From an uncultured virus (IMG/VR IMGVR_UViG_3300037504_000331) (lineage: Duplodnaviria; Heunggongvirae; Uroviricota; Caudoviricetes): 64,000 nt of DNA. Shown here piece by piece: positions 1 to 64,000 of the stretch. Positions within the stretch are counted from its first letter, which is position 1, and each line of letters opens with the position of its first letter. The stretch lies in the IMG/VR virus record IMGVR_UViG_3300037504_000331; one strand, 5' to 3'. The notes under the pieces were generated by a model. It was not told where the DNA came from. It did no database searches and saw only the letters and a list, made by a program, of their open reading frames with translations. A program made the position numbers and the translations under genes.

Positions 1-12
1 CCGGACGGGGGC

Positions 13-52
13 GGGAGGGCCCGGGGACACGGGAGCAACCCCGGACCCTCCC
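13..52 (-). ncRNA. 14-bp RNA hairpin whose 12-nt loop (UUGCUCCCGUGU) is complementary to the early-gene leader ACACGGGAG
   Basis: Minus strand GGGAGGGUCCGGGG-loop-CCCCGGGCCCUCCC with one G-U pair; just downstream of ORF 76-711. Confidence 0.5.
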
Positions 53-75
53 CAACGGTCGCGCACGTCCGGGAG

Positions 76-711
76 CTACGCCGCGACCGTCGACTCGTAC
101 ATATCCGGGCGCGTTGCCTCTAGGGCCCGCGCGGACTCCTCCCGCAAGGAGTCCAGATGTTCGAGGGCCGCCCGGCGCGCGTCATCCGCGAACCCGCTAG
201 CCTCCCAGCCGGGTTCGGGGTTCCCATACATGCCGGGGCCCTCGAAACCCCAACATGATTCCACGGTCTCCCATTCGCGACCGTCCCAGACTTGCGCAAG
301 GCAACCCCAAACCCCGACTCGGTCTAGCTCCCGGAAAAAGGACTCGCGCTCCCGTTCTAGCTTTTCCGGGGAGATTCCGGGGTTCGCGTCCGGGTTGAAC
401 ATATCGCCCGGATCGTACGTCTCGCAGTCTGGAACGATACAAAGGCGCACGGGCCCCGGTTCGATGCAATCGGGCGGCCCGTCATCCTCCCCGAGTCGCC
501 CGTACATATCCAAGCGCTCGCATTCGTACCCGGACTCGGCGGCCCAGCGTGCGAGCGTGCGCGCCTCAGATAAGGCGCGTTGCGCGAACCCGCCGCCGGC
601 CGCGTTCGGGGAGCTAGCCCGGATGACGCGTTGCCCATGGCGGGCCGCGTCATTCCACGCGGACCATTGCCGATTGCGTTGGATTTGAAACAAATTCGAT
701 ATATCCGGCAT
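76..711 (-). CDS. hypothetical early protein (211 aa)
   Basis: ORF with AAGGAG RBS upstream; co-oriented with neighbours. Confidence 0.75.
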   Translation of the reverse strand: MPDISNLFQIQRNRQWSAWNDAARHGQRVIRASSPNAAGGGFAQRALSEARTLARWAAESGYECERLDMYGRLGEDDGPPDCIEPGPVRLCIVPDCETYDPGDMFNPDANPGISPEKLERERESFFRELDRVGVWGCLAQVWDGREWETVESCWGFEGPGMYGNPEPGWEASGFADDARRAALEHLDSLREESARALEATRPDMYESTVAA

Positions 712-763
712 GCGGACTCCTTTCGCTTTTCGCTCTAGGTTGACGTTCCGGCGCCGCGCCTAT

Positions 764-829
764 GGCGGCCCGTTCGAGGGCCCGGGGCGGGGTTAGCATG
801 CCTCCCGGGCCCTCTAGGCGGGCCGCCTA
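764..829 (-). repeat. intergenic structured hairpin, copy 1
   Basis: GGCGGCCCG/CGGGCCGCC outer stem, CCUA/GAA internal loop, GAGGGCCCGGG inner stem. Confidence 0.7.
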
Positions 830-1306
830 GGCGAACGCCGCGCACGCGTCCCGCAAGCGCCGCACGTGAATCGAGTCCGCGTCATGGTCCGAGTCGCATT
901 CGCACGCGTCCCGGTAATAGAGCGGGGACACGCGACTCCCGATGTTCGACTCGCCCGTCGCCTCGAACGAGTCCAGGAACGAACGGGCCCCGGTATAGTC
1001 CCCTTGCGCGGACACGAGTCGCGCGTCCGGGTTCGCCGATAGCAGGGCCGCCAGCGTGTCGCGGTATGAATGCCAACATGCGGCCGGCATGCGGCGCCGG
1101 TTTCCGTTGGCGTTGATTTGTTGCCCGAGTCGATGCCCGGGCCCGTATGAGCTACGGACTCGCAACGTAAAGCGAGTCTTGGGGTTCCCCTTGCGGTCCC
1201 GGCCGGCGGGTTCCGTGCGGCCCTCTAGGTTGCCCGCATACGATTCGGCGGAAACCTCCCGAATCACGCGCGCGACGGTCTCAGAGTCCAAACCATAAAC
1301 AAGCAT
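827..1306 (-). CDS. hypothetical early protein (159 aa)
   Basis: ORF with GGGAGA RBS and AACGCCA leader. Confidence 0.75.
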   Translation of the reverse strand: MLVYGLDSETVARVIREVSAESYAGNLEGRTEPAGRDRKGNPKTRFTLRVRSSYGPGHRLGQQINANGNRRRMPAACWHSYRDTLAALLSANPDARLVSAQGDYTGARSFLDSFEATGESNIGSRVSPLYYRDACECDSDHDADSIHVRRLRDACAAFA

Positions 1307-1352
1307 GCGCCTAGTCTCCCATGTTGGCGTTTGCAGTCTCCCGGCGCCGCGT

Positions 1353-1414
1353 CTAGCGGCCCGTTCGAGGGCCCGGGGAGCGAACCCCGCCGGACCCTCT
1401 AGGCGGGCCGCTAG
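1353..1414 (-). repeat. intergenic structured hairpin, copy 2 (UUCG apical loop)
   Basis: 11-bp outer stem, same internal loop, core identical to copy 3. Confidence 0.75.
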
Positions 1415-1632
1415 CGGACGGGCCAGCCGATAAAGGCCGCCCGGGCACGGGCCCGCTTAGCGCGCTCCCGGCCGTAGTCCCGCCGGATTCGCCATAGCTC
1501 CCGGGCCAGCGTGTCACGCGTGCGCGTGGTCTGGTCTGGCGCCGCGTCCGGGCCCGTGGCAATCAAGGCATTGATCGCGGCATGCGATAGCGTACCCGCG
1601 CCCGGCCGTTCGAGTTGAATCGTGTCACCCAT
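1411..1632 (-). CDS. hypothetical protein (73 aa, MGDTIQ...)
   Basis: Start reassigned to ATG 1632 after AAGGAG; overlaps the stop of the upstream gene. Confidence 0.6.
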   Translation of the reverse strand: MGDTIQLERPGAGTLSHAAINALIATGPDAAPDQTTRTRDTLARELWRIRRDYGRERAKRARARAAFIGWPVR

Positions 1633-2242
1633 GGAGTCGGGACTCCTTTTCCACGCTCCAAACGTACCCATCCGGGGCGGTTTCCTTGACGTAGTCCGAG
1701 TCGATGTCATCCGCCGATTCCAGGCGGGACGCGAACGACTCCCATTCGGCGGCCCGTTCCGCGTCATCCGAGTCCGGATCGAACGAGTCCGCTTGTTCCC
1801 GGGCGCGCTCCCGGATGTCCGCTAGCGCGGACTCCGCATCAAAGTAGACGCGCGGGCCCCCGTCCGGGAGACATCCGGGCAGGTATTCCATGCAAACCCA
1901 TAGGGGAATCTTGTAAAACTGAATCCATTGATTCAGCGTGTCATAATCCCCGGGGCCCTCCCCGTTGACGTGGTCCGCGATCAACTCCCGGACATACTCA
2001 TACCCGTCACCCGTTAACGGGTTTTCGAGGAACGTGCGGCATTCGGGGTTGCCGCAATGTTGCGGCGTGTCCGCCTCCCCGCCCCCGTCCGGATATGGGC
2101 CCTTGGGCCATACGTCCGAGTCGTAGCTCGACTCGTCTGAGGTATCGCACGGTTTACCGCCGGCCGCCGCGATCTGGCGCTTGATGCTCCCGGCGCATTC
2201 CGCGCAATAAGTGTCCGCTTGGAAAATGTACGCGTCCGCCAT
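1625..2242 (-). CDS. hypothetical acidic early protein with CxxC motifs (205 aa)
   Basis: ORF preceded by CAGACACGGGAG leader; CAEC and CGNPEC. Confidence 0.75.
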   Translation of the reverse strand: MADAYIFQADTYCAECAGSIKRQIAAAGGKPCDTSDESSYDSDVWPKGPYPDGGGEADTPQHCGNPECRTFLENPLTGDGYEYVRELIADHVNGEGPGDYDTLNQWIQFYKIPLWVCMEYLPGCLPDGGPRVYFDAESALADIRERAREQADSFDPDSDDAERAAEWESFASRLESADDIDSDYVKETAPDGYVWSVEKESRLHG

Positions 2243-2288
2243 GGTCGACTCCCGTGTCTGGTCTGGCGTGATAGGTCCGGCGCGACCG

Positions 2289-2354
2289 CTAGGGCCGCCC
2301 GTTCGAGGGCCCGGGGAGCGAACCCCGCCGGACCCTCTAGGCGGGCGGCCCTAG
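2289..2354 (-). repeat. intergenic structured hairpin, copy 3
   Basis: 13-bp outer stem with compensatory differences versus copy 2; identical core. Confidence 0.75.
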
Positions 2355-2575
2355 AACCGTTCGCCCTCCCAGACCACGACTCCGCGCACGCATTCCGCGC
2401 GGCCCGCGTTCAAATCCGCCGCCATGGCGCACGCGGCCCCATAGGCGATTCCCCGCGCGGTCGACTCGATAGTCTCCCCGTCCGGGCCCGTGATAACGAA
2501 CCCGGCGCCGGCCGGCTTGACGTTGAACCCGGCGGCCGGGGCCGCGTTGGCGTTGACGTTCGCTTGCGTATTCAT
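2351..2575 (-). CDS. hypothetical protein (74 aa, MNTQAN...)
   Basis: ATG 2575 after AACGGGAGAC RBS. Confidence 0.65.
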   Translation of the reverse strand: MNTQANVNANAAPAAGFNVKPAGAGFVITGPDGETIESTARGIAYGAACAMAADLNAGRAECVRGVVVWEGERF

Positions 2576-2611
2576 GGCGCCTTGTCTCCCGTTGGCGTTG
2601 ACCATGGCCCT

Positions 2612-2645
2612 AGCTTAGGGCCCGATTCGTTGACGTTCCGTTAAT
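2612..2645 (-). promoter_or_regulatory. CtrA-box/GANTC promoter (one mismatch in the box)
   Basis: GATTC-G-TTGA-N7-TTAA with a TAAGCT -10-like hexamer. Confidence 0.55.
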
Positions 2646-3036
2646 CCCGCTCGAATGCGCCCGGCGCATAGAACCGCCCGGCCGTTGCGCGGTCGCGCAC
2701 GCTCAGATGGTCCCCGGGCTGGAGTCGCACGTCCGGCCGCCCGTCGGATTTGCGGGGCCGCACGAAACGCGGCCGTTTCATCTCAGACCGGGCCCGCATG
2801 TTCGATTCCACGGCCGCCCGTTCCTCCCGGGTTCCGACCGCGACCGCGAACAAGGCGCGGCCCGGGGCGAGTCCCCAGCCGGAAAGAAACGAGTCGGTCG
2901 CGACCACGTATCCCATGGCGGGCCGCCCGTCTTCCCTTTGGTCATCCGTGACGGGGGCGGGGAGGGGCCGCACGCCGCACGCGGCGGCCGGGCTATCCGT
3001 GACGCTGAATCCGTAACCTGTATCGCGATATGCCAT
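2641..3036 (-). CDS. hypothetical early protein (131 aa, MAYRDT...)
   Basis: Start reassigned using the AACGCCAGACACGGGAG leader at 3046-3062. Confidence 0.7.
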   Translation of the reverse strand: MAYRDTGYGFSVTDSPAAACGVRPLPAPVTDDQREDGRPAMGYVVATDSFLSGWGLAPGRALFAVAVGTREERAAVESNMRARSEMKRPRFVRPRKSDGRPDVRLQPGDHLSVRDRATAGRFYAPGAFERD

Positions 3037-3065
3037 TGCCTGAATCTCCCGTGTCTGGCGTTCGT

Positions 3066-3194
3066 TCAACGCATGGGGAATAGGTCTGAAACCCATTCCG
3101 CGACCGCGATTGCTCCCGTCGCCACAAGGGCGAAAAGGAACGGGGACAAAAGGAACCCCGCGACAATAAGCGCTCCCGCGTCCGCGTCTGTCAT
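3066..3194 (-). CDS. 42-aa single-TM peptide MTDADAGALIVAGFLLSPFLFALVATGAIAVAEWVSDLFPMR
   Basis: Below the ORF-track cutoff; GACACGGGAG RBS; directly behind a CtrA-box promoter; hydrophobic core. Confidence 0.65.
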   Translation of the reverse strand: MTDADAGALIVAGFLLSPFLFALVATGAIAVAEWVSDLFPMR

Positions 3195-3225
3195 GGTCTC
3201 GACTCCCGTGTCATCCGTTGAACAT

Positions 3226-3264
3226 GAGTCGAGACTAGGCGGGATTCCTTAACAAACCGTTAAC
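3226..3264 (-). promoter_or_regulatory. CtrA-box promoter with two GANTC sites
   Basis: TTAA-CAAACCG-TTAAC 3249-3264; GATTC 3243; -10 TAGTCT; GAGTC 3226. Confidence 0.75.
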
Positions 3265-3853
3265 AGCGCATATCGAAAAGCGCGCCCGTGGCGTTCCCAC
3301 CATATACCCGCGCGTACGCGTCGCGCGCCTCCCGTCGGAGTCTCAGATCGAACGCCGCACGGAGTCCGTCGCGCACGGTCTGGAATAGCCCGGGCATTGC
3401 CTCGAATGTCTCCCCGCTCCCGCGTTGGATAGCGTGACGGTCGCGGCCTATAGTCCGGTATTCCCAGCCGGCCGCCGCCGCAACCTCCCATTCGTGCGCG
3501 GGTTCCGTTTCGTGCGCCGGGCAATGCCTCAGACCGACTCCGGGGATATAGAGAATCGCCCGGGTTCCGGACTCCGAGACTCCCAACGCGACGCCATACA
3601 GGCGGCCCCCGTCATCCGGACACGCGCGCGGCATGGCGGCCGGGGCCCCGTACGGGATAGACGCTAGCAGGGCCGCGCATGCGAACGTGTCGCCGAACCG
3701 GGCCCGGGCGCATAGATGGGCGCGCACGGCCGCCGAGTCCGTGAAAATCGAACCGTGCGGGACAAGTTGCCCGGTCTCAGGATGGAAAGCGAACCCCTCC
3801 CCGTGCGCGCGTTCGAGTTGGGCAGGGGATAGGGTTTGAATCGGTCGCGCCAT
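3260..3853 (-). CDS. hypothetical early protein (197 aa, MARPIQ...)
   Basis: Start reassigned using the leader at 3860-3875. Confidence 0.7.
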   Translation of the reverse strand: MARPIQTLSPAQLERAHGEGFAFHPETGQLVPHGSIFTDSAAVRAHLCARARFGDTFACAALLASIPYGAPAAMPRACPDDGGRLYGVALGVSESGTRAILYIPGVGLRHCPAHETEPAHEWEVAAAAGWEYRTIGRDRHAIQRGSGETFEAMPGLFQTVRDGLRAAFDLRLRREARDAYARVYGGNATGALFDMRC

Positions 3854-3886
3854 GGTCGACTCCCGTGTCTGGCGTGATAGGTAGGC

Positions 3887-3914
3887 GGGGCCCCGGCCGG
3901 TCTCCCGGGGCCCC
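3887..3914. other. 10-bp GC hairpin between early genes
   Basis: GGGGCCCCGG-N8-CCGGGGCCCC; no U-tract. Confidence 0.5.
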
Positions 3915-3920
3915 ATAGGG

Positions 3921-5228
3921 TTAGGCGCCGGGGTTATCCCGTGCGATCAAGCGCGGCGCCATGGTGGGGCGGTATTCATCCGGCCGAATATCCACGCGGG
4001 ACACGGACTCGCCCTCGAATGCGAGCGCGACAAGGAGTCCAGCGTCCGGCCGTTGCCCGATAATGAGGAACGCGGGCCGCCCGGTCTCCCCGGGTTCAAC
4101 GCCGCGCGCTTCCCGGGTATCCATGCCCGGCCGCGTGTCCGGCGCATGCTCTACCCATGCGAGTCGGCCGTACCCGATGCCCGCGAACGTCCGCGCGGCC
4201 TTGTCTCCCGGGGCCCATACGTCCGCCGCGCGCTTGCAATAGTCATGGGCCGCAAGGTAGGCGCCGGCCGGGCCGCCCGGGTATTCCTGCCCATACGGAG
4301 TCCCGTTGACTACCCATCGAGTCGCGAACGTCGACTCGCGATAGATGGGGCGGGAACCGGCCGGGCGGAAACCGGCGGGGCGATAGAGCAACCCCACGGG
4401 GCCGCCGGACGTGGTCAACTCCCCGGCCGCTAGGACAACATCGGGATTCAGCGCTTTGAGGGCCCGGGCAAGCGGGGCCATGTAGTCATGCGCGGCCCGG
4501 CCGCGTTCGATCAACGCAACCGCTTCCCGTTCGCTCATTCCCTTGTCATCCGCGAACCGCCCCGGGCTTAGGTAGTCATTCCACCATTCGCGGAACCCGG
4601 ACACGTCCGCCGGGTTGATCGCGGGCGCAGGGGCGGCCTTGAATGCCTCCCCGCTATAGGACTCGGGAGCGGACTCGTCACGCGCCGGCTTAGGCGCCGG
4701 GGCCGCGTCATCCGACTCGGGTTCCGGTTCCGGACGGTTCCGCACGCGGGCCGCCATGGAGTCAATCGCCTGAGACTCGGCGGACGTGGGGCCCTTGCGG
4801 CGGACGTACCACGCGCGACCATTCGAGACCGTCGCCAGATGCGCCTTGCTTTGTTCGATCAAGCCGGCGCGTTCCAGCGAGTCCAGGGTCCGGGCGATAT
4901 TCGGCCGGGCGATGTCCGCGACGGGAGTCCATTCGCTCCCGATGGAGTCCAGCGTCGCGCGTTGCGTGTCGGTTAGGTCCGCGCCGGCCGTTGCGCCGGT
5001 TTCCATATCGTATGCGGCGGGAAGCCGGCGCCATTCCGGCGCGCGACACGGGCCGCCATCGGAACCGCCGAACGTGCGGCGTTCCACAACCCCGGCTTTT
5101 TCGAGCGCGCCCAGCGTTGGGCAGATGTTCCGAGTCGTCCCGGCCGCGTTGGCAATGGTCGACTCTGTAACCCATTCGGTCCCGATATGGGCCAGAATGC
5201 GGCGTTGCGCGTCTGTCAGCTTGGGCAT
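3921..5228 (-). CDS. multi-domain early protein with two tandem N-terminal winged-HTH-like repeats (435 aa)
   Basis: LTDAQRRILAHIGTEW...LEKAGVVE and LTDTQRATLDSIGSEW...LERAGLIE internal duplication. Confidence 0.75.
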   Translation of the reverse strand: MPKLTDAQRRILAHIGTEWVTESTIANAAGTTRNICPTLGALEKAGVVERRTFGGSDGGPCRAPEWRRLPAAYDMETGATAGADLTDTQRATLDSIGSEWTPVADIARPNIARTLDSLERAGLIEQSKAHLATVSNGRAWYVRRKGPTSAESQAIDSMAARVRNRPEPEPESDDAAPAPKPARDESAPESYSGEAFKAAPAPAINPADVSGFREWWNDYLSPGRFADDKGMSEREAVALIERGRAAHDYMAPLARALKALNPDVVLAAGELTTSGGPVGLLYRPAGFRPAGSRPIYRESTFATRWVVNGTPYGQEYPGGPAGAYLAAHDYCKRAADVWAPGDKAARTFAGIGYGRLAWVEHAPDTRPGMDTREARGVEPGETGRPAFLIIGQRPDAGLLVALAFEGESVSRVDIRPDEYRPTMAPRLIARDNPGA

Positions 5229-5262
5229 TGCCTAAATCTCCCGTGTCTGGCGTTGCCTCTAT

Positions 5263-5302
5263 GATTCCCAGCCTAGGCGCGATTCCTTAACAAACCGTTA
5301 AC
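5263..5302 (-). promoter_or_regulatory. CtrA-box promoter with two GANTC sites
   Basis: TTAA-CAAACCG-TTAAC 5287-5302; GATTC 5281 and 5263; -10 TAGGCT. Confidence 0.75.
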
Positions 5303-5516
5303 GCGCCGCGTCCGGGTAGACTCGGCGGGCGGAATGATTCCGCGTCCGCCCCGAACGCTCCCCGCGAACCGTCACGGTCGCGCCGGGCCCGCTTTTGATA
5401 ATCCGAGTCACGGTCCCGGGGAACCTATAGCCCGTCTGGGCAGATTCGACCGTCACGCGGTCCCCAAGGGCGATTCGGCCGTTGGGCGATTCGTACGAGT
5501 CGACATATTGCGCCAT
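5298..5516 (-). CDS. small beta-barrel (SH3/KOW-like) hypothetical protein (72 aa)
   Basis: GGGAG RBS; IALGDRVTV...GTVTRI pattern. Confidence 0.6.
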   Translation of the reverse strand: MAQYVDSYESPNGRIALGDRVTVESAQTGYRFPGTVTRIIKSGPGATVTVRGERSGRTRNHSARRVYPDAAR

Positions 5517-5519
5517 GGT

Positions 5520-6002
5520 CTAGCGCTCCCGGTTCGAGGGGGCGGAGTCCGTCGGATACAGACTCGCGAACGCGGCGGCCCAGATGTCCGCTTGTTCCTT
5601 TGCGGCGCGTTGAGTCTCCCGCTCGCATACCTGCCCGGACGCGTGGTCGCGGACGTGATACCCGGACGGGGTTTCGCGGCCCCGATAGACCGGGGAGATT
5701 GAAAACCGGCCGCCCCTGGAGTCGACGTGTCCGGACTCCGAACGTCCCCACGTGACAAGCGGGGCCGCGTCCGCCGCCGGTTCGAGCGTATGAAACGCGA
5801 ACGTCGCGCTAACCCGGCCGCCCCATTTTGAGTCGGGCATGTCTAGCGTGACGGTCGCGCGCGGCCCGCTAAGAGTCCCGCTCCCGTGGTATGTCGTGAC
5901 GGTTCCCAGCGTTCCGGCCGGGACGCGAGTCCCGTCGCCTAGGGTTAGGTCTACGTTCGTTTGAACCCGGCCGCCCGGGCGCGTGGTCATGGGGTTAATC
6001 AT
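5520..6002 (-). CDS. hypothetical early protein (160 aa)
   Basis: Preceded by the AACGCCAGACACGGGAG leader. Confidence 0.7.
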   Translation of the reverse strand: MINPMTTRPGGRVQTNVDLTLGDGTRVPAGTLGTVTTYHGSGTLSGPRATVTLDMPDSKWGGRVSATFAFHTLEPAADAAPLVTWGRSESGHVDSRGGRFSISPVYRGRETPSGYHVRDHASGQVCERETQRAAKEQADIWAAAFASLYPTDSAPSNRER

Positions 6003-6031
6003 GGCGCCATATCTCCCGTGTCTGGCGTTGC

Positions 6032-6190
6032 CTAGATCAATTCGAGGGTTTCCCCGCCCCGCCGAACCGCTTCCATAAGCGCCGCGTGCGCGTTGGCGTT
6101 GCGCGCGTCTAGCTCCCGGTCTAGCTCCCGCATGAATGCGCGGGCCGCGTCCGCCGGGGTTTGGTCTAGCGTCTGGCGTTGCGTGGTCAT
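6032..6190 (-). CDS. hypothetical protein (52 aa, MTTQRQ...)
   Basis: ATG 6190 after ACGGGAGTCGAG. Confidence 0.65.
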   Translation of the reverse strand: MTTQRQTLDQTPADAARAFMRELDRELDARNANAHAALMEAVRRGGETLELI

Positions 6191-6214
6191 GGTCTCGACT
6201 CCCGTTTGCTTGAT

Positions 6215-6253
6215 GATTCGATTATGGCCCGGATTCGTTAACAAGGGGTTAAC
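6215..6253 (-). promoter_or_regulatory. CtrA-box promoter with two GANTC sites
   Basis: TTAA-CAAGGGG-TTAAC 6238-6253; GATTC 6232 and 6215; -10 CATAAT. Confidence 0.75.
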
Positions 6254-6521
6254 GCGCGGCCCATGCTAGCAGAAAAAGGAACCCGCGCCCGGACCATGCG
6301 AGACCGAACCCCGCGACCGTCGCGGCGTAGGGGACCGCGACATATACCAGCGTCGCCGCGTCCGGGTTAGGCGCCTCGAACGGGGGCCATGCGAGCGAAT
6401 AGACCGCGAACCCCAAGCATGCGAGCGCGCCAAACGCGGCGGCCCCGGCGCCTAGGGCCGCGACGGGCCCCGTCACCATGCGGGCCAACTCGACTCCGAT
6501 ATTCCAGACCGTGCGAATCAT
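6249..6521 (-). CDS. membrane protein, 2 predicted TM (90 aa)
   Basis: Two hydrophobic stretches; GGGAG RBS. Confidence 0.65.
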   Translation of the reverse strand: MIRTVWNIGVELARMVTGPVAALGAGAAAFGALACLGFAVYSLAWPPFEAPNPDAATLVYVAVPYAATVAGFGLAWSGRGFLFLLAWAAR

Positions 6522-6557
6522 GGCGCTTTGCTCCCGTTGCCTTGCGCGTTGCCTACC

Positions 6558-6686
6558 CTAGCGGCCCGTCACGGTCGCGACCGTATCCGCGACCATGCTT
6601 AGGGTCTCGAACGCGACCGCAATGTGAGGGCCCGCGAACGCCGCGACCATACCCGCCGCCGCTAGGACTAGAACGAAACCGCGCAT
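6558..6686 (-). CDS. 42-aa hydrophobic peptide MRGFVLVLAAAGMVAAFAGPHIAVAFETLSMVADTVATVTGR
   Basis: Below the ORF-track cutoff; same 26-nt leader as 3066-3194. Confidence 0.65.
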   Translation of the reverse strand: MRGFVLVLAAAGMVAAFAGPHIAVAFETLSMVADTVATVTGR

Positions 6687-6717
6687 TGCCTCGACTCCCG
6701 TGTCATCCGTTGAACGT

Positions 6718-6756
6718 GAATCCAGACTATCCCGGATTCCTTAACAGACCGTTAAC
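6718..6756 (-). promoter_or_regulatory. CtrA-box promoter with two GANTC sites
   Basis: TTAA-CAGACCG-TTAAC 6741-6756; GATTC 6735; GAATC 6718; -10 TAGTCT. Confidence 0.75.
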
Positions 6757-6765
6757 GCGGGCGGC

Positions 6766-7278
6766 CTAGGCGACGATTCGCCCGTCGCGCCGAATCATGG
6801 TCACGTGCGACCGCCCGGACGCGCCCGACTCGTACAGGGCGAACCACGCCCATTCCCGCGCTTCCCGCGCGTCATCCGCCCGGACATCGAACGAATGCGA
6901 GACCATGCGCCCGGCGGCCGTTTCGATCCGGACATGCGCCCGATAGACGGAGTCCAGCGTCCGCGCCTCTACATACTCGAATGCGTCGCCCAGCGTGTCC
7001 GCCACCATGCCGGCCGCGTCGCCGTAGCTTTCCCGGGCCGCCTGCCCATGGGCCACCATGCGCCCAGCCGCGCGCTTGATTCGGTTCGCCCGCTCCCGCG
7101 CCCAGACGCCAGACCATGCCGCGTTGACTTCCGTCAACTCTACCCGTTGGCGCCGCGCCCGTTGCTCCCGCTTGTCCGCCACGTACAGGGCCGCCGCCGC
7201 GCCCGCGAACATGACAGACGCGACCGCGCAAAGGGCCGCCATGGTCAGAGGGGCGATAGTGTGAATCTGGTCAAGCAT
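6766..7278 (-). CDS. early protein with N-terminal TM anchor (170 aa)
   Basis: CACGGGAGAC RBS; hydrophobic residues ~10-32. Confidence 0.7.
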   Translation of the reverse strand: MLDQIHTIAPLTMAALCAVASVMFAGAAAALYVADKREQRARRQRVELTEVNAAWSGVWARERANRIKRAAGRMVAHGQAARESYGDAAGMVADTLGDAFEYVEARTLDSVYRAHVRIETAAGRMVSHSFDVRADDAREAREWAWFALYESGASGRSHVTMIRRDGRIVA

Positions 7279-7366
7279 TGCTCTGGTCTCCCGTGCTAGC
7301 GATTCGTTGGCTTGCGGGCCCTACTGTCTCAGGGGCCCTGAATTGACGCAAGGGGAACGTCGCACG

Positions 7367-7388
7367 GATTCGTTAACAGAGCGTTAAC
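7367..7388 (-). promoter_or_regulatory. CtrA box with adjacent GANTC
   Basis: GATTC-G-TTAA-CAGAGCG-TTAAC. Confidence 0.7.
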
Positions 7389-7499
7389 AAGGGCCCTCCC
7401 ACGCGCGCACGATTCAGGGGACGGGATAGACGGGGAGACATGGCGGCCGGGCGGCCCTGATACCCGGGAAAAATCGCCTTTTTCTGTTAACGCATAGAG

Positions 7500-7797
7500 G
7501 ATGCCTAAGGTTGCCCAGAGATGCCCGGCGGGGAAGTTGCTCGGATGCCCAGAGATGCCCGGGCAACTTTGGGCAACCTTAACCCCTTGATTTTCCCAGA
7601 CATTTAGATGCAATTTTGAGGATGCCCAGGATGCCCGGGCAACTTCGCCGGGCAACCTTTGGAAAGTTGAGGAAAATCAAGGGGTTATATAGGTTGCCCG
7701 GATGCCCGCCCCCCGTCTCTGGGCAACCTGGGCAACCTTTCGGTTTGCCTACAGGTATGCCCGTATGCCCAGAGGGGAGCGCTATCGAATCGGGCAA
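7500..7797. repeat. about 20 short G(A/T)TGCCC / GGGCAAC iteron-like repeats in both orientations
   Basis: Direct reading; non-coding; interleaved with IHF-consensus sites. Confidence 0.7.
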
Positions 7798-8080
7798 GCT
7801 AGAACCGTGGCGATAGAGGGGAATACGTTAACAGACCGTGCGACGGGAGGGCCCGCGCCTTTGTTAACGAATCCCTAGGAATCCCGCCATGTTAACGCTA
7901 GGAAAAATTCGCTTAAAATCCACGCTAGCCCGGTCCCTCCCGTCTATGCCTCCCCTTGCCTGCCCTCCCGCTAGGTCTCCCGCTCCCCTTCCGCTCCCCT
8001 CCGGAATCGGGGGCCCGCCGCCCCATAGCTCTAGGGTCCGCCCCCGGGAGACGCATTGCCTCCCATATAACCCCTTGATT
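7580..8080. promoter_or_regulatory. three identical IHF-consensus sites AATCAAGGGGTTA (7580-7592 -, 7675-7687 +, 8068-8080 -)
   Basis: Match WATCAANNNNTTR. Confidence 0.6.
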
Positions 8081-8203
8081 TTCCCCGCTTGTTAACCTAT
8101 TGCCCGGGGCCCTCGGACCCCTCGAATCCAGGGCATTCCGCCCCCATACAGGGGCCAAATCGGGCAAAATTGAGCTAAATTTGAGGGGTCCGGGGCCCTC
8201 CCC

Positions 8204-8526
8204 GGGAGGGTTAATCGGGAGTTAACAAGGGCCCGCCCCCGGCATGCGTTAACTAATGAGTAACCCTAAGCGCGCGGCCTTGTTAACCATAGGGGAGGGG
8301 CCGTTAACAAATGAGTAACCATAACGCGCGCCCAAGAAACCTTAATCTTTTGTTAACCATGCCCGGGCGGCCCTCCCCGCTAGGGTTAATCGTCTGTTAA
8401 CGGGCCCCGCTTGCGTTAACTCCCGATTAACCCTCCCCCTCCCCATGCTCCCAGTATGGTTAACAAAGCGTTAACCTGCCCGCCTCGGCGGCCCCTCCCC
8501 GCCGTTAACCCTTTGTTAAGGTTAAC
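8204..8526. promoter_or_regulatory. dense CtrA-box array (6 perfect, 2 near-perfect, plus half-sites)
   Basis: TTAA-N7-TTAA at 8211, 8342, 8386, 8416, 8460, 8505; TTAA-N7-GTAAC at 8249, 8304. Confidence 0.8.
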
Positions 8527-8653
8527 AGCCTGCCTTTGTCTCAAATGCAATCTATTAAGGTTAACGCGAGGTATTTTAAGCGAATCCGATTTTTAACCAC
8601 CCCGGGGCGGGGTTCCCTCCCGCGCTAGAGCCGCCTAATTTTTGGAGAAACCT

Positions 8654-8964
8654 TAGACAGGAGGGCCCACGGGTATTCTAGTGCATTATTTTGTTAACGT
8701 ATCGCGCTATGAGGCGTAAACAGGAGGGTTCAAGGGTATCGGATCGCGTTTTCAGGTGAAAAATGGGCTCAAAATTTTGTTTTCGGTATTTTCGGGGGTC
8801 GATTTCCCCTTGTGCTCAGACAGGAGGGCCCATACGTTAACAAACCGTGGCCGTAGCCGGATTTTCGCCCTGATTTCCACGTGTCTCCTGAGCCCGTAAG
8901 GGCGATTGAGCGCACGCGAGCGATTTAGAAGGGTGTTGACAGGAGGGACCACGGGGCATATCAC
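8654..8964 (+). promoter_or_regulatory. four copies of the (TTG)ACAGGAGGGNCCA motif; the last is a sigma70-like promoter for the rightward genes
   Basis: Copies at 8654, 8717, 8817, 8936; TTGACA-17-TATCAC. Confidence 0.65.
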
Positions 8965-8985
8965 GGGGTTTCAAGGAGACGAGCG

Positions 8986-9291
8986 ATGGCGTTAGAGCCG
9001 ATGGACTGGGAATGGGTAGGCGATCTGAAGCACTACCGGAAGGTGATCGAGGGTAAGACCTGCCGGATCACGAAGCTACGGGGAGTGGAGACGGATTTCC
9101 CGTGGAAGGTCCACATCGACGGCCTGGGCTCGGTGAATATCGAGAACCAGGGCTTCGCACGGTCGATGAACGAAGCCAAGCGCATCGCTCGTGAGGCGGC
9201 CGAGGGCCGTCCGCGGAAGGGGATGGACAATCCCGAGTTCGCGAGGGCCCGTCGGCGCCATCAACGCCGTGTTCACAAACCACTCTGGTAG
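8986..9291 (+). CDS. hypothetical protein (101 aa)
   Basis: AGGAGACG RBS; first gene after the promoter. Confidence 0.75.
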   Translation: MALEPMDWEWVGDLKHYRKVIEGKTCRITKLRGVETDFPWKVHIDGLGSVNIENQGFARSMNEAKRIAREAAEGRPRKGMDNPEFARARRRHQRRVHKPLW

Positions 9292-9304
9292 GGAGACGAC
9301 AGGC

Positions 9305-9697
9305 ATGAAGGATATTCCGGATAGTGAATTTCGGATAGGGCGTATCATCGTCATCAGAAGTGGTTCCCGAGACCATGAATGCGCCGGCTACCGGATCGAG
9401 GAGACGACGGCGAAGCGGGTCTACGTCGGCGAGCTGGTGTGCGGCAGGGAGGCGATCTACCTGCCGGGCCAGGGCGGGCGCCGCAAGCCGAGTCGGCCCT
9501 ACGTGAGCAAGACCGATGTGCTGGCGGTCGTCGACACCGTGGAGAAGTTCAACGCGGTGCAGATGGCTTTGAACAGCTACACCCGCGAGATCGGCGAGAT
9601 CAACGCCGAGCGCTCTGAGCGGGCGCGTCGCGCGGGCAACCAGTTCGTCGACGAGCTGGACCGGATCGGCGTAGCGCACAACCGAAGCCGGCCCTGA
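9305..9697 (+). CDS. hypothetical protein (130 aa, MKDIPD...)
   Basis: GGGAGACGACAGGC-ATG. Confidence 0.7.
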   Translation: MKDIPDSEFRIGRIIVIRSGSRDHECAGYRIEETTAKRVYVGELVCGREAIYLPGQGGRRKPSRPYVSKTDVLAVVDTVEKFNAVQMALNSYTREIGEINAERSERARRAGNQFVDELDRIGVAHNRSRP

Positions 9698-9725
9698 CCA
9701 CCAAACCATAGGGAGACGACAGAAG

Positions 9726-10454
9726 ATGGCACGATCCACGATCATGGCCGCGGAGGCGGCCGACCAGCAGAACCAGGAGAACGAGCGCAAGCGTGTCGCG
9801 CGGGAAGAGGAGGAGATTCTGTACCGCGACGCCAACGGTCAGCCGTTCTCGATCTTCAAGGCCATGCACCAGCTCGTGCTCAACACCCTGGTGCCGTACC
9901 GCGAGCGCGCGTTGTTGGCGGAAGGGCGCTTGGAAAAAGCGCGAGAAGGCACCAAGCTGGCTATCAACGCCGTCAACGAGGACCACGAGCAGAAGTTCGA
10001 GGAGAAGTACGGCAAGCCGAACAACCGCGGCGGCCGGAACGGCTTCGTGATCTCGCCGATCAACATCAAGGACGTGGAGGTGGTGTGGGACAACGAGGCG
10101 GCGATCATCCGCTTCGGGGACCGGCGCATCGCTCCGCGGATCAAGGAGTGGCTGGACTGGCACCGCAACGTCCTGCCGGCGGAGACGGACGAGAATGTCG
10201 ACGTGCCGAGCGCGTGCCAGGATTTCTACCTGCGCAAGCGGCTCTCGAACGGCATGGTGGTCGGCCGAGGCGACAAGATCGTGATCCGCGTGAGCGACGA
10301 GCGGCGCGAGGTCATCATGCGGGTCGACCGCCTGAAGAAGCGCGAAGGCGAGGTCTGGGTCCAGGGCTCGGTCCCGAAGAGCAACCTCCCGCGATTCTCG
10401 AAGACGGCCATCGTTTCCGAGCGGCGCGTTCTGCGCTACGCTGATCCGGATTAG
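9726..10454 (+). CDS. hypothetical protein (242 aa)
   Basis: GGGAGACGAC RBS; strong codon bias. Confidence 0.8.
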   Translation: MARSTIMAAEAADQQNQENERKRVAREEEEILYRDANGQPFSIFKAMHQLVLNTLVPYRERALLAEGRLEKAREGTKLAINAVNEDHEQKFEEKYGKPNNRGGRNGFVISPINIKDVEVVWDNEAAIIRFGDRRIAPRIKEWLDWHRNVLPAETDENVDVPSACQDFYLRKRLSNGMVVGRGDKIVIRVSDERREVIMRVDRLKKREGEVWVQGSVPKSNLPRFSKTAIVSERRVLRYADPD

Positions 10455-10470
10455 GCCCTAGGAGACGACC

Positions 10471-10680
10471 GTGGCGCGTAAGTCTGAGAGCGGAGTGTCT
10501 GTGGACAACGTGGAGGACCTCATCGACCTGATGGGGTCTCAGGTCGCCGTGGCTGATGCCTACGGCGTGAGCCGGGCCCACGTGTGCCAGTCACTCCGCC
10601 GGGCTCGCGTCAAGAAGCGCCGGCAGGAGAAGGCCGACGAGGGCGGAGACGAGGAGCTGAGCCTTGAAGACATCTTGTGA
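10471..10680 (+). CDS. small HTH DNA-binding protein (69 aa)
   Basis: GSQVAVADAYGVSRAHVCQ HTH pattern. Confidence 0.65.
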   Translation: MARKSESGVSVDNVEDLIDLMGSQVAVADAYGVSRAHVCQSLRRARVKKRRQEKADEGGDEELSLEDIL

Positions 10681-10867
10681 CCCAGACCTGTTCGGTGCGC
10701 CGAGGCGGTTGTCGGACATCGAGGTGCGTAAGGTGGTGGATCACGGCCACAGCACACTTCACTACATCGTGAGCTACCGCGGCCGGCGGATCGACTCCTC
10801 GCTGAAACGCAAGGTGGCGCTGAGGCGGCGCCGAGACTTCTACGCGAAGGCGTGCAAAGCCAAGTGA
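10664..10867 (+). CDS. hypothetical protein (~67 aa)
   Basis: Coupled ORF with GAGGAG upstream. Confidence 0.55.
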   Translation: MKTSCDPDLFGAPRRLSDIEVRKVVDHGHSTLHYIVSYRGRRIDSSLKRKVALRRRRDFYAKACKAK

Positions 10868-10873
10868 GGCGTC

Positions 10874-10999
10874 ATGAAACAGGCGCTAGCCTGGGCCAGC
10901 GGATTGGGAGCAACGTGGTTCACGGAGCCGCTGCCTCAAGCCCTGCTTCTGGCCCTGGCTGCCGCCTGCGCCGCCTCGATCATCAACGACCGGTTCTAG
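10874..10999 (+). CDS. 41-aa hydrophobic peptide (MKQALAW...)
   Basis: GAGG RBS; fills the gap; below the track cutoff. Confidence 0.45.
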   Translation: MKQALAWASGLGATWFTEPLPQALLLALAAACAASIINDRF

Positions 11000-11010
11000 G
11001 GAGACGAACC

Positions 11011-11727
11011 ATGAGCGACTTTGGGTATGGCTGGATGATCGGCGGAGGGATCGTGCTCTTCTTCGTGTTCATCGCATACTGCGCCTTCATCCTGTCCGGC
11101 CGGATCGGCGACGACATGGACGGCGTGGGGGCGCACCGCCCGTTCGAGGGCTCGCCGTTCCTGCCGCCCGAGGACACCGACCGGCCGGAGCACGACGCCT
11201 TGGCCGACAAGATCGAGCGGGAGAAGTACGGGCAGTGTCCGGCCGAGACCCAACTGCCGCCTGCGCGCGAAAGCTCGGCGCAGAAGGCGGACATGGCCCA
11301 GGAGATCAAGGTCTACCGCCAGACCTTGGAGGCTCTCGCGCACTTTACGAGCGATCCATGGGCCGAGCACTTGGCGCGTAAGGTCTGGGACAAGCCCACG
11401 ACTGAAACGGCCGAGTTCGCTATCGCCCAGGCGCCGCGTATGAGCCCAGATCAGAAGAAGACCAAGCTGGTCGAGGCCAAGGGCAGCGCGCTTGTCGTGA
11501 AGGACGACAAGATCGGCCAGTACGTCTTGACGGTCGGCCAGCAGATCAAGTGGTTCGACCGGGGAGGTGGTTTCCAGCGCGGCCGGATCGAGAGCTTCTA
11601 CGAGAACGAGAACGCGGCCGATGATTCGGATCGCTGGTACGTCCGTGTCCTCGATGAGCGCACTGGCAAACCGAGGACCGTGCTCTCGAACCGCGTCCAG
11701 CCGCTCACGAAGGACCTGTGGACATGA
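11011..11727 (+). CDS. membrane-anchored protein (238 aa, MSDFGY...)
   Basis: GGGAGACGA RBS; N-terminal TM. Confidence 0.75.
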   Translation: MSDFGYGWMIGGGIVLFFVFIAYCAFILSGRIGDDMDGVGAHRPFEGSPFLPPEDTDRPEHDALADKIEREKYGQCPAETQLPPARESSAQKADMAQEIKVYRQTLEALAHFTSDPWAEHLARKVWDKPTTETAEFAIAQAPRMSPDQKKTKLVEAKGSALVVKDDKIGQYVLTVGQQIKWFDRGGGFQRGRIESFYENENAADDSDRWYVRVLDERTGKPRTVLSNRVQPLTKDLWT

Positions 11728-12059
11728 TGCGCCGGATAGAGGTCTGGACCGGCACGGAGCACGTGACCGTCCCGATGTTCTGCGTGCCGATGCCGCGGAC
11801 CTTCGAGAACCAGGGCTGGGTGAGGCACTACCGCCGGCTGCTCGAACTGCGGCAGTGGAACCGCAAGCTCTACAACGCCGTCGCCGAGCACCACCTGGGC
11901 GACCGAAGCCAGTTCCATCGGCCGCAGATCGGCCGGGGATGGCTGTACGGCAAGCGTCGCTACTGGCTCGTCTACCCGAACCGGGATCGGAAGGGCGCGA
12001 CCGGCGCCTTCCCGACCTTCATGGAAGCCTGCAACTGGTATCGAAACGGAGGCCGCTGA
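11718..12059 (+). CDS. hypothetical protein (~111 aa)
   Basis: Translationally coupled ORF. Confidence 0.7.
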   Translation: MDMMRRIEVWTGTEHVTVPMFCVPMPRTFENQGWVRHYRRLLELRQWNRKLYNAVAEHHLGDRSQFHRPQIGRGWLYGKRRYWLVYPNRDRKGATGAFPTFMEACNWYRNGGR

Positions 12060-12060
12060 G

Positions 12061-12681
12061 ATGTCCCAGAAACCCGGATACGGCTACACCACGGAGCGCG
12101 TTTGCGACGGCTCCTTCTCTTTCCAGATGGCCCCAGGCGACATCGACAACTGGAAAGACAGCGGCAACCGGCGAGTCGAGGTCCAGTTCGAGAACTACGA
12201 GCTGGCGCACGGCTTCATGACTTGGTTGAGGGACCATGGCGTTTCGGAGATCACGGAGAAGCCGCCGTATGCCAAGGTGCTCCCGACCTTCACCTTCGCG
12301 CCGGCCGACGTTCTCGCGGCCGTGAAGTTCCAGAACAGCGTCTACCACATCAGCTTCGGCAACGGGCAGGTCGCGGAGCAGTTCGAGCGGTTCTGCCAGG
12401 AGGCCGGCATCAACTTCGATGACAGCAGTGGGAACGTCGAGAACACCGTCTCGAAGCTGAAGGAGGAGCTTCAGGGCATTCGCCAGACCAACGAAAGCCT
12501 GAAGGAACACGCGGTTCGCCTGAAAGAAGAGCGTGACCGCGCCCGGGAAGAGAAGGAGCGGATGGAAGACGGGGTCGGTCGCCTGGAAGATCGAATCGAG
12601 GCGTTGCAAGAGGCGCTGACGGACGCAGCGGAGCGCGAATTGCGCCTTAAACGGCGTCTCGATACCCAATCAAGGGGATGA
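12061..12681 (+). CDS. coiled-coil protein (206 aa)
   Basis: GGAGG RBS; heptad-rich C-terminus. Confidence 0.75.
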   Translation: MSQKPGYGYTTERVCDGSFSFQMAPGDIDNWKDSGNRRVEVQFENYELAHGFMTWLRDHGVSEITEKPPYAKVLPTFTFAPADVLAAVKFQNSVYHISFGNGQVAEQFERFCQEAGINFDDSSGNVENTVSKLKEELQGIRQTNESLKEHAVRLKEERDRAREEKERMEDGVGRLEDRIEALQEALTDAAERELRLKRRLDTQSRG

Positions 12682-12690
12682 GAACACTCG

Positions 12691-12719
12691 TTGACAGGAG
12701 GGTCCAGTTACTTCAGATT
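12691..12719 (+). promoter_or_regulatory. TTGACAGGAGGG-class promoter
   Basis: TTGACAGGAGGGTCCAG. Confidence 0.6.
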
Positions 12720-12910
12720 CGGTTCTCTTGGACGAGGGCGTGGCGCCGGCCCCGCGTCCAGGTCGCCCCTCCCCGACCGCGGCTCCGTCGGGATGTCTGC
12801 GGTCTCAGGGGCGCAGAGGCACGGAGCTAAAGGTGTGGTCAGCCTTGCACCGACGGGTGTCTGAGGAGGCCCCCAGGCCGGCAACACTGAAACACGAAGG
12901 AGACGGACGG

Positions 12911-13345
12911 ATGCCTCGTAAGATGGAGTTCTTGGAAACCAGTGCTGTCGGTCTCGACGGCATCTTCAACACCTGTCGCCTGGGCCTGAAGTGGTTCGAG
13001 GCCGTCAGCGCCGGCACGCCGGTCGACCTTGTGGTGGTCGGCGAGGACGGCATGAAGCAGAAGTTCGGGCAGGCCACGGTCATCGGCAAGGTCTTTGGCC
13101 CGTACGAGGGCCTTGCGCCTCTGCATGCCGCTTACAACCATGCTGCCGCGCATGACGACATCAACGGCGCCGAAGACCCCGTGCAGCGGCTCGAAATCGC
13201 CATGATGCGGGCCTACGGCGACCGCTTCAAGCCGAGCGAAGGCGTGGCGTTCGTCTACATGATCCGCACCGACACCAACGAAGCCGGCCGCCACGAGGCT
13301 CCGCAGATCGTCGGCCATGATCCGGCCGCGGACAAGGACGACTAA
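12911..13345 (+). CDS. hypothetical protein (144 aa, MPRKME...)
   Basis: AAGGAGACGG RBS. Confidence 0.75.
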   Translation: MPRKMEFLETSAVGLDGIFNTCRLGLKWFEAVSAGTPVDLVVVGEDGMKQKFGQATVIGKVFGPYEGLAPLHAAYNHAAAHDDINGAEDPVQRLEIAMMRAYGDRFKPSEGVAFVYMIRTDTNEAGRHEAPQIVGHDPAADKDD

Positions 13346-13347
13346 CC

Positions 13348-13530
13348 GTGAAGCTGGTAGAGAAAAAGGAGGGCTTCTCGCGCGAGCAGGAGAGCTGGGC
13401 GCGTGAGGCCCTCCAAGCCGGCCGTCCCCGGCGTCAAGTCGTGGACGGTCTTGTGGCAGACGGTGTGCAGAAGGACACCGCCCTGCGTCTGACCCGCCGA
13501 GTACGGGATCAGATCAAGACGGGAGGCTAG
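13348..13530 (+). CDS. hypothetical protein (60 aa)
   Basis: In-operon ORF. Confidence 0.55.
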   Translation: MKLVEKKEGFSREQESWAREALQAGRPRRQVVDGLVADGVQKDTALRLTRRVRDQIKTGG

Positions 13531-13531
13531 G

Positions 13532-13975
13532 ATGGAAGCGCTTGAAGGTTTCGCTGCGGAATACGGCAGCGTGTTCCTGTGGATCGCCAGTACCGTTGTC
13601 GTACTGGGAGGCGTCGTTCTCTTCATGGCGATGTTCCTGGCGCTCGCAGAGCGGCGGGACCGGTTGAAGCGCTTCTCCCGGCCGCCGTGGATCGACAACC
13701 GCGTGTACCGCCACATCAAGAGCCGGCGGCTGTACCGGTTGCTCTACTCCAACGTCTATCTGGAAGCCGAGTATCCGGACACGCCGATGTGCCTGTACCA
13801 GAGCTTGGCGGACGGTACTCTCTGGACCCGACCGGCCAGGGAGTTCTTCGAGCCCGGACGATTCCGAGAGGTCGGTGAGTACAGCCTGCTCCTGGAAGAC
13901 GCCCTGCGTGACCCAGGTAAGCAGCCGTACGATACGCCGAAGCTCGACGATCTGTCGTTCCGAGGCATGGCTTAA
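13532..13975 (+). CDS. DUF1653-like protein with N-terminal TM
   Basis: YRHIKS..LY...YQSL.DG.LWTRPA.EF motif. Confidence 0.65.
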   Translation: MEALEGFAAEYGSVFLWIASTVVVLGGVVLFMAMFLALAERRDRLKRFSRPPWIDNRVYRHIKSRRLYRLLYSNVYLEAEYPDTPMCLYQSLADGTLWTRPAREFFEPGRFREVGEYSLLLEDALRDPGKQPYDTPKLDDLSFRGMA

Positions 13976-13995
13976 CCAATAGGGAGACGACCCTG

Positions 13996-15072
13996 ATGTT
14001 CCTGAAGATCATGAGTGACGAGGACTTGCCGGACGAGGACCCGCGGAAGAGCTACACCCTCTTCGAGAAGGTCGACGAGGTGAAGTTCGCCCGCGAATCC
14101 CGGGGCGGCGGAACCTTCGTGCAGTACATCGACGCCCACGGCACCCCTGTCGACCGACCGCTGTACGGCAATGCCTACGTGTTCAACGACATCGGCCACC
14201 TCATCAGCTCCTTCGGCGTCGCGAGCCCGTATGCGCCCGGCGAGGACGATGAACCTGAGCCGGAAGGCTACCACGTCGAGCCCGGCTGGCCCTTCGGCCC
14301 GAGCGGCGGCCCGATCCCGGGCGAGACCCCGCCGATCTGCACCGGCTACCACAATCTCGACGCTGCGCCATACCTCGGTATTAAGTCCGAGCCCGGTTTC
14401 ACCGACGATCTCTCGGAGCGGTTCGAGCTGCTCCGCATCCCCGACAGCGCCGACGTGGTCATCCGGGACAAGGTCACGGGCGAAGGCGCCATCCTGGCCG
14501 GTGAGGGTCAGACTGGTGAAGATGCACAAGGCCCCACCATCGACACGTTCGAGGCCCTTCAAGGCCAGCACATCCTCATGGCGGAGGCTTTCCACCTCGT
14601 CCAGAACGCCGGCCTGATCGTGCCGAAGGACGCCCTGGACGCCCGTCTAGATGGCGGCCGAGAGCGGCGTCAGAAGCAGATCGAGAGCTACAAGCAGCAG
14701 ATTCGCACCTTGGAGAACGACCGGCCGTTCCTGCTCGATCTGGTCTTGGGTGTTCCGGAATCCCACTTCGACTCGCTCGTCTCAGCGGCCGTGTTCTGCG
14801 CTGTCTCGGCGCGCGGACATGATCCGGTCCTGGTGCCGGAGACGATCAAGTCTACTGGTGGCCCGGATCGCATCGGTGACGCTCGTCTTTTCGAGCTGAT
14901 TGACGCGCTCAATGCTTACCTGAAGAAGGGCGACGTTCAGAGCCGCCAGGACCTCGCGATCTCCGCCATGCGGCTCTACGCCTGGGAGAACAAGGTCCGC
15001 TCGACGAGCGACGAGGGCTACCGGGCGATGGAGAACCTGCGCAACGTCGCCGACGCCGTGCTTACCGCTTGA
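13996..15072 (+). CDS. hypothetical protein (358 aa)
   Basis: GGGAGACGAC RBS; codon bias. Confidence 0.8.
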   Translation: MFLKIMSDEDLPDEDPRKSYTLFEKVDEVKFARESRGGGTFVQYIDAHGTPVDRPLYGNAYVFNDIGHLISSFGVASPYAPGEDDEPEPEGYHVEPGWPFGPSGGPIPGETPPICTGYHNLDAAPYLGIKSEPGFTDDLSERFELLRIPDSADVVIRDKVTGEGAILAGEGQTGEDAQGPTIDTFEALQGQHILMAEAFHLVQNAGLIVPKDALDARLDGGRERRQKQIESYKQQIRTLENDRPFLLDLVLGVPESHFDSLVSAAVFCAVSARGHDPVLVPETIKSTGGPDRIGDARLFELIDALNAYLKKGDVQSRQDLAISAMRLYAWENKVRSTSDEGYRAMENLRNVADAVLTA

Positions 15073-15121
15073 CTTGATGGCCCCTTAGCCTAAGCTGAGG
15101 GCGTCATCGTCGACTCCTCCG

Positions 15122-15156
15122 GGCCGGGTCTTGAGCGAGATGCTTGGGGCCCGGCC
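15122..15156 (+). ncRNA. 15-bp RNA hairpin with GAGAU pentaloop
   Basis: Full pairing needs four G-U pairs, so plus-strand RNA; follows TTGACT..TAAGCT promoter at ~15069. Confidence 0.55.
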
Positions 15157-15174
15157 TACTCTTGTCTGGGTGCG

Positions 15175-15315
15175 GAAATTAGAAGCCCCGCCCCCGGGAG
15201 ACGGACAGGGGCGGGGCTGGGAGACGACAGGCGATTGATGCCGACCGGATCGCCCGTACCAGGAGGCGCGCACTCCGGGTGCTTCATACCTACGCCGCCA
15301 TGTCAACCGTGTCAA
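15175..15315 (-). ncRNA. candidate antisense sRNA carrying two CGUCUCCC (anti-RBS) motifs
   Basis: Two minus-strand TTGACA (15301, 15310); 11-bp hairpin 15184-15218 followed by UCUAAUUU. Confidence 0.4.
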
Positions 15316-15655
15316 GCTCATGGTTAACGCTTGCTCGTTAAGACGGCCTCGGGTAGCTTCAACTCTGGGCACATCGAGAGGAGAAGCCCTGTGCTTTGGA
15401 GTTACCCGGTCAAGGTCGCATTGCAGGCTGTCTTCGACAGGCGGCCGACACGGCATTTTGCCCGGGGTTTCCTGGCATGCTACATGCTCGTCACCAGCAT
15501 CGAGATGATGCTGTGGGAGAGCTTGCTATCCGAATGCTGGTACGACACCGCGCTCTACGCGCTTGTCTGGCCGGTCTACAAAATCGCCGTGGCCTTGCGG
15601 ATCGAGATGATCCAAGACTGGGTCGTGGCGTTCACCTCTTGCGGAGGATAGGACG

Positions 15656-15904
15656 ATGATGATCTCTGCGACTGCGGCTCTTGACATCAGGTCGCCGATC
15701 CGTGACTTCGACATCAGCCTGACGGTGATGGACTCCGTGGACGAGATGGACGACTTCCGCTCTGCTGCTGTCGGCTGGAACCTTCCGCTGACGATGGAGA
15801 AGCAGGCGTGGAAGGACTTCTTGTTCATGTTCAATCGCGGTCAGGACTCGCTCTACGTCGGCGTCCTTGGCTTCTACGTGCGCTACCTGGGTGATCCGGA
15901 CTAA
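15656..15904 (+). CDS. hypothetical protein (82 aa)
   Basis: GGAGG/AGGA RBS; directly upstream of the terminase. Confidence 0.6.
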   Translation: MMISATAALDIRSPIRDFDISLTVMDSVDEMDDFRSAAVGWNLPLTMEKQAWKDFLFMFNRGQDSLYVGVLGFYVRYLGDPD

Positions 15905-15907
15905 GAC

Positions 15908-17563
15908 ATGAGTGATCGTCGCAGCCCGGCCTCGATTCAGTGGGTAGACGACCTCAAGGATCACATCGAAGGGCTACAGGCTGACGCTCTCGGCTGCGAT
16001 GTCGGCGACGTACTCGAACGTCGTGTCGTCAGCGAGGACGAAGGTCAGCTCTGCGAGTGGCGCTTGATGGTCTCCGACTCGGAGCGCGTCTTCGAGTGGG
16101 TTCCCTGCGTTGTCGAGAAGCAGACCGGTCAGGAACGCTACCCAAAGTGGATGATGCTGCCGGGATCGCAGCAGGTATTCCTCTCGTGTCCGATCTTCGA
16201 GGCGCTCTACGAGGGCACGCGTGGCCCTGGTAAGACGCTCACGTTGCTCATGGACTTCGCCAAGGACGTAGGCAAGGGGTACGGCGACGCTTGGCGCGGT
16301 ATCCTGTTCCGCCGTCAGTTCGGCGACCTGGACGACGTGGTGCGTAAGGTCGAGGAGTGGTTCCCGCAGATTTTTCCGGGCTTCCGGTTCCTAAAGTCGA
16401 AGTCCGAGTACATGGGCGTCTGGCCTGACGGCGAGGCTCTGCTTTTGCGCCACATGCGCGGTCCAGAGGACTATGACGAGTACCACGGCCACGAATACCC
16501 GTGGATCGGCTGGGAAGAGCTGACGCAGTGGGAGAGCCCCGAAGCGTTCGACCTCATGATGTCGTGCTGCCGGCCGCCTCGCCCGGGTGTCCCGCGCCGC
16601 GTTCGCGCGACCACGAACCCATACGGTGTCGGCCACGTCTGGGTGAAGAAGCGCTACCGGCTGCCCGAGCGCCGGAATCAGGTTATCCGTAACCCGGGTG
16701 AGATGCCCCGCGTGGCGATCCATGGTGGCCTGAAGGAGAACTTCTTGCTCACCTACGCCGAGCCGGACTACCCGATCACGATCCGACAGGCAGCGCGCAA
16801 CCCTGCCCAGGCGGATGCGTGGCTTAACGCGGACTGGAACGTCACGTCCGGCGGCATGATCGACGACCTGTGGAACTACAACACCCACGTGCTACCGCCG
16901 ATCCCTGCCGAGAAGATTCCGTCGAGCTGGAAGATCACGCGGGCTTATGACCACGGCCAGTCGCACCCGTTCGCTGTGGGATGGTTCTTGGAGTCGTCGG
17001 GCGAACCCATCGTGATCGACGGCAAGCGAATCGGCTCCGTCCGCGGCGACCGCATCTTCTGGTACGAGTGGTATGGCACGACCGGCCAGCCCAACGAGGG
17101 CGTCCGCATGCCGGCCTCGCGTATCGGCGCCGGTATCCGCGACCGTGAAGAAGACCTCGGCGTGCGTCACCCGGGCGCTCGATCCCGCGTCATCCCGGGT
17201 CCGGCTGACACCGAGATTTTCAACAAGAGCAGCGACCGGGATGGGCGCTGCCCGGCTGACGACATGGAGGACGAGGGCGTCGACTGGGAACGCGCGGACA
17301 AGACCCCGCACTCCCGCCGCCGCGGCTGGGAGATGATGCGCTCCTACCTTCAGAACGCCTTCCCAGAGCCGGACGGCACGCGAGATAAACCGGGCTTCTT
17401 CATCTGCTCGAACTGTGAATACGCGCTCGATCTCATCCCGCCGATGCCGCGGGCGCCGGACGATCCGGATGACGTGCCGAAGAGCTACGAGGACCACATC
17501 TGCGACATGGTGCGCTACTTCTTGAACTGGGAAATTCCTGGGATGTGGCGCCGGGGTTTCTGA
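15908..17563 (+). CDS. terL: terminase large subunit
   Basis: Walker A GTRGPGKT, Walker B WIGWEEL, RATTNP motif, C-terminal nuclease acidic residues (YDHG, EDHICD). Confidence 0.92.
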   Translation: MSDRRSPASIQWVDDLKDHIEGLQADALGCDVGDVLERRVVSEDEGQLCEWRLMVSDSERVFEWVPCVVEKQTGQERYPKWMMLPGSQQVFLSCPIFEALYEGTRGPGKTLTLLMDFAKDVGKGYGDAWRGILFRRQFGDLDDVVRKVEEWFPQIFPGFRFLKSKSEYMGVWPDGEALLLRHMRGPEDYDEYHGHEYPWIGWEELTQWESPEAFDLMMSCCRPPRPGVPRRVRATTNPYGVGHVWVKKRYRLPERRNQVIRNPGEMPRVAIHGGLKENFLLTYAEPDYPITIRQAARNPAQADAWLNADWNVTSGGMIDDLWNYNTHVLPPIPAEKIPSSWKITRAYDHGQSHPFAVGWFLESSGEPIVIDGKRIGSVRGDRIFWYEWYGTTGQPNEGVRMPASRIGAGIRDREEDLGVRHPGARSRVIPGPADTEIFNKSSDRDGRCPADDMEDEGVDWERADKTPHSRRRGWEMMRSYLQNAFPEPDGTRDKPGFFICSNCEYALDLIPPMPRAPDDPDDVPKSYEDHICDMVRYFLNWEIPGMWRRGF

Positions 17564-17624
17564 GCCTGGACAGTACAGTCCGCATCGAGCATGATGCGTT
17601 GACCAAACGAGGAGCTGACGAACG

Positions 17625-19166
17625 ATGGCCGAGAAAGACCCCAACGACCCCAGCGTCCCCTCGGCGGCCTACAACTACATGGCCCCGAAGTGGGCGCGGA
17701 TCGACACGCTGCTTGGCGGCACGGATGCCATGCGCGAGGCCGCGGACGAGTACCTGCCGCCGCACGATCAGGAAAGCTCGGCCAACTACCAGGATCGCTT
17801 GCACAGCACGACCCTTTTCAACATGGTCGAGCTGACGCTGGATTCGCTCGTCGGCCGCCCCTTCTCGTCTGAAGTCCAGCTCAGCGACGACATGCCCGAG
17901 AACATGCAGGCGCTCATGGACGACGTTGACCTTCAGGGCAACAACGTGACCGTGTTCGGCCGCGCATGGTTCCGTGAGAGCATGGCGAAAGCCTTCTCGC
18001 ACGTCCTGATCGACATGCCAGCGATGCGAACGACGGATGACGAGGGTCGACCGATCCGCCGGACCCGTGCCGATGACGCCCGCGAGCGGCGCCGGCCGTA
18101 CTGGGTACTCATCAGCCCTGAAAACGTCCTCGCCATGTACTCCGAGGTCGTGAACGGCCAGGAGCAGCTCACGCACGTCCGGATCAAGGAGGATGTGGTC
18201 GAGCGCGAGGGCTTTGCCGAGGTCCTGCGTGAGCGAATCCGCGTCCTGGAACAGGGCAGCTACGCGGTCTACGAGAAGCAGTACATCTCGAAGAAGTCGA
18301 GCAAGTTCAAGTGGGTCAAGGTCGAAGAGGGTCAGACTGGTCTCCCGATCATCCCCATGGTGACGTTCTACACGAACCGCCAGGGGCTCATGATGGGTAA
18401 GCCGCCGCTCGACGACTTGGCGCATCTCAACGTCCGCCATTGGCAGTCGACGGCCGACCAGATCAACGTCCTGACGGTCGCCCGGTTCCCGATGCTCGCT
18501 GTGGCTGGCGCCACGGACACCAGCGGCGCCACTATGGCAATCGGTCCCCGGCAGCTCCTCGGTACGAAGGATGCCAACGGCCGCTTCTACTACGTCGAAC
18601 ACACCGGACGAGCGATCAACGCCGGCCGTCAGGACCTCATCGACCTCGAAGAGCAGATGGCAAGCTACGGGGCCGAGTTCCTGAAGCGGCAGCCGGGCAA
18701 CGCGACGGCGACCGGCCGCGCACTGGACTCGTCCGAGGCTACCTCGGCGCTACAGGACCACGCGATCCGTTTCACCGATGCGCTGAATCAGGCCATCGCG
18801 ATTACCGGCATGTGGTTGAACATGCAGGAGCCGGGCAGCGCGAAGATCAACACCGAGTTCGGCCAGGGTCAGATCGAGGATGCCGAGGTCAAGGCCCTGC
18901 TCGAAGCGCGGAAGAACGGCGACATCCCGCGCGAGACGTTCCTTGCCGAGTTGAAGCGTCATGGCGTCCTGTCTGACGACTTCGATCCGCGGCGAGCGAT
19001 GATGCTCTCGCTTATGGAAGCTGCCGGAATGGACCCCGCACTGGCCGACCAGTTGCAGGGTGACATGAGCGAGATTCGCCGATTGGCCGCTCAGGCTGAG
19101 CAGAACAACCAGGGAGACGGAAATGAAGGAGAGCCGGGCGCTCCGGGCAATGCCGGCAACGGTTAA
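17625..19166 (+). CDS. portal protein (DUF4055-like)
   Basis: 513 aa after terL; GGTDAMR..YLP, RPYW, PPLDDLAHLN motifs. Confidence 0.85.
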   Translation: MAEKDPNDPSVPSAAYNYMAPKWARIDTLLGGTDAMREAADEYLPPHDQESSANYQDRLHSTTLFNMVELTLDSLVGRPFSSEVQLSDDMPENMQALMDDVDLQGNNVTVFGRAWFRESMAKAFSHVLIDMPAMRTTDDEGRPIRRTRADDARERRRPYWVLISPENVLAMYSEVVNGQEQLTHVRIKEDVVEREGFAEVLRERIRVLEQGSYAVYEKQYISKKSSKFKWVKVEEGQTGLPIIPMVTFYTNRQGLMMGKPPLDDLAHLNVRHWQSTADQINVLTVARFPMLAVAGATDTSGATMAIGPRQLLGTKDANGRFYYVEHTGRAINAGRQDLIDLEEQMASYGAEFLKRQPGNATATGRALDSSEATSALQDHAIRFTDALNQAIAITGMWLNMQEPGSAKINTEFGQGQIEDAEVKALLEARKNGDIPRETFLAELKRHGVLSDDFDPRRAMMLSLMEAAGMDPALADQLQGDMSEIRRLAAQAEQNNQGDGNEGEPGAPGNAGNG

Positions 19167-19524
19167 GATCGGGAGCAAGATCGTAGACGTGCGGGCGTCA
19201 GAGTGCCTGCGCGAGACCAAACAACTCGGTCACTGCAACTGGTTCCAGAGTGACATCACTTTAGAGAAGGATCAGTCCAGCCACGAGTTGGTTAACACGC
19301 TCTTGCACGAGGTCCTCCATCTGCACTGTCGGAAAGCCAGCGCTGAGCACGTTGATGACTTTCGCAAAATCGAGGAGTATGTTGTTAACCTAATGGCTAT
19401 CTCGTTTTGCGAGATCGTCACGGATAACCCGGAACTCATCAAGTGGATAGTTAACACGCTCAAGAGACCTGATGAGGACCGTGAGAGGATGCGAGAGAAT
19501 GCCCCGGACCCCGAAGAAGAATGA
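19123..19524 (+). CDS. HEXXH zinc metallopeptidase-like protein
   Basis: NTLLHEVLH...EE motif. Confidence 0.6.
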   Translation: MKESRALRAMPATVKIGSKIVDVRASECLRETKQLGHCNWFQSDITLEKDQSSHELVNTLLHEVLHLHCRKASAEHVDDFRKIEEYVVNLMAISFCEIVTDNPELIKWIVNTLKRPDEDRERMRENAPDPEEE

Positions 19525-20041
19525 GACCAGCGAGAAGCTGAGCAAGCGCAAGAAGCGCGCGTTTCTCAATGCTCTTGCCAAGACCGGTCGCGTGGCGCAT
19601 GCCGCGCGGGCGGCCGGCTACACCGATTCCCGCTACCTTCAGAAGATGCGTCGAGAGGACGAGGAGTTCGCGAAGGAGTGGGACGAAGCGGTCGAGGCGG
19701 CCGGAGACCTTCTGGAAGACGCGGCGATGGAACGCGCCATCCAGGGCGTGGCGGAGCCGGTCTTCTACAAGGGCGTGGTGGTAGGGCACAAGGTCGTCTA
19801 CAGCGACCAACTCCTTCAATTCCTGCTCAAGCATAACAAGCCGGACAAGTACCGGGAGAACCACAACGCTGGCGGCGCAGGCGCCTTCAACTTCGCCGTT
19901 CTGCCGGTGCCGCTTGCGAACCCCGATGACTGGGAGAAGATCGCCGGCAAGGTCCTCGAAGGCCAAGCGATGCCGATCTCTCAGAACGTCGTCAGCACCG
20001 AGGACGAAAACGACGGCCGCCAGCTAGTGAGGAAAGGCTGA
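19499..20041 (+). CDS. terminase small subunit-like HTH protein
   Basis: FLNALAKTGRVAHAARAAG...F..EWDEA...ERA...YSD.LL.FLLK. Confidence 0.7.
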   Translation: MPRTPKKNETSEKLSKRKKRAFLNALAKTGRVAHAARAAGYTDSRYLQKMRREDEEFAKEWDEAVEAAGDLLEDAAMERAIQGVAEPVFYKGVVVGHKVVYSDQLLQFLLKHNKPDKYRENHNAGGAGAFNFAVLPVPLANPDDWEKIAGKVLEGQAMPISQNVVSTEDENDGRQLVRKG

Positions 20042-20256
20042 TGCCAACACCACAGAACCAGACACGAACCGTCCCCGCCTGGACTAAGACTTTCTTGCGG
20101 GAGTTGGAGAAGGGTCGCCCCATTGACACCGCATGCAAGTTGTCCGGCGCCGGCCGCGAGCGGGTAATCCAGCAGAAGCGTAAGGACCCTGAGTTCGCCA
20201 AGAAGATGGAAGACGCTCACGAGAAGGGGCGCAACAAGAAGGGCTTGCAATTCTGA
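20041..20256 (+). CDS. short HTH protein resembling the N-terminus of the preceding TerS-like protein
   Basis: FLRELEKG...ACKLSG...KDPEFAKKMEDA. Confidence 0.6.
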   Translation: MPTPQNQTRTVPAWTKTFLRELEKGRPIDTACKLSGAGRERVIQQKRKDPEFAKKMEDAHEKGRNKKGLQF

Positions 20257-20345
20257 GCCCTTCACCGATACGTTAACTCATGAGCAGCCTTACCGGGTGA
20301 TCCGGGAGGCTCAACCCACGCCGGGTGATCCGGCCCAGAGGAGCG

Positions 20346-21224
20346 ATGACAATGGACGAGTTCGATTTTGTGCAGAACGAGGCTGTCTCCGACATCGAGA
20401 CGGTCCCGGAGAAATTCCGCGGCCTGTATGCCGAGGACCAGGAGAACGGCGGCTACAAGCTCGCCGATCACGCCAAGCCGCTCGCGCAGGCGTACACCGG
20501 TCTCCACAAGAACTTTAAGGACGCGAAGAACAACAAGAAGAAGGCGAACGACGAGTCCGCCGCGCGCCGGAAGCAGCTTCAGGAGGTCGAGCAACTGGCG
20601 TCTGAGCTGGAAGTGGACCTGGAACAGATCGACGGCGAGCAGAACACCCTCGGTACTGCCCTGAAGGCCAAGATCGACGAGCTGCGCTCCCAGGCGAAGA
20701 ACGGTAAGGATGTGCAGCACAACATCGACAAGGTCCGTCAGGATGCCGAGAAGCGCATCGGCGAGGTCACGCAGGCGAAGGACAAGGAGCTTCAGACCAT
20801 GCAGACTGCGCTTCAGCAGCACATGGTTTCCGACGCTGCGACTCGCGCGATCACGGCCGCCAAGGGTAGCGCTGAGCTGCTCCTGCCGCACATCGAGCGC
20901 CACTGCAAGGTCGTGCAGAACGGTGAGCGCGCCGACGGCACGCCGAAGTACGAGGTGGCTGTCCTGGACCAGGACGGCGACATCCGGACGAACGGTCGCG
21001 GCGACAATATGACCGTCGAAGACCTCGTCGAGGAGATGAAGCAGTCCGAGAAGTTCGGCCGTGCTTTCGACAGCGAGACGCCGAGCGGCACTGGCGCTGC
21101 CCCGGGCCGGCAAGGTCCGAATCCGGGCGCGCGGCAGCAGAACCGCGACAACATGAGTTCGACCGACAAGATCGCGGCTGGCCTCAAGGGCGGCAAGTAC
21201 GGAAGCGGCCGTCCGCGGGCTTAA
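20346..21224 (+). CDS. capsid scaffolding protein
   Basis: Coiled-coil protein upstream of the MCP; C-terminal MSSTDKIAAGL. Confidence 0.75.
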   Translation: MTMDEFDFVQNEAVSDIETVPEKFRGLYAEDQENGGYKLADHAKPLAQAYTGLHKNFKDAKNNKKKANDESAARRKQLQEVEQLASELEVDLEQIDGEQNTLGTALKAKIDELRSQAKNGKDVQHNIDKVRQDAEKRIGEVTQAKDKELQTMQTALQQHMVSDAATRAITAAKGSAELLLPHIERHCKVVQNGERADGTPKYEVAVLDQDGDIRTNGRGDNMTVEDLVEEMKQSEKFGRAFDSETPSGTGAAPGRQGPNPGARQQNRDNMSSTDKIAAGLKGGKYGSGRPRA

Positions 21225-21439
21225 TTAGCTGCTTGACTTCCCTGACCTGATGGTTAACAGTCAGGGTTAACACATCCGGTGCTCCCCGGGCTGCGGCCCG
21301 GGGGCCACTGTGAGGAGCAAGGGGCCCTCCCGGGTGATCCGAGGGGCCGTTCTGAAAGACGGCGAGATGCCGTGCCTCCAGACCGGACTCAGAGTTCGAG
21401 ACTACAGGATCACACGGTAGCCCAAGGGAGGACCCAATC

Positions 21440-22408
21440 ATGCCTACCGTCACTCTGACCGAATCCGCCAAGCTGGCCCAGGACGAACTCGTCGCTGGCG
21501 TCATCGAGAACATCATCACCGTCAACCGCATGTTCGAGGTCCTGCCGTTCGACGGGATCGAGGGTAACGCGCTGGCCTACAACCGCGAAGAGACCCTCGG
21601 CCCGGTCGCGACGGTCGGCGTCGGCAGCACGGACGGTGCCATCGGCTCCGGCGTCTCCGGCACTAACTCGACCGAGCGCGGTGCTGCGAAGGACGCTGCG
21701 ACCTTCAAGCAGGTGACTTCGAGCCTCACCACGATCATGGGTGACGCCGAGGTCAATGGCCTGATCCAGGCGACCCGCTCCGGCGACGGCAACGACCAGA
21801 CGGCGGTCCAGATCGCTTCCAAGGCGAAGTCCGCCGGCCGGAAGTACCAGGACCAGCTCATCAACGGCGACGGCTCGAACTTCACGTTCAACGGTCTGCT
21901 GGAACTGTGCGCGGCTAGCCAGGAGGTCGACACCGGCACCAACGGCTCTGCCCTGTCCTTCGCGATCATGGACGAGCTGATGGACCTCGTGACCGACAAG
22001 GACGGTCAGGTCGACTACATGGCGGCGCACGCTCGCACGATCCGCTCCTACAAGTCGCTCCTGCGCGGCCTGGGCGGGGCGTCCATCGGCGACGTGGTCG
22101 AGCTGCCGTCGGGCGCCGAGGTCCCGGCCTACTCGGGTGTTCCGATCTTCCGGAACGACTACATCCCGACTGACCAGTCCAAGGGCACGTCCTCGAACAC
22201 GACCACGATCTTCGCTGGTACGCTCGACGACGGTTCCCGCCAGCACGGCATCGCCGGCCTGACCGCCGAGATGGCCGCCGGCATCCAGGTGGTCGACGTG
22301 GGCGAGAGCGAGACCCGCGACGAGCGCATCTGGCGCGTCAAGTGGTACTCGGGCCTCGCGCTCTTCTCCGAGAAGGGCCTGAGCTGCGCCCCGGGCATCA
22401 CCAACTAA
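21440..22408 (+). CDS. major capsid protein
   Basis: 322 aa, extreme codon bias, GGAGG RBS; TLTESAKLAQDELVAGVIE...LPF..IEGNALAYNRE. Confidence 0.88.
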   Translation: MPTVTLTESAKLAQDELVAGVIENIITVNRMFEVLPFDGIEGNALAYNREETLGPVATVGVGSTDGAIGSGVSGTNSTERGAAKDAATFKQVTSSLTTIMGDAEVNGLIQATRSGDGNDQTAVQIASKAKSAGRKYQDQLINGDGSNFTFNGLLELCAASQEVDTGTNGSALSFAIMDELMDLVTDKDGQVDYMAAHARTIRSYKSLLRGLGGASIGDVVELPSGAEVPAYSGVPIFRNDYIPTDQSKGTSSNTTTIFAGTLDDGSRQHGIAGLTAEMAAGIQVVDVGESETRDERIWRVKWYSGLALFSEKGLSCAPGITN

Positions 22409-22480
22409 GGGCTGACGCCCTGATCCGTGGGGGGAGGTCTCCGGGCCTCCCCCGCTTCTCCTTGAAGGGAGGATACTGAC

Positions 22481-23059
22481 ATGCCTGCGTATCTGGTCGA
22501 AGTCGACCCGAGCGTTTCCGGCCGCTACCTCGTTGGCGGCGGTGATTCGCACGTGGTCTTCGCTGCGGATGCCACGGGGGCTCGCGAAGCCGTCGCCGCT
22601 CGATTCGGTGACGACTCGAACTCCTTCTGGAACGACACCAACGCCGTCAACGTAACGGAGCTTGTGGCCGATGCAGACCTCGAAGGCTGGGTGTTCGCGA
22701 TCAAGCTCTACAACACGACGGATCGCCTGCCGGCTGAGCAGGTTTCTGTCACGGGCGGGGCTGGCGATGCTCCGGACGATGTGGCTGCTGCTCTGGTTAC
22801 GGCTCTCAACGCTACTGGGTCTATCGCCAACGCCTCGTACAACGACACCTCCAACACGCTCACCGTGGCGGGTGCCGGCGACGGCATCGGTGACTGGACC
22901 TTCTCGATCACCGCCGTGCCGCCTTGGGGCGAGACTACTGTCGACAGCCTGTTCGGCACGCTCACCGACGAGGGAGCCTCCGGCGATGCTCTCACCGTGG
23001 TGATGCCCGGCGACAGCGACACGCTGCCGTTCCACTACGCCACTCTGCGCACGCGCTAA
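22481..23059 (+). CDS. virion structural/decoration protein
   Basis: Follows the MCP; GGAGG RBS; Ala/Thr/Gly-rich. Confidence 0.65.
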   Translation: MPAYLVEVDPSVSGRYLVGGGDSHVVFAADATGAREAVAARFGDDSNSFWNDTNAVNVTELVADADLEGWVFAIKLYNTTDRLPAEQVSVTGGAGDAPDDVAAALVTALNATGSIANASYNDTSNTLTVAGAGDGIGDWTFSITAVPPWGETTVDSLFGTLTDEGASGDALTVVMPGDSDTLPFHYATLRTR

Positions 23060-23078
23060 CCGGCGTAGGCTGAAAGCG

Positions 23079-23108
23079 AAGGCCCCAGGTTCACGCCTGG
23101 GGCCTTTT
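23079..23108 (+). terminator. Rho-independent terminator
   Basis: AAGGCCCCAGG-N6-CCTGGGGCCTT-TT. Confidence 0.75.
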
Positions 23109-23168
23109 GCTTGCCAGGGCTAGTCGAGACGGCTACGCTTCTGGATCGAGGGGTGATCCCTCGCGACG

Positions 23169-23831
23169 ATGACAAAACAGGAGATGACGATGTCGATGAT
23201 GAGTGTCACGCTCGTACTGACGGGCGCGTACAAAGGGCGGACCTGCGTGCTCAACGGCAAGCAGTTCGTTGATGGGAAACACACCATTCAGGGCGATCCT
23301 GACGTGATCGCCTCGGTGTGCAAGTACATGGGGCGCTCCTACCAAGCGTACCCCGAGGGCTCGGAAGAGCTGAAGCTGGCCCAGGCCCGCGACCGCGGAG
23401 AGGACATCAGCCATGGCGGCGACACTGACGCTTCGGAAGCTAGCGAATCGGGGCCGGCAGAAGCGGTTCCAGGCGACGATCACGCGGAACTCGGATCGTC
23501 TGCCGCGGAAGGAGCAGATGACGGCCAACTCGATGCTGGAAGTGACGCAGGGGATTCCGGGGTTCGTCCCGACGGGGACGGACACGAACACTCCGGGCTT
23601 TCCGCGTCGGGCGAAGGCTCGGAGCACGGGGCCGGCAACAACCCGCGGCTTAAAGGGGTGATCCAGGACCTCGACCCGGACCTCGACGAGAACTGGACCA
23701 AGACCGGCAAGCCGGCGCTCGCGGCCGTGCAGAAGGCGTACGGCGCCGACGTGACCCGCCAGGACATCAACAACGCGGCGCCCGGCTGGGACCGCGAGAA
23801 GGCCCAGGAGAAAGCCCTGGCCGAGATGTAA
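23169..23831 (+). CDS. head-module protein with acidic low-complexity linker
   Basis: ORF; C-terminal WTKTGKPAL domain. Confidence 0.7.
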   Translation: MTKQEMTMSMMSVTLVLTGAYKGRTCVLNGKQFVDGKHTIQGDPDVIASVCKYMGRSYQAYPEGSEELKLAQARDRGEDISHGGDTDASEASESGPAEAVPGDDHAELGSSAAEGADDGQLDAGSDAGDSGVRPDGDGHEHSGLSASGEGSEHGAGNNPRLKGVIQDLDPDLDENWTKTGKPALAAVQKAYGADVTRQDINNAAPGWDREKAQEKALAEM

Positions 23832-23843
23832 CAGGAGGCCGCT

Positions 23844-23993
23844 ATGCCGTGGCGCGTACGCAAGAAGCCGGTCAAGGGTAGCAAGAACTGGGCGATCCAG
23901 AAGAAAGAGGGCAACTCCTGGAAGATCGTGGGTCGCTCTACGTCCAAGCAGAAAGCCCAGGCTAGCGTGCGCGCCCGGCGCGCTTCCGAATAG
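23844..23993 (+). CDS. 49-aa basic peptide (MPWRVRKKPVKG...)
   Basis: AGGAGG RBS; below the track cutoff. Confidence 0.65.
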   Translation: MPWRVRKKPVKGSKNWAIQKKEGNSWKIVGRSTSKQKAQASVRARRASE

Positions 23994-23994
23994 G

Positions 23995-24023
23995 TTGACC
24001 CCCTGTTAACCATGCAGCATACT
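23995..24023 (+). promoter_or_regulatory. sigma70-like promoter overlapping a near-consensus CtrA box
   Basis: TTGACC-17-CATACT; TTGA-N7-TTAAC. Confidence 0.5.
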
Positions 24024-24061
24024 CCTGTTCGAGTTGTCCTCGAACGCAGGGAGAATGCGTC

Positions 24062-24337
24062 ATGGCTATCGTACCTCATCTTGTCGAGAAGGTCGCCGAT
24101 CCCGGTGACACGGTCATCGACGGCATCGAAGCTGTCGTGATCGCTATCGACGACACCCAGGAGACCTCGGCTGCGCTGATCCAGCAGGCGGCGGTCGACA
24201 AGGTTAACGCCGAGCTGGGCTCCGGCAAGCTGCCCGACGGATACTTCACCTCGAACCGTGCTATCGGCGCCACCTTCGACGCGGATGACGACGTGGTCGT
24301 CTTCTCCGGCAAGAAGGTGCTGGAAGCCATCGCGTAA
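24062..24337 (+). CDS. hypothetical virion protein (91 aa)
   Basis: GGGAG RBS; codon bias. Confidence 0.7.
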   Translation: MAIVPHLVEKVADPGDTVIDGIEAVVIAIDDTQETSAALIQQAAVDKVNAELGSGKLPDGYFTSNRAIGATFDADDDVVVFSGKKVLEAIA

Positions 24338-24350
24338 CGGGAGTAGGCCC

Positions 24351-24554
24351 ATGGCCCGCGGTTTCATGAAGCGTGCCGCCATGTTCCGGCAGAAGTCCGG
24401 CGGCGGCATGAACAACCCCACGACCAGCGGCCGGGCCTCGTCCCCTCGACGCCCTGCCAACGTCTTCGGTCGTGCGTCTCAGTTCTCGAACGCCATGTCG
24501 AACCCGCCTAACAAAGGCGCTCGTCGGGCGAAGCTGGGCAACCTCAAGACGTAG
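24351..24554 (+). CDS. 67-aa basic peptide with no Asp/Glu (MARGFMKR...)
   Basis: GGGAG RBS. Confidence 0.6.
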   Translation: MARGFMKRAAMFRQKSGGGMNNPTTSGRASSPRRPANVFGRASQFSNAMSNPPNKGARRAKLGNLKT

Positions 24555-24564
24555 GAGGTCGTCG

Positions 24565-24615
24565 ATGGCGAAGCACATGAAGAAGAAGCGCAAGAGCAAG
24601 CGTAAGTCCAAGTAG
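24565..24615 (+). CDS. 16-aa protamine-like peptide MAKHMKKKRKSKRKSK
   Basis: Perfect AGGAGG SD with correct spacing. Confidence 0.55.
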   Translation: MAKHMKKKRKSKRKSK

Positions 24616-24650
24616 ACCGGCTGCGGCCGGCGGCATAGGAGGGCCATATC

Positions 24651-24848
24651 ATGGCAAAGCGAGGGACTACCAAAAGCGTCGGGATGGGTTTCAAGCGCAT
24701 GTCCAGCTCCGGCGTCCGTAAGGGCAACGATGGCCGGAAGAACGTGGTCATGCGGGGCCGTCCGAAGAGCACCAGTTCCCAGTTGATGACCGGCATGGTC
24801 GGTCGCAACATCCGAGGCACCTACCTCGGCAGCGGCGGCGGCAACTAA
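24651..24848 (+). CDS. 65-aa basic peptide (MAKRGTTK...)
   Basis: AGGAGG RBS; only one acidic residue. Confidence 0.65.
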   Translation: MAKRGTTKSVGMGFKRMSSSGVRKGNDGRKNVVMRGRPKSTSSQLMTGMVGRNIRGTYLGSGGGN

Positions 24849-24924
24849 GACCGCTCCCCTGCGGGACAACGACTAACCGGGCCGGGGCCGCGATGCCCCG
24901 GCCCCACTACTACAGGAGGCGTCC

Positions 24925-25572
24925 GTGGCGTTCACGGTTGAAGATGGTGGCGGGAATAGCTCGGCGAACGCGTATATCGACGAAGCCTTCGCTGACCAGT
25001 ACCACGAAGACCATGGTCACGCCGGCTGGGGCCTCCTGACGACTCCTGAAAAAGAGACTTCCATCGTCCGGGCAACCTCGTTCGTCGATAAGCGCTTCGG
25101 CATGCGCTACGTCGGCTTCCGCCGCTCGAAGTCTCAGAACCTCGAATGGCCGCGTCTGGACGCTTTCGACAAGGACGGGTTCCTGCTCAGCGGCGAAGAT
25201 GAGATTCCGCGGCTCCTGAAGCGCGCGGTCGCCGAGTACGCGCTGCGGGCCGCTATCTACAACATCCTGGCGCCTGATCCGCTGCGGGCGGTGCCGGGCC
25301 AGGATTTCAGCGATCTCTCGACTGCCCAGAGCGGTCGTAGCGCGAGTCAGGCCGGCGCTGTCAAGAGCACGCGCGTCAAGGCCGGGCCGGTCGAAAGCGA
25401 GACCGAGTTCCAGACGGCCGCCGACATGGCCGCCAAGTCGAGCGGCGGTCGCGGCCTGCAATCCGGTCTGCTCAACGACTTCTACATTCCGGAGTACCCG
25501 GAAGCTGATATGTGGATCGAAGAGCTGCTGCGCAGCGGTCAAACCGGCGTCATCCTCTCGCGAGGAGATTAA
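24925..25572 (+). CDS. head-tail adaptor (DnaT-like family)
   Basis: FTVEDG.G...ANAY, QNLEWPR, IP..LK.AVAEYAL motifs. Confidence 0.75.
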   Translation: MAFTVEDGGGNSSANAYIDEAFADQYHEDHGHAGWGLLTTPEKETSIVRATSFVDKRFGMRYVGFRRSKSQNLEWPRLDAFDKDGFLLSGEDEIPRLLKRAVAEYALRAAIYNILAPDPLRAVPGQDFSDLSTAQSGRSASQAGAVKSTRVKAGPVESETEFQTAADMAAKSSGGRGLQSGLLNDFYIPEYPEADMWIEELLRSGQTGVILSRGD

Positions 25573-25575
25573 CCT

Positions 25576-25962
25576 ATGGCAATCGACTACGCGGCCTTGG
25601 CCGGCGACGTGAAGCAGCTAATCGAGGACAACGGCCGTGAGGTCGATCTGATTCTGCACAGTGAGGCGCCGGCCGATAGTCAGAAACCCTGGCGTGGCCG
25701 AGACGACTCCAACGACACCACGATCACCGCTACAGCCATCCTCGTTGAGTACGAAGAGGATGAGATCGACGACCAGCTCGTTCGCCGGGGCGATCAGCGC
25801 TGCCTCCTGGCGGCCACGTCGGCGAACGTCGCCGGCCAGGACATCAAGAGCTTCGACACGCTCGACGACAGCGGGGTGACGGGCATCTGGCACATCATCA
25901 ACGTGAACCCAGTGCAGCCGGGTGACACGCTGGTGGTCTACGACATCCAGCTTCGGAGATAG
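25576..25962 (+). CDS. head closure/stopper protein
   Basis: LIEDNGR...RRGD...V.PG...VYDIQLR; position. Confidence 0.7.
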   Translation: MAIDYAALAGDVKQLIEDNGREVDLILHSEAPADSQKPWRGRDDSNDTTITATAILVEYEEDEIDDQLVRRGDQRCLLAATSANVAGQDIKSFDTLDDSGVTGIWHIINVNPVQPGDTLVVYDIQLRR

Positions 25963-25964
25963 AG

Positions 25965-26414
25965 ATGGGTTTCACGGTCGAAGAAGCGGTCGATGCGATC
26001 TACAAGCGCTTCACGGACGAGTGGGAAACTCTCGCGACGCCGCCGCTGCTCTTGTACGATGACTTCGGTCAGGACATCCCGAACACCGATACGCCGTGGG
26101 CCCGCATCCAGATCAGGCACAACGGCGGTGAGCAGTCGACGCTTCAGGAGCGTGGACAGCGCGAGTTCGAGCGCCTGGGCATCATTACCGTGCAGATTTT
26201 CACACCGCTCAACGACGGCCGGAAGGCAGTTGACCTGTACGCTCAGACCGCCATGCGGGCTTTCGAGCGACAGGCAGCGACGAAGATTGGCGGTACGAGC
26301 GTGGACGAGGTCTGGTTCCGCAACACCCAGACCAACGAGATCGGCCGCAACGAGGGCTGGTATCAGACCAACATCACCTCGCAGTTCGAGTACGACTTCT
26401 CGGAGAGCAGCTAA
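25965..26414 (+). CDS. tail terminator (DUF4128-like)
   Basis: PWAR...GIITVQIFTP...GWYQ. Confidence 0.7.
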   Translation: MGFTVEEAVDAIYKRFTDEWETLATPPLLLYDDFGQDIPNTDTPWARIQIRHNGGEQSTLQERGQREFERLGIITVQIFTPLNDGRKAVDLYAQTAMRAFERQAATKIGGTSVDEVWFRNTQTNEIGRNEGWYQTNITSQFEYDFSESS

Positions 26415-26490
26415 CCGCTTGCCAGCCGTTAACTGACGAGGTACTTTAACCGCCAAGCATGCTTGGCTCACCCTAACGGGAGCACGAAAG

Positions 26491-28062
26491 ATGGCCGTCT
26501 CGGATAAGGTCGACTCCAATATCACAGGGCTTCGGTTCGCCGTGGAAGACACCCTCGGCGTTCTGCCCGGCTCACCCACTTGGTACGGCCTTGAGCCGAA
26601 CTCCTACGATGATTTCGGCGGGCAGATCAGCACCACGGCTCGCGCCCCCATCAACGCCGGGCGGCAGCGCCAGAAGGGTGTTGTGACGGACCTGGATGCG
26701 TCGGGCGGGTTCAACAACGACCTGACCCAGACCAACTTCCAACGCCTCCTTCAAGGCTTCTTCTTCGCCGACTTCCGTGAGAAGGCGGACACGAACCCCT
26801 TCAACGGAACGGCCGTCACGATTACGAATGTGGACGGCACTGGCGAGACGTACGACGCGGGCAGCGGTCTCGACGTTTTCACCGAAGGCGATCTGATCTT
26901 CGCCTCGGGCTTTACGAACTCGGCCAACAACGGCTTGAAGACCACTGCCGGTGCCGGCGCTCCGACGGCGACGGCGGTAACGGTCAACGAGGACATCGTG
27001 GATGAATCCGCGCCTCCCGCAGCCGCTCGGCTGGTCAAAGTCGGTTTCGAGTTTGGTGACGGCCTCGTTGAGGTCGATGCCAGCGGCGACCTTCCGGTGC
27101 TGGACTTCCAGACTGGCGCCGATCCGGACAGCCTCGGTGTGATCCCGGGTGAGTGGATTTACATCGGCGGTGACACGTCGGCGACCCAGTTTTCGACGGC
27201 GGCCAACAACGGCTATGCTCGCGTCTTCTCGGTGACGGGCGGTGACGCCGGCTCGATCACCCTAGACAAGACGCAGGCTGACATGGTCACGGAGACCGGG
27301 ACCACTGGTGTCAGCCTGCAAATCTTCACCGGTCGGGTTATCAAGAACGAGGCCGAACCGTCAAATCAGGTGCGTCGCAGCTTCCAGCTCGAACGCACGC
27401 TGGGCTCGCCGGACGATGCCAACACGGACCTTCAGGCCGAGTACCTGATCGGGTCTATCGCCAACGAGTTCACGCTCAACTTCGCGACGGCAGACAAGAT
27501 CACCGCAGACCTGAGCTTCGTCGCCATCGACAACGAGCAGCGCACGCAGAGCGAAGGCGTGAAGAGCGGCGACCGCCCGCAGGTCAGCTCGGGCGACGCC
27601 TACAACACGTCGAACGACTTCTCGCGGTTGAAGCTGAGCCTGCTCGACCGCACGAACTCGAACCCGACCAAGCTCTTCGCGTTCGTCACCGAGTTCTCCG
27701 TGCCGATCAACAACAACGTCAGCCCGAACAAGGCCATCTCGGTCCTGGGCGCGTTCGACGTGACGGCCGGCGACTTCACCGTGGACGGCTCCGCCACGGC
27801 CTACTTCTCGCAGGTCGAGGCGGTCCAGGCGGTGCGCAACAACTCGGACGTGACGCTCGACTTTATCCTGGGCAAGAACAACGTCGGCATCGCGGTCGAC
27901 GTGCCGCTCATCGCGCTTGGCGACGGCCGCCTCAACGTCGAGAAGGACGCGCCGATCACTCTGCCGCTTGAGCTGGGTGCCGCCGCGGACGGCGTGTTCA
28001 ATCACACCCTCCTGGCGGTGTTCTTCGACTACCTGCCGGACGCGGCGATGCCGTCGGCATAA
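26491..28062 (+). CDS. major tail tube protein
   Basis: 523 aa; WY.LEPNSY.DFGG...R.PIN..RQRQKG; upstream of chaperone and TMP. Confidence 0.8.
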   Translation: MAVSDKVDSNITGLRFAVEDTLGVLPGSPTWYGLEPNSYDDFGGQISTTARAPINAGRQRQKGVVTDLDASGGFNNDLTQTNFQRLLQGFFFADFREKADTNPFNGTAVTITNVDGTGETYDAGSGLDVFTEGDLIFASGFTNSANNGLKTTAGAGAPTATAVTVNEDIVDESAPPAAARLVKVGFEFGDGLVEVDASGDLPVLDFQTGADPDSLGVIPGEWIYIGGDTSATQFSTAANNGYARVFSVTGGDAGSITLDKTQADMVTETGTTGVSLQIFTGRVIKNEAEPSNQVRRSFQLERTLGSPDDANTDLQAEYLIGSIANEFTLNFATADKITADLSFVAIDNEQRTQSEGVKSGDRPQVSSGDAYNTSNDFSRLKLSLLDRTNSNPTKLFAFVTEFSVPINNNVSPNKAISVLGAFDVTAGDFTVDGSATAYFSQVEAVQAVRNNSDVTLDFILGKNNVGIAVDVPLIALGDGRLNVEKDAPITLPLELGAAADGVFNHTLLAVFFDYLPDAAMPSA

Positions 28063-28118
28063 TCCTGGGGGCGGGTCTGACCGGGCCCGCCCCTCCATTC
28101 CCATAAGGAGACGAGACG

Positions 28119-28580
28119 ATGACGACCTCCAAGCAGAACCAGAACGATTCCGCCGAGGGCGCCGAGAAGAAGACCTCGATCTACGACCTGTTCGGCATGG
28201 ACGACAACATGGAGAAGAAGGGCATCTGGATCGACTACGGCCCGGCCGGCTCGTTCCTGATCGCTCGTGCCGGCGGCTCGAACCAGAAGTTCGCCAACAT
28301 CCTTCAGGCCAAGACTCGGCCGTACAAGTTCCAGATCGACAACGAGCTGATCGACCAGGAGACCGGACAGCGGCTCATGTATGAGGCGTTCGCCGAGGCC
28401 GTCGTGCTGGACTGGGAAGGCGTCTGCGACCGGGATGGCAACCCGATCCCCTTCTCCCAGAAGAACTGCGTCAAGCTGTTCGAGGACCTGCCTGACCTGT
28501 TCCACGACCTGCGTGAGCAGGCATCCAAGCTCGCCAACTTCCGGCAGCAGAGCTTGGAGGAGGCGGCAAAAAACTCGTAG
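28119..28580 (+). CDS. tail assembly chaperone (G)
   Basis: ARAGGSN.KF motif; ends just after a slippery heptamer. Confidence 0.8.
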   Translation: MTTSKQNQNDSAEGAEKKTSIYDLFGMDDNMEKKGIWIDYGPAGSFLIARAGGSNQKFANILQAKTRPYKFQIDNELIDQETGQRLMYEAFAEAVVLDWEGVCDRDGNPIPFSQKNCVKLFEDLPDLFHDLREQASKLANFRQQSLEEAAKNS

Positions 28581-28954
28581 AGGTCCTGCTTTACCAGCTA
28601 GAGCAAGGACCCGTCGAGCAGCAGATCATCCAGCAGTGCCGGCGTATGAAGGCGCCGATCCCTGATCGGATCAAGAACAAGCCCTATGTCAAGTACGGGC
28701 ACGAGTTCTGGTGGCAGGCGTACATGGACCTGTCGACCGAGCGCATCAACGGCATGGGCGAGGGAGCGATTCCCTGGTCCGCCGTGATGCGCTACGGTAT
28801 GCACTACGGCTGCAACTTCTTCGACCTCGAAGACCTCTGGGAGATCGTCAAGCACATGGACGTGGCGTATCTCAAGCACCGAGAGAAGAAGATGAAGTCG
28901 AAGCAACCGTCCTCGTCGAAGGGTAAAGGCATAGGGAAGAGCGGCAATGCCTAG
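28568..28954 (+). CDS. tail assembly chaperone GT extension via -1 frameshift
   Basis: A_AAA_AAC at 28568-28574; -1 frame open into ORF 28646-28954. Confidence 0.75.
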   Translation, partial: KKLVEVLLYQLEQGPVEQQIIQQCRRMKAPIPDRIKNKPYVKYGHEFWWQAYMDLSTERINGMGEGAIPWSAVMRYGMHYGCNFFDLEDLWEIVKHMDVAYLKHREKKMKSKQPSSSKGKGIGKSGNA

Positions 28955-29405
28955 GGACTTTAGAGAGCTTCCGTCTTTCCTGAGCAAGGTCGGTCGGAAC
29001 ATCGACATGAACACCGAGAACTTGGTGAAGCGCGTCGCCATCGAGGTAGGTGACGTGCTCATCAACAACACTCGGGTCGACACTGGCCTTGCTCGCTCGA
29101 ACTGGCAAGCTACTCTTGATGTCCCTGCTGCCGGAACGATCCCGCCGTACGCCCCCGGCCGCAAGCTCGGCTTGGCGGAGACGGCGAACGCGAATGCGGC
29201 CAAGGCTCAGCTACAGTCAACTACGTCTATCTTTGACCTCGGCCGCAACCGTGCGATCTTCATCACGAACAACGTACCGTACATCGGCTTGCTCAACGAC
29301 GGCAGCGTGGCTGAGTCGCCTACTAACTTCGTGGAGAAGGCTGTGCAACGCGGTCAGGCTGTGGTAAAAGCTCAGAGGAGCTTGACGAAACGACCGCGAA
29401 GGTAA
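28947..29405 (+). CDS. HK97 gp10-like tail completion protein
   Basis: TRVDTGLARSNW, ITNNVPYI..LN.G. Confidence 0.75.
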   Translation: MPRDFRELPSFLSKVGRNIDMNTENLVKRVAIEVGDVLINNTRVDTGLARSNWQATLDVPAAGTIPPYAPGRKLGLAETANANAAKAQLQSTTSIFDLGRNRAIFITNNVPYIGLLNDGSVAESPTNFVEKAVQRGQAVVKAQRSLTKRPRR

Positions 29406-29411
29406 GGCCCC

Positions 29412-31925
29412 GTGGCAACCGAACGCTTCATCATCGGAGTCGAGGCCCGAGGTACGCGTCGCGTCAAGCGTGACATCGACGCCATCGGCAAGTCGGCCCG
29501 GACCACGCAGCGCACGCTCGCGTTCCTGCGCTCGGCCCTCGTTGTCGTGGCGTCCGCTCGTGTCCTGCAAAACCTGAGTCAGTTCGTCGACGCCTTCACG
29601 AACATCCAGAACCGTATCCGGCTGGTGACGGACTCGACGCGTCAGCTCAATGCTGTGACGCGAAGGCTGTTCACGCTGTCACAGGAGACACGTACGTCCT
29701 TTGCGACAAACGCTGAGCTGTTCCAGCGGCTCGCCCGAAGTACGCAGGGGCTCAACCTAACCTTCGGAGAGTTGTTCGGTCTGACGGACACGATCACGAA
29801 GGCTCTGGCTCTGTCCGGTGCCACGGCGCAGGAGGCGAGCAACGGTCTGATCCAGTTCGCGCAGGGTCTCGCGTCTGGTACGCTCCGCGGCGACGAGTTG
29901 CGCTCCGTGGTCGAGCAGCTCCCGGCCCTCGCTGACGCCATCGGTGAAGAGTTCGGCGTGGCCGGCGGCCAGCTCATCGCTTTCGCCAAGGCGAACGAGG
30001 GTATCCTGACGACCGAGCGCGTCCTGCGCGGCATCGAGAAGGCCAGCGGCGACATCGACGCGGCGTTCCAGAACACCGAGGTCACGGTCGGGCAGGCGCT
30101 CACTCGCGTCCAGAACGCCCTTCAGTTCTTCTTGGGCGGCCTGTCGAACGCGACCGGCGCGAGCCGCGCGCTCGCACAGGGGCTCACCTTCGTGGCCGAG
30201 AACATCGACCGCATCGCCCTGGCGCTTGTAGCACTGGGCGGCCTTCTGGTGTTCAACCTCATCACGGCTCAGGTTATCGCTCTCATTGCCCGTCTGAGGG
30301 CTCTACTGACCCTCATTGTCCGTGGCATTGGTATCGCGGCCGTCAAGGCGATCTTCGCTCTCACAGGCGCTCTAAAGGGCGTGGCGGGCTTGCTACGGGT
30401 GATCCGCGGTCTCGTCCTCACGAACCCGCTGTTCCTGATCGGGGCCGGCGTGATCGCAGGTGTCGTCGGCGCCTTTTTCCTCCTAGCAAACGCTATCAGT
30501 AGCGTAGAAGACGTGCTCTCGCGCCTGGGACAGCTCGTAGACAACATCGTGGCCGCGTTCCTGGCCGGCTTGGAGACCATCGTGCTTCGATGGCGTGACC
30601 TGCCGGCGGCATTCCTGGACCTGGGCACGCAGGCGGCAAATGCCTTGATCGGTCAGATCGAGCGAGCTGTCGGCGGAGCTGTGAGCGTTCTCAACGTCCT
30701 CCCTGGTATCGACTTGGACCCGCCGGAGTTTGGTCGAATCACGAATGCGGCTGAAGGCGCTGCCGCGAGCATTGGAGAGACCTTCGACTCCGTGTTTCAG
30801 CGGATCGAAGAGGGTGGTGGCGGTATCGCCGAGCTTCAGCGCCGATTCGAGCAGATTCAGAGCTTCGTCGAGCAGTTCACGGCTCGCGGCGCCGGGCTGT
30901 CACCAGATGAGCTTGCGCAGCTCAACGAAGCGCTTCCGACTCAGCAGATCGGTGCGGCTGGCGAAGGTAACATCGGCCAGGGCGACGGTCTGAGCAAGAG
31001 CGACCTGGACTCGCTGCGCTCGTCGGTCGAAAGCCTCGTCAGCTCGGTGAGCCCGCTTCAGGACGCGATCTTCCAGGTGGCCGATGCGACCGAGACCTTG
31101 AATGCTGCCGAAGAGGCAGGGATCGACATCGGGCTTCGACGGGAAGAGGTGCTTCGCCGGCTGCGCCGCGAGATCGTCGGCGTCGGCAACGATACTACCG
31201 GTTATCGAGAGCAGCTCAAGCTCCTCAACGAGGCGCTTCAGGATGGCGTCATCAACCAGCAGGAGTTCACTCGGGCGGCTCGGGACTTGCGCATCTCGTT
31301 CCTGGACGATCAGACCTCGCTCGCGGCCGGCTTCGAGCGGACGTTCCTCAAGCTCACCCGAGACGCGGCCGATGGTGCCTCCTTCATCGAGGAGAGCATC
31401 AGCGGGGCCTTCCGCGGCGTTGAGGACGCCATCGTGCAGTTTGCCGAGACCGGAAAGCTCGCCATCGACGACTTCGCTCAGCAGGTCCAGGCGGACCTCC
31501 TGCGGCTCGCGACGCGCGGCGTGCTCAAGACCGTCGTCGGCGGCCTGGGCAACCTCCTGTTCGGTGCTCTGGGCGGGGGCGGCTTTGGCGGCGGCATCGG
31601 TCTGGGTCTCGGCCTCGGCGGGCCGGGTGCAGCGGGCCTGACGGGCTTCCAGGACGGCGGTACGTTCCCGGTGAACCGCCAGAACTCCGTCGGTGAGGTG
31701 CCGGGCGTGGATAATCGTGTCGTGGCCTTCCGAGCGAACGACAGCGAAGAGGTCGAGGTGCGTAAGAAGGGCGCAGGAGGTGACAAGGGCGGTCGAGGTG
31801 GTATGGTGGTCAACCAGACCTTCAACATCCAGACCTCGGATGCCGAGAGCTTCCAGCGCTCGCAGGGCCAGATTCTCACCAAGGCCGGCGCCGCGATCTC
31901 TCGCGCCACACGGAGAAACGGCTGA
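29412..31925 (+). CDS. tape measure protein
   Basis: 837 aa; QFAQGLASGTLRGDELRSV.EQ motif; helical, hydrophobic middle. Confidence 0.9.
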   Translation: MATERFIIGVEARGTRRVKRDIDAIGKSARTTQRTLAFLRSALVVVASARVLQNLSQFVDAFTNIQNRIRLVTDSTRQLNAVTRRLFTLSQETRTSFATNAELFQRLARSTQGLNLTFGELFGLTDTITKALALSGATAQEASNGLIQFAQGLASGTLRGDELRSVVEQLPALADAIGEEFGVAGGQLIAFAKANEGILTTERVLRGIEKASGDIDAAFQNTEVTVGQALTRVQNALQFFLGGLSNATGASRALAQGLTFVAENIDRIALALVALGGLLVFNLITAQVIALIARLRALLTLIVRGIGIAAVKAIFALTGALKGVAGLLRVIRGLVLTNPLFLIGAGVIAGVVGAFFLLANAISSVEDVLSRLGQLVDNIVAAFLAGLETIVLRWRDLPAAFLDLGTQAANALIGQIERAVGGAVSVLNVLPGIDLDPPEFGRITNAAEGAAASIGETFDSVFQRIEEGGGGIAELQRRFEQIQSFVEQFTARGAGLSPDELAQLNEALPTQQIGAAGEGNIGQGDGLSKSDLDSLRSSVESLVSSVSPLQDAIFQVADATETLNAAEEAGIDIGLRREEVLRRLRREIVGVGNDTTGYREQLKLLNEALQDGVINQQEFTRAARDLRISFLDDQTSLAAGFERTFLKLTRDAADGASFIEESISGAFRGVEDAIVQFAETGKLAIDDFAQQVQADLLRLATRGVLKTVVGGLGNLLFGALGGGGFGGGIGLGLGLGGPGAAGLTGFQDGGTFPVNRQNSVGEVPGVDNRVVAFRANDSEEVEVRKKGAGGDKGGRGGMVVNQTFNIQTSDAESFQRSQGQILTKAGAAISRATRRNG

Positions 31926-32812
31926 TGGCGTTCCACGACGTAAGGCTGCCCGAGCAGATCGAGCGCGGAAGCACAGGCGGGCCACGGTTCAAGACGACCG
32001 TGGTCACGCTTGCATCCGGTCACGAGTTCCGCAACGGCGACTGGGAACGGACTCGCGGCAAGTGGGATGCGGGCTACGGCATCCAGAACACCGACGATCT
32101 GTTCGACGTGGTCAATTTCTTCTACGCCCGGGAAGGGCGCTTGAATGCGTTCCGGTTCAAGGATTGGACCGATTTCAGACTGGACAACAACATCGCGACC
32201 GGTGACGACACCACGACCGTGTTCCAGCTCGTCAAACTCTACGAGTCCGGCAGCTTCCAGTATCAGCGCCGGATCACGCGGCCGGTCGCCGGTACGATCA
32301 CAGCGAGTGCGACGGTGAACCTCGTCGGAACCACGACCTACCAGTGGACGCTCAGTGGCTCTGGGACGGGTGAATACTATCTGGAAGCACAGGGCGGCGG
32401 GCAGCCGCCGCTCTCGAACCAGCCGCCCCAGGTCCACATCGGCGGATCGTCTGCACCTACCGGCACTGTCGGCTCGCTTGTGCAGGGTGAGTGGGATTGG
32501 GCCGACAACGACAGCCTGGGCTTCAGCACGATTTATGTGCGTCTCTCCGGCGACGCGGACCCAGACACTAGCGGCTCTGGCAATGTCCAGGCCGTTTACC
32601 CGGACAGCGATGTGACCAAGGACCCTGACACCGGACAGCTTACCTTCGGTACAGCGCCGGCCGAAGGCGCCATCGTGACGGCGGAATGCGAGTTCGATGT
32701 GCCTGTGCGCTTCGACACAGACGAGCTGGACATCCAGGCCGAGGCTTACCTTGGCGGTGACGGGTCTTCTGGCGTCATCCCGGACATCCCGCTCGTGGAG
32801 ATTCGCGAATGA
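31925..32812 (+). CDS. distal tail protein (DUF2460) with inserted domain
   Basis: FHDVRLP....GS.GGP.F.T, FRFKDW.D, EFDVPVRFDTD. Confidence 0.85.
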   Translation: MAFHDVRLPEQIERGSTGGPRFKTTVVTLASGHEFRNGDWERTRGKWDAGYGIQNTDDLFDVVNFFYAREGRLNAFRFKDWTDFRLDNNIATGDDTTTVFQLVKLYESGSFQYQRRITRPVAGTITASATVNLVGTTTYQWTLSGSGTGEYYLEAQGGGQPPLSNQPPQVHIGGSSAPTGTVGSLVQGEWDWADNDSLGFSTIYVRLSGDADPDTSGSGNVQAVYPDSDVTKDPDTGQLTFGTAPAEGAIVTAECEFDVPVRFDTDELDIQAEAYLGGDGSSGVIPDIPLVEIRE

Positions 32813-33675
32813 GCAAGACCATCTCCGGGCCGCTGAAGACCCACATCTCGGGTCCTGTCACGCGGCTGGCAACGCTCTGGCGTGTCGACCGCAAGGACGG
32901 GCAGTCCTTCGGCTTCACGGATCATGATCGGGACCTCGTCTTCGACGACGGGAACGGCCAGCTCACCTACGAGGCCGAGACTGGCTACTCGCGTACGGCG
33001 ATCACCAAGAGCATCGGCCTCGGAGTCGACAACATCGACCTCCGCGGATTCCTGGACAGCGCTGCGATCACCGAAGAGGACCTGCGGGCCGGCGTTTGGG
33101 ACAACGCGCGCGTCTACATCTCGCTCGTTAACTACAAGGACCTGACACAAGGGCAGCTCAAGCTCCTGCGCGGCGTCCTAGGCGAGGTGGCGATTGGCGA
33201 TGAGAGCTACAATGTTGAGCTTCGCAGCCTGTCTCAGCCCTGGCAGCAGACGATCACGCGGGTCTATACGCCCAACTGCACGGCGGACCTGGGCGATGCT
33301 CGGTGCAAGGTCGATCTGAGCGCGTTCCGCCAGACGGGCAGCGTCGCCAGCGTCGTGAATGCGCGCACGATCACGACCACGGGGATCACAGGCGCCGACA
33401 ACTTCCACAACTACGGCTTGCTCACCTTCACGTCCGGGCCAAACGAAGGGACCTCGTTGGAGATCAACGACTGGACCCTGTCCACGGCTACATTGCAGAC
33501 GTGGCTGGGCTTCCCGTTCGAGCCGCAGGTCGGAGACACCATCGAAGTGATTCCGGGCTGTAACAAGACGACCGACCACTGCAAGAACAAGTTCAACAAC
33601 ATCGAGAACTACCGGGGCTTCCCGACCGTACCGAACCAGCGTAAGGTGCAGCGGGTCAACTCTCCGACCGATTAG
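32809..33675 (+). CDS. baseplate hub protein (DUF2163/BR0599)
   Basis: R.DG..FGFTDHDRDL, C.A.LGD.RC, GC.K....C..KFNN..N.RGFP. Confidence 0.88.
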   Translation: MSKTISGPLKTHISGPVTRLATLWRVDRKDGQSFGFTDHDRDLVFDDGNGQLTYEAETGYSRTAITKSIGLGVDNIDLRGFLDSAAITEEDLRAGVWDNARVYISLVNYKDLTQGQLKLLRGVLGEVAIGDESYNVELRSLSQPWQQTITRVYTPNCTADLGDARCKVDLSAFRQTGSVASVVNARTITTTGITGADNFHNYGLLTFTSGPNEGTSLEINDWTLSTATLQTWLGFPFEPQVGDTIEVIPGCNKTTDHCKNKFNNIENYRGFPTVPNQRKVQRVNSPTD

Positions 33676-33684
33676 GAGGCCGCT

Positions 33685-34131
33685 GTGCATAAGGCTCAGG
33701 ACGTTATCGAGAAGGCGCGTGAGTGGATCAACACGCCTTACCGCAACCAGGGGCGGACTAAGGGTGTCGAGACCGATTGCGTCGGCATCCTCATCGGTGT
33801 GGGTCAAGACCTCGGCTTCGACACGGCGCATGAGCCTAAGGACTACGGGCAGATTCCGAACCCCAAGAAACTGCTTGCTCGCATCCGACAGTTTTGCGAG
33901 TTCAAGAGCTTCGATGTAGAGGATGCTCGCCCGGGAGACATCCTTCTGATAACGTGGCGGGAGCAGCCCGGCGGCCTCCCGCATCATACGGCCGTTCGAG
34001 CGGAATGGAACGGACGCCCGACGATGATCCATGCCCACTCCATCGCCGGCAAGTGCGTCGAACACGGCCTCACTCCCGACTGGAAAAAGCGCGTCCGGTC
34101 GGTGTGGCGCGTGCTTAACCAGGAGGACTAG
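33685..34131 (+). CDS. NlpC/P60 tail-associated peptidase
   Basis: W..TPY..QGR...DCVG...H motif. Confidence 0.85.
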   Translation: MHKAQDVIEKAREWINTPYRNQGRTKGVETDCVGILIGVGQDLGFDTAHEPKDYGQIPNPKKLLARIRQFCEFKSFDVEDARPGDILLITWREQPGGLPHHTAVRAEWNGRPTMIHAHSIAGKCVEHGLTPDWKKRVRSVWRVLNQED

Positions 34132-34135
34132 CTAG

Positions 34136-37100
34136 ATGGCATCCTTGGCAGTAGCAGCCGCGGGCGCGGCCGTCGGTGCAGCGGCCGGTGCCGCCGTCGG
34201 CGGTACGGTGCTCGGCGTCTCCGCCATTCTGTTCGGCGCTCAGCTAGGCTTTGTTATCGGCTCTCTCGTTGGGAACTTGTTCTTCGGTCCAGAGGTGCCG
34301 GATCAGAAGGGGCCGCGGATCAATGACGTGAACGTGTCAACGAGCACGTATGGGCGCGTTATCCCCATCCCCTACGGCTCCTGCACGGTCGGCGGCAACA
34401 TGATCTGGCTGGGTCAGATCATCGAGCGCAAGAACTCCCGAGAGGTCGGCGGCAAGGGTTTCGGCGGTGGCGGGGCGACCCAGACCACGTTCGAGTATTT
34501 CGGCAATTTCGCAGCGGCGTTCTGTGAAGGTCCTATCCAGAGCATCCGTCGAATCTGGGCCGACAATCGACTGGTGGTTGATCTGACGGAGAACAACAAC
34601 GGTCAGTCCTACGCCTACGACGCAGGCAACTACACGATCTACCTGGGGACAGAGGATCAGCAGCCGGATTCCCTGATCGAAGCAGACCTTGGCGTCGGCA
34701 ACGTGCCGGCGTATCGAGGAACTGCATACGTTGTCTTCAACGAGCTGCCGCTGAAGGATTTTGGCAACCGTATTCCAAACATCGAAGCGGAAGTAGTGGC
34801 GGCTGCGAATCCAGCTTGGGATCAGACCTATGGGATCGGCGATCTCACGTCTCAAAACATCAATGCGGGCACCATCTATATGGACCCGCAGCAGCCGATC
34901 CTCTGGCATTGCGACGGTTTCCCAGCTCTTGAATCTGTTAACTTCCAGAAGATCGAGCGGTTTGGGAACAATCTTATTCAGTCTAAGAACATAGCCGATA
35001 TTGGTCCCGATAAGAGTGATTACATTCTAAATGGATTTGGGGTCTTCATAGAGGATACAGGATCGGATTTTGTTGTCCGACGTGATGGCAACCTGAATAA
35101 TTTTGACTTTAGCGATGGGTGGTCTGGTAGGACTTCTGCTCCGATTGTTGATCCTTTTTATGATCTAATCTATATCTGGGCATGTCCAAATACTCTTTTT
35201 GAGAGACCTTTCGTACTAGAGTTGGATAAAGACTTCAACTTTACAGGGTATGCTTGGGGTGGTCTTGACCAAAGATTCCCCGATGATGCCTTTGGTCATG
35301 TGGTCTACAACGTCGACGCCTTGAAGCGATTTATCGTAGTTGGGTTTCAGGACCCAGCGACTACTACTGCGTCTGGTGATTCCGGAGGTGCCTGTTACAT
35401 CCTCGATGCTGGATTGGGTCTTGATGGACCAACTTACAATGTCGAACGTCCGGTGAGCGCTTTCCTGAGCGGTCCTGAGCCTGTGAACGACTACGGCATG
35501 AACCTCGGTCTCGCTATGGTGACGCCGCCTATGGGTGATCTGGCGCCTGGGGGACCTAGTGATCGCATTGTCTATAACATTGCTTATGATCCAGATGGTA
35601 AGAAAATCTGGGTCCTCACTGCTCGAACTGATACTGCTGCAACCGGCGCCACTATTGCAGAGTTCAACACGGAAACAGAAGAGTGGTCTTTCGTTGCTCT
35701 AGAAGGTAACACCGGAGGTAACACAGGATTTAAGAAAGTCCTGAACATTTTTGATGCGGTTGATAACAGTTCCGGCGGCGGGGCTGGTATCACTTATGAC
35801 ACCAACACAGGCCACCTTATTTTGATCGGCGAAAATGACCTATCTTCGACAGATTACTTCCGAATTAACCCGGAAAACTATACCGTGGAAGCATCGGCTG
35901 ACCGATACACAGATAATCGCCCTAAAGGTACATGGGGGCGATCTGAAAACATTTCCAATCCTCAAGTACCAGGATCGTTCTGGATAACTGATTTCGATTC
36001 AGTTGAAAATGCAAACGTGACTGCGCTTATAGAGACTACAAACTTCCAAGTCCTCGAAAAGCGGGTGCATGATAACAGTTTTGCCGGCGGAGGGGCCACT
36101 GCGGTAGGTGGAAGCAATACGCCTATCGTGGATCGTCGGACAACGAGCCTGTGGTTCTTCGAGTCGGGCGTCACGGGCGAACCTGACGGTCTGGTTCGCG
36201 CCAAGTTCTTCGACGATGACGCAGGGACAAGCGTGGCCGACATTATCCGAGACCTCGCTACGCGAATCGGCCAGACCTCGGCTGACATCGACGTGAGCGA
36301 GCTGACGGGTGACACCGTCGCCGGCTATGTCATCGCCTCGGAGAGTACGGCTCGCGGTGCGGTAGAGCCCTTGAAGCTCGTGGCCGCCATGGATGCGGTC
36401 GAGAGCGACTGGATCATCAAGTTCCTGAAGATCGACCGCAGCTCTGTGGCAACGGTCGCCTGGGATGACCTTGGCGCCGAAGTCGGGAACAAGTCGGCCG
36501 ACGTGCGTCTGCGCGAACCGCGGACTCAGGAGAAGGACCTGCCTATCGAAGTGAGCATCACAGCGATGCTTCAGACGCGCGAGTACCTGCCCAGCACGCA
36601 GACGGCTCGGCGTTGGCAGGACCAAGGCGCGGGTGACAGCGAGGGTAAGAACGACATCCAGATTCCGGTCATCTTCCAGTCGGATGCCGACATCAAGAAG
36701 ATCGCGGATCGCATCTTGTTCGCGCAGTGGTCGCGTCGCCAGAACCAGGAGTTCCGGACAGGGCCGAAGTTCTTGGACATCGACCCCATGGACGTTGTGA
36801 CCATCGAGAAGCGTGGAAGCGGCGTCGTGGCAGACATCCCATCCCAGGTCACGGAGATGGAGATTGCGCCCGGCGGAGCTATCTCGTTCACGGGGCGTGT
36901 CTCGGAACCGTTCCTGTTCACCGAGGCGGCCGTTGAAGAGAGCATCCCGGTTCCGACCGAGGAACTTTCCGGTGTGGGAATCCCAGTCGATTCGCCTACG
37001 CTGGGCTACTTCTGGGACGCTCCGCCGATCACGTCCATCAACACGAACGGATCGCCTGTATGGGGCGCAGCGCCGCTCCTAGGGCAGTCGAACTACCAAT

Positions 37101-38449
37101 GGAGTGGCGCGAGCCTCAAGCGGTCCTCTGATGGCTCTGTGGGGAGTTACCAGGACGTTGCCTCCACGGATGTCGAGCTGCCAGCGTTCAAGCTGCGTGA
37201 GGTGTTCCCGGCCGCGGACCCAGTCGAAGATAATTGGAACGCCTTCAACGGGGGTTTGAGCGTACAGGTCGAGATGGTGGCCGGTAACATCGACCCGACA
37301 AGCGCGAGTCGGATTGATGTGCTCAACGGCGCGAACATCGCGGTCATCGGTAGCGAGGTGATCCAGTACATCGACGTGACCAACGACGGCGATGGCCTAT
37401 TCACGCTCTCCAACATCCTTCGCGGTCGCTTTGGCACCGAGACCGAGATGGTCGAGCGTCGAATCGGTACGAAGGGCTTTCTGGTGAGCGACGCTCCCGG
37501 AGCGTTCGTTCCGTTCGCCTCTGAGGTTTCTCGGGGTCAGACCAACTTCTACAAGAGCGTGACCTTCGGCCTCTTCGAGGACAACGCGGCGGCCGAGACG
37601 TTCGTCCACACTGCCCGTGGTCTCAAGCCGTTGTCGCCAACTGGGCTCGCGGCGACCGTGGACGGCAGCGGCAACAAGACGATCACCTGGATCAGGCGCA
37701 CTCGCTTCAACGGAGAGTGGGCTAACGGCACCGGTCGAGTTCCTCTCAACGAAGTTTCCAAGGAGTACGAAGTCGACCTACATAAAGCTGGAAGCATAGT
37801 CCGATCCTTCACGGAGATTGAAACGGAATCTCTACTCTACGAAAAGGCAGACTACGATGCTGACTTCCCGGCTTCTGAGACTTTCGGAGCTGACGACGGA
37901 GACCTTTTCTTAAATCTGGATTTTGAAGAAGGCGACCTATCTCTCTGGATAGACCCGAGCGATGATTTCGAGATCAGGTCTAGCGACGGCGCCATTTCGG
38001 CTATTCAAGGGTCGTTTTTTGCGCTAAACGACAATGGCAGTTCGACTTCTCTATCAAGTCTCTCGCGCGAGATTGACGTGACTGAGTTGTCTATCGCTGG
38101 CAACGGGGCGGCCTCGTTCGACGTACAGGTGGGTACTACCAGCAATTTCTTGAGCCCACCCTACCAGCTCAGGATAGAATGCCTGGACCGGAACGGTAAC
38201 GTGCTACGAGCCGCGGAGACGGCCGCCACTAACGCTAGCGGCGGTACGTGGATTGATGTAAGCTCGCCCACGGTAAACGTACCAGAGGACACCACGAAGC
38301 TGCGAATCGTGCTCAGCAGCGAGCGCAACGTGGGCTTTGATGACGTAAGGATCAGCGTGACTCGCAGCAGCACTGGGAAGGTAGCCGCAGAGGTCTATCA
38401 GATCAGTGACGCGGTCGGCCGCGGACAGCCAAGAAAGAGGGTTGTATAG
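34136..38449 (+). CDS. central tail tip/fiber protein (GTA megatron-like)
   Basis: 1437 aa; PAYRG.AY, FGNRIPN, RGRFGTE, W.RRTR, YQISD.VGRG. Confidence 0.85.
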   Translation: MASLAVAAAGAAVGAAAGAAVGGTVLGVSAILFGAQLGFVIGSLVGNLFFGPEVPDQKGPRINDVNVSTSTYGRVIPIPYGSCTVGGNMIWLGQIIERKNSREVGGKGFGGGGATQTTFEYFGNFAAAFCEGPIQSIRRIWADNRLVVDLTENNNGQSYAYDAGNYTIYLGTEDQQPDSLIEADLGVGNVPAYRGTAYVVFNELPLKDFGNRIPNIEAEVVAAANPAWDQTYGIGDLTSQNINAGTIYMDPQQPILWHCDGFPALESVNFQKIERFGNNLIQSKNIADIGPDKSDYILNGFGVFIEDTGSDFVVRRDGNLNNFDFSDGWSGRTSAPIVDPFYDLIYIWACPNTLFERPFVLELDKDFNFTGYAWGGLDQRFPDDAFGHVVYNVDALKRFIVVGFQDPATTTASGDSGGACYILDAGLGLDGPTYNVERPVSAFLSGPEPVNDYGMNLGLAMVTPPMGDLAPGGPSDRIVYNIAYDPDGKKIWVLTARTDTAATGATIAEFNTETEEWSFVALEGNTGGNTGFKKVLNIFDAVDNSSGGGAGITYDTNTGHLILIGENDLSSTDYFRINPENYTVEASADRYTDNRPKGTWGRSENISNPQVPGSFWITDFDSVENANVTALIETTNFQVLEKRVHDNSFAGGGATAVGGSNTPIVDRRTTSLWFFESGVTGEPDGLVRAKFFDDDAGTSVADIIRDLATRIGQTSADIDVSELTGDTVAGYVIASESTARGAVEPLKLVAAMDAVESDWIIKFLKIDRSSVATVAWDDLGAEVGNKSADVRLREPRTQEKDLPIEVSITAMLQTREYLPSTQTARRWQDQGAGDSEGKNDIQIPVIFQSDADIKKIADRILFAQWSRRQNQEFRTGPKFLDIDPMDVVTIEKRGSGVVADIPSQVTEMEIAPGGAISFTGRVSEPFLFTEAAVEESIPVPTEELSGVGIPVDSPTLGYFWDAPPITSINTNGSPVWGAAPLLGQSNYQWSGASLKRSSDGSVGSYQDVASTDVELPAFKLREVFPAADPVEDNWNAFNGGLSVQVEMVAGNIDPTSASRIDVLNGANIAVIGSEVIQYIDVTNDGDGLFTLSNILRGRFGTETEMVERRIGTKGFLVSDAPGAFVPFASEVSRGQTNFYKSVTFGLFEDNAAAETFVHTARGLKPLSPTGLAATVDGSGNKTITWIRRTRFNGEWANGTGRVPLNEVSKEYEVDLHKAGSIVRSFTEIETESLLYEKADYDADFPASETFGADDGDLFLNLDFEEGDLSLWIDPSDDFEIRSSDGAISAIQGSFFALNDNGSSTSLSSLSREIDVTELSIAGNGAASFDVQVGTTSNFLSPPYQLRIECLDRNGNVLRAAETAATNASGGTWIDVSSPTVNVPEDTTKLRIVLSSERNVGFDDVRISVTRSSTGKVAAEVYQISDAVGRGQPRKRVV

Positions 38450-40993
38450 ATGGCGAATAGCCCGTACACAGGCGTCGAGCACATCGAACCGAACCAAGCG
38501 CAGAAGGAGGTCACGGCCAACAACGGTTTTGACCGCCTATCGCGTTTCGTCGCTGAAACAACTTCGATCACAATCTCCGGAGATCGGCTACTCACCGAGC
38601 AGGAGTTTCAAGAAGCCGTGCGCTTTGATCTAGGCGGAACGCCGGGGTCTGGATTCCTGTTCGAGGTGCCGAGCACGGTGAAGAAAATCTTCATCGTGAA
38701 CAACCAGACTGATGCCGATGCTACGGTACAAGTCACAGGCGGCGGAGGCGCCTCTGTCGTTGTCGGAGTGGGTGACGAAACCCTGCTCTACTCCGATGAT
38801 ACAGACATCACGGTGATTGGCGGCGGAGGTGCTGATGTCGGCAAGGCGTTGGTAAGCTCGAATGATACCACGCTAGACTACCTCATAAACAAGCTGGTGG
38901 CCGGTAGCAATATCACCCTCACTGAGAACAACGATGGCGGCAACGAGACACTTACCATTACCTCCACGGCCAGCGGCGGCGGCGGCAGTAGCGGTGCTGG
39001 GGGTGTACTGAATTGGTCTGAACTTGCGCTGGTGAACGGCGGCTTTGAAGACGCCACGGATTTGGCTGGATGGACTGTCAACGGCTCCGCCACGGCTACC
39101 GGGACTGGTGCCGGAACGGGTTTTGTCGACATCTCGGCTATCGAAGGCAGCCAATTCCTGAAGCACGCGACTAGCGACAGTTCTGACTTTTGGGTCGAAC
39201 AGGAGGTAGCCTGCGATGCACCGAACGGCGGGCTTGTTCTACTTACCCTGGCGGTTGCGGAAGCTGGTGCTACGGGTGATACTCCGTTCGCTTACATGGA
39301 AGCTCGTGATGCTGCCGGAGGCACAAATCTCGCTGACACTGGAAACATCGAGTTCCCTGGATTCGGAGAGGACGTTTGGGCCTGGGTCCACTACTGGTTC
39401 GAACTGCCTTCTGGTACGTCTCACCTTCTAATCCGTGTAGGTGGCCTTTTTGTCACCGGCTCTATCACCAATGTGGCCATTGATGACGTGAATGCCTACT
39501 TATTCGCGACGCCTCCGGGGTTTCAAGGTGCTGTGGCCTCCAAGACTTCGGCCGAGTCTCTTTCGGGTTCCAACTCCTCGAATATCTTGAGCTGGGATTC
39601 TGAAGACTACGATGAAGGTGGTTGGCACGACAACGTGACGAACAATAGTCGTCTCACAGTTCCGTCGGATGTCACCAGAGTTCGAGTAGGTTTTCATCTG
39701 GATTTTGATACACCGGGTAGCGGCGCTATCCAAGCCTTCATTCAGAAAAACGGCAGCACAGGTTCCCCGGGACTTGGTGGCAGCTCCGTTACAGCCTATT
39801 CAGGGTCGGAGTTGCTTTCTTACATCTCACCGGTGCTTGAAGTTACTGCCGGAGACTACTTCGAGGTTGAGGTTCTCGTGGATGATTCTGGCGGGGGTCA
39901 GATTGATGCTACGAGTGGGACTCGTTTCTTCATCGAGGCGGTCCCTGACACCTCTGGCGGAAGCGGCAGCGGCGTCTCCTTGTTTGAGGACCTTACGGAT
40001 ACTCCGAACTCGTACACCGGAGAGGCAGGTCGTGGTCTAGCTGTCACCAGTGGTGAGGACGGGCTAGAGTTCGTTGATCTCGTCACGAACTACGATGAGC
40101 TGTCAGACGTGAACCTGTCTGGCCTTACCAATGGGGATGTGCCTCAGTGGAACGGGACCGCTTGGGTGAACCTACCGCTGTTGGCAGCTAGCCGACCGGT
40201 GAATCAGCCTTGGAAGGGTGCTTTCGCCACACTCACTGCGGACGACAATAATCTCACCTTTCCTTATATAGTTCCGTGGGATCAAGCCAGCATCGACACG
40301 GATAGTTTCTGGGATTCTGGAAGTCCTGAGCGGTTCACAATCCCTTCAGGTGTCACCAAAGTCCGTCTCAGGACCCGTATTGAGATGGGGGCTGAGGCGT
40401 CCGATGCTGGCATCTTTTTGGGCTTCAGAAAGAATGGTTCCACTTTTGACCTTAGCGGTGACATTAACTGGGTCCGATCTACTGGTGGCTTCAATAATAA
40501 CATCGCTTATGCAGAGTCCAGTGTACTTGAAGTGACCTCTGGCGACTACTTTGAGGTCAGGGTGAATCCTGATGGGTTCACACAGGATGATATTCTGCAA
40601 GGAGAGAGTTATTTTGAGCTAGAAGTATTGGAGACATCTGATGCTGAAGCTCCTCCGTACGAGTTCAAGTCCTTCACACAAGGTCTACCGGGAGCTTCGG
40701 AGCTGGTCTATCAGGAGGTGATCGCTCGCCCGGTCACGCTGCCCTCTGGCCTCACCGACTCTCAAGGCTATGCGGGTACGGCGCCGGCCGATGGCGCGAA
40801 GGATTTTGACGTACAGAAGAATGGTTCTTCCGTAGGAACCGTGAGCTTCGCGAACGGATCGAACACGGCCACCTTCACGATGGCATCGGCTACCCAATTC
40901 GCTGCTGGTGATAGGCTTGCCTTGGTGGCGCCCGGAACTCAGGACAGCGCCATGGCCGATGTGTCCATCACCCTTGCAGGCACGAGGGACTAA
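38450..40993 (+). CDS. tail fiber / receptor-binding protein
   Basis: QAQKEVT.N N-terminus; CBM-like NGGFE...W; two C1q-like repeats (LEVT.GDYFEV). Confidence 0.75.
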   Translation: MANSPYTGVEHIEPNQAQKEVTANNGFDRLSRFVAETTSITISGDRLLTEQEFQEAVRFDLGGTPGSGFLFEVPSTVKKIFIVNNQTDADATVQVTGGGGASVVVGVGDETLLYSDDTDITVIGGGGADVGKALVSSNDTTLDYLINKLVAGSNITLTENNDGGNETLTITSTASGGGGSSGAGGVLNWSELALVNGGFEDATDLAGWTVNGSATATGTGAGTGFVDISAIEGSQFLKHATSDSSDFWVEQEVACDAPNGGLVLLTLAVAEAGATGDTPFAYMEARDAAGGTNLADTGNIEFPGFGEDVWAWVHYWFELPSGTSHLLIRVGGLFVTGSITNVAIDDVNAYLFATPPGFQGAVASKTSAESLSGSNSSNILSWDSEDYDEGGWHDNVTNNSRLTVPSDVTRVRVGFHLDFDTPGSGAIQAFIQKNGSTGSPGLGGSSVTAYSGSELLSYISPVLEVTAGDYFEVEVLVDDSGGGQIDATSGTRFFIEAVPDTSGGSGSGVSLFEDLTDTPNSYTGEAGRGLAVTSGEDGLEFVDLVTNYDELSDVNLSGLTNGDVPQWNGTAWVNLPLLAASRPVNQPWKGAFATLTADDNNLTFPYIVPWDQASIDTDSFWDSGSPERFTIPSGVTKVRLRTRIEMGAEASDAGIFLGFRKNGSTFDLSGDINWVRSTGGFNNNIAYAESSVLEVTSGDYFEVRVNPDGFTQDDILQGESYFELEVLETSDAEAPPYEFKSFTQGLPGASELVYQEVIARPVTLPSGLTDSQGYAGTAPADGAKDFDVQKNGSSVGTVSFANGSNTATFTMASATQFAAGDRLALVAPGTQDSAMADVSITLAGTRD

Positions 40994-40996
40994 CTC

Positions 40997-42799
40997 ATGA
41001 ACAGGTACGAAGTCGTCAAGAAGGCAGAGGTCTCCAAAGAGGCTTTCCTGAACGAGCTACGCGGATACGGTGTTCTTGTACGGGACCTCTCTGCTCTCAA
41101 AAACCATTTCCGGATCGACACTGATCTGGACCTAGAAGAAGTGATCTCTATGCCGTGCGTGAAGACGGCTAGCCGGTCGGATTCTATCGTTCGCGGTGCT
41201 CGCTCAGTTACGCACGATGGCGACTTTTTCGCCTCGACAAACGGAAACTGGGGCCTTGCTAGAACTCTACTCCGCACAAACCCATGGCAGCGTCTCGGAA
41301 AAATGTTCAAGGCCCCGGAATGGCCTAAGACAGTTACACTGCCTGCTGAGAGCCGAAACGGACGTGACGTGGATGTTTACGTCGTGGACAGCGGATTCAA
41401 CTATCCACAAGATGAGCTTCCTGGAAGGGTCACTATCGTTTCAAACGAAATAAGTGGTAAAGATAATGCTGATGATGAGTTCGGCCACGGAACTCCAATA
41501 GCTAGCATGATAGCTGGTATAAATTTCGGGGTAGCTCCTAGAGTTTCGATAAGAGTTGTACGTGTTTTAGATGAGCAAAACTTGGGCAGTGCTAATGATA
41601 TTATTAACGGGCTTGATACTGTTCTGTCTCAATTTAACATGAGAAATAGATATGCGATAGTGAATTTGTCCATAAGCAGTACAAGTACCGCTCTAAAAGA
41701 AGCCGCGGAAGAATTGGCTAATTCCGGCATAGTAGTATGCTCGTCTGCTGGAAATGATGACGTTAACTTAGACGTAGACCTCCAAGCGAACGAGGTAGCT
41801 CTAGCTTTTGGCACAATAACTTGCGGAGCTTTAACCTATAGGGACACGAGGGCAGACTTTACGAACTACGGCTCTGTAATAGATATATTCGGTCCTGGTA
41901 AAAACTGCGTAGGATCGGACCTTGGAAATACAACAGACACCTTCTCTGGAACATCCTTCGCTGCGCCGCATGTCTGTGGAGTAGCTGCACGTTTGGCGGA
42001 AGGGCGCTTAAAACCATTTGGTTATAGCGGGGCTGCCGACGTTATCGGTGAGGTTCTTCTGAACGCCTCAACTAAAAAGATGCGTAAGTGGCGGTCAGAT
42101 ACTACAGATAGAATTGTCTATGCTGATGAAAACCTACCTGCCGTTACGGAAGCGGACCCCTTTGTTGTGGGCGCAGGGAAAGACGTAGCGGGTACAACGG
42201 ATGTCACAAGTATAGACTTAGATTTCGATGCTGACACTCAAGCCAATGATCTGGTTCTTGCTTTTATAACCCATAGGGACACCCTTACTGTTCCTTCTGG
42301 ATGGAGTCTAGTAGTAAGTCAACAATGTTCTACAGTTAACACTTCAATAACGCAATATATGTCTGTTTATAGCAAAACATATCAATCCGGTGACGGTTCT
42401 TCTGTCACTTGGATTCAGGCTTCGTCGGAACGAATGCAAGGTGTCGTGGTTACAATAAGGGGAAGTTCGACTCCTGTGGTCAAATCTAACGCCACTGGGC
42501 AGTACGATGCTTCTTCAACTGATCCAGGTCTTCATCCGGTTCAACCTGTAACGGCTACTGCCGATAATCAGATAGCTTTTAGCGCGTCTTCATGCGTATT
42601 CGCTAATACTCTTGGAGCTACAACATACACAGTGCCTTCCATGGAGAACTCTGTGCTTAGGGACATCCAAGAGGACCTCCGAACTTCTGTGTCTTGGCAT
42701 CAGTTAGCGAACGGGGAGTCCACAAGCGGCAACCACTCTCATGGCAATAGTAGTACGCACGATGGCGCCGAGGTTAGCGTTCTGGTAGGTTTACCCTGA
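40997..42799 (+). CDS. subtilisin-like S8 serine protease with C-terminal beta-rich domain
   Basis: Triad motifs VYVVDSG, HGT, GTSFAAPHV; oxyanion SAGN. Confidence 0.88.
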   Translation: MNRYEVVKKAEVSKEAFLNELRGYGVLVRDLSALKNHFRIDTDLDLEEVISMPCVKTASRSDSIVRGARSVTHDGDFFASTNGNWGLARTLLRTNPWQRLGKMFKAPEWPKTVTLPAESRNGRDVDVYVVDSGFNYPQDELPGRVTIVSNEISGKDNADDEFGHGTPIASMIAGINFGVAPRVSIRVVRVLDEQNLGSANDIINGLDTVLSQFNMRNRYAIVNLSISSTSTALKEAAEELANSGIVVCSSAGNDDVNLDVDLQANEVALAFGTITCGALTYRDTRADFTNYGSVIDIFGPGKNCVGSDLGNTTDTFSGTSFAAPHVCGVAARLAEGRLKPFGYSGAADVIGEVLLNASTKKMRKWRSDTTDRIVYADENLPAVTEADPFVVGAGKDVAGTTDVTSIDLDFDADTQANDLVLAFITHRDTLTVPSGWSLVVSQQCSTVNTSITQYMSVYSKTYQSGDGSSVTWIQASSERMQGVVVTIRGSSTPVVKSNATGQYDASSTDPGLHPVQPVTATADNQIAFSASSCVFANTLGATTYTVPSMENSVLRDIQEDLRTSVSWHQLANGESTSGNHSHGNSSTHDGAEVSVLVGLP

Positions 42800-42819
42800 C
42801 CAAAGCAAGGATTCTTACG

Positions 42820-43053
42820 ATGAACCAGGACTGGACCAAACCTGGGAACTGGGCCCTGCGTCGCGGGTTCATGTTCTCCGTGTCGGCTTTCTGCATGGCC
42901 GTGATCGCCTATATCCTGTGGACCGGCCTGGACACCGAGCCCGCGGAGACGGCCGTCAGCATGGCGTTTGTGGTCCTCCTGGGTAACGTCGGCTCGTACG
43001 TGTTCGGGGCCTGCTGGGACGACAAGAACCGCTACGGTCAGAAGGACAGCTAA
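42820..43053 (+). CDS. putative holin (2 TM)
   Basis: 77 aa; two TMs; SYVFGA.WDD; starts the lysis cassette. Confidence 0.6.
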   Translation: MNQDWTKPGNWALRRGFMFSVSAFCMAVIAYILWTGLDTEPAETAVSMAFVVLLGNVGSYVFGACWDDKNRYGQKDS

Positions 43054-43054
43054 C

Positions 43055-43570
43055 ATGCTCGCGTCAGTTCCTTTCATCGGCGGGTTCTTGGGCAAGATCG
43101 GTCTCAAAGGCGTCCTGACCGGCTTGGCATTGGTCGGCGTTGTTGCTACAGTGGCGTTCGGCTACTGGCACTACACGAGCCTCCTGGACAAGGTGAGCGT
43201 GCTAGAGCGGAACGATCAGGTCCAGAAGCAGACCATCGAGACGCAGCACCAGACCATCGACGCGCAAGGCGAGGCGATCCAGGAGTGGGAAGAGGCCCAA
43301 GAGGAGCTACAGCGCCGGCTTGAGCGCCTACAGAGGGTCGCTCGGCAGGCTCGACAGGAGACGAGGCGGCTCAATGACATATTCGCGGAACACGATCTCG
43401 GCCGTCTCGCTCGCGAAAAGCCTGGGCTCATTGAGCGTCGTGTTAACGATGGCACTGCTGACGCTCTCCGCATGCTCGAATGCGCCTCGGGAGCTGATCT
43501 CCCGCAGTGTGGAGACCGAGGTCAACCGACCGCCGAAGGTGACAGCGCTCCCGAAGCCGGAACCGATTGA
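43055..43570 (+). CDS. i-spanin (Rz-like)
   Basis: N-terminal TM plus coiled coil; overlaps the lipoprotein ORF. Confidence 0.7.
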   Translation: MLASVPFIGGFLGKIGLKGVLTGLALVGVVATVAFGYWHYTSLLDKVSVLERNDQVQKQTIETQHQTIDAQGEAIQEWEEAQEELQRRLERLQRVARQARQETRRLNDIFAEHDLGRLAREKPGLIERRVNDGTADALRMLECASGADLPQCGDRGQPTAEGDSAPEAGTD

Positions 43571-43772
43571 AGCGCTGCCCGTTGAGTTCCAGGTCATCCG
43601 TCAGGGCGACGGTGCGCTGTTCTGTCTCACCCCACAGGGCTACGAGAACCTCTCCAAGACCCAAGCTGATACCCTACGCTGGGTCCAAGAGGCCAAGTGG
43701 CGCCTGGACTACTACGAACGTGAACTCCGCGATCAGCCCGCGGCCGATTCGGACCCCGAGGAGGCCAACTGA
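43374..43772 (+). CDS. o-spanin (Rz1-like lipoprotein)
   Basis: Lipobox LSAC; Pro-rich; overlaps the i-spanin in another frame; start uncertain. Confidence 0.65.
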   Translation: MTYSRNTISAVSLAKSLGSLSVVLTMALLTLSACSNAPRELISRSVETEVNRPPKVTALPKPEPIEALPVEFQVIRQGDGALFCLTPQGYENLSKTQADTLRWVQEAKWRLDYYERELRDQPAADSDPEEAN

Positions 43773-44104
43773 TGTCCGACGAGCAACTCAACCCGGCGAC
43801 CCGTCTAGCCATGCAAGAAGTCTCCGAGAAGGCCGCGGACAAGGCTGTACGAGACATGCTGATCCGTCTCGGGATCAACCCTGACGATCCCATCGAGGCG
43901 CAGAAGGACTTTGCCGCCATGCGGGAGTTCCGCGAGCTGATGCTGGACCAGGAGTGGCAGAAGGACCAGCTTCACCTTCGCCGCTGGCGCAAAGCCATGG
44001 ACACCATCGAGACGAAGGGCATCATGGCCGGGATGGGGTTCATGGTCATCGGCGTCGTCGGCTTCGTGGTCTACGGCGTCAAGGCGAAAATCTTTGGAGG
44101 GTGA
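43772..44104 (+). CDS. lysis-region membrane protein (C-terminal TM)
   Basis: GGAGG RBS; one TM. Confidence 0.65.
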   Translation: MSDEQLNPATRLAMQEVSEKAADKAVRDMLIRLGINPDDPIEAQKDFAAMREFRELMLDQEWQKDQLHLRRWRKAMDTIETKGIMAGMGFMVIGVVGFVVYGVKAKIFGG

Positions 44105-44108
44105 GACG

Positions 44109-44495
44109 ATGGGATACCGACTGAGTCAGCGGTCGCTTGACCGCATGGAGGGCGTGCATGGCGATCTACAGGATGTGGTCTGCAAGGCCATCCAGATCAC
44201 CAAGGTCGACTTCACGGTGCTTGAGGGCCTGCGCAGCGAGAGCCGGCAGGCTCAGCTCGTCGAGAGCGGCGCTTCGCAGACCATGAACTCGCGGCACCTC
44301 ACCGGCCATGCGGTCGACCTGGGTGCCTGGGTCGACGGCGAGGTGCGCTGGGACTGGCCGCTCTACCACAAGATCGCTGACGCGATGAAGGAGGCGGCCG
44401 AGGAGCTTGGCGTCGACCTCGAATGGGGCGGCGACTGGGAGAGCTTCAAGGACGGCCCGCACTTTCAGCTCTCCTGGTCGGAGTACCCGGCATGA
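44109..44495 (+). CDS. endolysin, peptidase M15 (L-Ala-D-Glu peptidase-like)
   Basis: EGLRS..RQ, SRHLTGHAVDL, WGGDW..FKDGPHFQL. Confidence 0.9.
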   Translation: MGYRLSQRSLDRMEGVHGDLQDVVCKAIQITKVDFTVLEGLRSESRQAQLVESGASQTMNSRHLTGHAVDLGAWVDGEVRWDWPLYHKIADAMKEAAEELGVDLEWGGDWESFKDGPHFQLSWSEYPA

Positions 44496-44917
44496 AGGCG
44501 GTGATGTTGGCGCTTGTGGCGTGGATGTCGGCCAACACACCGTTCGATCCGCCGGCAGACACGCCTCTGCCTTCTGTCGCCGTCGAGGAGCAGCGAGTGT
44601 TGGAGTACATGGCCGAGGTGCCCGGAATGGGGATCATGGCCCTGTACGAGCGCGAGGCGAACCGCATCTGGCTCAGCACCGAGGTTGATCTGACGACCGT
44701 CCGCGGCAAGTCCACCATGCTGCACGAGCTGATCCACTGGGCTCAGGAGTATGCGCCATCGGGCAAGGTCTACCAGTGTGAGGGCCTGAAGGAGTTCGAG
44801 GCCCATGCGATCCAGGAGGAGTACCAGGAGGCACATGGGATCGAGAGCACGATTCCCTGGATGAAGGTCTATGCCTTCTACCGCTGCCCGCCACCGTTCG
44901 CTCCTGGGGCAAAGTAG
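44492..44917 (+). CDS. secreted HEXXH protein
   Basis: Signal-like N-terminus; LHELIHWAQ...E.EA. Confidence 0.65.
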   Translation: MKAVMLALVAWMSANTPFDPPADTPLPSVAVEEQRVLEYMAEVPGMGIMALYEREANRIWLSTEVDLTTVRGKSTMLHELIHWAQEYAPSGKVYQCEGLKEFEAHAIQEEYQEAHGIESTIPWMKVYAFYRCPPPFAPGAK

Positions 44918-45005
44918 CTGGTCTTCTACCTAGTCCTGGCACTAGAATTTTCGACTCGATCTGATGTACGCTGCCCCGGGTTAACCAGTTTCCCGGGGCA
45001 GTGTC

Positions 45006-45615
45006 ATGGGCAAGAGCCTGCCAAACTCGATCCTCAACGTGCTTGCGCAGCACGTCCGCATTTTCGACGGCAACAACGACGGTCCCGTGAACGTAGCTCG
45101 GATCAACGGTTCGTTCGGGCTCAGCGTGATCGACATCGGCTTCAGCCAGCTTGAGGCCGGCGACCTGTTCCAGGTCTCCGAGAAGTTCCCAAATCTGTCG
45201 GAAGGAGGCAACGCGGACCTTCTAATCAAGGTCTCGTCGAACGTGAACGTCGTCTGCGCCTTCAAGGTGGTAGGGCAAGCTCGATCCGAGCTGTTCCTAT
45301 ACGAAGGAACCACGGTCTCAACCGACGGAACTGAGCTGACGCCTCGATCTCGCAACCGGCAAAAAGCTAGCGACGCTTCGGCCGCCGCGAGCTTTCACAG
45401 TGGTCCTACCGTTACGGATGTCGGCACAGAGCTGATGGCGAGCAGGGGCCCTGGTGGGGCTTTTGGTCTATTTGCCACAGGCGGTGAGTCCGCAGACATC
45501 GCTCAATGGGTGTTAAAAAAGGGACGAGAACTACCTGTTCCGCCTCACGAACGACTCCAACGGCGCCGCGGACTACAGCATCTCCATCGGCTTCTTCGAG
45601 ACGTTCGTCAAATAG
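45006..45615 (+). CDS. hypothetical virion-like protein, apparently frameshifted near 45521
   Basis: Good codon bias to ..QWVLKK, resuming in the +1 frame as DENYLFRLTN...FVK*. Confidence 0.55.
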
Positions 45616-45919
45616 GTCTAGGCCCCATCTTCTCGTTCTCGTTCACCACGGCCTCGGCTCGGGCGTAGATAGCACTGGCGTCGGATTGTGGGTGGAGAAG
45701 AGCAGCTTTCTGTACGGATCGCCGTGGCCTGGGTCCGCTCTTACCCCACATGAAGAAGACGCCGTTGTAGACCATGAACACCGTGGCCCTGGTCGCCTGC
45801 TCCTGCCAGCTCTCGGGCTTGACGTAGACGGGATAGGCACGGCTACCCTCGCCCTGGATGTTCTGCGGAATCCGCGGTTCCGGGATGATCGGCAAGTGGT
45901 ATCGCTTTTTCAGGCTCAT
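45608..45919 (-). CDS. hypothetical protein (103 aa)
   Basis: GAGG RBS; ATGA-coupled. Confidence 0.6.
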   Translation of the reverse strand: MSLKKRYHLPIIPEPRIPQNIQGEGSRAYPVYVKPESWQEQATRATVFMVYNGVFFMWGKSGPRPRRSVQKAALLHPQSDASAIYARAEAVVNENEKMGPRPI

Positions 45920-46278
45920 AGGTTCCTCGTTAGGACCATGCCCCGCCGGAAGCCGCCGCGCTCTTCGCGCTTCTCCAAGACGGCCTTCTCGATCTCAGCC
46001 CACGGGACTCCGTTGGTTTTCGCCAGTTCGAGCATGACTTCGAGCAGGTCTGCGTACTCAGCGGGGTCGCCTGGGTTGTCAGCGATCTCCGCGGACTCCT
46101 CGTGTAGCTTCTGCTGAAGGAGCATCCGCTTGCCGGCGAGTGTGTTGCAAGGCGCCAGGGTGTCACCTTCGTTGAGCTGGCGGGTGAAAGCGCGCTCGAT
46201 GTGATCTCGAACGAGCTTGACCTTGACGGGAGAGGGCTTGTCGCCCCCTCCCCAGGTCGGCTTGAAAGCCGTCATCAA
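45916..46278 (-). CDS. MazG/PRA-PH-like nucleotide pyrophosphohydrolase
   Basis: KLVRD.I...KL.EE..E...E.ADLLEV...KR.ERGGF. Confidence 0.75.
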   Translation of the reverse strand: MMTAFKPTWGGGDKPSPVKVKLVRDHIERAFTRQLNEGDTLAPCNTLAGKRMLLQQKLHEESAEIADNPGDPAEYADLLEVMLELAKTNGVPWAEIEKAVLEKREERGGFRRGMVLTRNL

Positions 46279-48272
46279 CGGACCTCACAGGTGCCAGAGG
46301 TACAGGCCAGCTCGCGAGAACCCGTTGTGTTGTCGGTATCCTCGTAGCTACCCAGCTCAGACCAGTCGACGTTCTGCGGCATGGCCGCTTCGAGCTTCTG
46401 AAGCTCTTCTTCACCGACGGCCTCGTACGGGGCCTGATGGTAGCTGCCGCCGTCGAAAGGTAGGAACGAGACACCGGAGAGCTGGTCGAAGTGGTTCCAG
46501 GCCCAGGCCCCGACCTCGGGCCATTCGTGCTCCCGGACGTAGACCGTGATCGACGGCTTGTGCTCGCAGTAGTGGTCCTGCACGAGCTTCCAGTGCTCAA
46601 GCTGGTCGATGGCGGTCATGTCGTCCCGGGTCATGGCCTCGTCCGCGATCCGACGCGGGAACGAGAACACCATGGTCCGATCCTCCTTACCGCGCTCGGG
46701 CTCGCCGACAAACCCGTTGTCGATCATGAACTGGGTGAGCGGGTCCTGGGTGCTCTGCCGGACGCGCCGGATGTACTTGTGAGCGTACTCCGGATGGATG
46801 CCGCTCGCGGACGCCACGAGCTGTGAGGAGTTACCCTCGGGCTTCACGCAGGTCACGGCCGCTGCCGGGTTGATGCCCAGCTCCTTGGCCCACTTGATGT
46901 TCTCGTCGACCGCCGCCAGCTTGAGGTGTTCCAGGCGTTCCGGCAGGTCCGGATCGTGACGGTCGTTGAGCAGCGGGCAGTCCATCATGCCGCTGAGAGA
47001 CACGCCCAGGAGTCGCTCCTCTTCGCAGTTCCGGCGCCACTTCTCGCCGACGAAGCGGAAGTCGGTGAGGCACGCCTGCCACGTCCCCATGATGGCCGCG
47101 TTGCGGACCTTTCGTTCCAGGTCCTCATCCGTGTCGTCCGGCCGCGCAATCGGGCTGGACAGGTTGCACAGCTCTTCGCTGCGCAGGATGATCTCGGCGC
47201 ACGGGTTCGTACCGAAGGCGATGGGTGCCTGCCAGTATTCCTCTTCGTCGGCGAGCGCCGGCACCACAAAGCGACCCTTCTCATCCCACTGGCCGAGGGG
47301 CTGATCCCAGAAGCCGCGGCGCCGGCCCGAGGCCATGGCTTGGTTGCGGGCTGCTTCGCGGTTGAAGATGCCGCGCTCGCCGCTTTTGCTCTCGTAGAGC
47401 GACATCCACTCCTGCATGAACTGGCCGACCTCGGGCCGCTCGGTGTAGGCCACGGAGTTGTTGGCGAGACGGCGGAACAGGGTCGTCTCCCACCACGCGC
47501 CGGTCTTGGCATCGCGCATGCGCTGGTCGGACAGGTTGCTCAGCGAGAGCGCTGCCGCCCGGCGGACGCCGCCGACAACGACCGCGTCTGAGATCACGCA
47601 GGCGATGTCGTGGCACTCGGTCGAGTTGAGCTGCCGGCCCCTGGCGTTCTCGAAGGTGTGGACGATGAACTTGAAGGCGTCGATCAGGGGCTCGGGACCG
47701 CTCGCACGGCCGCCCATCTTCTTCAGGCGGGCGCCATAGGGGCGGACCTTCGAGGTGTCCCAGCCCGGAACCTTGCCGTTGTAGAGGGCCTGTAGCAGCT
47801 CCCGGATGGCGGATGCCCAGCCGCGCTTCGAGTCGCGGACATGGATGCAGTGGCCGTTGTCGCGGACGAGGGTCTCGGGGACCTTCGGGAGCTTCTTGAT
47901 GACCTGACGCTCGACGGACCAGGAGATGCCGGTGCCACACATCAGGATGAACATGATCTCCGCAAACGCCTTGGTGGAGTCGATCTCCCGGTAGGCGCAG
48001 TTGTAGCCGGCGATGTGATCCCGGGCCAAGGCCGGGCCGGCGGTCATGAGTGCCCGCATTGAGGGCATGGATTCGAGGTCGTGTACGGCGTCGTACAGAT
48101 CAGGTACGTGAGAGCTGACATCGAGGCCATGCTTCTGCTGAAGGAAATCGGTGAAGAAGTTGAAGTAGCGCTGCACGGTCTCCGGCCACAGCTCTCGGCG
48201 AGATGCTTGGTCCATGAAGCGGCTGTACTTGCTCATGTGGATGTACGATTGGTAGAGCGTAGGCAAACTCAT
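46275..48272 (-). CDS. nrdJ: class II (B12-dependent) ribonucleotide reductase
   Basis: PSMRALMTAG, YNCAY, GTNPCAEI, CNLS, TCVKP, C-terminal CTSGTC; no beta subunit nearby. Confidence 0.85.
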   Translation of the reverse strand: MSLPTLYQSYIHMSKYSRFMDQASRRELWPETVQRYFNFFTDFLQQKHGLDVSSHVPDLYDAVHDLESMPSMRALMTAGPALARDHIAGYNCAYREIDSTKAFAEIMFILMCGTGISWSVERQVIKKLPKVPETLVRDNGHCIHVRDSKRGWASAIRELLQALYNGKVPGWDTSKVRPYGARLKKMGGRASGPEPLIDAFKFIVHTFENARGRQLNSTECHDIACVISDAVVVGGVRRAAALSLSNLSDQRMRDAKTGAWWETTLFRRLANNSVAYTERPEVGQFMQEWMSLYESKSGERGIFNREAARNQAMASGRRRGFWDQPLGQWDEKGRFVVPALADEEEYWQAPIAFGTNPCAEIILRSEELCNLSSPIARPDDTDEDLERKVRNAAIMGTWQACLTDFRFVGEKWRRNCEEERLLGVSLSGMMDCPLLNDRHDPDLPERLEHLKLAAVDENIKWAKELGINPAAAVTCVKPEGNSSQLVASASGIHPEYAHKYIRRVRQSTQDPLTQFMIDNGFVGEPERGKEDRTMVFSFPRRIADEAMTRDDMTAIDQLEHWKLVQDHYCEHKPSITVYVREHEWPEVGAWAWNHFDQLSGVSFLPFDGGSYHQAPYEAVGEEELQKLEAAMPQNVDWSELGSYEDTDNTTGSRELACTSGTCEVR

Positions 48273-48359
48273 CAGGGTCGCCCTCCTGGGACGGCACAAG
48301 GGGTTCTACTGGAAAGGCAGGGCGGCTACTGTATCTGGTAGGTAGCCGCCCCGCAAGGG

Positions 48360-48824
48360 TTATTCGAGGCGACGGCCAGCGAGTGCTTTCACGACTCCGT
48401 CGGCCCAGTTCCGGACCCGTCGGATCACGTCGGCCGAAGATGGAGGCCGGTCGTCGACGAGCTGCCCGTGCTCGATAGCGTCGAGCAGGATGTTGCAGCC
48501 GGCGATAGCGTGGCCCAGGTGGTGGGCGCCGCTGTCACCCGCGAAGTCTTCGCCGTCTTCGTAAGCGTCGATGTGGCGCTTGATGGCGGCGATGTAGATG
48601 GACGCCTTGACCGGATAGTTCCGCCAGTTGTAGGGGCCGTACTTGGAGGCGCCATCGAAGTGGGCCACGGCCGCGTGCAGCGTCGCTACGGGCGGGACGA
48701 GGTCAAGCGGGGCCTTGTTCATGCCGAGAAGGTCCTTGGGATTCACGCCTTCGGCCTTCTGTTCCTCGGTCGGCTGCGGGGGCTTGTCGGGTTGACTCCG
48801 GCGGTCGGTGAGTCCGTCGCTCAT
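48360..48824 (-). CDS. dATP/dGTP diphosphohydrolase-domain protein (DUF5664-like)
   Basis: NPKD..G..K.PL.L.P...GA.KYG..NWR...RH...GED...SG..HL.HA. Confidence 0.8.
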   Translation of the reverse strand: MSDGLTDRRSQPDKPPQPTEEQKAEGVNPKDLLGMNKAPLDLVPPVATLHAAVAHFDGASKYGPYNWRNYPVKASIYIAAIKRHIDAYEDGEDFAGDSGAHHLGHAIAGCNILLDAIEHGQLVDDRPPSSADVIRRVRNWADGVVKALAGRRLE

Positions 48825-49594
48825 CGGCCTGTCTCCTTCGCGTCGCGGTTAAGCTGCCAGAACATATCCAAGAAGCAATCTCGGGCTCGGTTCGGGCTGA
48901 AGAACCGGAACGAGATCGGCAGCGGGGTGATGTCTTCGCCGGCCCAGTGCAGGGTGCTCTTACCCTTCACCTTCAGACGTTCGGCCGCGAGCATACGGTG
49001 ATCCAACTCGCGCATCCAGTCGGGCTTCTGGGCCGGCAGCCCGAAGGATTCTCGCACGGCCGCCTCGACGACCTTCTCGGCCTCCTTGAGCAACGGGTAG
49101 CTGTTCTTGAGCGGCCGGATCATGTCGCCGACATACGCCTCGGCAGCATCGTGCATCAGCGCCTCGAAGCCGGCCACAGGGCCCCACTTCAGGTTCGCGT
49201 ACTCGGCCAGAAGGTACGAGTGTTCGGCGACGCTGTAGAAAGCGATCTCAGCGCGATAGTGACCGCCGAAGCGCGCGGTATGTCCAAGGGACTGGCCGAT
49301 GTCGTAGATGTCGATAACGTCGTCCGTCGGCTTGAAGAAGTAGAACTTGTTGAAGAGCGCGGTTTCCATCCAGTCGCCCTCATCCGGCGTCCAGTTGGCA
49401 TCGCGCGGGTCCTCTTCGGCGGCCCACGGCGGCGCTCCGAGCAAGGTTCCGTCACGTGCGTCCTCGAAGGCGGCTAGCTCCCGCGCACGCCGCTTGTCGT
49501 CCTCTGTGGGCCCGAAGACAGCGTCCGCCGGCATCCGATAGGACGGCGTGATAGCGTCGCTCAGCATGGCGCCGAGCTTCTTGAGTCCAAGCAT
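48821..49594 (-). CDS. HD-domain 5'-deoxynucleotidase-like protein
   Basis: RFGGH...YSVAEHS...ALMHDAAEAYVGD..RPLK. Confidence 0.8.
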   Translation of the reverse strand: MLGLKKLGAMLSDAITPSYRMPADAVFGPTEDDKRRARELAAFEDARDGTLLGAPPWAAEEDPRDANWTPDEGDWMETALFNKFYFFKPTDDVIDIYDIGQSLGHTARFGGHYRAEIAFYSVAEHSYLLAEYANLKWGPVAGFEALMHDAAEAYVGDMIRPLKNSYPLLKEAEKVVEAAVRESFGLPAQKPDWMRELDHRMLAAERLKVKGKSTLHWAGEDITPLPISFRFFSPNRARDCFLDMFWQLNRDAKETGR

Positions 49595-49604
49595 GTTCGT
49601 CTCC

Positions 49605-51278
49605 CTACTCTCCCATGGCACGGTACTTCCCGCGCCACATCGTTACGATGGTCCGTTTTCCGTTCACGTAGGTCAAGGTGTGCGACATGGACCCGCTGCT
49701 CGGGCCCCGCTCATACTCGTAGTTGCCGCTCTTGCCGGACACGTACACATCATCCTGGATTCCGGCGGAGTGCATGTGACCGATGTTCTTCTTGCGACCC
49801 ATCTTGGCGAAAACCGTCAGCGAGCCTTTGGCGCCATTCGGGCCGAGGTGCCCGTGCATACCGCACTCGACGCCGCCTCCGCGGTCTGGGCAGACCACGA
49901 AGCTCTCGTCTTCCCGCAGAAATCGCTCGGCGCCGCAGCCGTGCCGCCGGAGAGCCCATTCGAGCATGTGGAAGCCGTAGTCGCGGCGTTCGAGTGCCCG
50001 GTACTTCGCTAGGCTGGCCTCGTGCCAGAAGATCGCGTTCACGGGGTCCTGGTGAGGTGTCGTGTCCTTCACCCAGCGTTCGAGCGCGTTGTCGTGGTTC
50101 GAGTCGACAATCACGCTCTGGCAGTAATCCCGCCGTGCGAACCGGCAGAACTCCGCGGTGTTCTCAAGCTCGTCCTCGATGCGCTCGGTGCCCTCAACAT
50201 GCCGCTTGAACATCTTGTGCGGGTTGCCGCGCTCGTGGTGATTCCGGGCGTAGTGGTCGAAGAGATCGTGGAAGAACTGGTAGCGAGGCCGCAGCTCGTC
50301 GATCATCCCGCCGGGCGACCAGCACGCCTCCATCATGACCGGGTCCATCTGATGGCAGTGGATGTCCGCCCAGGTGATCGCCTCGATTGGATGCCCCTGT
50401 GTCACGAATCCATTGGACACCTTCACATCCCAGTCATAGATCATACCCTCGTTATCCATGTGAAGCTGCCGGACGAACCAGTCGCCGCACGGCTCGACCT
50501 CGACCATGAGCGCCGAGTAGCTGTGGTGGAAGTCGGCGATCTGCCCGGCCTTCTTGGCGATGTAGTTCCGCAGCGTGCAAGCGCCGGTCGTGTAGTTGAA
50601 CTTCGTGGGCTCGTATTTCCCGCTCGGGATCGACTCCATGGCGATCTTGGCGTGCGGGAAGATGCCCGATTTCCGACCGGTGTAGGTCTCGAAGCCGCTC
50701 AGAGGCCGCTTGCCCGTCGGCAGCACGTTGATCTCGCCGCAGAAAATGAGCCCAGGGGCGATCTCCACGCGCTCGTCCGTGATGAATGGTATGATCTCAG
50801 GGTCATACCAGAGTTCGTCCTGAGACTTCACCTTGCCGGGCTTCACGCTTCCGGAACCGTAAGCAGATAGGTTGTACGTGAAGCGAGAGACCATCAGCTC
50901 AGCGTCGTAGTATTGACGCAGGGCCAGGAGGTTACGCCATCCGGGCTCGAAGACCTTGGTGTTGTTCTGGGCGCTGGTGATGATGTAGCGCCGGACGCCT
51001 TGCCGCGGCATCGCCCGCACCTTGGTGTGCAAGGGCTCAATGCGGCCGTCCAAGTTGTATGCGGGATCAGGTTCTTCGGCTTTGTTCGGGCGCTGGCCCG
51101 GTTTCTGGTTGTCGGCGTGCGTGCGCTGCTGCGCGAGGCCCTGGTTGACGGCTCTTTGGTAAGCCCGGCGGACCATGTCGAAGGACCGGTTGAGGTGCTT
51201 GGCGGCTTGGCGGATGCTACCGTGCTCGCTGACGAGATCGGCTGCCTCCTGGGGCGTCAATTCGGGCTTACGGCTCAT
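49605..51278 (-). CDS. calcineurin-like metallophosphoesterase with N-terminal HTH
   Basis: DIH, HDLFD, SNHD, HGH, GHMHS motifs; GSIRQAAKHL HTH. Confidence 0.7.
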   Translation of the reverse strand: MSRKPELTPQEAADLVSEHGSIRQAAKHLNRSFDMVRRAYQRAVNQGLAQQRTHADNQKPGQRPNKAEEPDPAYNLDGRIEPLHTKVRAMPRQGVRRYIITSAQNNTKVFEPGWRNLLALRQYYDAELMVSRFTYNLSAYGSGSVKPGKVKSQDELWYDPEIIPFITDERVEIAPGLIFCGEINVLPTGKRPLSGFETYTGRKSGIFPHAKIAMESIPSGKYEPTKFNYTTGACTLRNYIAKKAGQIADFHHSYSALMVEVEPCGDWFVRQLHMDNEGMIYDWDVKVSNGFVTQGHPIEAITWADIHCHQMDPVMMEACWSPGGMIDELRPRYQFFHDLFDHYARNHHERGNPHKMFKRHVEGTERIEDELENTAEFCRFARRDYCQSVIVDSNHDNALERWVKDTTPHQDPVNAIFWHEASLAKYRALERRDYGFHMLEWALRRHGCGAERFLREDESFVVCPDRGGGVECGMHGHLGPNGAKGSLTVFAKMGRKKNIGHMHSAGIQDDVYVSGKSGNYEYERGPSSGSMSHTLTYVNGKRTIVTMWRGKYRAMGE

Positions 51279-51754
51279 CGCACTTTCTCTCCTAGGAGCT
51301 TCTGTCGACCGTAGTAGGCGAGCAGCGCAGCCTCGGCAACACCGTCGTCATTCTTCTGGTCGAACAGGTGGGAGTAGCTAGGGAAGAGCTGCCGGGCTAG
51401 GGCGAACGACTTCTTCTTGTCGCTACTCAAGCCCATCGTCATCTTCCAGGTCGTTGGCGCAACGTCCGTGATTGGGATTCGGTTTACGACCACGAGCATC
51501 CGTTGAGCACCGTATGTGGAACCGAACTTGAAGGCTGAGGAACCGCCGTCTTGCGGCCGGGCTCCTACCTTTTCGATGAAGGCGTGATCGCAGCCGCCGA
51601 ACATCAGCTCGAAGGCTTCGGCGAGCATCAACCAATCAACCTCTTTGCCACGGCCGCTGCTCTTGTAGGACGGCACCTTGTAGGTCGTCAGATCGTGACC
51701 ATCCCAGGAGGCATAAGCGCCGCTCTGGCCGGGGTCTAGTCCTAGAACTCTCAC
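51275..51754 (-). CDS. RuvC-like Holliday junction resolvase
   Basis: LGLDPG.SGA, IEKV, P..WK, DG.AEAALLA. Confidence 0.85.
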   Translation of the reverse strand: MRVLGLDPGQSGAYASWDGHDLTTYKVPSYKSSGRGKEVDWLMLAEAFELMFGGCDHAFIEKVGARPQDGGSSAFKFGSTYGAQRMLVVVNRIPITDVAPTTWKMTMGLSSDKKKSFALARQLFPSYSHLFDQKNDDGVAEAALLAYYGRQKLLGEKVR

Positions 51755-51816
51755 AAGTGCCTCCTGCGTACCAACTTCAAGCTACCACACTCCGGGAATC
51801 GTGCAAGCTCGGGGCC

Positions 51817-52002
51817 TTATTCGTGGCCTCTGTCGCGATCCGAGGTGTGGATCGGGCAGTCGGTATAGATGATATAGCGACCGCCCTCATCCCATCGGAG
51901 ACCGTTGCCGCCGCGGTATCCGTCACCGTACTGGTTATCTGTTACAGGACAGGTGCAGCCGAGGCCAACGGCCTGTCCGGTTCCGGGATCGGGTGCTCTC
52001 AT
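51817..52002 (-). CDS. small Cys-containing protein
   Basis: GCTCPV.DN..G...CPIH. Confidence 0.55.
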   Translation of the reverse strand: MRAPDPGTGQAVGLGCTCPVTDNQYGDGYRGGNGLRWDEGGRYIIYTDCPIHTSDRDRGHE

Positions 52003-52003
52003 G

Positions 52004-52093
52004 TCAGGTCCCCATGCGAAGGATCAGTACCCAGAGTGCCGGAGCGCCCAGGTAGACCAGAATGAAGAAGTAGGTGAACAGGACGAGCTTCAT
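52004..52093 (-). CDS. 29-aa membrane peptide (MKLVLFTYFF...)
   Basis: ATGA-coupled to the upstream gene; hydrophobic. Confidence 0.4.
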   Translation of the reverse strand: MKLVLFTYFFILVYLGAPALWVLILRMGT

Positions 52094-52380
52094 GCGTCTG
52101 TCCCCGGTACGATGAGTGGTCCGCCGCCGCGTCTCCGGCGAGCGATTCGCATCCGCGCGAGCTGCCGCATCGTGACTTCGACGGCGCCGAGCTTGACGGC
52201 TTTCGCGCGCATCTCCTTGGACACGTCGTAGTGATCGCCCTGGAACCACTTGCGCTTGACCCCTATGGCGTCCGCCATGGCGTGCAGCTCCGCATCGGTA
52301 TCGGCCATCATGTGCGACATCTTCATGTAGCCGTAGCTGCCCATCGGGCTTTTGTGCATGTCGTCCACGTAGACGGTCAC
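52090..52380 (-). CDS. DUF4031 family protein
   Basis: VYVDD...SHM.AD...ELHA.A..IG..R.WFQGDHYD. Confidence 0.85.
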   Translation of the reverse strand: MTVYVDDMHKSPMGSYGYMKMSHMMADTDAELHAMADAIGVKRKWFQGDHYDVSKEMRAKAVKLGAVEVTMRQLARMRIARRRRGGGPLIVPGTDA

Positions 52381-52577
52381 GATGGATTCTCCACGGTTGC
52401 CTTGAACTGCTCGTTGCAGCTCGCGCAGCGGTATCGCTTCCAGGTGTTACCCTGGTGATCCTTCGATCCGACCTTGCGGGTGAACAGGTCGCCGCACCCG
52501 CAGCTCGGGCAGATGGGATGCAACGTCCCGCGCAGGAACGCTGCCCGAGCTTCCAGCTTCTCGCGTTGGGTGCTCAT
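52377..52577 (-). CDS. zinc-ribbon protein
   Basis: CPSCG...YRCASC. Confidence 0.6.
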   Translation of the reverse strand: MSTQREKLEARAAFLRGTLHPICPSCGCGDLFTRKVGSKDHQGNTWKRYRCASCNEQFKATVENPS

Positions 52578-54688
52578 GCCTTCATGTACCTCTTACCTTC
52601 CCAGCCATCGACGGCGATGGGGCAGCCCTCGGCCCACGGCGGGACCGGAAGGGCCATGTGGTGCTCGAAGTCCTTCAAGCTGCCGTAGTCGACCGGGACC
52701 TCGGCGATAATCTCGTCATGGATCGTCAGCAGCGTCGGGTAGCCGGCCTTCTCGACCCGGACCATGGCCTCGGCCATCAAGTCCCGAGAGATGGCCTGCA
52801 CGACGTTCTCAGCGAGCATCCCGCCGTACGTCGAGACGATACCCCAGGCGCCGCCCTTCTTGTTGTCGCGGCCCTCATAGCGTAGCTCAAGCATCTGTCG
52901 GCCGAACTTCGTGACCTCGACGGTATGCGGATTGTAGTACCACAGCCGGCGACCATTGGGCAGGACGCACGTCAGCCACTTCCCGGCTTCGTCCTCGACC
53001 GGCTCAAACCAGATCGAGCAGTTGCCCACCTTGACCTTCTTCCACATCCGCACGGCGTCGATGGCGGCGTCCTGTAGGCGATACCACAGATTCACGATGT
53101 TCGGGTGCCGCTCTCGCCATGCGATCTTGTAGCCGTTGATCTCCTCGTCGCTGTACTTGCCTGAGTCGTCGAAGTTGTACCAAGCCCCGACGCCGCCCTG
53201 GTAGCCGAAGGCAAGCTCACAGGTCTTCCCGACCTGACGCTCCTTCGGGTGTTGCTTCTTGTCGATCACCGGGTAGCCGAAGACCATAGAGGCGGTCGCG
53301 CAGTAGATGTCCGCGGACTCGCCGTAGGGCTCACCACGTTGGATCGCAGCGAAAGCATCGACCTTCCACGTTTCGTCGGCCAGCCATGCCAGGACCACGG
53401 CCTCGATAGCGCTGAAATCGGCGACTAGGAACCGCTTGCCTTCCCCGGCTATGAACATACCGCGCAGAGCCGTCGCGAGCGCCTCCATGACATCGCCGAA
53501 GATCATCTCGATAGCATCGACGGCGTCCTGGCCGCGCATCTTGATGCACTCGATGAGCAACTCCATCGTCTCGGCTTCTTTCATGCCGAGGGTCTTGGCG
53601 TAGTCTTCGAGGCTGCCGCGTGGGAAGTTCTGCGGCTGTACGAGTCGCCCGGCCCATCGACCGGTGCCGGCGCCGTGGTATTGAAGCAGGCCGCGGATTC
53701 GGCCGTCTTGGCATGTGCAACGGTAGAAGGCCACCAGCTTCTTAGTGCTGCCCTTGGAGAGCGACTTACGGATGCGCAGCACCTCTCCAACCTCTTGAGG
53801 CGCGTTGCCGGCGGCCAGGGCCTTATCGACCGTGTCGCCCTTCATGTCCGCCATCGGGTAGCCTTGCCGGGCGAACCACGTCAGCATGAGATCGCGCTGA
53901 TTCGCTGTCTGGACTTCGCCGCCCGTGATCTCCTGAAGGCGCTTGGTCTGCTTCTCCGTGACGATCTCAGCGACTTCCCAGGCGGCCGTCACGGCGTCCA
54001 GATCGACGGCAACGCCTCGGTAGTTGATGGTCTGATCCAGCACCCACAGGCGGAACTCCGACGGAGGCAGATCGCCTATCGTCTCGCCCAGCTCGTCCTC
54101 GGCCTCCACGTCGGTGCCGCAGTAGTCGTACAGCTCTTCGAGCAGGTCCGGGTCCTCGCGATAGACCGTGGGCCAGTCCTCCGGCGGCACACCCAGGTCT
54201 TCCAGCTCTTTCTTCTCGGCCTTGCGGAGCTTGCGCGGCTTCGAGAGCGTGTCGAGCAGGTACTTGCCGCGCTTGTCCTTCTGGACATCGAGGCCGAGCA
54301 CGGGCCCTACCTTGTCCAGACCGAGAGGCAATGAGCGATACGCGCACGAGGCCAGGGTGTCGACCCACCTTGGCGGAACCTCGACACCGACCATGTGCCG
54401 CAGGATGTGATACCAGATCGCGCGCTCGAACTGGACGTTGTGAGCCTCGAAGGTGTAGCCGGCCAGCGCGTGGGCAACGATCTCTTGCGGGAACGGCTCT
54501 CGGCCGGGAACCCAGACGTTACGCCGGCCCTTGCCCTTGTGCTTCCAGCCAAGGCACAGAATCTCAGTGCTGTGGTGCTCAGCGTAGCGCCATGCGCCGA
54601 CATCCTTGACGTTCAACTCCGAGCGAGTCTCGAAGTCCACGACCATCCGCGGCAGCGTCAGCGCCTTCGGCTGGAAGGGGTGACTCAT
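52574..54688 (-). CDS. polA: family A DNA polymerase with 3'-5' exonuclease
   Basis: DFET, TGRWAG, DFSAIE, RQVGK..ELA.GY, IHDE. Confidence 0.92.
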   Translation of the reverse strand: MSHPFQPKALTLPRMVVDFETRSELNVKDVGAWRYAEHHSTEILCLGWKHKGKGRRNVWVPGREPFPQEIVAHALAGYTFEAHNVQFERAIWYHILRHMVGVEVPPRWVDTLASCAYRSLPLGLDKVGPVLGLDVQKDKRGKYLLDTLSKPRKLRKAEKKELEDLGVPPEDWPTVYREDPDLLEELYDYCGTDVEAEDELGETIGDLPPSEFRLWVLDQTINYRGVAVDLDAVTAAWEVAEIVTEKQTKRLQEITGGEVQTANQRDLMLTWFARQGYPMADMKGDTVDKALAAGNAPQEVGEVLRIRKSLSKGSTKKLVAFYRCTCQDGRIRGLLQYHGAGTGRWAGRLVQPQNFPRGSLEDYAKTLGMKEAETMELLIECIKMRGQDAVDAIEMIFGDVMEALATALRGMFIAGEGKRFLVADFSAIEAVVLAWLADETWKVDAFAAIQRGEPYGESADIYCATASMVFGYPVIDKKQHPKERQVGKTCELAFGYQGGVGAWYNFDDSGKYSDEEINGYKIAWRERHPNIVNLWYRLQDAAIDAVRMWKKVKVGNCSIWFEPVEDEAGKWLTCVLPNGRRLWYYNPHTVEVTKFGRQMLELRYEGRDNKKGGAWGIVSTYGGMLAENVVQAISRDLMAEAMVRVEKAGYPTLLTIHDEIIAEVPVDYGSLKDFEHHMALPVPPWAEGCPIAVDGWEGKRYMKA

Positions 54689-55050
54689 AGGATTTCCGCC
54701 AGCTCAGCGTCGATCTCTTCGTCCGTCTTCTCGCGCTCGGGTTCGGGCTCAGCCTTCTTCGGTTTGGCCTTGGAAGCCTTCTTACGCTTCTCGTCGGGCT
54801 TGGCACCGCCAGGAGCCGGCCCGCACGCACGACGGTCGTTGTTCCGATAACCTTCCAGGGCGTCCTCGATAGCGGCTGCGGCCGTCTGGGTCGAGGTGCC
54901 TACCCACATATCCCCGCCCTGACCGGTCGTGATAGCGGCCCGCCAGCGCTCATCGTGGTTCACCTTCTTCGGGTTGATCTCGAAGAGATGGGCCAGTAGC
55001 AGACCCTCGTCAGCGATCTTGGCGTGCGCCTCCTCGAACGTCATGGTCAC
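54685..55050 (-). CDS. hypothetical protein (121 aa)
   Basis: GGAGG RBS; coupled. Confidence 0.65.
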   Translation of the reverse strand: MTMTFEEAHAKIADEGLLLAHLFEINPKKVNHDERWRAAITTGQGGDMWVGTSTQTAAAAIEDALEGYRNNDRRACGPAPGGAKPDEKRKKASKAKPKKAEPEPEREKTDEEIDAELAEIL

Positions 55051-55355
55051 GTCCTCCGCCGGCCGTTCATGTAGCCGACGACCATGCTGTGATCGTGCGT
55101 GATCGACTCCGGCACCTCACCCACATAAGCGATCTGGTATTCGCCCATGGTCGAGAGGCCGGTGAACCGGTCGAAGTCGAGCTGCCACGGTTCCAGGCCA
55201 CGGTTGATGACGCGGACCATGATCTTGCCGCTGTGGACCTGATAGATGCGCGCCGTCAGCTTCACGGCCTCCTGTCCTACGGGACGGATACCGATAAGCT
55301 CGCGCTCGGCGATCTGCTCAATCGGCTTCTCGAACCAGTCTCGGAACGTCGGCAT
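55047..55355 (-). CDS. hypothetical protein (102 aa)
   Basis: GGGAGACGA RBS. Confidence 0.65.
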   Translation of the reverse strand: MPTFRDWFEKPIEQIAERELIGIRPVGQEAVKLTARIYQVHSGKIMVRVINRGLEPWQLDFDRFTGLSTMGEYQIAYVGEVPESITHDHSMVVGYMNGRRRT

Positions 55356-55366
55356 GATCGTCTCCC

Positions 55367-55440
55367 AGAGAAGAAGGAGGGCGAGGTGGGGGATGGGGAC
55401 CTCGCCCTCCTAGTGTCCGAGCCCGGGGAGGTGGGCTCGG
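55367..55440 (-). terminator. two hairpins with C-rich loops; the distal one is terminator-like
   Basis: 8-bp stem with loop ACCUCCCC; 13-bp stem with loop CCCCAUCCCCC, then UCUUCUCU. Confidence 0.6.
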
Positions 55441-55449
55441 GTCGCTGAA

Positions 55450-56148
55450 TCAGAACGGAATCTCGTCGTCCAGACCGTCGGTCGGGTCGTGGGGCGACTC
55501 GCCGCCCTGGATACCGCCGAACCGCTCTTCCGCGGACATGCCGCCGATACGCTGCCCCTCCTTCACGAAGAGCACGGCGTTGCAGTAGAAGACCAGGAAC
55601 CGGCCCTGCGGGGTGTGCATGGCCTTGAGATTGAGCGACGCCTTCGCGTAGTGGCCGCCGACGAACAGGTCCTTGGCGCGTGCCATGTCCTGCTCGTTGT
55701 TGCGCGACAGCTCACGGAACTTGCCCTGATCGAGCACGAAGAGCTGGGGCGGGTAGCCCTCCTTCGCCTTGATCGGGATCACCTTCATGTTCTCGTAAAC
55801 GTCACCCTTCTTGCCCTTGGCCTCCTGCTGCTGCTTCTTCTGGTTGCCGTCGACCAGGGGCCACTTCAGGCCGCCGTTCTGCACGGCATCGCGCAGGTTG
55901 ATGTCCGGCCACTCGGCCTTCGCGACCTCGGCCATAGCGTTCTTGACGCTCATCTTCTCCCAGTCATCGTCACGCCGGCCCTCGAACTCGTCGAGCGCCT
56001 CGGGAGTCAGAAGCATGTCGCAGGAGAACTCGGGATCGCCCTTGCGATTGGTACGGGGGTCCTGGTACGCGCGGGCCTCAACAAGATTCGGGTAGCTCAT
56101 GCGGAACATCGGGCTCCGCAGCAGAATGTTGGCGGGTTGATTCGCCAT
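55450..56148 (-). CDS. single-stranded DNA-binding protein (DUF2815/gp2.5-like)
   Basis: RMSYP.L, FVKEG.R.GG, acidic DDEIPF tail. Confidence 0.8.
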   Translation of the reverse strand: MANQPANILLRSPMFRMSYPNLVEARAYQDPRTNRKGDPEFSCDMLLTPEALDEFEGRRDDDWEKMSVKNAMAEVAKAEWPDINLRDAVQNGGLKWPLVDGNQKKQQQEAKGKKGDVYENMKVIPIKAKEGYPPQLFVLDQGKFRELSRNNEQDMARAKDLFVGGHYAKASLNLKAMHTPQGRFLVFYCNAVLFVKEGQRIGGMSAEERFGGIQGGESPHDPTDGLDDEIPF

Positions 56149-56254
56149 GTCGTCTCTCCTTCGGTTTTTCTCAGCCCGTCGACTGATACTGCTGGTGGTT
56201 GTTCGCGACGGATAGCCGCTACGACCTGTGGTTTTTCACGGCCGCGTCCGACCG

Positions 56255-57463
56255 CTACTGCTCTGGTGGGACCTCGCCGAAGAAGTCTTCCGGCGTGATC
56301 TTCGCCTCCGCCCGCTTGTCGCTGACGGGGGCCAGGGTAAGCCCGGCGTCGGGCTTGTACGCGTATTTCGTGACGATGCTTGATCCACCCTTCAGCTTTT
56401 CGACAGCGGCAGGACCCTTCATCTTGCGAGGCTCGTAAGCCTCATCTCCGAACGTCTTCTGAAGCGCCTCTTCAGCACCCGTCTTCCAGATGCGACTCGA
56501 CTGCTTCCGGACGATCTTCTGGCCGGGTATCGTACTACCTTTCTTGGCCCGCTCGAAAGCCTCTTTTTCGAGGTTCTCGATGTACTTCTTGATCGTCGGA
56601 GCCCGTTGAAGGATGTCGCCGAGCTGTTCGTCCGTCAGGTAGACAGGCTCTAAATCAGGGTCCAGGTCTTGCTCCGCCTGACGGATCGCCGGGCAGTGTG
56701 CCTGGGCCGGGCAGAACCGGCACCAATCGCCGACCTTCAGCTTGGCATGCGGGCTCTCGGTCTCCTCCATCGCCGGGATAACCTCGAAGAGGAACCAGTC
56801 GGTCAGCTCTTCCGGGGTCGTGTCGTACCGGCGAATGACGCCCTTCGGGTGAGGATGTCGAGGCTGCACGATGTAGAGCTGGACCTGCTCGAACGTGTGA
56901 TCGGATCGCTCGACGGCGAGGTAGCCGTAGTAGTTGGTCTGCTCATCGTGGGGTTCGGCTGTCACGCCGATTCCGTGCTTGTAGTCCACGATGATGAGCA
57001 GCCCGAGGCCAGGGACCTCTAACACCACGTCAGAGGTGCCGAAAGCCTTGGAGTGGAGATCGCTGTAAAGGCCGACCTCGACGCTGAGCATGGCGTCATG
57101 CTCGGCATATCGAGAGCACAGGTCGTAGACGAAAGACACATGATGCGCGACCGCATCCGCCATCTCATCGTCAACGGTGAAGCTGCGCGAGCCGACAATG
57201 ATCTCGGTTCCGATGAACTCCCACGGCTCCTTGTCCTCCTTGAGGCAACGAGCAGCTACCTCGTGAGCGGCCGTACCTTCATCGGCGGCATAGCCGGCGC
57301 CACGACGCTCCTCTTCCGGGAGCTTGGCGGTTAGCTGGGGAGAGGCAGTGCAGTTCATCCATCGCTTCGCTGAAGAAGCACCCAACGAGCTGTGGGCAAC
57401 CTCTTCAGCATGAAGCGCTTCAGATACCGCGGTCTTAGCCTCGGGCTGTGCTGTCATCGTCAT
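56255..57463 (-). CDS. Cas4-like exonuclease (DUF2800)
   Basis: HS.L..S...RW..C, EGTAAH, FGTSD, DYKHG, CRFCPA...C. Confidence 0.85.
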   Translation of the reverse strand: MTMTAQPEAKTAVSEALHAEEVAHSSLGASSAKRWMNCTASPQLTAKLPEEERRGAGYAADEGTAAHEVAARCLKEDKEPWEFIGTEIIVGSRSFTVDDEMADAVAHHVSFVYDLCSRYAEHDAMLSVEVGLYSDLHSKAFGTSDVVLEVPGLGLLIIVDYKHGIGVTAEPHDEQTNYYGYLAVERSDHTFEQVQLYIVQPRHPHPKGVIRRYDTTPEELTDWFLFEVIPAMEETESPHAKLKVGDWCRFCPAQAHCPAIRQAEQDLDPDLEPVYLTDEQLGDILQRAPTIKKYIENLEKEAFERAKKGSTIPGQKIVRKQSSRIWKTGAEEALQKTFGDEAYEPRKMKGPAAVEKLKGGSSIVTKYAYKPDAGLTLAPVSDKRAEAKITPEDFFGEVPPEQ

Positions 57464-57483
57464 CTCCGGGCCGGGACCGTGCG

Positions 57484-58134
57484 TTAGAGGCCGAGTGCCT
57501 CGATACGGTCCTTGACCTCGGAGAGCTTGTCAGCCGGGAGGTCCTGGGTGCGGTCGACGCCGTACTCCTTCAGGATGCCCTTGCAGTCCTGCACGGAACA
57601 GACCTTGTCCTTCACCATCTTCGAGATGAGGGACTGGACCTCGCCGTGCGTCGGGCCGGAGCTGGATTCGGCCTGCTTCTTCGGGGCCTCGGCCGGCACG
57701 TCGTCGGCGGGCTTCTCCTGCTTCGGCTGCTCCTTCGGAGCCTCGGCCGGCGGCTCATCGCCCGGCACGTCATCGTTGGCGGAAGTGGAGGCGGCCGGAG
57801 CCGTCTCGCCGCCGTCGTCCGGCAGATCGTCAGAGGGCGCGGGCTCCGTCTTCTTCGAGGAGGACTTGCCTTTCGACGCCGAACTGGACTTGCCCTTCGA
57901 GGAGGACTGGCCGTCGGTCGTCTTGGTGGTCGCGGACTGCGTGCCCTGCGCGACGTTGAGGCCGAGTTGGGAGTAGACGTGATTGGACGCGGAAGCCATC
58001 AGTTCGCCGATGGCGGCGTCACAGCTTTCGCCGTCTTCCAGGGACGCCTTGAGCGTGACCTGGGCCTGCGCGTTCTCGTACTCCTTGGGCTGACGCTTCC
58101 GCATGAACGTCACTTCGATCTCGTAAACCTGCAT
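57484..58134 (-). CDS. hypothetical protein with low-complexity linker (MQVYEI...)
   Basis: GGAGACG RBS; downstream of a TTGACA promoter. Confidence 0.7.
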   Translation of the reverse strand: MQVYEIEVTFMRKRQPKEYENAQAQVTLKASLEDGESCDAAIGELMASASNHVYSQLGLNVAQGTQSATTKTTDGQSSSKGKSSSASKGKSSSKKTEPAPSDDLPDDGGETAPAASTSANDDVPGDEPPAEAPKEQPKQEKPADDVPAEAPKKQAESSSGPTHGEVQSLISKMVKDKVCSVQDCKGILKEYGVDRTQDLPADKLSEVKDRIEALGL

Positions 58135-58186
58135 CGAATCGTCTCCGGTTTGGTGAGGTGGTCGGCTACGGCCGGCTAACGAGCGA

Positions 58187-58215
58187 ACGCTATCCGCCGT
58201 GGGCCCTCCTGTCAA
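58187..58215 (-). promoter_or_regulatory. TTGACAGGAGGG-class promoter
   Basis: TTGACA-GGAGGGCCCACGGCGGA-TAGCGT (17-bp spacer). Confidence 0.7.
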
Positions 58216-58224
58216 CACATTGGA

Positions 58225-59841
58225 TCATCCGCTGTCCAACGCGCTGTAGATGGTCTTCGTCTTGTCCAGGACGCTCTTCAGCACCTTCTCGTCCAAGCTC
58301 CCCTCAACGATGGCGAACTGGGCGATGACGTTGCCGTGCTGTCCATGGCGGTGAAGACGGTCGATGGCCTGCTCGTTCGTGCTCGGTGTCCAGGCGGGCT
58401 CACCCACAACGCAGTGAGACGCCACGCGCTGAAGACCGTCGATGCCCAGGCCGGCGGCATCGAGCTGCCCCATGAAGATGCGCTTGTCCGGGTTGCTCAC
58501 GAAGTCTGTCACGGATGCGTGCTTGGCCTGCGGAGACATGCCGCCGCGGAGAAGCGAGATTCCGTAGCGCGCGAGCGAGTCGTAGCAGGCTTGCATGACC
58601 GACTTGTGGTGGAGGAAAAAGACGACCTTCTCCAACTCCACAATGTCGAGCAGAAACTTCATGTGCTCGATGAGACGTGGAACCTTGGCCTCTCCCATCT
58701 CTCGACGGATCGTGCTGATCTGACCGAACATCTCGGCGTTGGGGTCGATCAGATCGCTCACGTTGAAGTTGAGCATCCGTTCGTGGCGCAGGACTTCTCG
58801 AATCCGGCCGTCCGGTTCCAGGTACGCAAACTCGTAGGTCTTATCCGGCAGGTCCTTCAACACGTCGGTCTTCAGCCGGCGGATCATGAAGTTCGACCGG
58901 AGTCGCGCCTGTAGCTCGGGAAGTCGGCCTTTCTTCTCGATGTTCACCTGCTTGTCACCGATGTCCACCATGGCCGACGGGTTAAAGCGATAGGTGAAGT
59001 CGTCATAGGACATCCAGTCGATGGATTCCGGGCAAAGCGCATTTGCCAGCGTGTAGCATTCTCGCGGCCGGTTTGGCAAAGGCGTGCCAGTCAAGGCAGT
59101 TATCCTGTCCGACCTTTCCGCCAAGTTCGGTCGCTTGGATCGACCGCCGCCGAACACAGCGCGCGTGCGCTTGGCGTCTGGGGTCTTTAGGTAGTGGGCC
59201 TCGTCGAGGATGAGGTGGTCCCAGTGCGTTTCGCACAGCATTTCGAGCAGATCATCGTTACGCAGCATGTCGTAGGAGACGATGACCCATGGGCTCTCCT
59301 GATGACCGAGTCCGACCTTTGGCACGCTGGTGGCCTTGAGGATCGGGAACGGCCGTGAATCCTCCGGGCCCATCCAGGACCAGTTTTCGATCTCTCGACG
59401 CCAGTTGAGACGGATCGAGGCTGGGCAGACCACGAGGTTGAGAGGTAACTCGTGCTCGTTCGAGATCGCGATGGCCTGGATGGTCTTACCAAGGCCGGGC
59501 TCGTCGCCGATCAGGACGTTTGGATGCTCTCGGCTGTAGTAGGCCGGAACCTGCTGGAAGGGCATGTACGCCTTGCCACGCGGCGCCGGAATGTCGGCAT
59601 CCACTTCAGTCGCCCAGGAGAGCTTGTAGTCCTCCCACATGCGCCCCAGGCGCTCCTTGGTGCGCGAATCGCCTTCACGGAAGAACGGCAACGCCGCGTA
59701 GGGGCAGTTGGTGAACCAGACCTTCTCGCCGTTCTTCCCGCGGACTCGCGTGGATAGCGTCAGGCCGACGGATTTGCAGTATGCCTCATCGTCTGAGGTG
59801 ACAACGTACTCATCGGTCTTCGGGTTGAACTGCAAAGTCAC
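58225..59841 (-). CDS. SNF2-family (SF2) helicase
   Basis: DEPGLGKT, DEAH, LTGTP, QAIDRLHRHGQ. Confidence 0.9.
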   Translation of the reverse strand: MTLQFNPKTDEYVVTSDDEAYCKSVGLTLSTRVRGKNGEKVWFTNCPYAALPFFREGDSRTKERLGRMWEDYKLSWATEVDADIPAPRGKAYMPFQQVPAYYSREHPNVLIGDEPGLGKTIQAIAISNEHELPLNLVVCPASIRLNWRREIENWSWMGPEDSRPFPILKATSVPKVGLGHQESPWVIVSYDMLRNDDLLEMLCETHWDHLILDEAHYLKTPDAKRTRAVFGGGRSKRPNLAERSDRITALTGTPLPNRPRECYTLANALCPESIDWMSYDDFTYRFNPSAMVDIGDKQVNIEKKGRLPELQARLRSNFMIRRLKTDVLKDLPDKTYEFAYLEPDGRIREVLRHERMLNFNVSDLIDPNAEMFGQISTIRREMGEAKVPRLIEHMKFLLDIVELEKVVFFLHHKSVMQACYDSLARYGISLLRGGMSPQAKHASVTDFVSNPDKRIFMGQLDAAGLGIDGLQRVASHCVVGEPAWTPSTNEQAIDRLHRHGQHGNVIAQFAIVEGSLDEKVLKSVLDKTKTIYSALDSG

Positions 59842-60269
59842 GGCTTGTCGACCTCCACGCCCGCCTCGTGGAAGAGCTGACGGGCCTTAGCGTAGTCATC
59901 TTGCCAGATCACGGGGCCGTGAACGACTCGGCGGATGCCGGCGCTGATGATGAGCTGGGAACACCCACGGCACATGCACGGAGCATAGGTGACGTAGAGC
60001 GTGCAGCCCTTCAGCGAGTGGCCGTCCTTGGCGGCAGCCGCGATGGCATTCATCTCAGCGTGGATCACGCGGTCGTGCTTAACGCCGCTGGCCCACATCT
60101 CCGCGGTCTCATCGACGCCGGGAGGGAAGCCGTTGTAGCCCGTTGAGATGACGTGGTGGTCATCGTTGACGATGACGCAACCCACCTGGGTGTCGGGGTC
60201 CTTCGAGCGCTCGGCCGCTTGGACCGCTTGCCCATAGTGGTACGCATCCCAACTCGGAACTTTTCTCAC
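59838..60269 (-). CDS. dCMP deaminase
   Basis: RSKDP.TQVG, GYNG, HAEMNA, PC...C. Confidence 0.9.
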   Translation of the reverse strand: MRKVPSWDAYHYGQAVQAAERSKDPDTQVGCVIVNDDHHVISTGYNGFPPGVDETAEMWASGVKHDRVIHAEMNAIAAAAKDGHSLKGCTLYVTYAPCMCRGCSQLIISAGIRRVVHGPVIWQDDYAKARQLFHEAGVEVDKP

Positions 60270-60287
60270 GGCTTCCCTCCCTTGCGC

Positions 60288-61163
60288 TTAGATCGCGGTG
60301 CCTTCGCCGGGTTTACCTTGGGCGCTGATCGAGCCCTTGAGGACACCTTGGTGCTCGTAGTCGGCAAGCTCGAAGTCGTGGAACTCGTACTTGTCGATGG
60401 CATCCGGCGTGCGATGAATGATGAGTCGCGGCTCCGGCAGCACCATCCGGCTGCACTGCTCCTTCACCTGATCGACGTGGTTCTCGTAGATGTGAACGTC
60501 GCCGCCCTGCCAGATGAACTCGTCCGCCACACAGCCGAGCTGGTCTGCGACGAGGTGCGTCAGGAGAGAATACTGGGCGATGTTGAAGGGGACGCCCAGG
60601 AAAGTGTCGCACGAGCGCTGGGTCATGACCAACGAGATGCGGTTCTCGATACGGTAGAACTGAAGGTTGAAGTGACACGGCTTGATCGCCATCGCCTTGA
60701 GCCAGTCGGGCCGCCACGCGGTAATCATGTGGCTGCGCGCCTCGGGCCGATCACGCAGACTGTCCATCGTGACCTTGAGCTGGTCGATCTCCTTGGCGCC
60801 GCCGAACTGATGGCGCAGACGTTCGTCGATGGTCCAGTGCCGCCACATATAGCCGTAGAGCGGGCCGACGATACCGTCTTCGTTCGCCCAGGTATCCCAG
60901 ATGTGGACGCCGTTTTGATGCAGGAACGAGACATCCTGATGGCCGCGCAGGAACCAGAGCATCTCGACGGCGAGCGACTTCCACTGGGTCTTCTTGGTCG
61001 TGAAGACGGGAATCTTGTAGCCGCTCAGGTCAAACCGGAGCTGTTCGGCGAAGCTCTCGTACCGGCCTTCTTCGTCCGCGGGCTTGCGGTACGGCCCGGC
61101 AAGAATGCGCTCGCACATATTCAGGTATGCGCGCTCGCCGTACATCGAAGTCAGGTCTTTCAT
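60288..61163 (-). CDS. thyA: thymidylate synthase (divergent)
   Basis: PCH, QRSCD.FLGVPFN, HIYENH. Confidence 0.88.
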   Translation of the reverse strand: MKDLTSMYGERAYLNMCERILAGPYRKPADEEGRYESFAEQLRFDLSGYKIPVFTTKKTQWKSLAVEMLWFLRGHQDVSFLHQNGVHIWDTWANEDGIVGPLYGYMWRHWTIDERLRHQFGGAKEIDQLKVTMDSLRDRPEARSHMITAWRPDWLKAMAIKPCHFNLQFYRIENRISLVMTQRSCDTFLGVPFNIAQYSLLTHLVADQLGCVADEFIWQGGDVHIYENHVDQVKEQCSRMVLPEPRLIIHRTPDAIDKYEFHDFELADYEHQGVLKGSISAQGKPGEGTAI

Positions 61164-61477
61164 GCGTCTTGTCTCCTCTCGAAGAGCACCGCGTCTCCAC
61201 GGTGCGTGTTCACCTGGATCGTCACCGGGTCCAGATGGGCGGGATTGCAGCAGTCCCGGGTCCTACAGGTGTGATCCAGGACGTGCTTCTCTGGGATCGG
61301 GCCGACGAGCAGCTCGTAGACCAGACGATGGGCGACGTAGATTCGGCCCTGCCACCTGACCTTGCCGTACCCATTGCCGCTGTTCCACCGCCCGGTCCAT
61401 CGCCAGCATCCCGTAGCAGGGCAAACCTTGATACGGGATCGGATACGCTCGGGCAAGCTCCCGAACGCGTCTCTCAT
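61160..61477 (-). CDS. HNH endonuclease
   Basis: CW.W.G....GYG...AHR...DH.C....CCNP.HL. Confidence 0.85.
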   Translation of the reverse strand: MRDAFGSLPERIRSRIKVCPATGCWRWTGRWNSGNGYGKVRWQGRIYVAHRLVYELLVGPIPEKHVLDHTCRTRDCCNPAHLDPVTIQVNTHRGDAVLFERRQDA

Positions 61478-61881
61478 CCGCCTTGGATGTGCCGGAGGAA
61501 TTGAGCGATCATGTCCTTGGCGTGTTGGCGGTATGCCGCCTGCTGATCCTCGTCAAGCTGGTCGAAGTTGTCGCCAGTGACCGCGCAGTCCGTACGCGCG
61601 ACCTCCTCCAACGCCTTGTTCCAGTCGTGCGAGGTGAGCCACAGGAGCAAGCAGAGCACGTCGGCCGCCGTGTTGATATGCCCGTGCGCGTGATCCATGC
61701 CATACGCCTGTACGCGTGCCGTTTGGGACACGTCGTTGCCGTCAGGATCGAAGACATGCACGGAACCGACACCGGCCTCGAAGTGAAGCTGCACGTGGCC
61801 TCGGGGCAGTTCGAGGGTTACGTCGTAGATCGACGGGTCCTCGTCATTCTGAATGAGTCGAAAGGTCATCGCTCGTACCAC
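61474..61881 (-). CDS. hypothetical protein (~131 aa)
   Basis: Coupled ORF. Confidence 0.65.
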   Translation of the reverse strand: MVRAMTFRLIQNDEDPSIYDVTLELPRGHVQLHFEAGVGSVHVFDPDGNDVSQTARVQAYGMDHAHGHINTAADVLCLLLWLTSHDWNKALEEVARTDCAVTGDNFDQLDEDQQAAYRQHAKDMIAQFLRHIQGG

Positions 61882-62264
61882 TCCTTCCGGTCGCGGTCGC
61901 GGCCAAGGCCGCCGCGGATCATGTCAAGGTTGCTCTCCTCGCGGTAGCGCAGCGGCGTCGGCGTCGTGTCGGCGTGCTCCTCGCGCGAGACCACGTCGGG
62001 CTGATCCTCGTCAGCGATCCGTTGCAGATAGCCTTCGAGGTAGGAGACCCGCTCGGTGAGCCGGGCGACCTCGGTTTTCAACGCGGCCTTGTCCTTCTCC
62101 AAAGCGAGGGCCCGGTCCCGCTCTTTATCCGCTCGCTCTATGGCCGCTTCGTTTCCCTGGAAGCTCTCTTCCAGGCGCTTCTTCAGGCCGTCCTCGGAAG
62201 CGAGGATTTCGGCTTTGGTACGCGTGTCCTTCTTGGCACGCTCTCGATAGAACTGGCTTGTCAT
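61866..62264 (-). CDS. coiled-coil protein (132 aa)
   Basis: GGGAGACG RBS. Confidence 0.65.
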   Translation of the reverse strand: MTSQFYRERAKKDTRTKAEILASEDGLKKRLEESFQGNEAAIERADKERDRALALEKDKAALKTEVARLTERVSYLEGYLQRIADEDQPDVVSREEHADTTPTPLRYREESNLDMIRGGLGRDRDRKEWYER

Positions 62265-62271
62265 CGTCTCC

Positions 62272-62454
62272 CTACTCCACGGATACGCGGCGTTCGAGAT
62301 CGGCCTTTAGCGCGTCCCGACGTTCGCGTAGCTTGTCGATGGTGAATTGACGGTCGCCTTCCATCACGCACGTGTCGCCGTCGTCCTGCTGAAGGCAGAC
62401 AAGCTCACGCTGTACCGATAGAAGTTCGGCCCGTAACTCGTTGGCGGTTTTCAC
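62272..62454 (-). CDS. hypothetical protein (60 aa)
   Basis: GGGAGACGA RBS; first gene after the divergent promoter. Confidence 0.6.
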   Translation of the reverse strand: MKTANELRAELLSVQRELVCLQQDDGDTCVMEGDRQFTIDKLRERRDALKADLERRVSVE

Positions 62455-62510
62455 TTATTCGTCTCCCTTGTGCTCGCTTAGAGGGTCGGCTACCCTTAGC
62501 GATCCCGGAA

Positions 62511-62594
62511 AAGCTATCGACCGTGGTCCCTCCTGTCAACGCTCTAAAACCACACACCAGTGTGTTGACAGGAGGGACCACCTCCTTCTAGCTT
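62511..62594. promoter_or_regulatory. back-to-back divergent TTGACAGGAGGGACCAC promoters
   Basis: Inverted 17-mers at 62523-62539 and 62565-62581, each followed by TAGCTT. Confidence 0.75.
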
Positions 62595-62627
62595 CCCTCC
62601 GAGACCTCTATGTTGGGAGACGACCGG

Positions 62628-63047
62628 ATGGCGCAGAATATCAGCCTTGGCAGCTTGGCCGACCTTCTGAAGGTGCATCCTCGGACTGTGCTTCGTGCGC
62701 TGACCGGTGAAGAGAATCCGCGGTATGACGAGGATCACGATGACGAGACCATGTTTCTCGACGAAGACAAGGTCTGCCGTGATCTCAACATTCCGCCGAA
62801 GGTGTGGAGACGCGTGAAGGCGAATAAGGACAGCTTCTTGACACGCAAAGAAGTCTTGGACGCCCACGAAATCGCACCGTCCACGTTCAAGCGCCGGAAG
62901 TATCCTATCGCCGCACAGTTCCAGCGGCACTGCCGGTATTCCGAAGTCGACGTGAACCGCCATCGTGTGGAGAACTTCGGACACGATTTGGACCGACCCA
63001 AGAGCCCTCCCAACAAGGACGATGATGACCTAGAGAGTATCCTTTAG
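62628..63047 (+). CDS. HTH DNA-binding protein (candidate regulator)
   Basis: LADLLKVHPRTVLR HTH plus a second AlpA-like segment. Confidence 0.65.
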   Translation: MAQNISLGSLADLLKVHPRTVLRALTGEENPRYDEDHDDETMFLDEDKVCRDLNIPPKVWRRVKANKDSFLTRKEVLDAHEIAPSTFKRRKYPIAAQFQRHCRYSEVDVNRHRVENFGHDLDRPKSPPNKDDDDLESIL

Positions 63048-63062
63048 CCGTGGGGAAGACTA

Positions 63063-64000
63063 TTGTCTAACGATAGCAACTCCCGGCTGGAATGGGCTCT
63101 CAAGCTCGCGGAGCAGGGATTCCGTATCTTCCCGCTTCAGCCCGGGTCGAAGACGCCTTTCAAGGGCTCTTGGAAGGACATGGCGACGACCGATCCGGAT
63201 ATGATCCGGACATGGTTCGAGAACAATTCGTCGATCAACTACGCCGTAAACCCAGATGACAAGCACGTCGTCATCGACATCGACCGCAAGCCAGACGAGA
63301 TCGACGGACTCGACAACTTCGTATCCTTGGCGGTCGAGTCGGACGACTGGGATTGGGCGGATTTCGATTCGTGGGAAACCTTCACGGTCCAGACTCCGTC
63401 GGGCAAGGGCGGCTACCACGTCTACCTGCGCACGGACGAGGCCGTAGGTAACTCTCACCAGCTCTGGCCCGAATCCATCGACATCCGCGGCGTCGGCGGC
63501 TACGTCGTCGGTCCAGGCTCTTACCTCGATGCAGGAGAGGGCAAGAGCGGCGAGTACAGCGTCGTGAAGGACGCTGAGCCTGCTCCCGCCCCCAAGTGGG
63601 CCAAGGACCGCTTCAGGCGCGGCGGAGAGCGCACAGCAGCCGCAGACGAAGCATTGTTCGACCAGGACACGCCGGCCGCTATCGAGCGCGCCCGTGATTT
63701 CCTCTCCCGCCGCAAAGTCGCCGTCGAAGGCCAGAAGGGTGAAGAGCACACCCTCGTGACCGCCATGCACCTTCGCGACATCGGTCTCTCGGCCGAGAAG
63801 TGTGTCGAGGTGATGTGCGAGAAGGGCGGATGGAATGAACGCTGTGAGCCGCCGTGGGAGATCGGTGAGCTATCGGTCAAGGTCGAGAATGCTTACAAGT
63901 ACGCGAAGAACCAGCCTGGGCAGAAGCAGGTCGAAGCCGACTCCTTCGGCGACATGGAGGGTGTGCAGGACATCTCAGAGATCGCCGAGAAGTTCGAGCA
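63063..64000 (+). CDS. bifunctional primase-polymerase (Prim-Pol) protein, truncated by the window end
   Basis: Not in the ORF track; GFRIFPL..GSKTP, VIDID, TPSG.GG.H.Y, DIRG.GGYVVGPGS. Confidence 0.85.
   Translation, partial: MSNDSNSRLEWALKLAEQGFRIFPLQPGSKTPFKGSWKDMATTDPDMIRTWFENNSSINYAVNPDDKHVVIDIDRKPDEIDGLDNFVSLAVESDDWDWADFDSWETFTVQTPSGKGGYHVYLRTDEAVGNSHQLWPESIDIRGVGGYVVGPGSYLDAGEGKSGEYSVVKDAEPAPAPKWAKDRFRRGGERTAAADEALFDQDTPAAIERARDFLSRRKVAVEGQKGEEHTLVTAMHLRDIGLSAEKCVEVMCEKGGWNERCEPPWEIGELSVKVENAYKYAKNQPGQKQVEADSFGDMEGVQDISEIAEKFE

Follow-up and report, generated by a model that had tools for sequence, protein, structure and literature searches.

At the junction between the accessory and late genes of this phage, a short minus-strand stretch carries two reversed copies of GGAGACG, a motif found at the ribosome-binding sites of many other genes in the same genome. 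The locus raises the question of whether these copies belong to a small RNA directed against the tagged genes or are leader sequence of another origin. The reading favored here, at a probability of about one half, is that the predicted RNA, denoted RNA-B, is a trans-acting anti-RBS sRNA that would damp the translation of the middle genes. The switch from early to late genes in tailed phages is known chiefly at the level of transcription. If the reading is correct, it would gain a translational layer in the form of a single phage RNA that silences a gene class via a private RBS tag. The literature covered, mostly open-access articles without their supplements, contained no description of a phage sRNA that silences its own gene class via a shared RBS tag.

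The phage and its gene map

The window is the whole stretch of DNA that was analysed (64,000 nt) and constitutes the first 64 kb of a source record of 78,635 bp, which is circularly permuted with an end overlap of 127 nt. The full phage record is labelled G000, and coordinates above 64,000 lie past the end of the window. Family matches were obtained for the terminase, portal, scaffold, capsid, polymerase, helicase, and thymidylate synthase, and the capsid protein is 76–77% identical to those of YuA-type phages. From these protein sequences the phage is classified as YuA-like. The GapR domain of the phage is 93% identical to Rhodovibrio proteins, which points to a salt-loving Rhodovibrio as the likely host. 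Hfq is encoded in one and CsrA in both of the two Rhodovibrio genomes searched. A total of 111 genes were called in the full genome, and two were added later. The called blocks are as follows:

76–7278, minus strand, earliest block
8986–15072, plus strand, accessory block
15391–45668, plus strand, late block
45916–65246, replication block
65311–78239, minus strand, second early/middle block

The timing labels (earliest, middle, and late) were assigned from gene content and position, and the middle class pools the accessory, replication, and second blocks.

The middle-gene tag and the RNA-B unit

The tag GGAGACG is present in the leaders of 23 of the 64 middle genes, 2 of the 35 late genes, and none of the 14 earliest genes. 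The frequencies in the middle and late classes differ with a Fisher p of 6.6e-4, and the tagged share of the middle genes is only 36%. By block, 7 of the 13 leaders are tagged in the accessory block, 6 of the 22 in the replication block, and 10 of the 29 in the second block, these last 10 lying past the end of the window. The tagged leaders of the accessory and replication blocks are listed here:

8975..13989, plus strand, leaders of accessory genes 8986, 9305, 9726, 10471, 11011, 12911, and 13996
49598..62622, leaders of 6 of the 22 replication genes: 49594, 55355, 58134, 62264, and 62454 (minus strand) and 62628 (plus strand)

An earlier note on this DNA had named 13 genes preceded by GGAGACG. 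All 13 copies exist and precede ORFs, at offsets of 0–7 nt.

The tag is written as GGGAGACG(ACAG), with the extension in brackets. The core GGGAGACG occurs 14 times in the window versus 5.55 expected, and none of 100 shuffles reaches 14. The arrangement GGGAGACGA-N1-8-ATG occurs 14 times in the 78.5 kb of the phage versus 6 times in 5.8 Mb and 5 times in 3.4 Mb of two Rhodovibrio genomes, and the density of the tag in the phage is ∼170-fold that in the likely host. The end of the host 16S rRNA reads GAUCACCUCCUUUC and pairs with GGAG but not with the next AC, so the AC of the tag is not explained by rRNA pairing. The rarity in the host and the unpaired AC argue for a phage-specific tag that resembles the Start-Associated Sequences (SAS) of other phages and that, by its sequence distribution, favors middle genes and is scarce on late ones.

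The sequence GGGAGACGACAGGC is found at 15219–15232 and at 9291–9304, the latter before the ATG at 9305. A 14-nt complement of the 9305 leader and a match of the hairpin loop to the 12911 leader had been pointed out earlier, and both are present as described. The specificity for gene 9305 does not hold. The 12-mer GGGAGACGACAG is located ahead of five genes in the genome (9305, 9726, 70516, 74058, and 75128), and the unit therefore mirrors the tag consensus rather than gene 9305 alone. The 14-nt match corresponds to the 12-nt consensus plus two bases, and two extra bases in one of the five leaders are expected in ∼28% of cases. Five copies of GGAGACG lie outside called leaders and genes, and two of these are contained in RNA-B. 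A third noncoding copy, at 8046–8053 (plus strand) in a noncoding region of the window, shares CCCCCGGGAGACG with the RNA-B loop and is buried in a stem on the minus strand.

The elements of the RNA-B unit are listed below.

15287..15315, minus strand, putative RNA-B promoter: −35 TTGACA (15315–15310), 17-nt spacer, −10 TAGGTA (15292–15287)
15176..15281, minus strand, RNA-B, predicted ∼104-nt sRNA: assigned by its fold, with no tRNA and no Rfam match at the gathering score
15219..15232, minus strand, seed 1, GCCUGUCGUCUCCC: the 3′ 8 nt, CGUCUCCC, are predicted to form a single-stranded toehold, with weak pairing in the 5′ part
15195..15207, minus strand, seed 2, UGUCCGUCUCCCG: in the terminator loop
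15175..15218, minus strand, predicted RNA-B terminator: GC-rich hairpin with a weak U tail

Minus-strand TTGACA hexamers occur at 15315–15310 and 15306–15301, and only the first has a −10 element at the proper spacing. The predicted start of RNA-B is at about 15280–15282. Only 10 sites of the form TTGACN-16/18-TA[GTA] are found genome-wide, and they include five TTGACAGGAGGG phage promoters together with 15069(+) and 15315(−). The −10 element of RNA-B resembles the TAGGTT and TAGCTT elements of the phage's own promoters, and these sequence features suggest promoter activity. A generic sigma-70 scan of 8000–17000 returned no promoters because the −10 elements of the phage depart from TATAAT.

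The fold predicted from ∼15280 consists of two weak 5′ hairpins, the open 8-nt linker, and a 13-bp terminator stem. The unpaired probability is about 0.6–0.7 for the seed 1 toehold and about 0.9 for seed 2, which occupies a 9-nt loop. The terminator stem measures 11 bp (15184–15194/15208–15218) by inspection of the sequence and 13 bp, with the 9-nt loop UCCGUCUCC, by RNAfold. The hairpin has a z of −4.1, and none of 200 shuffles is as stable. Its minus-strand tail, UCUAAUUUC, is a weak U tail, and the plus-strand side is without a U tail. The description given in the earlier note, of minus-strand TTGACA hexamers facing an 11-bp hairpin with a weak U-tract, is thus borne out. ARAGORN identified no tRNA genes in the window, and the overlapping minus-strand ORF at 15085–15456 has a codon score of −20.3. 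Promoter- and terminator-like sequence signals thus bound a short noncoding unit.

Predicted action of RNA-B, alternative explanations, and known systems

RNA-B complements 40 of the 111 leaders over at least 8 nt, compared with a mean of 4.9 for 8,408 non-leader windows. It ranks first of these windows, only its own two windows reach 40, and none of 2,000 shuffles does so; this ranking is partly circular because the unit was picked for holding the tag. Single tag copies within genes score 27–32 versus the 40 of RNA-B. After correction for accessibility, middle leaders are predicted to be bound more strongly than late ones (p = 0.0024). At a threshold of below −8 kcal/mol, with the opening costs included, binding is predicted for 8 of 13 accessory, 10 of 22 replication, and 14 of 29 second-block leaders. 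Of the 13 earliest leaders 7 pass the same threshold, as do 8 of the 34 late ones. In this energy model, which leaves loop topology out of account, the middle-gene bias of RNA-B is real but not exclusive. The seeds are predicted to be single-stranded and are complementary to RBS regions elsewhere in the genome, with the best predicted target being:

9291..9304, plus strand, leader of gene 9305: accessibility-corrected energy of −24.7 kcal/mol

In the proposed mechanism, the minus-strand promoter-like site would give rise to the ∼104-nt RNA-B with its two mirror copies of the tag, transcribed by the host sigma-70 polymerase from what was probably an ancestral leftward stable-RNA promoter. The exposed CGUCUCCC or UCCGUCUCC is predicted to nucleate on GGGAGACG over the Shine-Dalgarno site, and the pairing is predicted to extend to 12–14 bp on the best leaders. 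Pairing with the tag on some two dozen middle mRNAs would block their translation. RNA-B may accumulate with time and genome copy number, or it may switch on with the late promoter via a shared GTTAAC box. Ribosomes would shift from the tagged middle mRNAs to the late mRNAs, most of which are untagged. This action may not require Hfq. We infer the transcription, the timing, and the repression by RNA-B. The feature that bears on the timing is:

15323..15359, plus strand, likely late promoter: GTTAAC-N8-GTTAAG box followed by TAGCTT, back to back with the RNA-B promoter

The layout of this box matches that of three early promoters (GTTAAC-N5-GTTAAG...TAG), and a similar N8 box is located at 21254 before the major capsid gene. 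The GTTAAC/GTTAAG box begins 8 bases upstream of the RNA-B −35 element. RNA-B may be co-regulated with the late genes because the box adjoins both promoters.

The locus could instead be a relic or a small plus-strand gene, an explanation that is judged unlikely. The copy at 15219 would be the ordinary RBS either of a 29–30-codon ORF or of an accessory gene that has since decayed. The hairpin would be a plain or bidirectional terminator with a duplicated leader fragment in its loop. TTG and ATG codons are found 8 and 11 nt after GGAGACG in the accessory-gene orientation, both tag copies are sense to the neighboring plus-strand genes as for a decayed leader, the phage freely duplicates leader and promoter modules, and the U tail of the hairpin is weak. 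The ORF in question is:

15238..15327, plus strand, 29-aa ORF: probably not a gene

Translation of this ORF had been named as a possible refutation of an sRNA. Its codon score of −9.7 is that of noncoding sequence (no called gene scores below −3.2 over its first 29 codons), it has no PHROG or Pfam match, and the equivalent short ORF in L002, a related phage, is unrelated in sequence. The terminator of RNA-A, a convergent plus-strand unit described below, lies just upstream with no plus-strand promoter between, and a relic would leave the minus-strand promoter and the loop copy unexplained. Alternatively, RNA-B may be transcribed but have little regulatory effect, being either what is left of a tRNA-Cys or the hairpin leader of a tRNA array that has been lost. 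The 3′ end of tRNA-Cys reads ...UCUCCA, one tRNA-Cys ends in TCGTCTCCA, and a minus-strand tRNA-Cys is present at the junction in 15 of the 16 relatives run through ARAGORN. Hairpins without an anti-tag loop follow the promoter in L006, L008, L081, L085, L088, L092, and L094, so the RNA-B hairpin may be generic. This explanation is nevertheless quite unlikely, since the similarity of RNA-B to 15 tRNA-Cys genes is near the shuffle level (in the two best of 15 tests, 4 and 6 of 200 shuffles score as high) and a tRNA remnant would account for a single short match but not for a 12-nt match to the consensus (∼1e-5 per 105 nt) together with a loop copy.

CsrB and RsmZ RNAs act as decoys and carry several GGA loops. 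By analogy, the tag might be the site of a translational regulator protein (phage or host CsrA), with a plus-strand RNA bearing a GGGAGACGGA loop as the decoy. CsrA is available in both Rhodovibrio genomes, the plus-strand fold places GGA motifs in a loop, and SAS tags are proposed to bind RNA or protein in the portion of the source available (PMC3203893). Against this very unlikely explanation stand the missing plus-strand promoter, the terminator just upstream, the single GGA loop of the plus-strand fold, and a scan of 77 phage proteins that returned no RNA-binding family. RNA-B could also be a general anti-Shine-Dalgarno RNA against host mRNAs, with host shut-off as its role and the phage match secondary. 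The exposed core CUCCC pairs with any GGGAG, in the mode of cuckoo and sX13, but the extended seed fits 14 phage starts versus 5–6 host starts, which leaves host shut-off highly improbable.

The earlier note had proposed an antisense sRNA against the RBS of middle genes. The complementarity, the class bias, and the noncoding profile of the rival ORF agree with this proposal, and the RNA and its repression remain predicted. As an anti-RBS sRNA, RNA-B would by analogy work like the sX13, cuckoo, and c4 RNAs, and it is a member of none of these by test.

The tag shares its asymmetry, its RBS position, its bias to non-structural genes, and its rarity in the host with the SAS motifs of Cluster K mycobacteriophages and Cluster EF Microbacterium phages, which are over-conserved RBS motifs that likewise reach beyond rRNA pairing (PMC3203893, PMC7302621). 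In the available portions of these sources, the function of SAS is left open, no cognate RNA is described, and a single reversed SAS copy that is untied to a gene start is reported in four K1 phages (PMC3203893, PMC7302621). The phage tag is shorter (8–12 nt), more degenerate, and different in sequence from the 13-bp Cluster K and EF consensuses given there, and its mirror copies sit in a promoter–terminator unit. If RNA-B acts as proposed, it would answer what binds the SAS motifs, a question open since 2011, and the reversed copy in the four Cluster K1 phages makes the anti-tag idea testable in a cultured system.

The c4 antisense RNA of P1 and P7 controls an antirepressor message and immunity and, as is proposed for RNA-B, is a phage RNA that acts on a phage mRNA near the RBS via a loop-exposed complement, according to the part of the source available (PMC12197685). 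Unlike c4, RNA-B would cover some two dozen unrelated genes via a shared tag. The Rfam C4 model gave no match to RNA-B at the gathering score or at E values up to 10. The Xanthomonas sX13 (PMC3771888) and the alphaproteobacterial cuckoo/RSs0680 (PMC4615179) are, in the sections of these sources available, RNAs of ∼100–115 nt with C-rich single-stranded motifs in stem–loops that complement the G-rich RBS regions of many targets, and sX13 acts without Hfq (PMC3771888). RNA-B differs from both in being phage-encoded and in having a seed fitted to a private phage tag rather than to a generic Shine-Dalgarno sequence. The Rfam model for sX13 (RF02232) scored 17.2 bits over RNA-B (E 0.58), below its 50-bit cutoff. 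The two to four hairpins of cuckoo/RSs0680, each with a CCUCCUCCC loop, are absent from the RNA-B folds, and no Rfam match was obtained. The sRNA1 and sRNA2 of the virulent phage PAK_P3 are also ∼100-nt intergenic RNAs, both are abundant late, and sRNA2 is located in a tRNA region (PMC4933390). In contrast to RNA-B, the portion of that source available reports no RBS-tag targets for them, and the repeated 11-nt match of sRNA2 is to host tRNA T-loops (PMC4933390).

RNA-A, related phages, and other regulatory sequences

A convergent plus-strand sRNA gene at 15069–15166 was not part of the earlier note's first reading. Its features are:

15069..15096, plus strand, RNA-A promoter: TTGACT (15069–15074), 16-nt spacer, TAAGCT (15091–15096)
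15099..15166, plus strand, RNA-A, predicted ∼65-nt sRNA gene: seed GUCAUCGUCGACUCCUCC (15103–15120), terminator (15121–15166)

RNA-A converges on RNA-B and ends ∼10 bases from the RNA-B end. It is found ahead of the late block in at least 16 distinct YuA-like loci, namely the window and L004, L005, L006, L009, L010, L080, L081, L082, L084, L195, L229, L233, L284, L286, and L327. Reversed gene starts dominated the viral scan for RNA-A, and loci were kept only if they passed the promoter and terminator filters. TTGAC and TCATCGTC are invariant in all 13 aligned loci. A model built from 9 loci identified 7 more at E ≤0.003 among 92 sources, 3 of them new. No Rfam family matches RNA-A. By these sequence comparisons, RNA-A is conserved better than RNA-B and is likely a real, uncatalogued sRNA family, which would be of interest independently of RNA-B. 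A small opposite-strand gene was rejected as its explanation because the frame runs from 3 to 67 codons with no shared sequence past the first two residues. Each member folds its own terminator and the stems align poorly; RNAalifold on 9 sequences gave no consensus stem, and stem covariation was not above that of shuffles.

The seed core CAUCGU of RNA-A mirrors GACGAUG, the start codon with its upstream bases. The raw top matches in G000 include earliest-type GGAGTCGAC leaders, and the leaders show no class bias (p = 0.2 raw, 0.6 accessibility-corrected). RNA-A was rejected as a general silencer of the earliest class on this lack of bias and on the mismatch of its seed to the GGAGTCG tag in G004 and G008, whose early genes carry that tag in 9 leaders each. 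In L005, L286, and L284 the best predicted partner of RNA-A is the start of the gene just downstream, which is the terminase gene in L005. Upstream of the first late gene in L004, L006, L007, L008, L009, and L081, the late 5′ leader is conserved and carries a small hairpin ahead of the RBS. It often begins at ACGATGAC, which is partly complementary to RNA-A.

The same junction was compared in distinct loci whose terminase identity is ≥55% and whose upstream sequence spans ∼900 bases or more, of which 26 were judged; 6 more were too short and were excluded from the promoter count. A leftward TTGAC-17/19-TA site, a loose pattern, is found in 18 of the 26, and a tRNA follows within the 190 bases examined in 14 of these 18. 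Because tRNAs mostly follow it in relatives, the leftward promoter likely descends from an ancestral stable-RNA promoter. A tRNA is absent from the junction in L002/L003, the closest independent relative (terminase 69%, capsid 86%). The unit there shares the layout of RNA-B but not its seed: the 5′ hairpin is weak, the CCUCUCUCACCU linker is open, and the terminator has a canonical U tail. The best energies of the L002 seed are −24.3 and −21.0 on its own leaders (among 21) versus −18.8 on the G000 leaders (among 111). This seed matches late genes best, namely the scaffold gene and the one that follows the capsid gene; the L002/L003 contigs are without most of the non-structural (early and middle) genes. 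An energy of −26.7 is also predicted for the G000 seed on one L002 leader. The one independent relative that bears on a joint change of seed and target across lineages has an own-leader preference and late targets.

G003 is 97–99.5% identical and unchanged at RNA-B, a conservation that carries little weight because G003 is near-identical to G000. It was the sole sequence homologue among the 14 matches of a seed-plus-stem pattern search. The top intergenic windows of 13 more distant relatives, YuA included, and of L195 contained no promoter–seed–terminator unit, and the first 45 kb of the 58.7 kb of YuA contained no RNA-B-like unit. Searches with the terminase, the capsid, SSB, and an 82-aa late protein yielded no independent near-complete close genome; no relative was confirmed with SSB, and the 82-aa protein gave one other protein. 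A middle-promoter motif search gave 5 matches, of which 1 is G003 and 4 are without a capsid homologue. Another small RNA unit is seen at the same junction in L208 (869–990, plus strand), with a promoter, a hairpin, a CU-rich linker CUCCCUCCC...AUCUCCC, and a terminator.

A further hairpin closes the earliest operon:

13..52, minus strand, hairpin after the last gene of the earliest operon: loop complementary to the earliest-gene tag GACACGGGAG

The tag GACACGGGAG is present in 7 of 14 earliest leaders and absent elsewhere on the same strand, and 0.003–0.03 copies of its complement are expected in the 7.3 kb region. The stem belongs to a repeat family also found between early genes at about 800, 1390, and 2330. 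The earlier note had suggested that each gene class has its own RBS tag and a cognate silencing RNA. The middle tag with RNA-B and the hairpin loop with GACACGGGAG fit this suggestion, but RNA-B is also predicted on earliest and late leaders (7/13 and 8/34), the late genes are without a tag, the scan of more distant relatives gave no B-like unit, and the L002 unit fits late genes best. The evidence argues weakly for one silencer per gene class. A set of RNA address codes, in which GACACGGGAG would serve the earliest genes with hairpin 13–52, GGGAGACGA the middle genes with RNA-B expressed along with the late genes, and RNA-A at GACGAUG starts would tune others, is a doubtful and rather improbable extension. 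If it were true, the SAS tags of other phages would be labels for uncharacterised phage sRNAs.

Between earliest genes, at ∼770–835, 1345–1420, and 2285–2360 (minus strand), lie long repeated stems that contain an internal loop and have no U tails; they are possibly RNase III processing sites. Paired TTAAC...GTTAA boxes occur with a 5-nt spacing at the early promoters 3264, 5302, 6252, 6756, and 7387 (minus strand), with an 8-nt spacing at 15323 and 21254 (plus strand), and in G000 at 75200–77528 (minus strand). They are by their sequence likely sites of a dimeric regulator, and many GTTAAC sites are found in the noncoding region 7300–8850. The phage promoter motif TTGACAGGAGGG(A/C/T)CC, followed by a TAG(C/G)TT-like −10 element, is likely the counterpart of the cofactor-dependent repeats of YuA. 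Its sites are:

8936, 12691, 58215(−), 62539(−), and 62565, in the window
67847(−) and 70992(−), in G000
8656 and 8819, partial sites

GANTC, which we take to be the alphaproteobacterial CcrM site, occurs 109 times versus 22 expected in 1–7300 of the window, where the vocabulary is restricted: GATC is low, and 4-mers such as GAAG and CACT are almost absent. In G004, three tandem GACTCC sequences at ∼1690 (minus strand) precede the first of the early genes, and GGTTCGACTCC, which is complementary to GGAGTCGAACC leaders, is found in several tRNA T-arms. Low-complexity repeats, of the GCAGATCGC type and then TCAAAT-rich, occupy 78259–78508 of G000 at the junction after the earliest operon, and are a possible genome end or origin.
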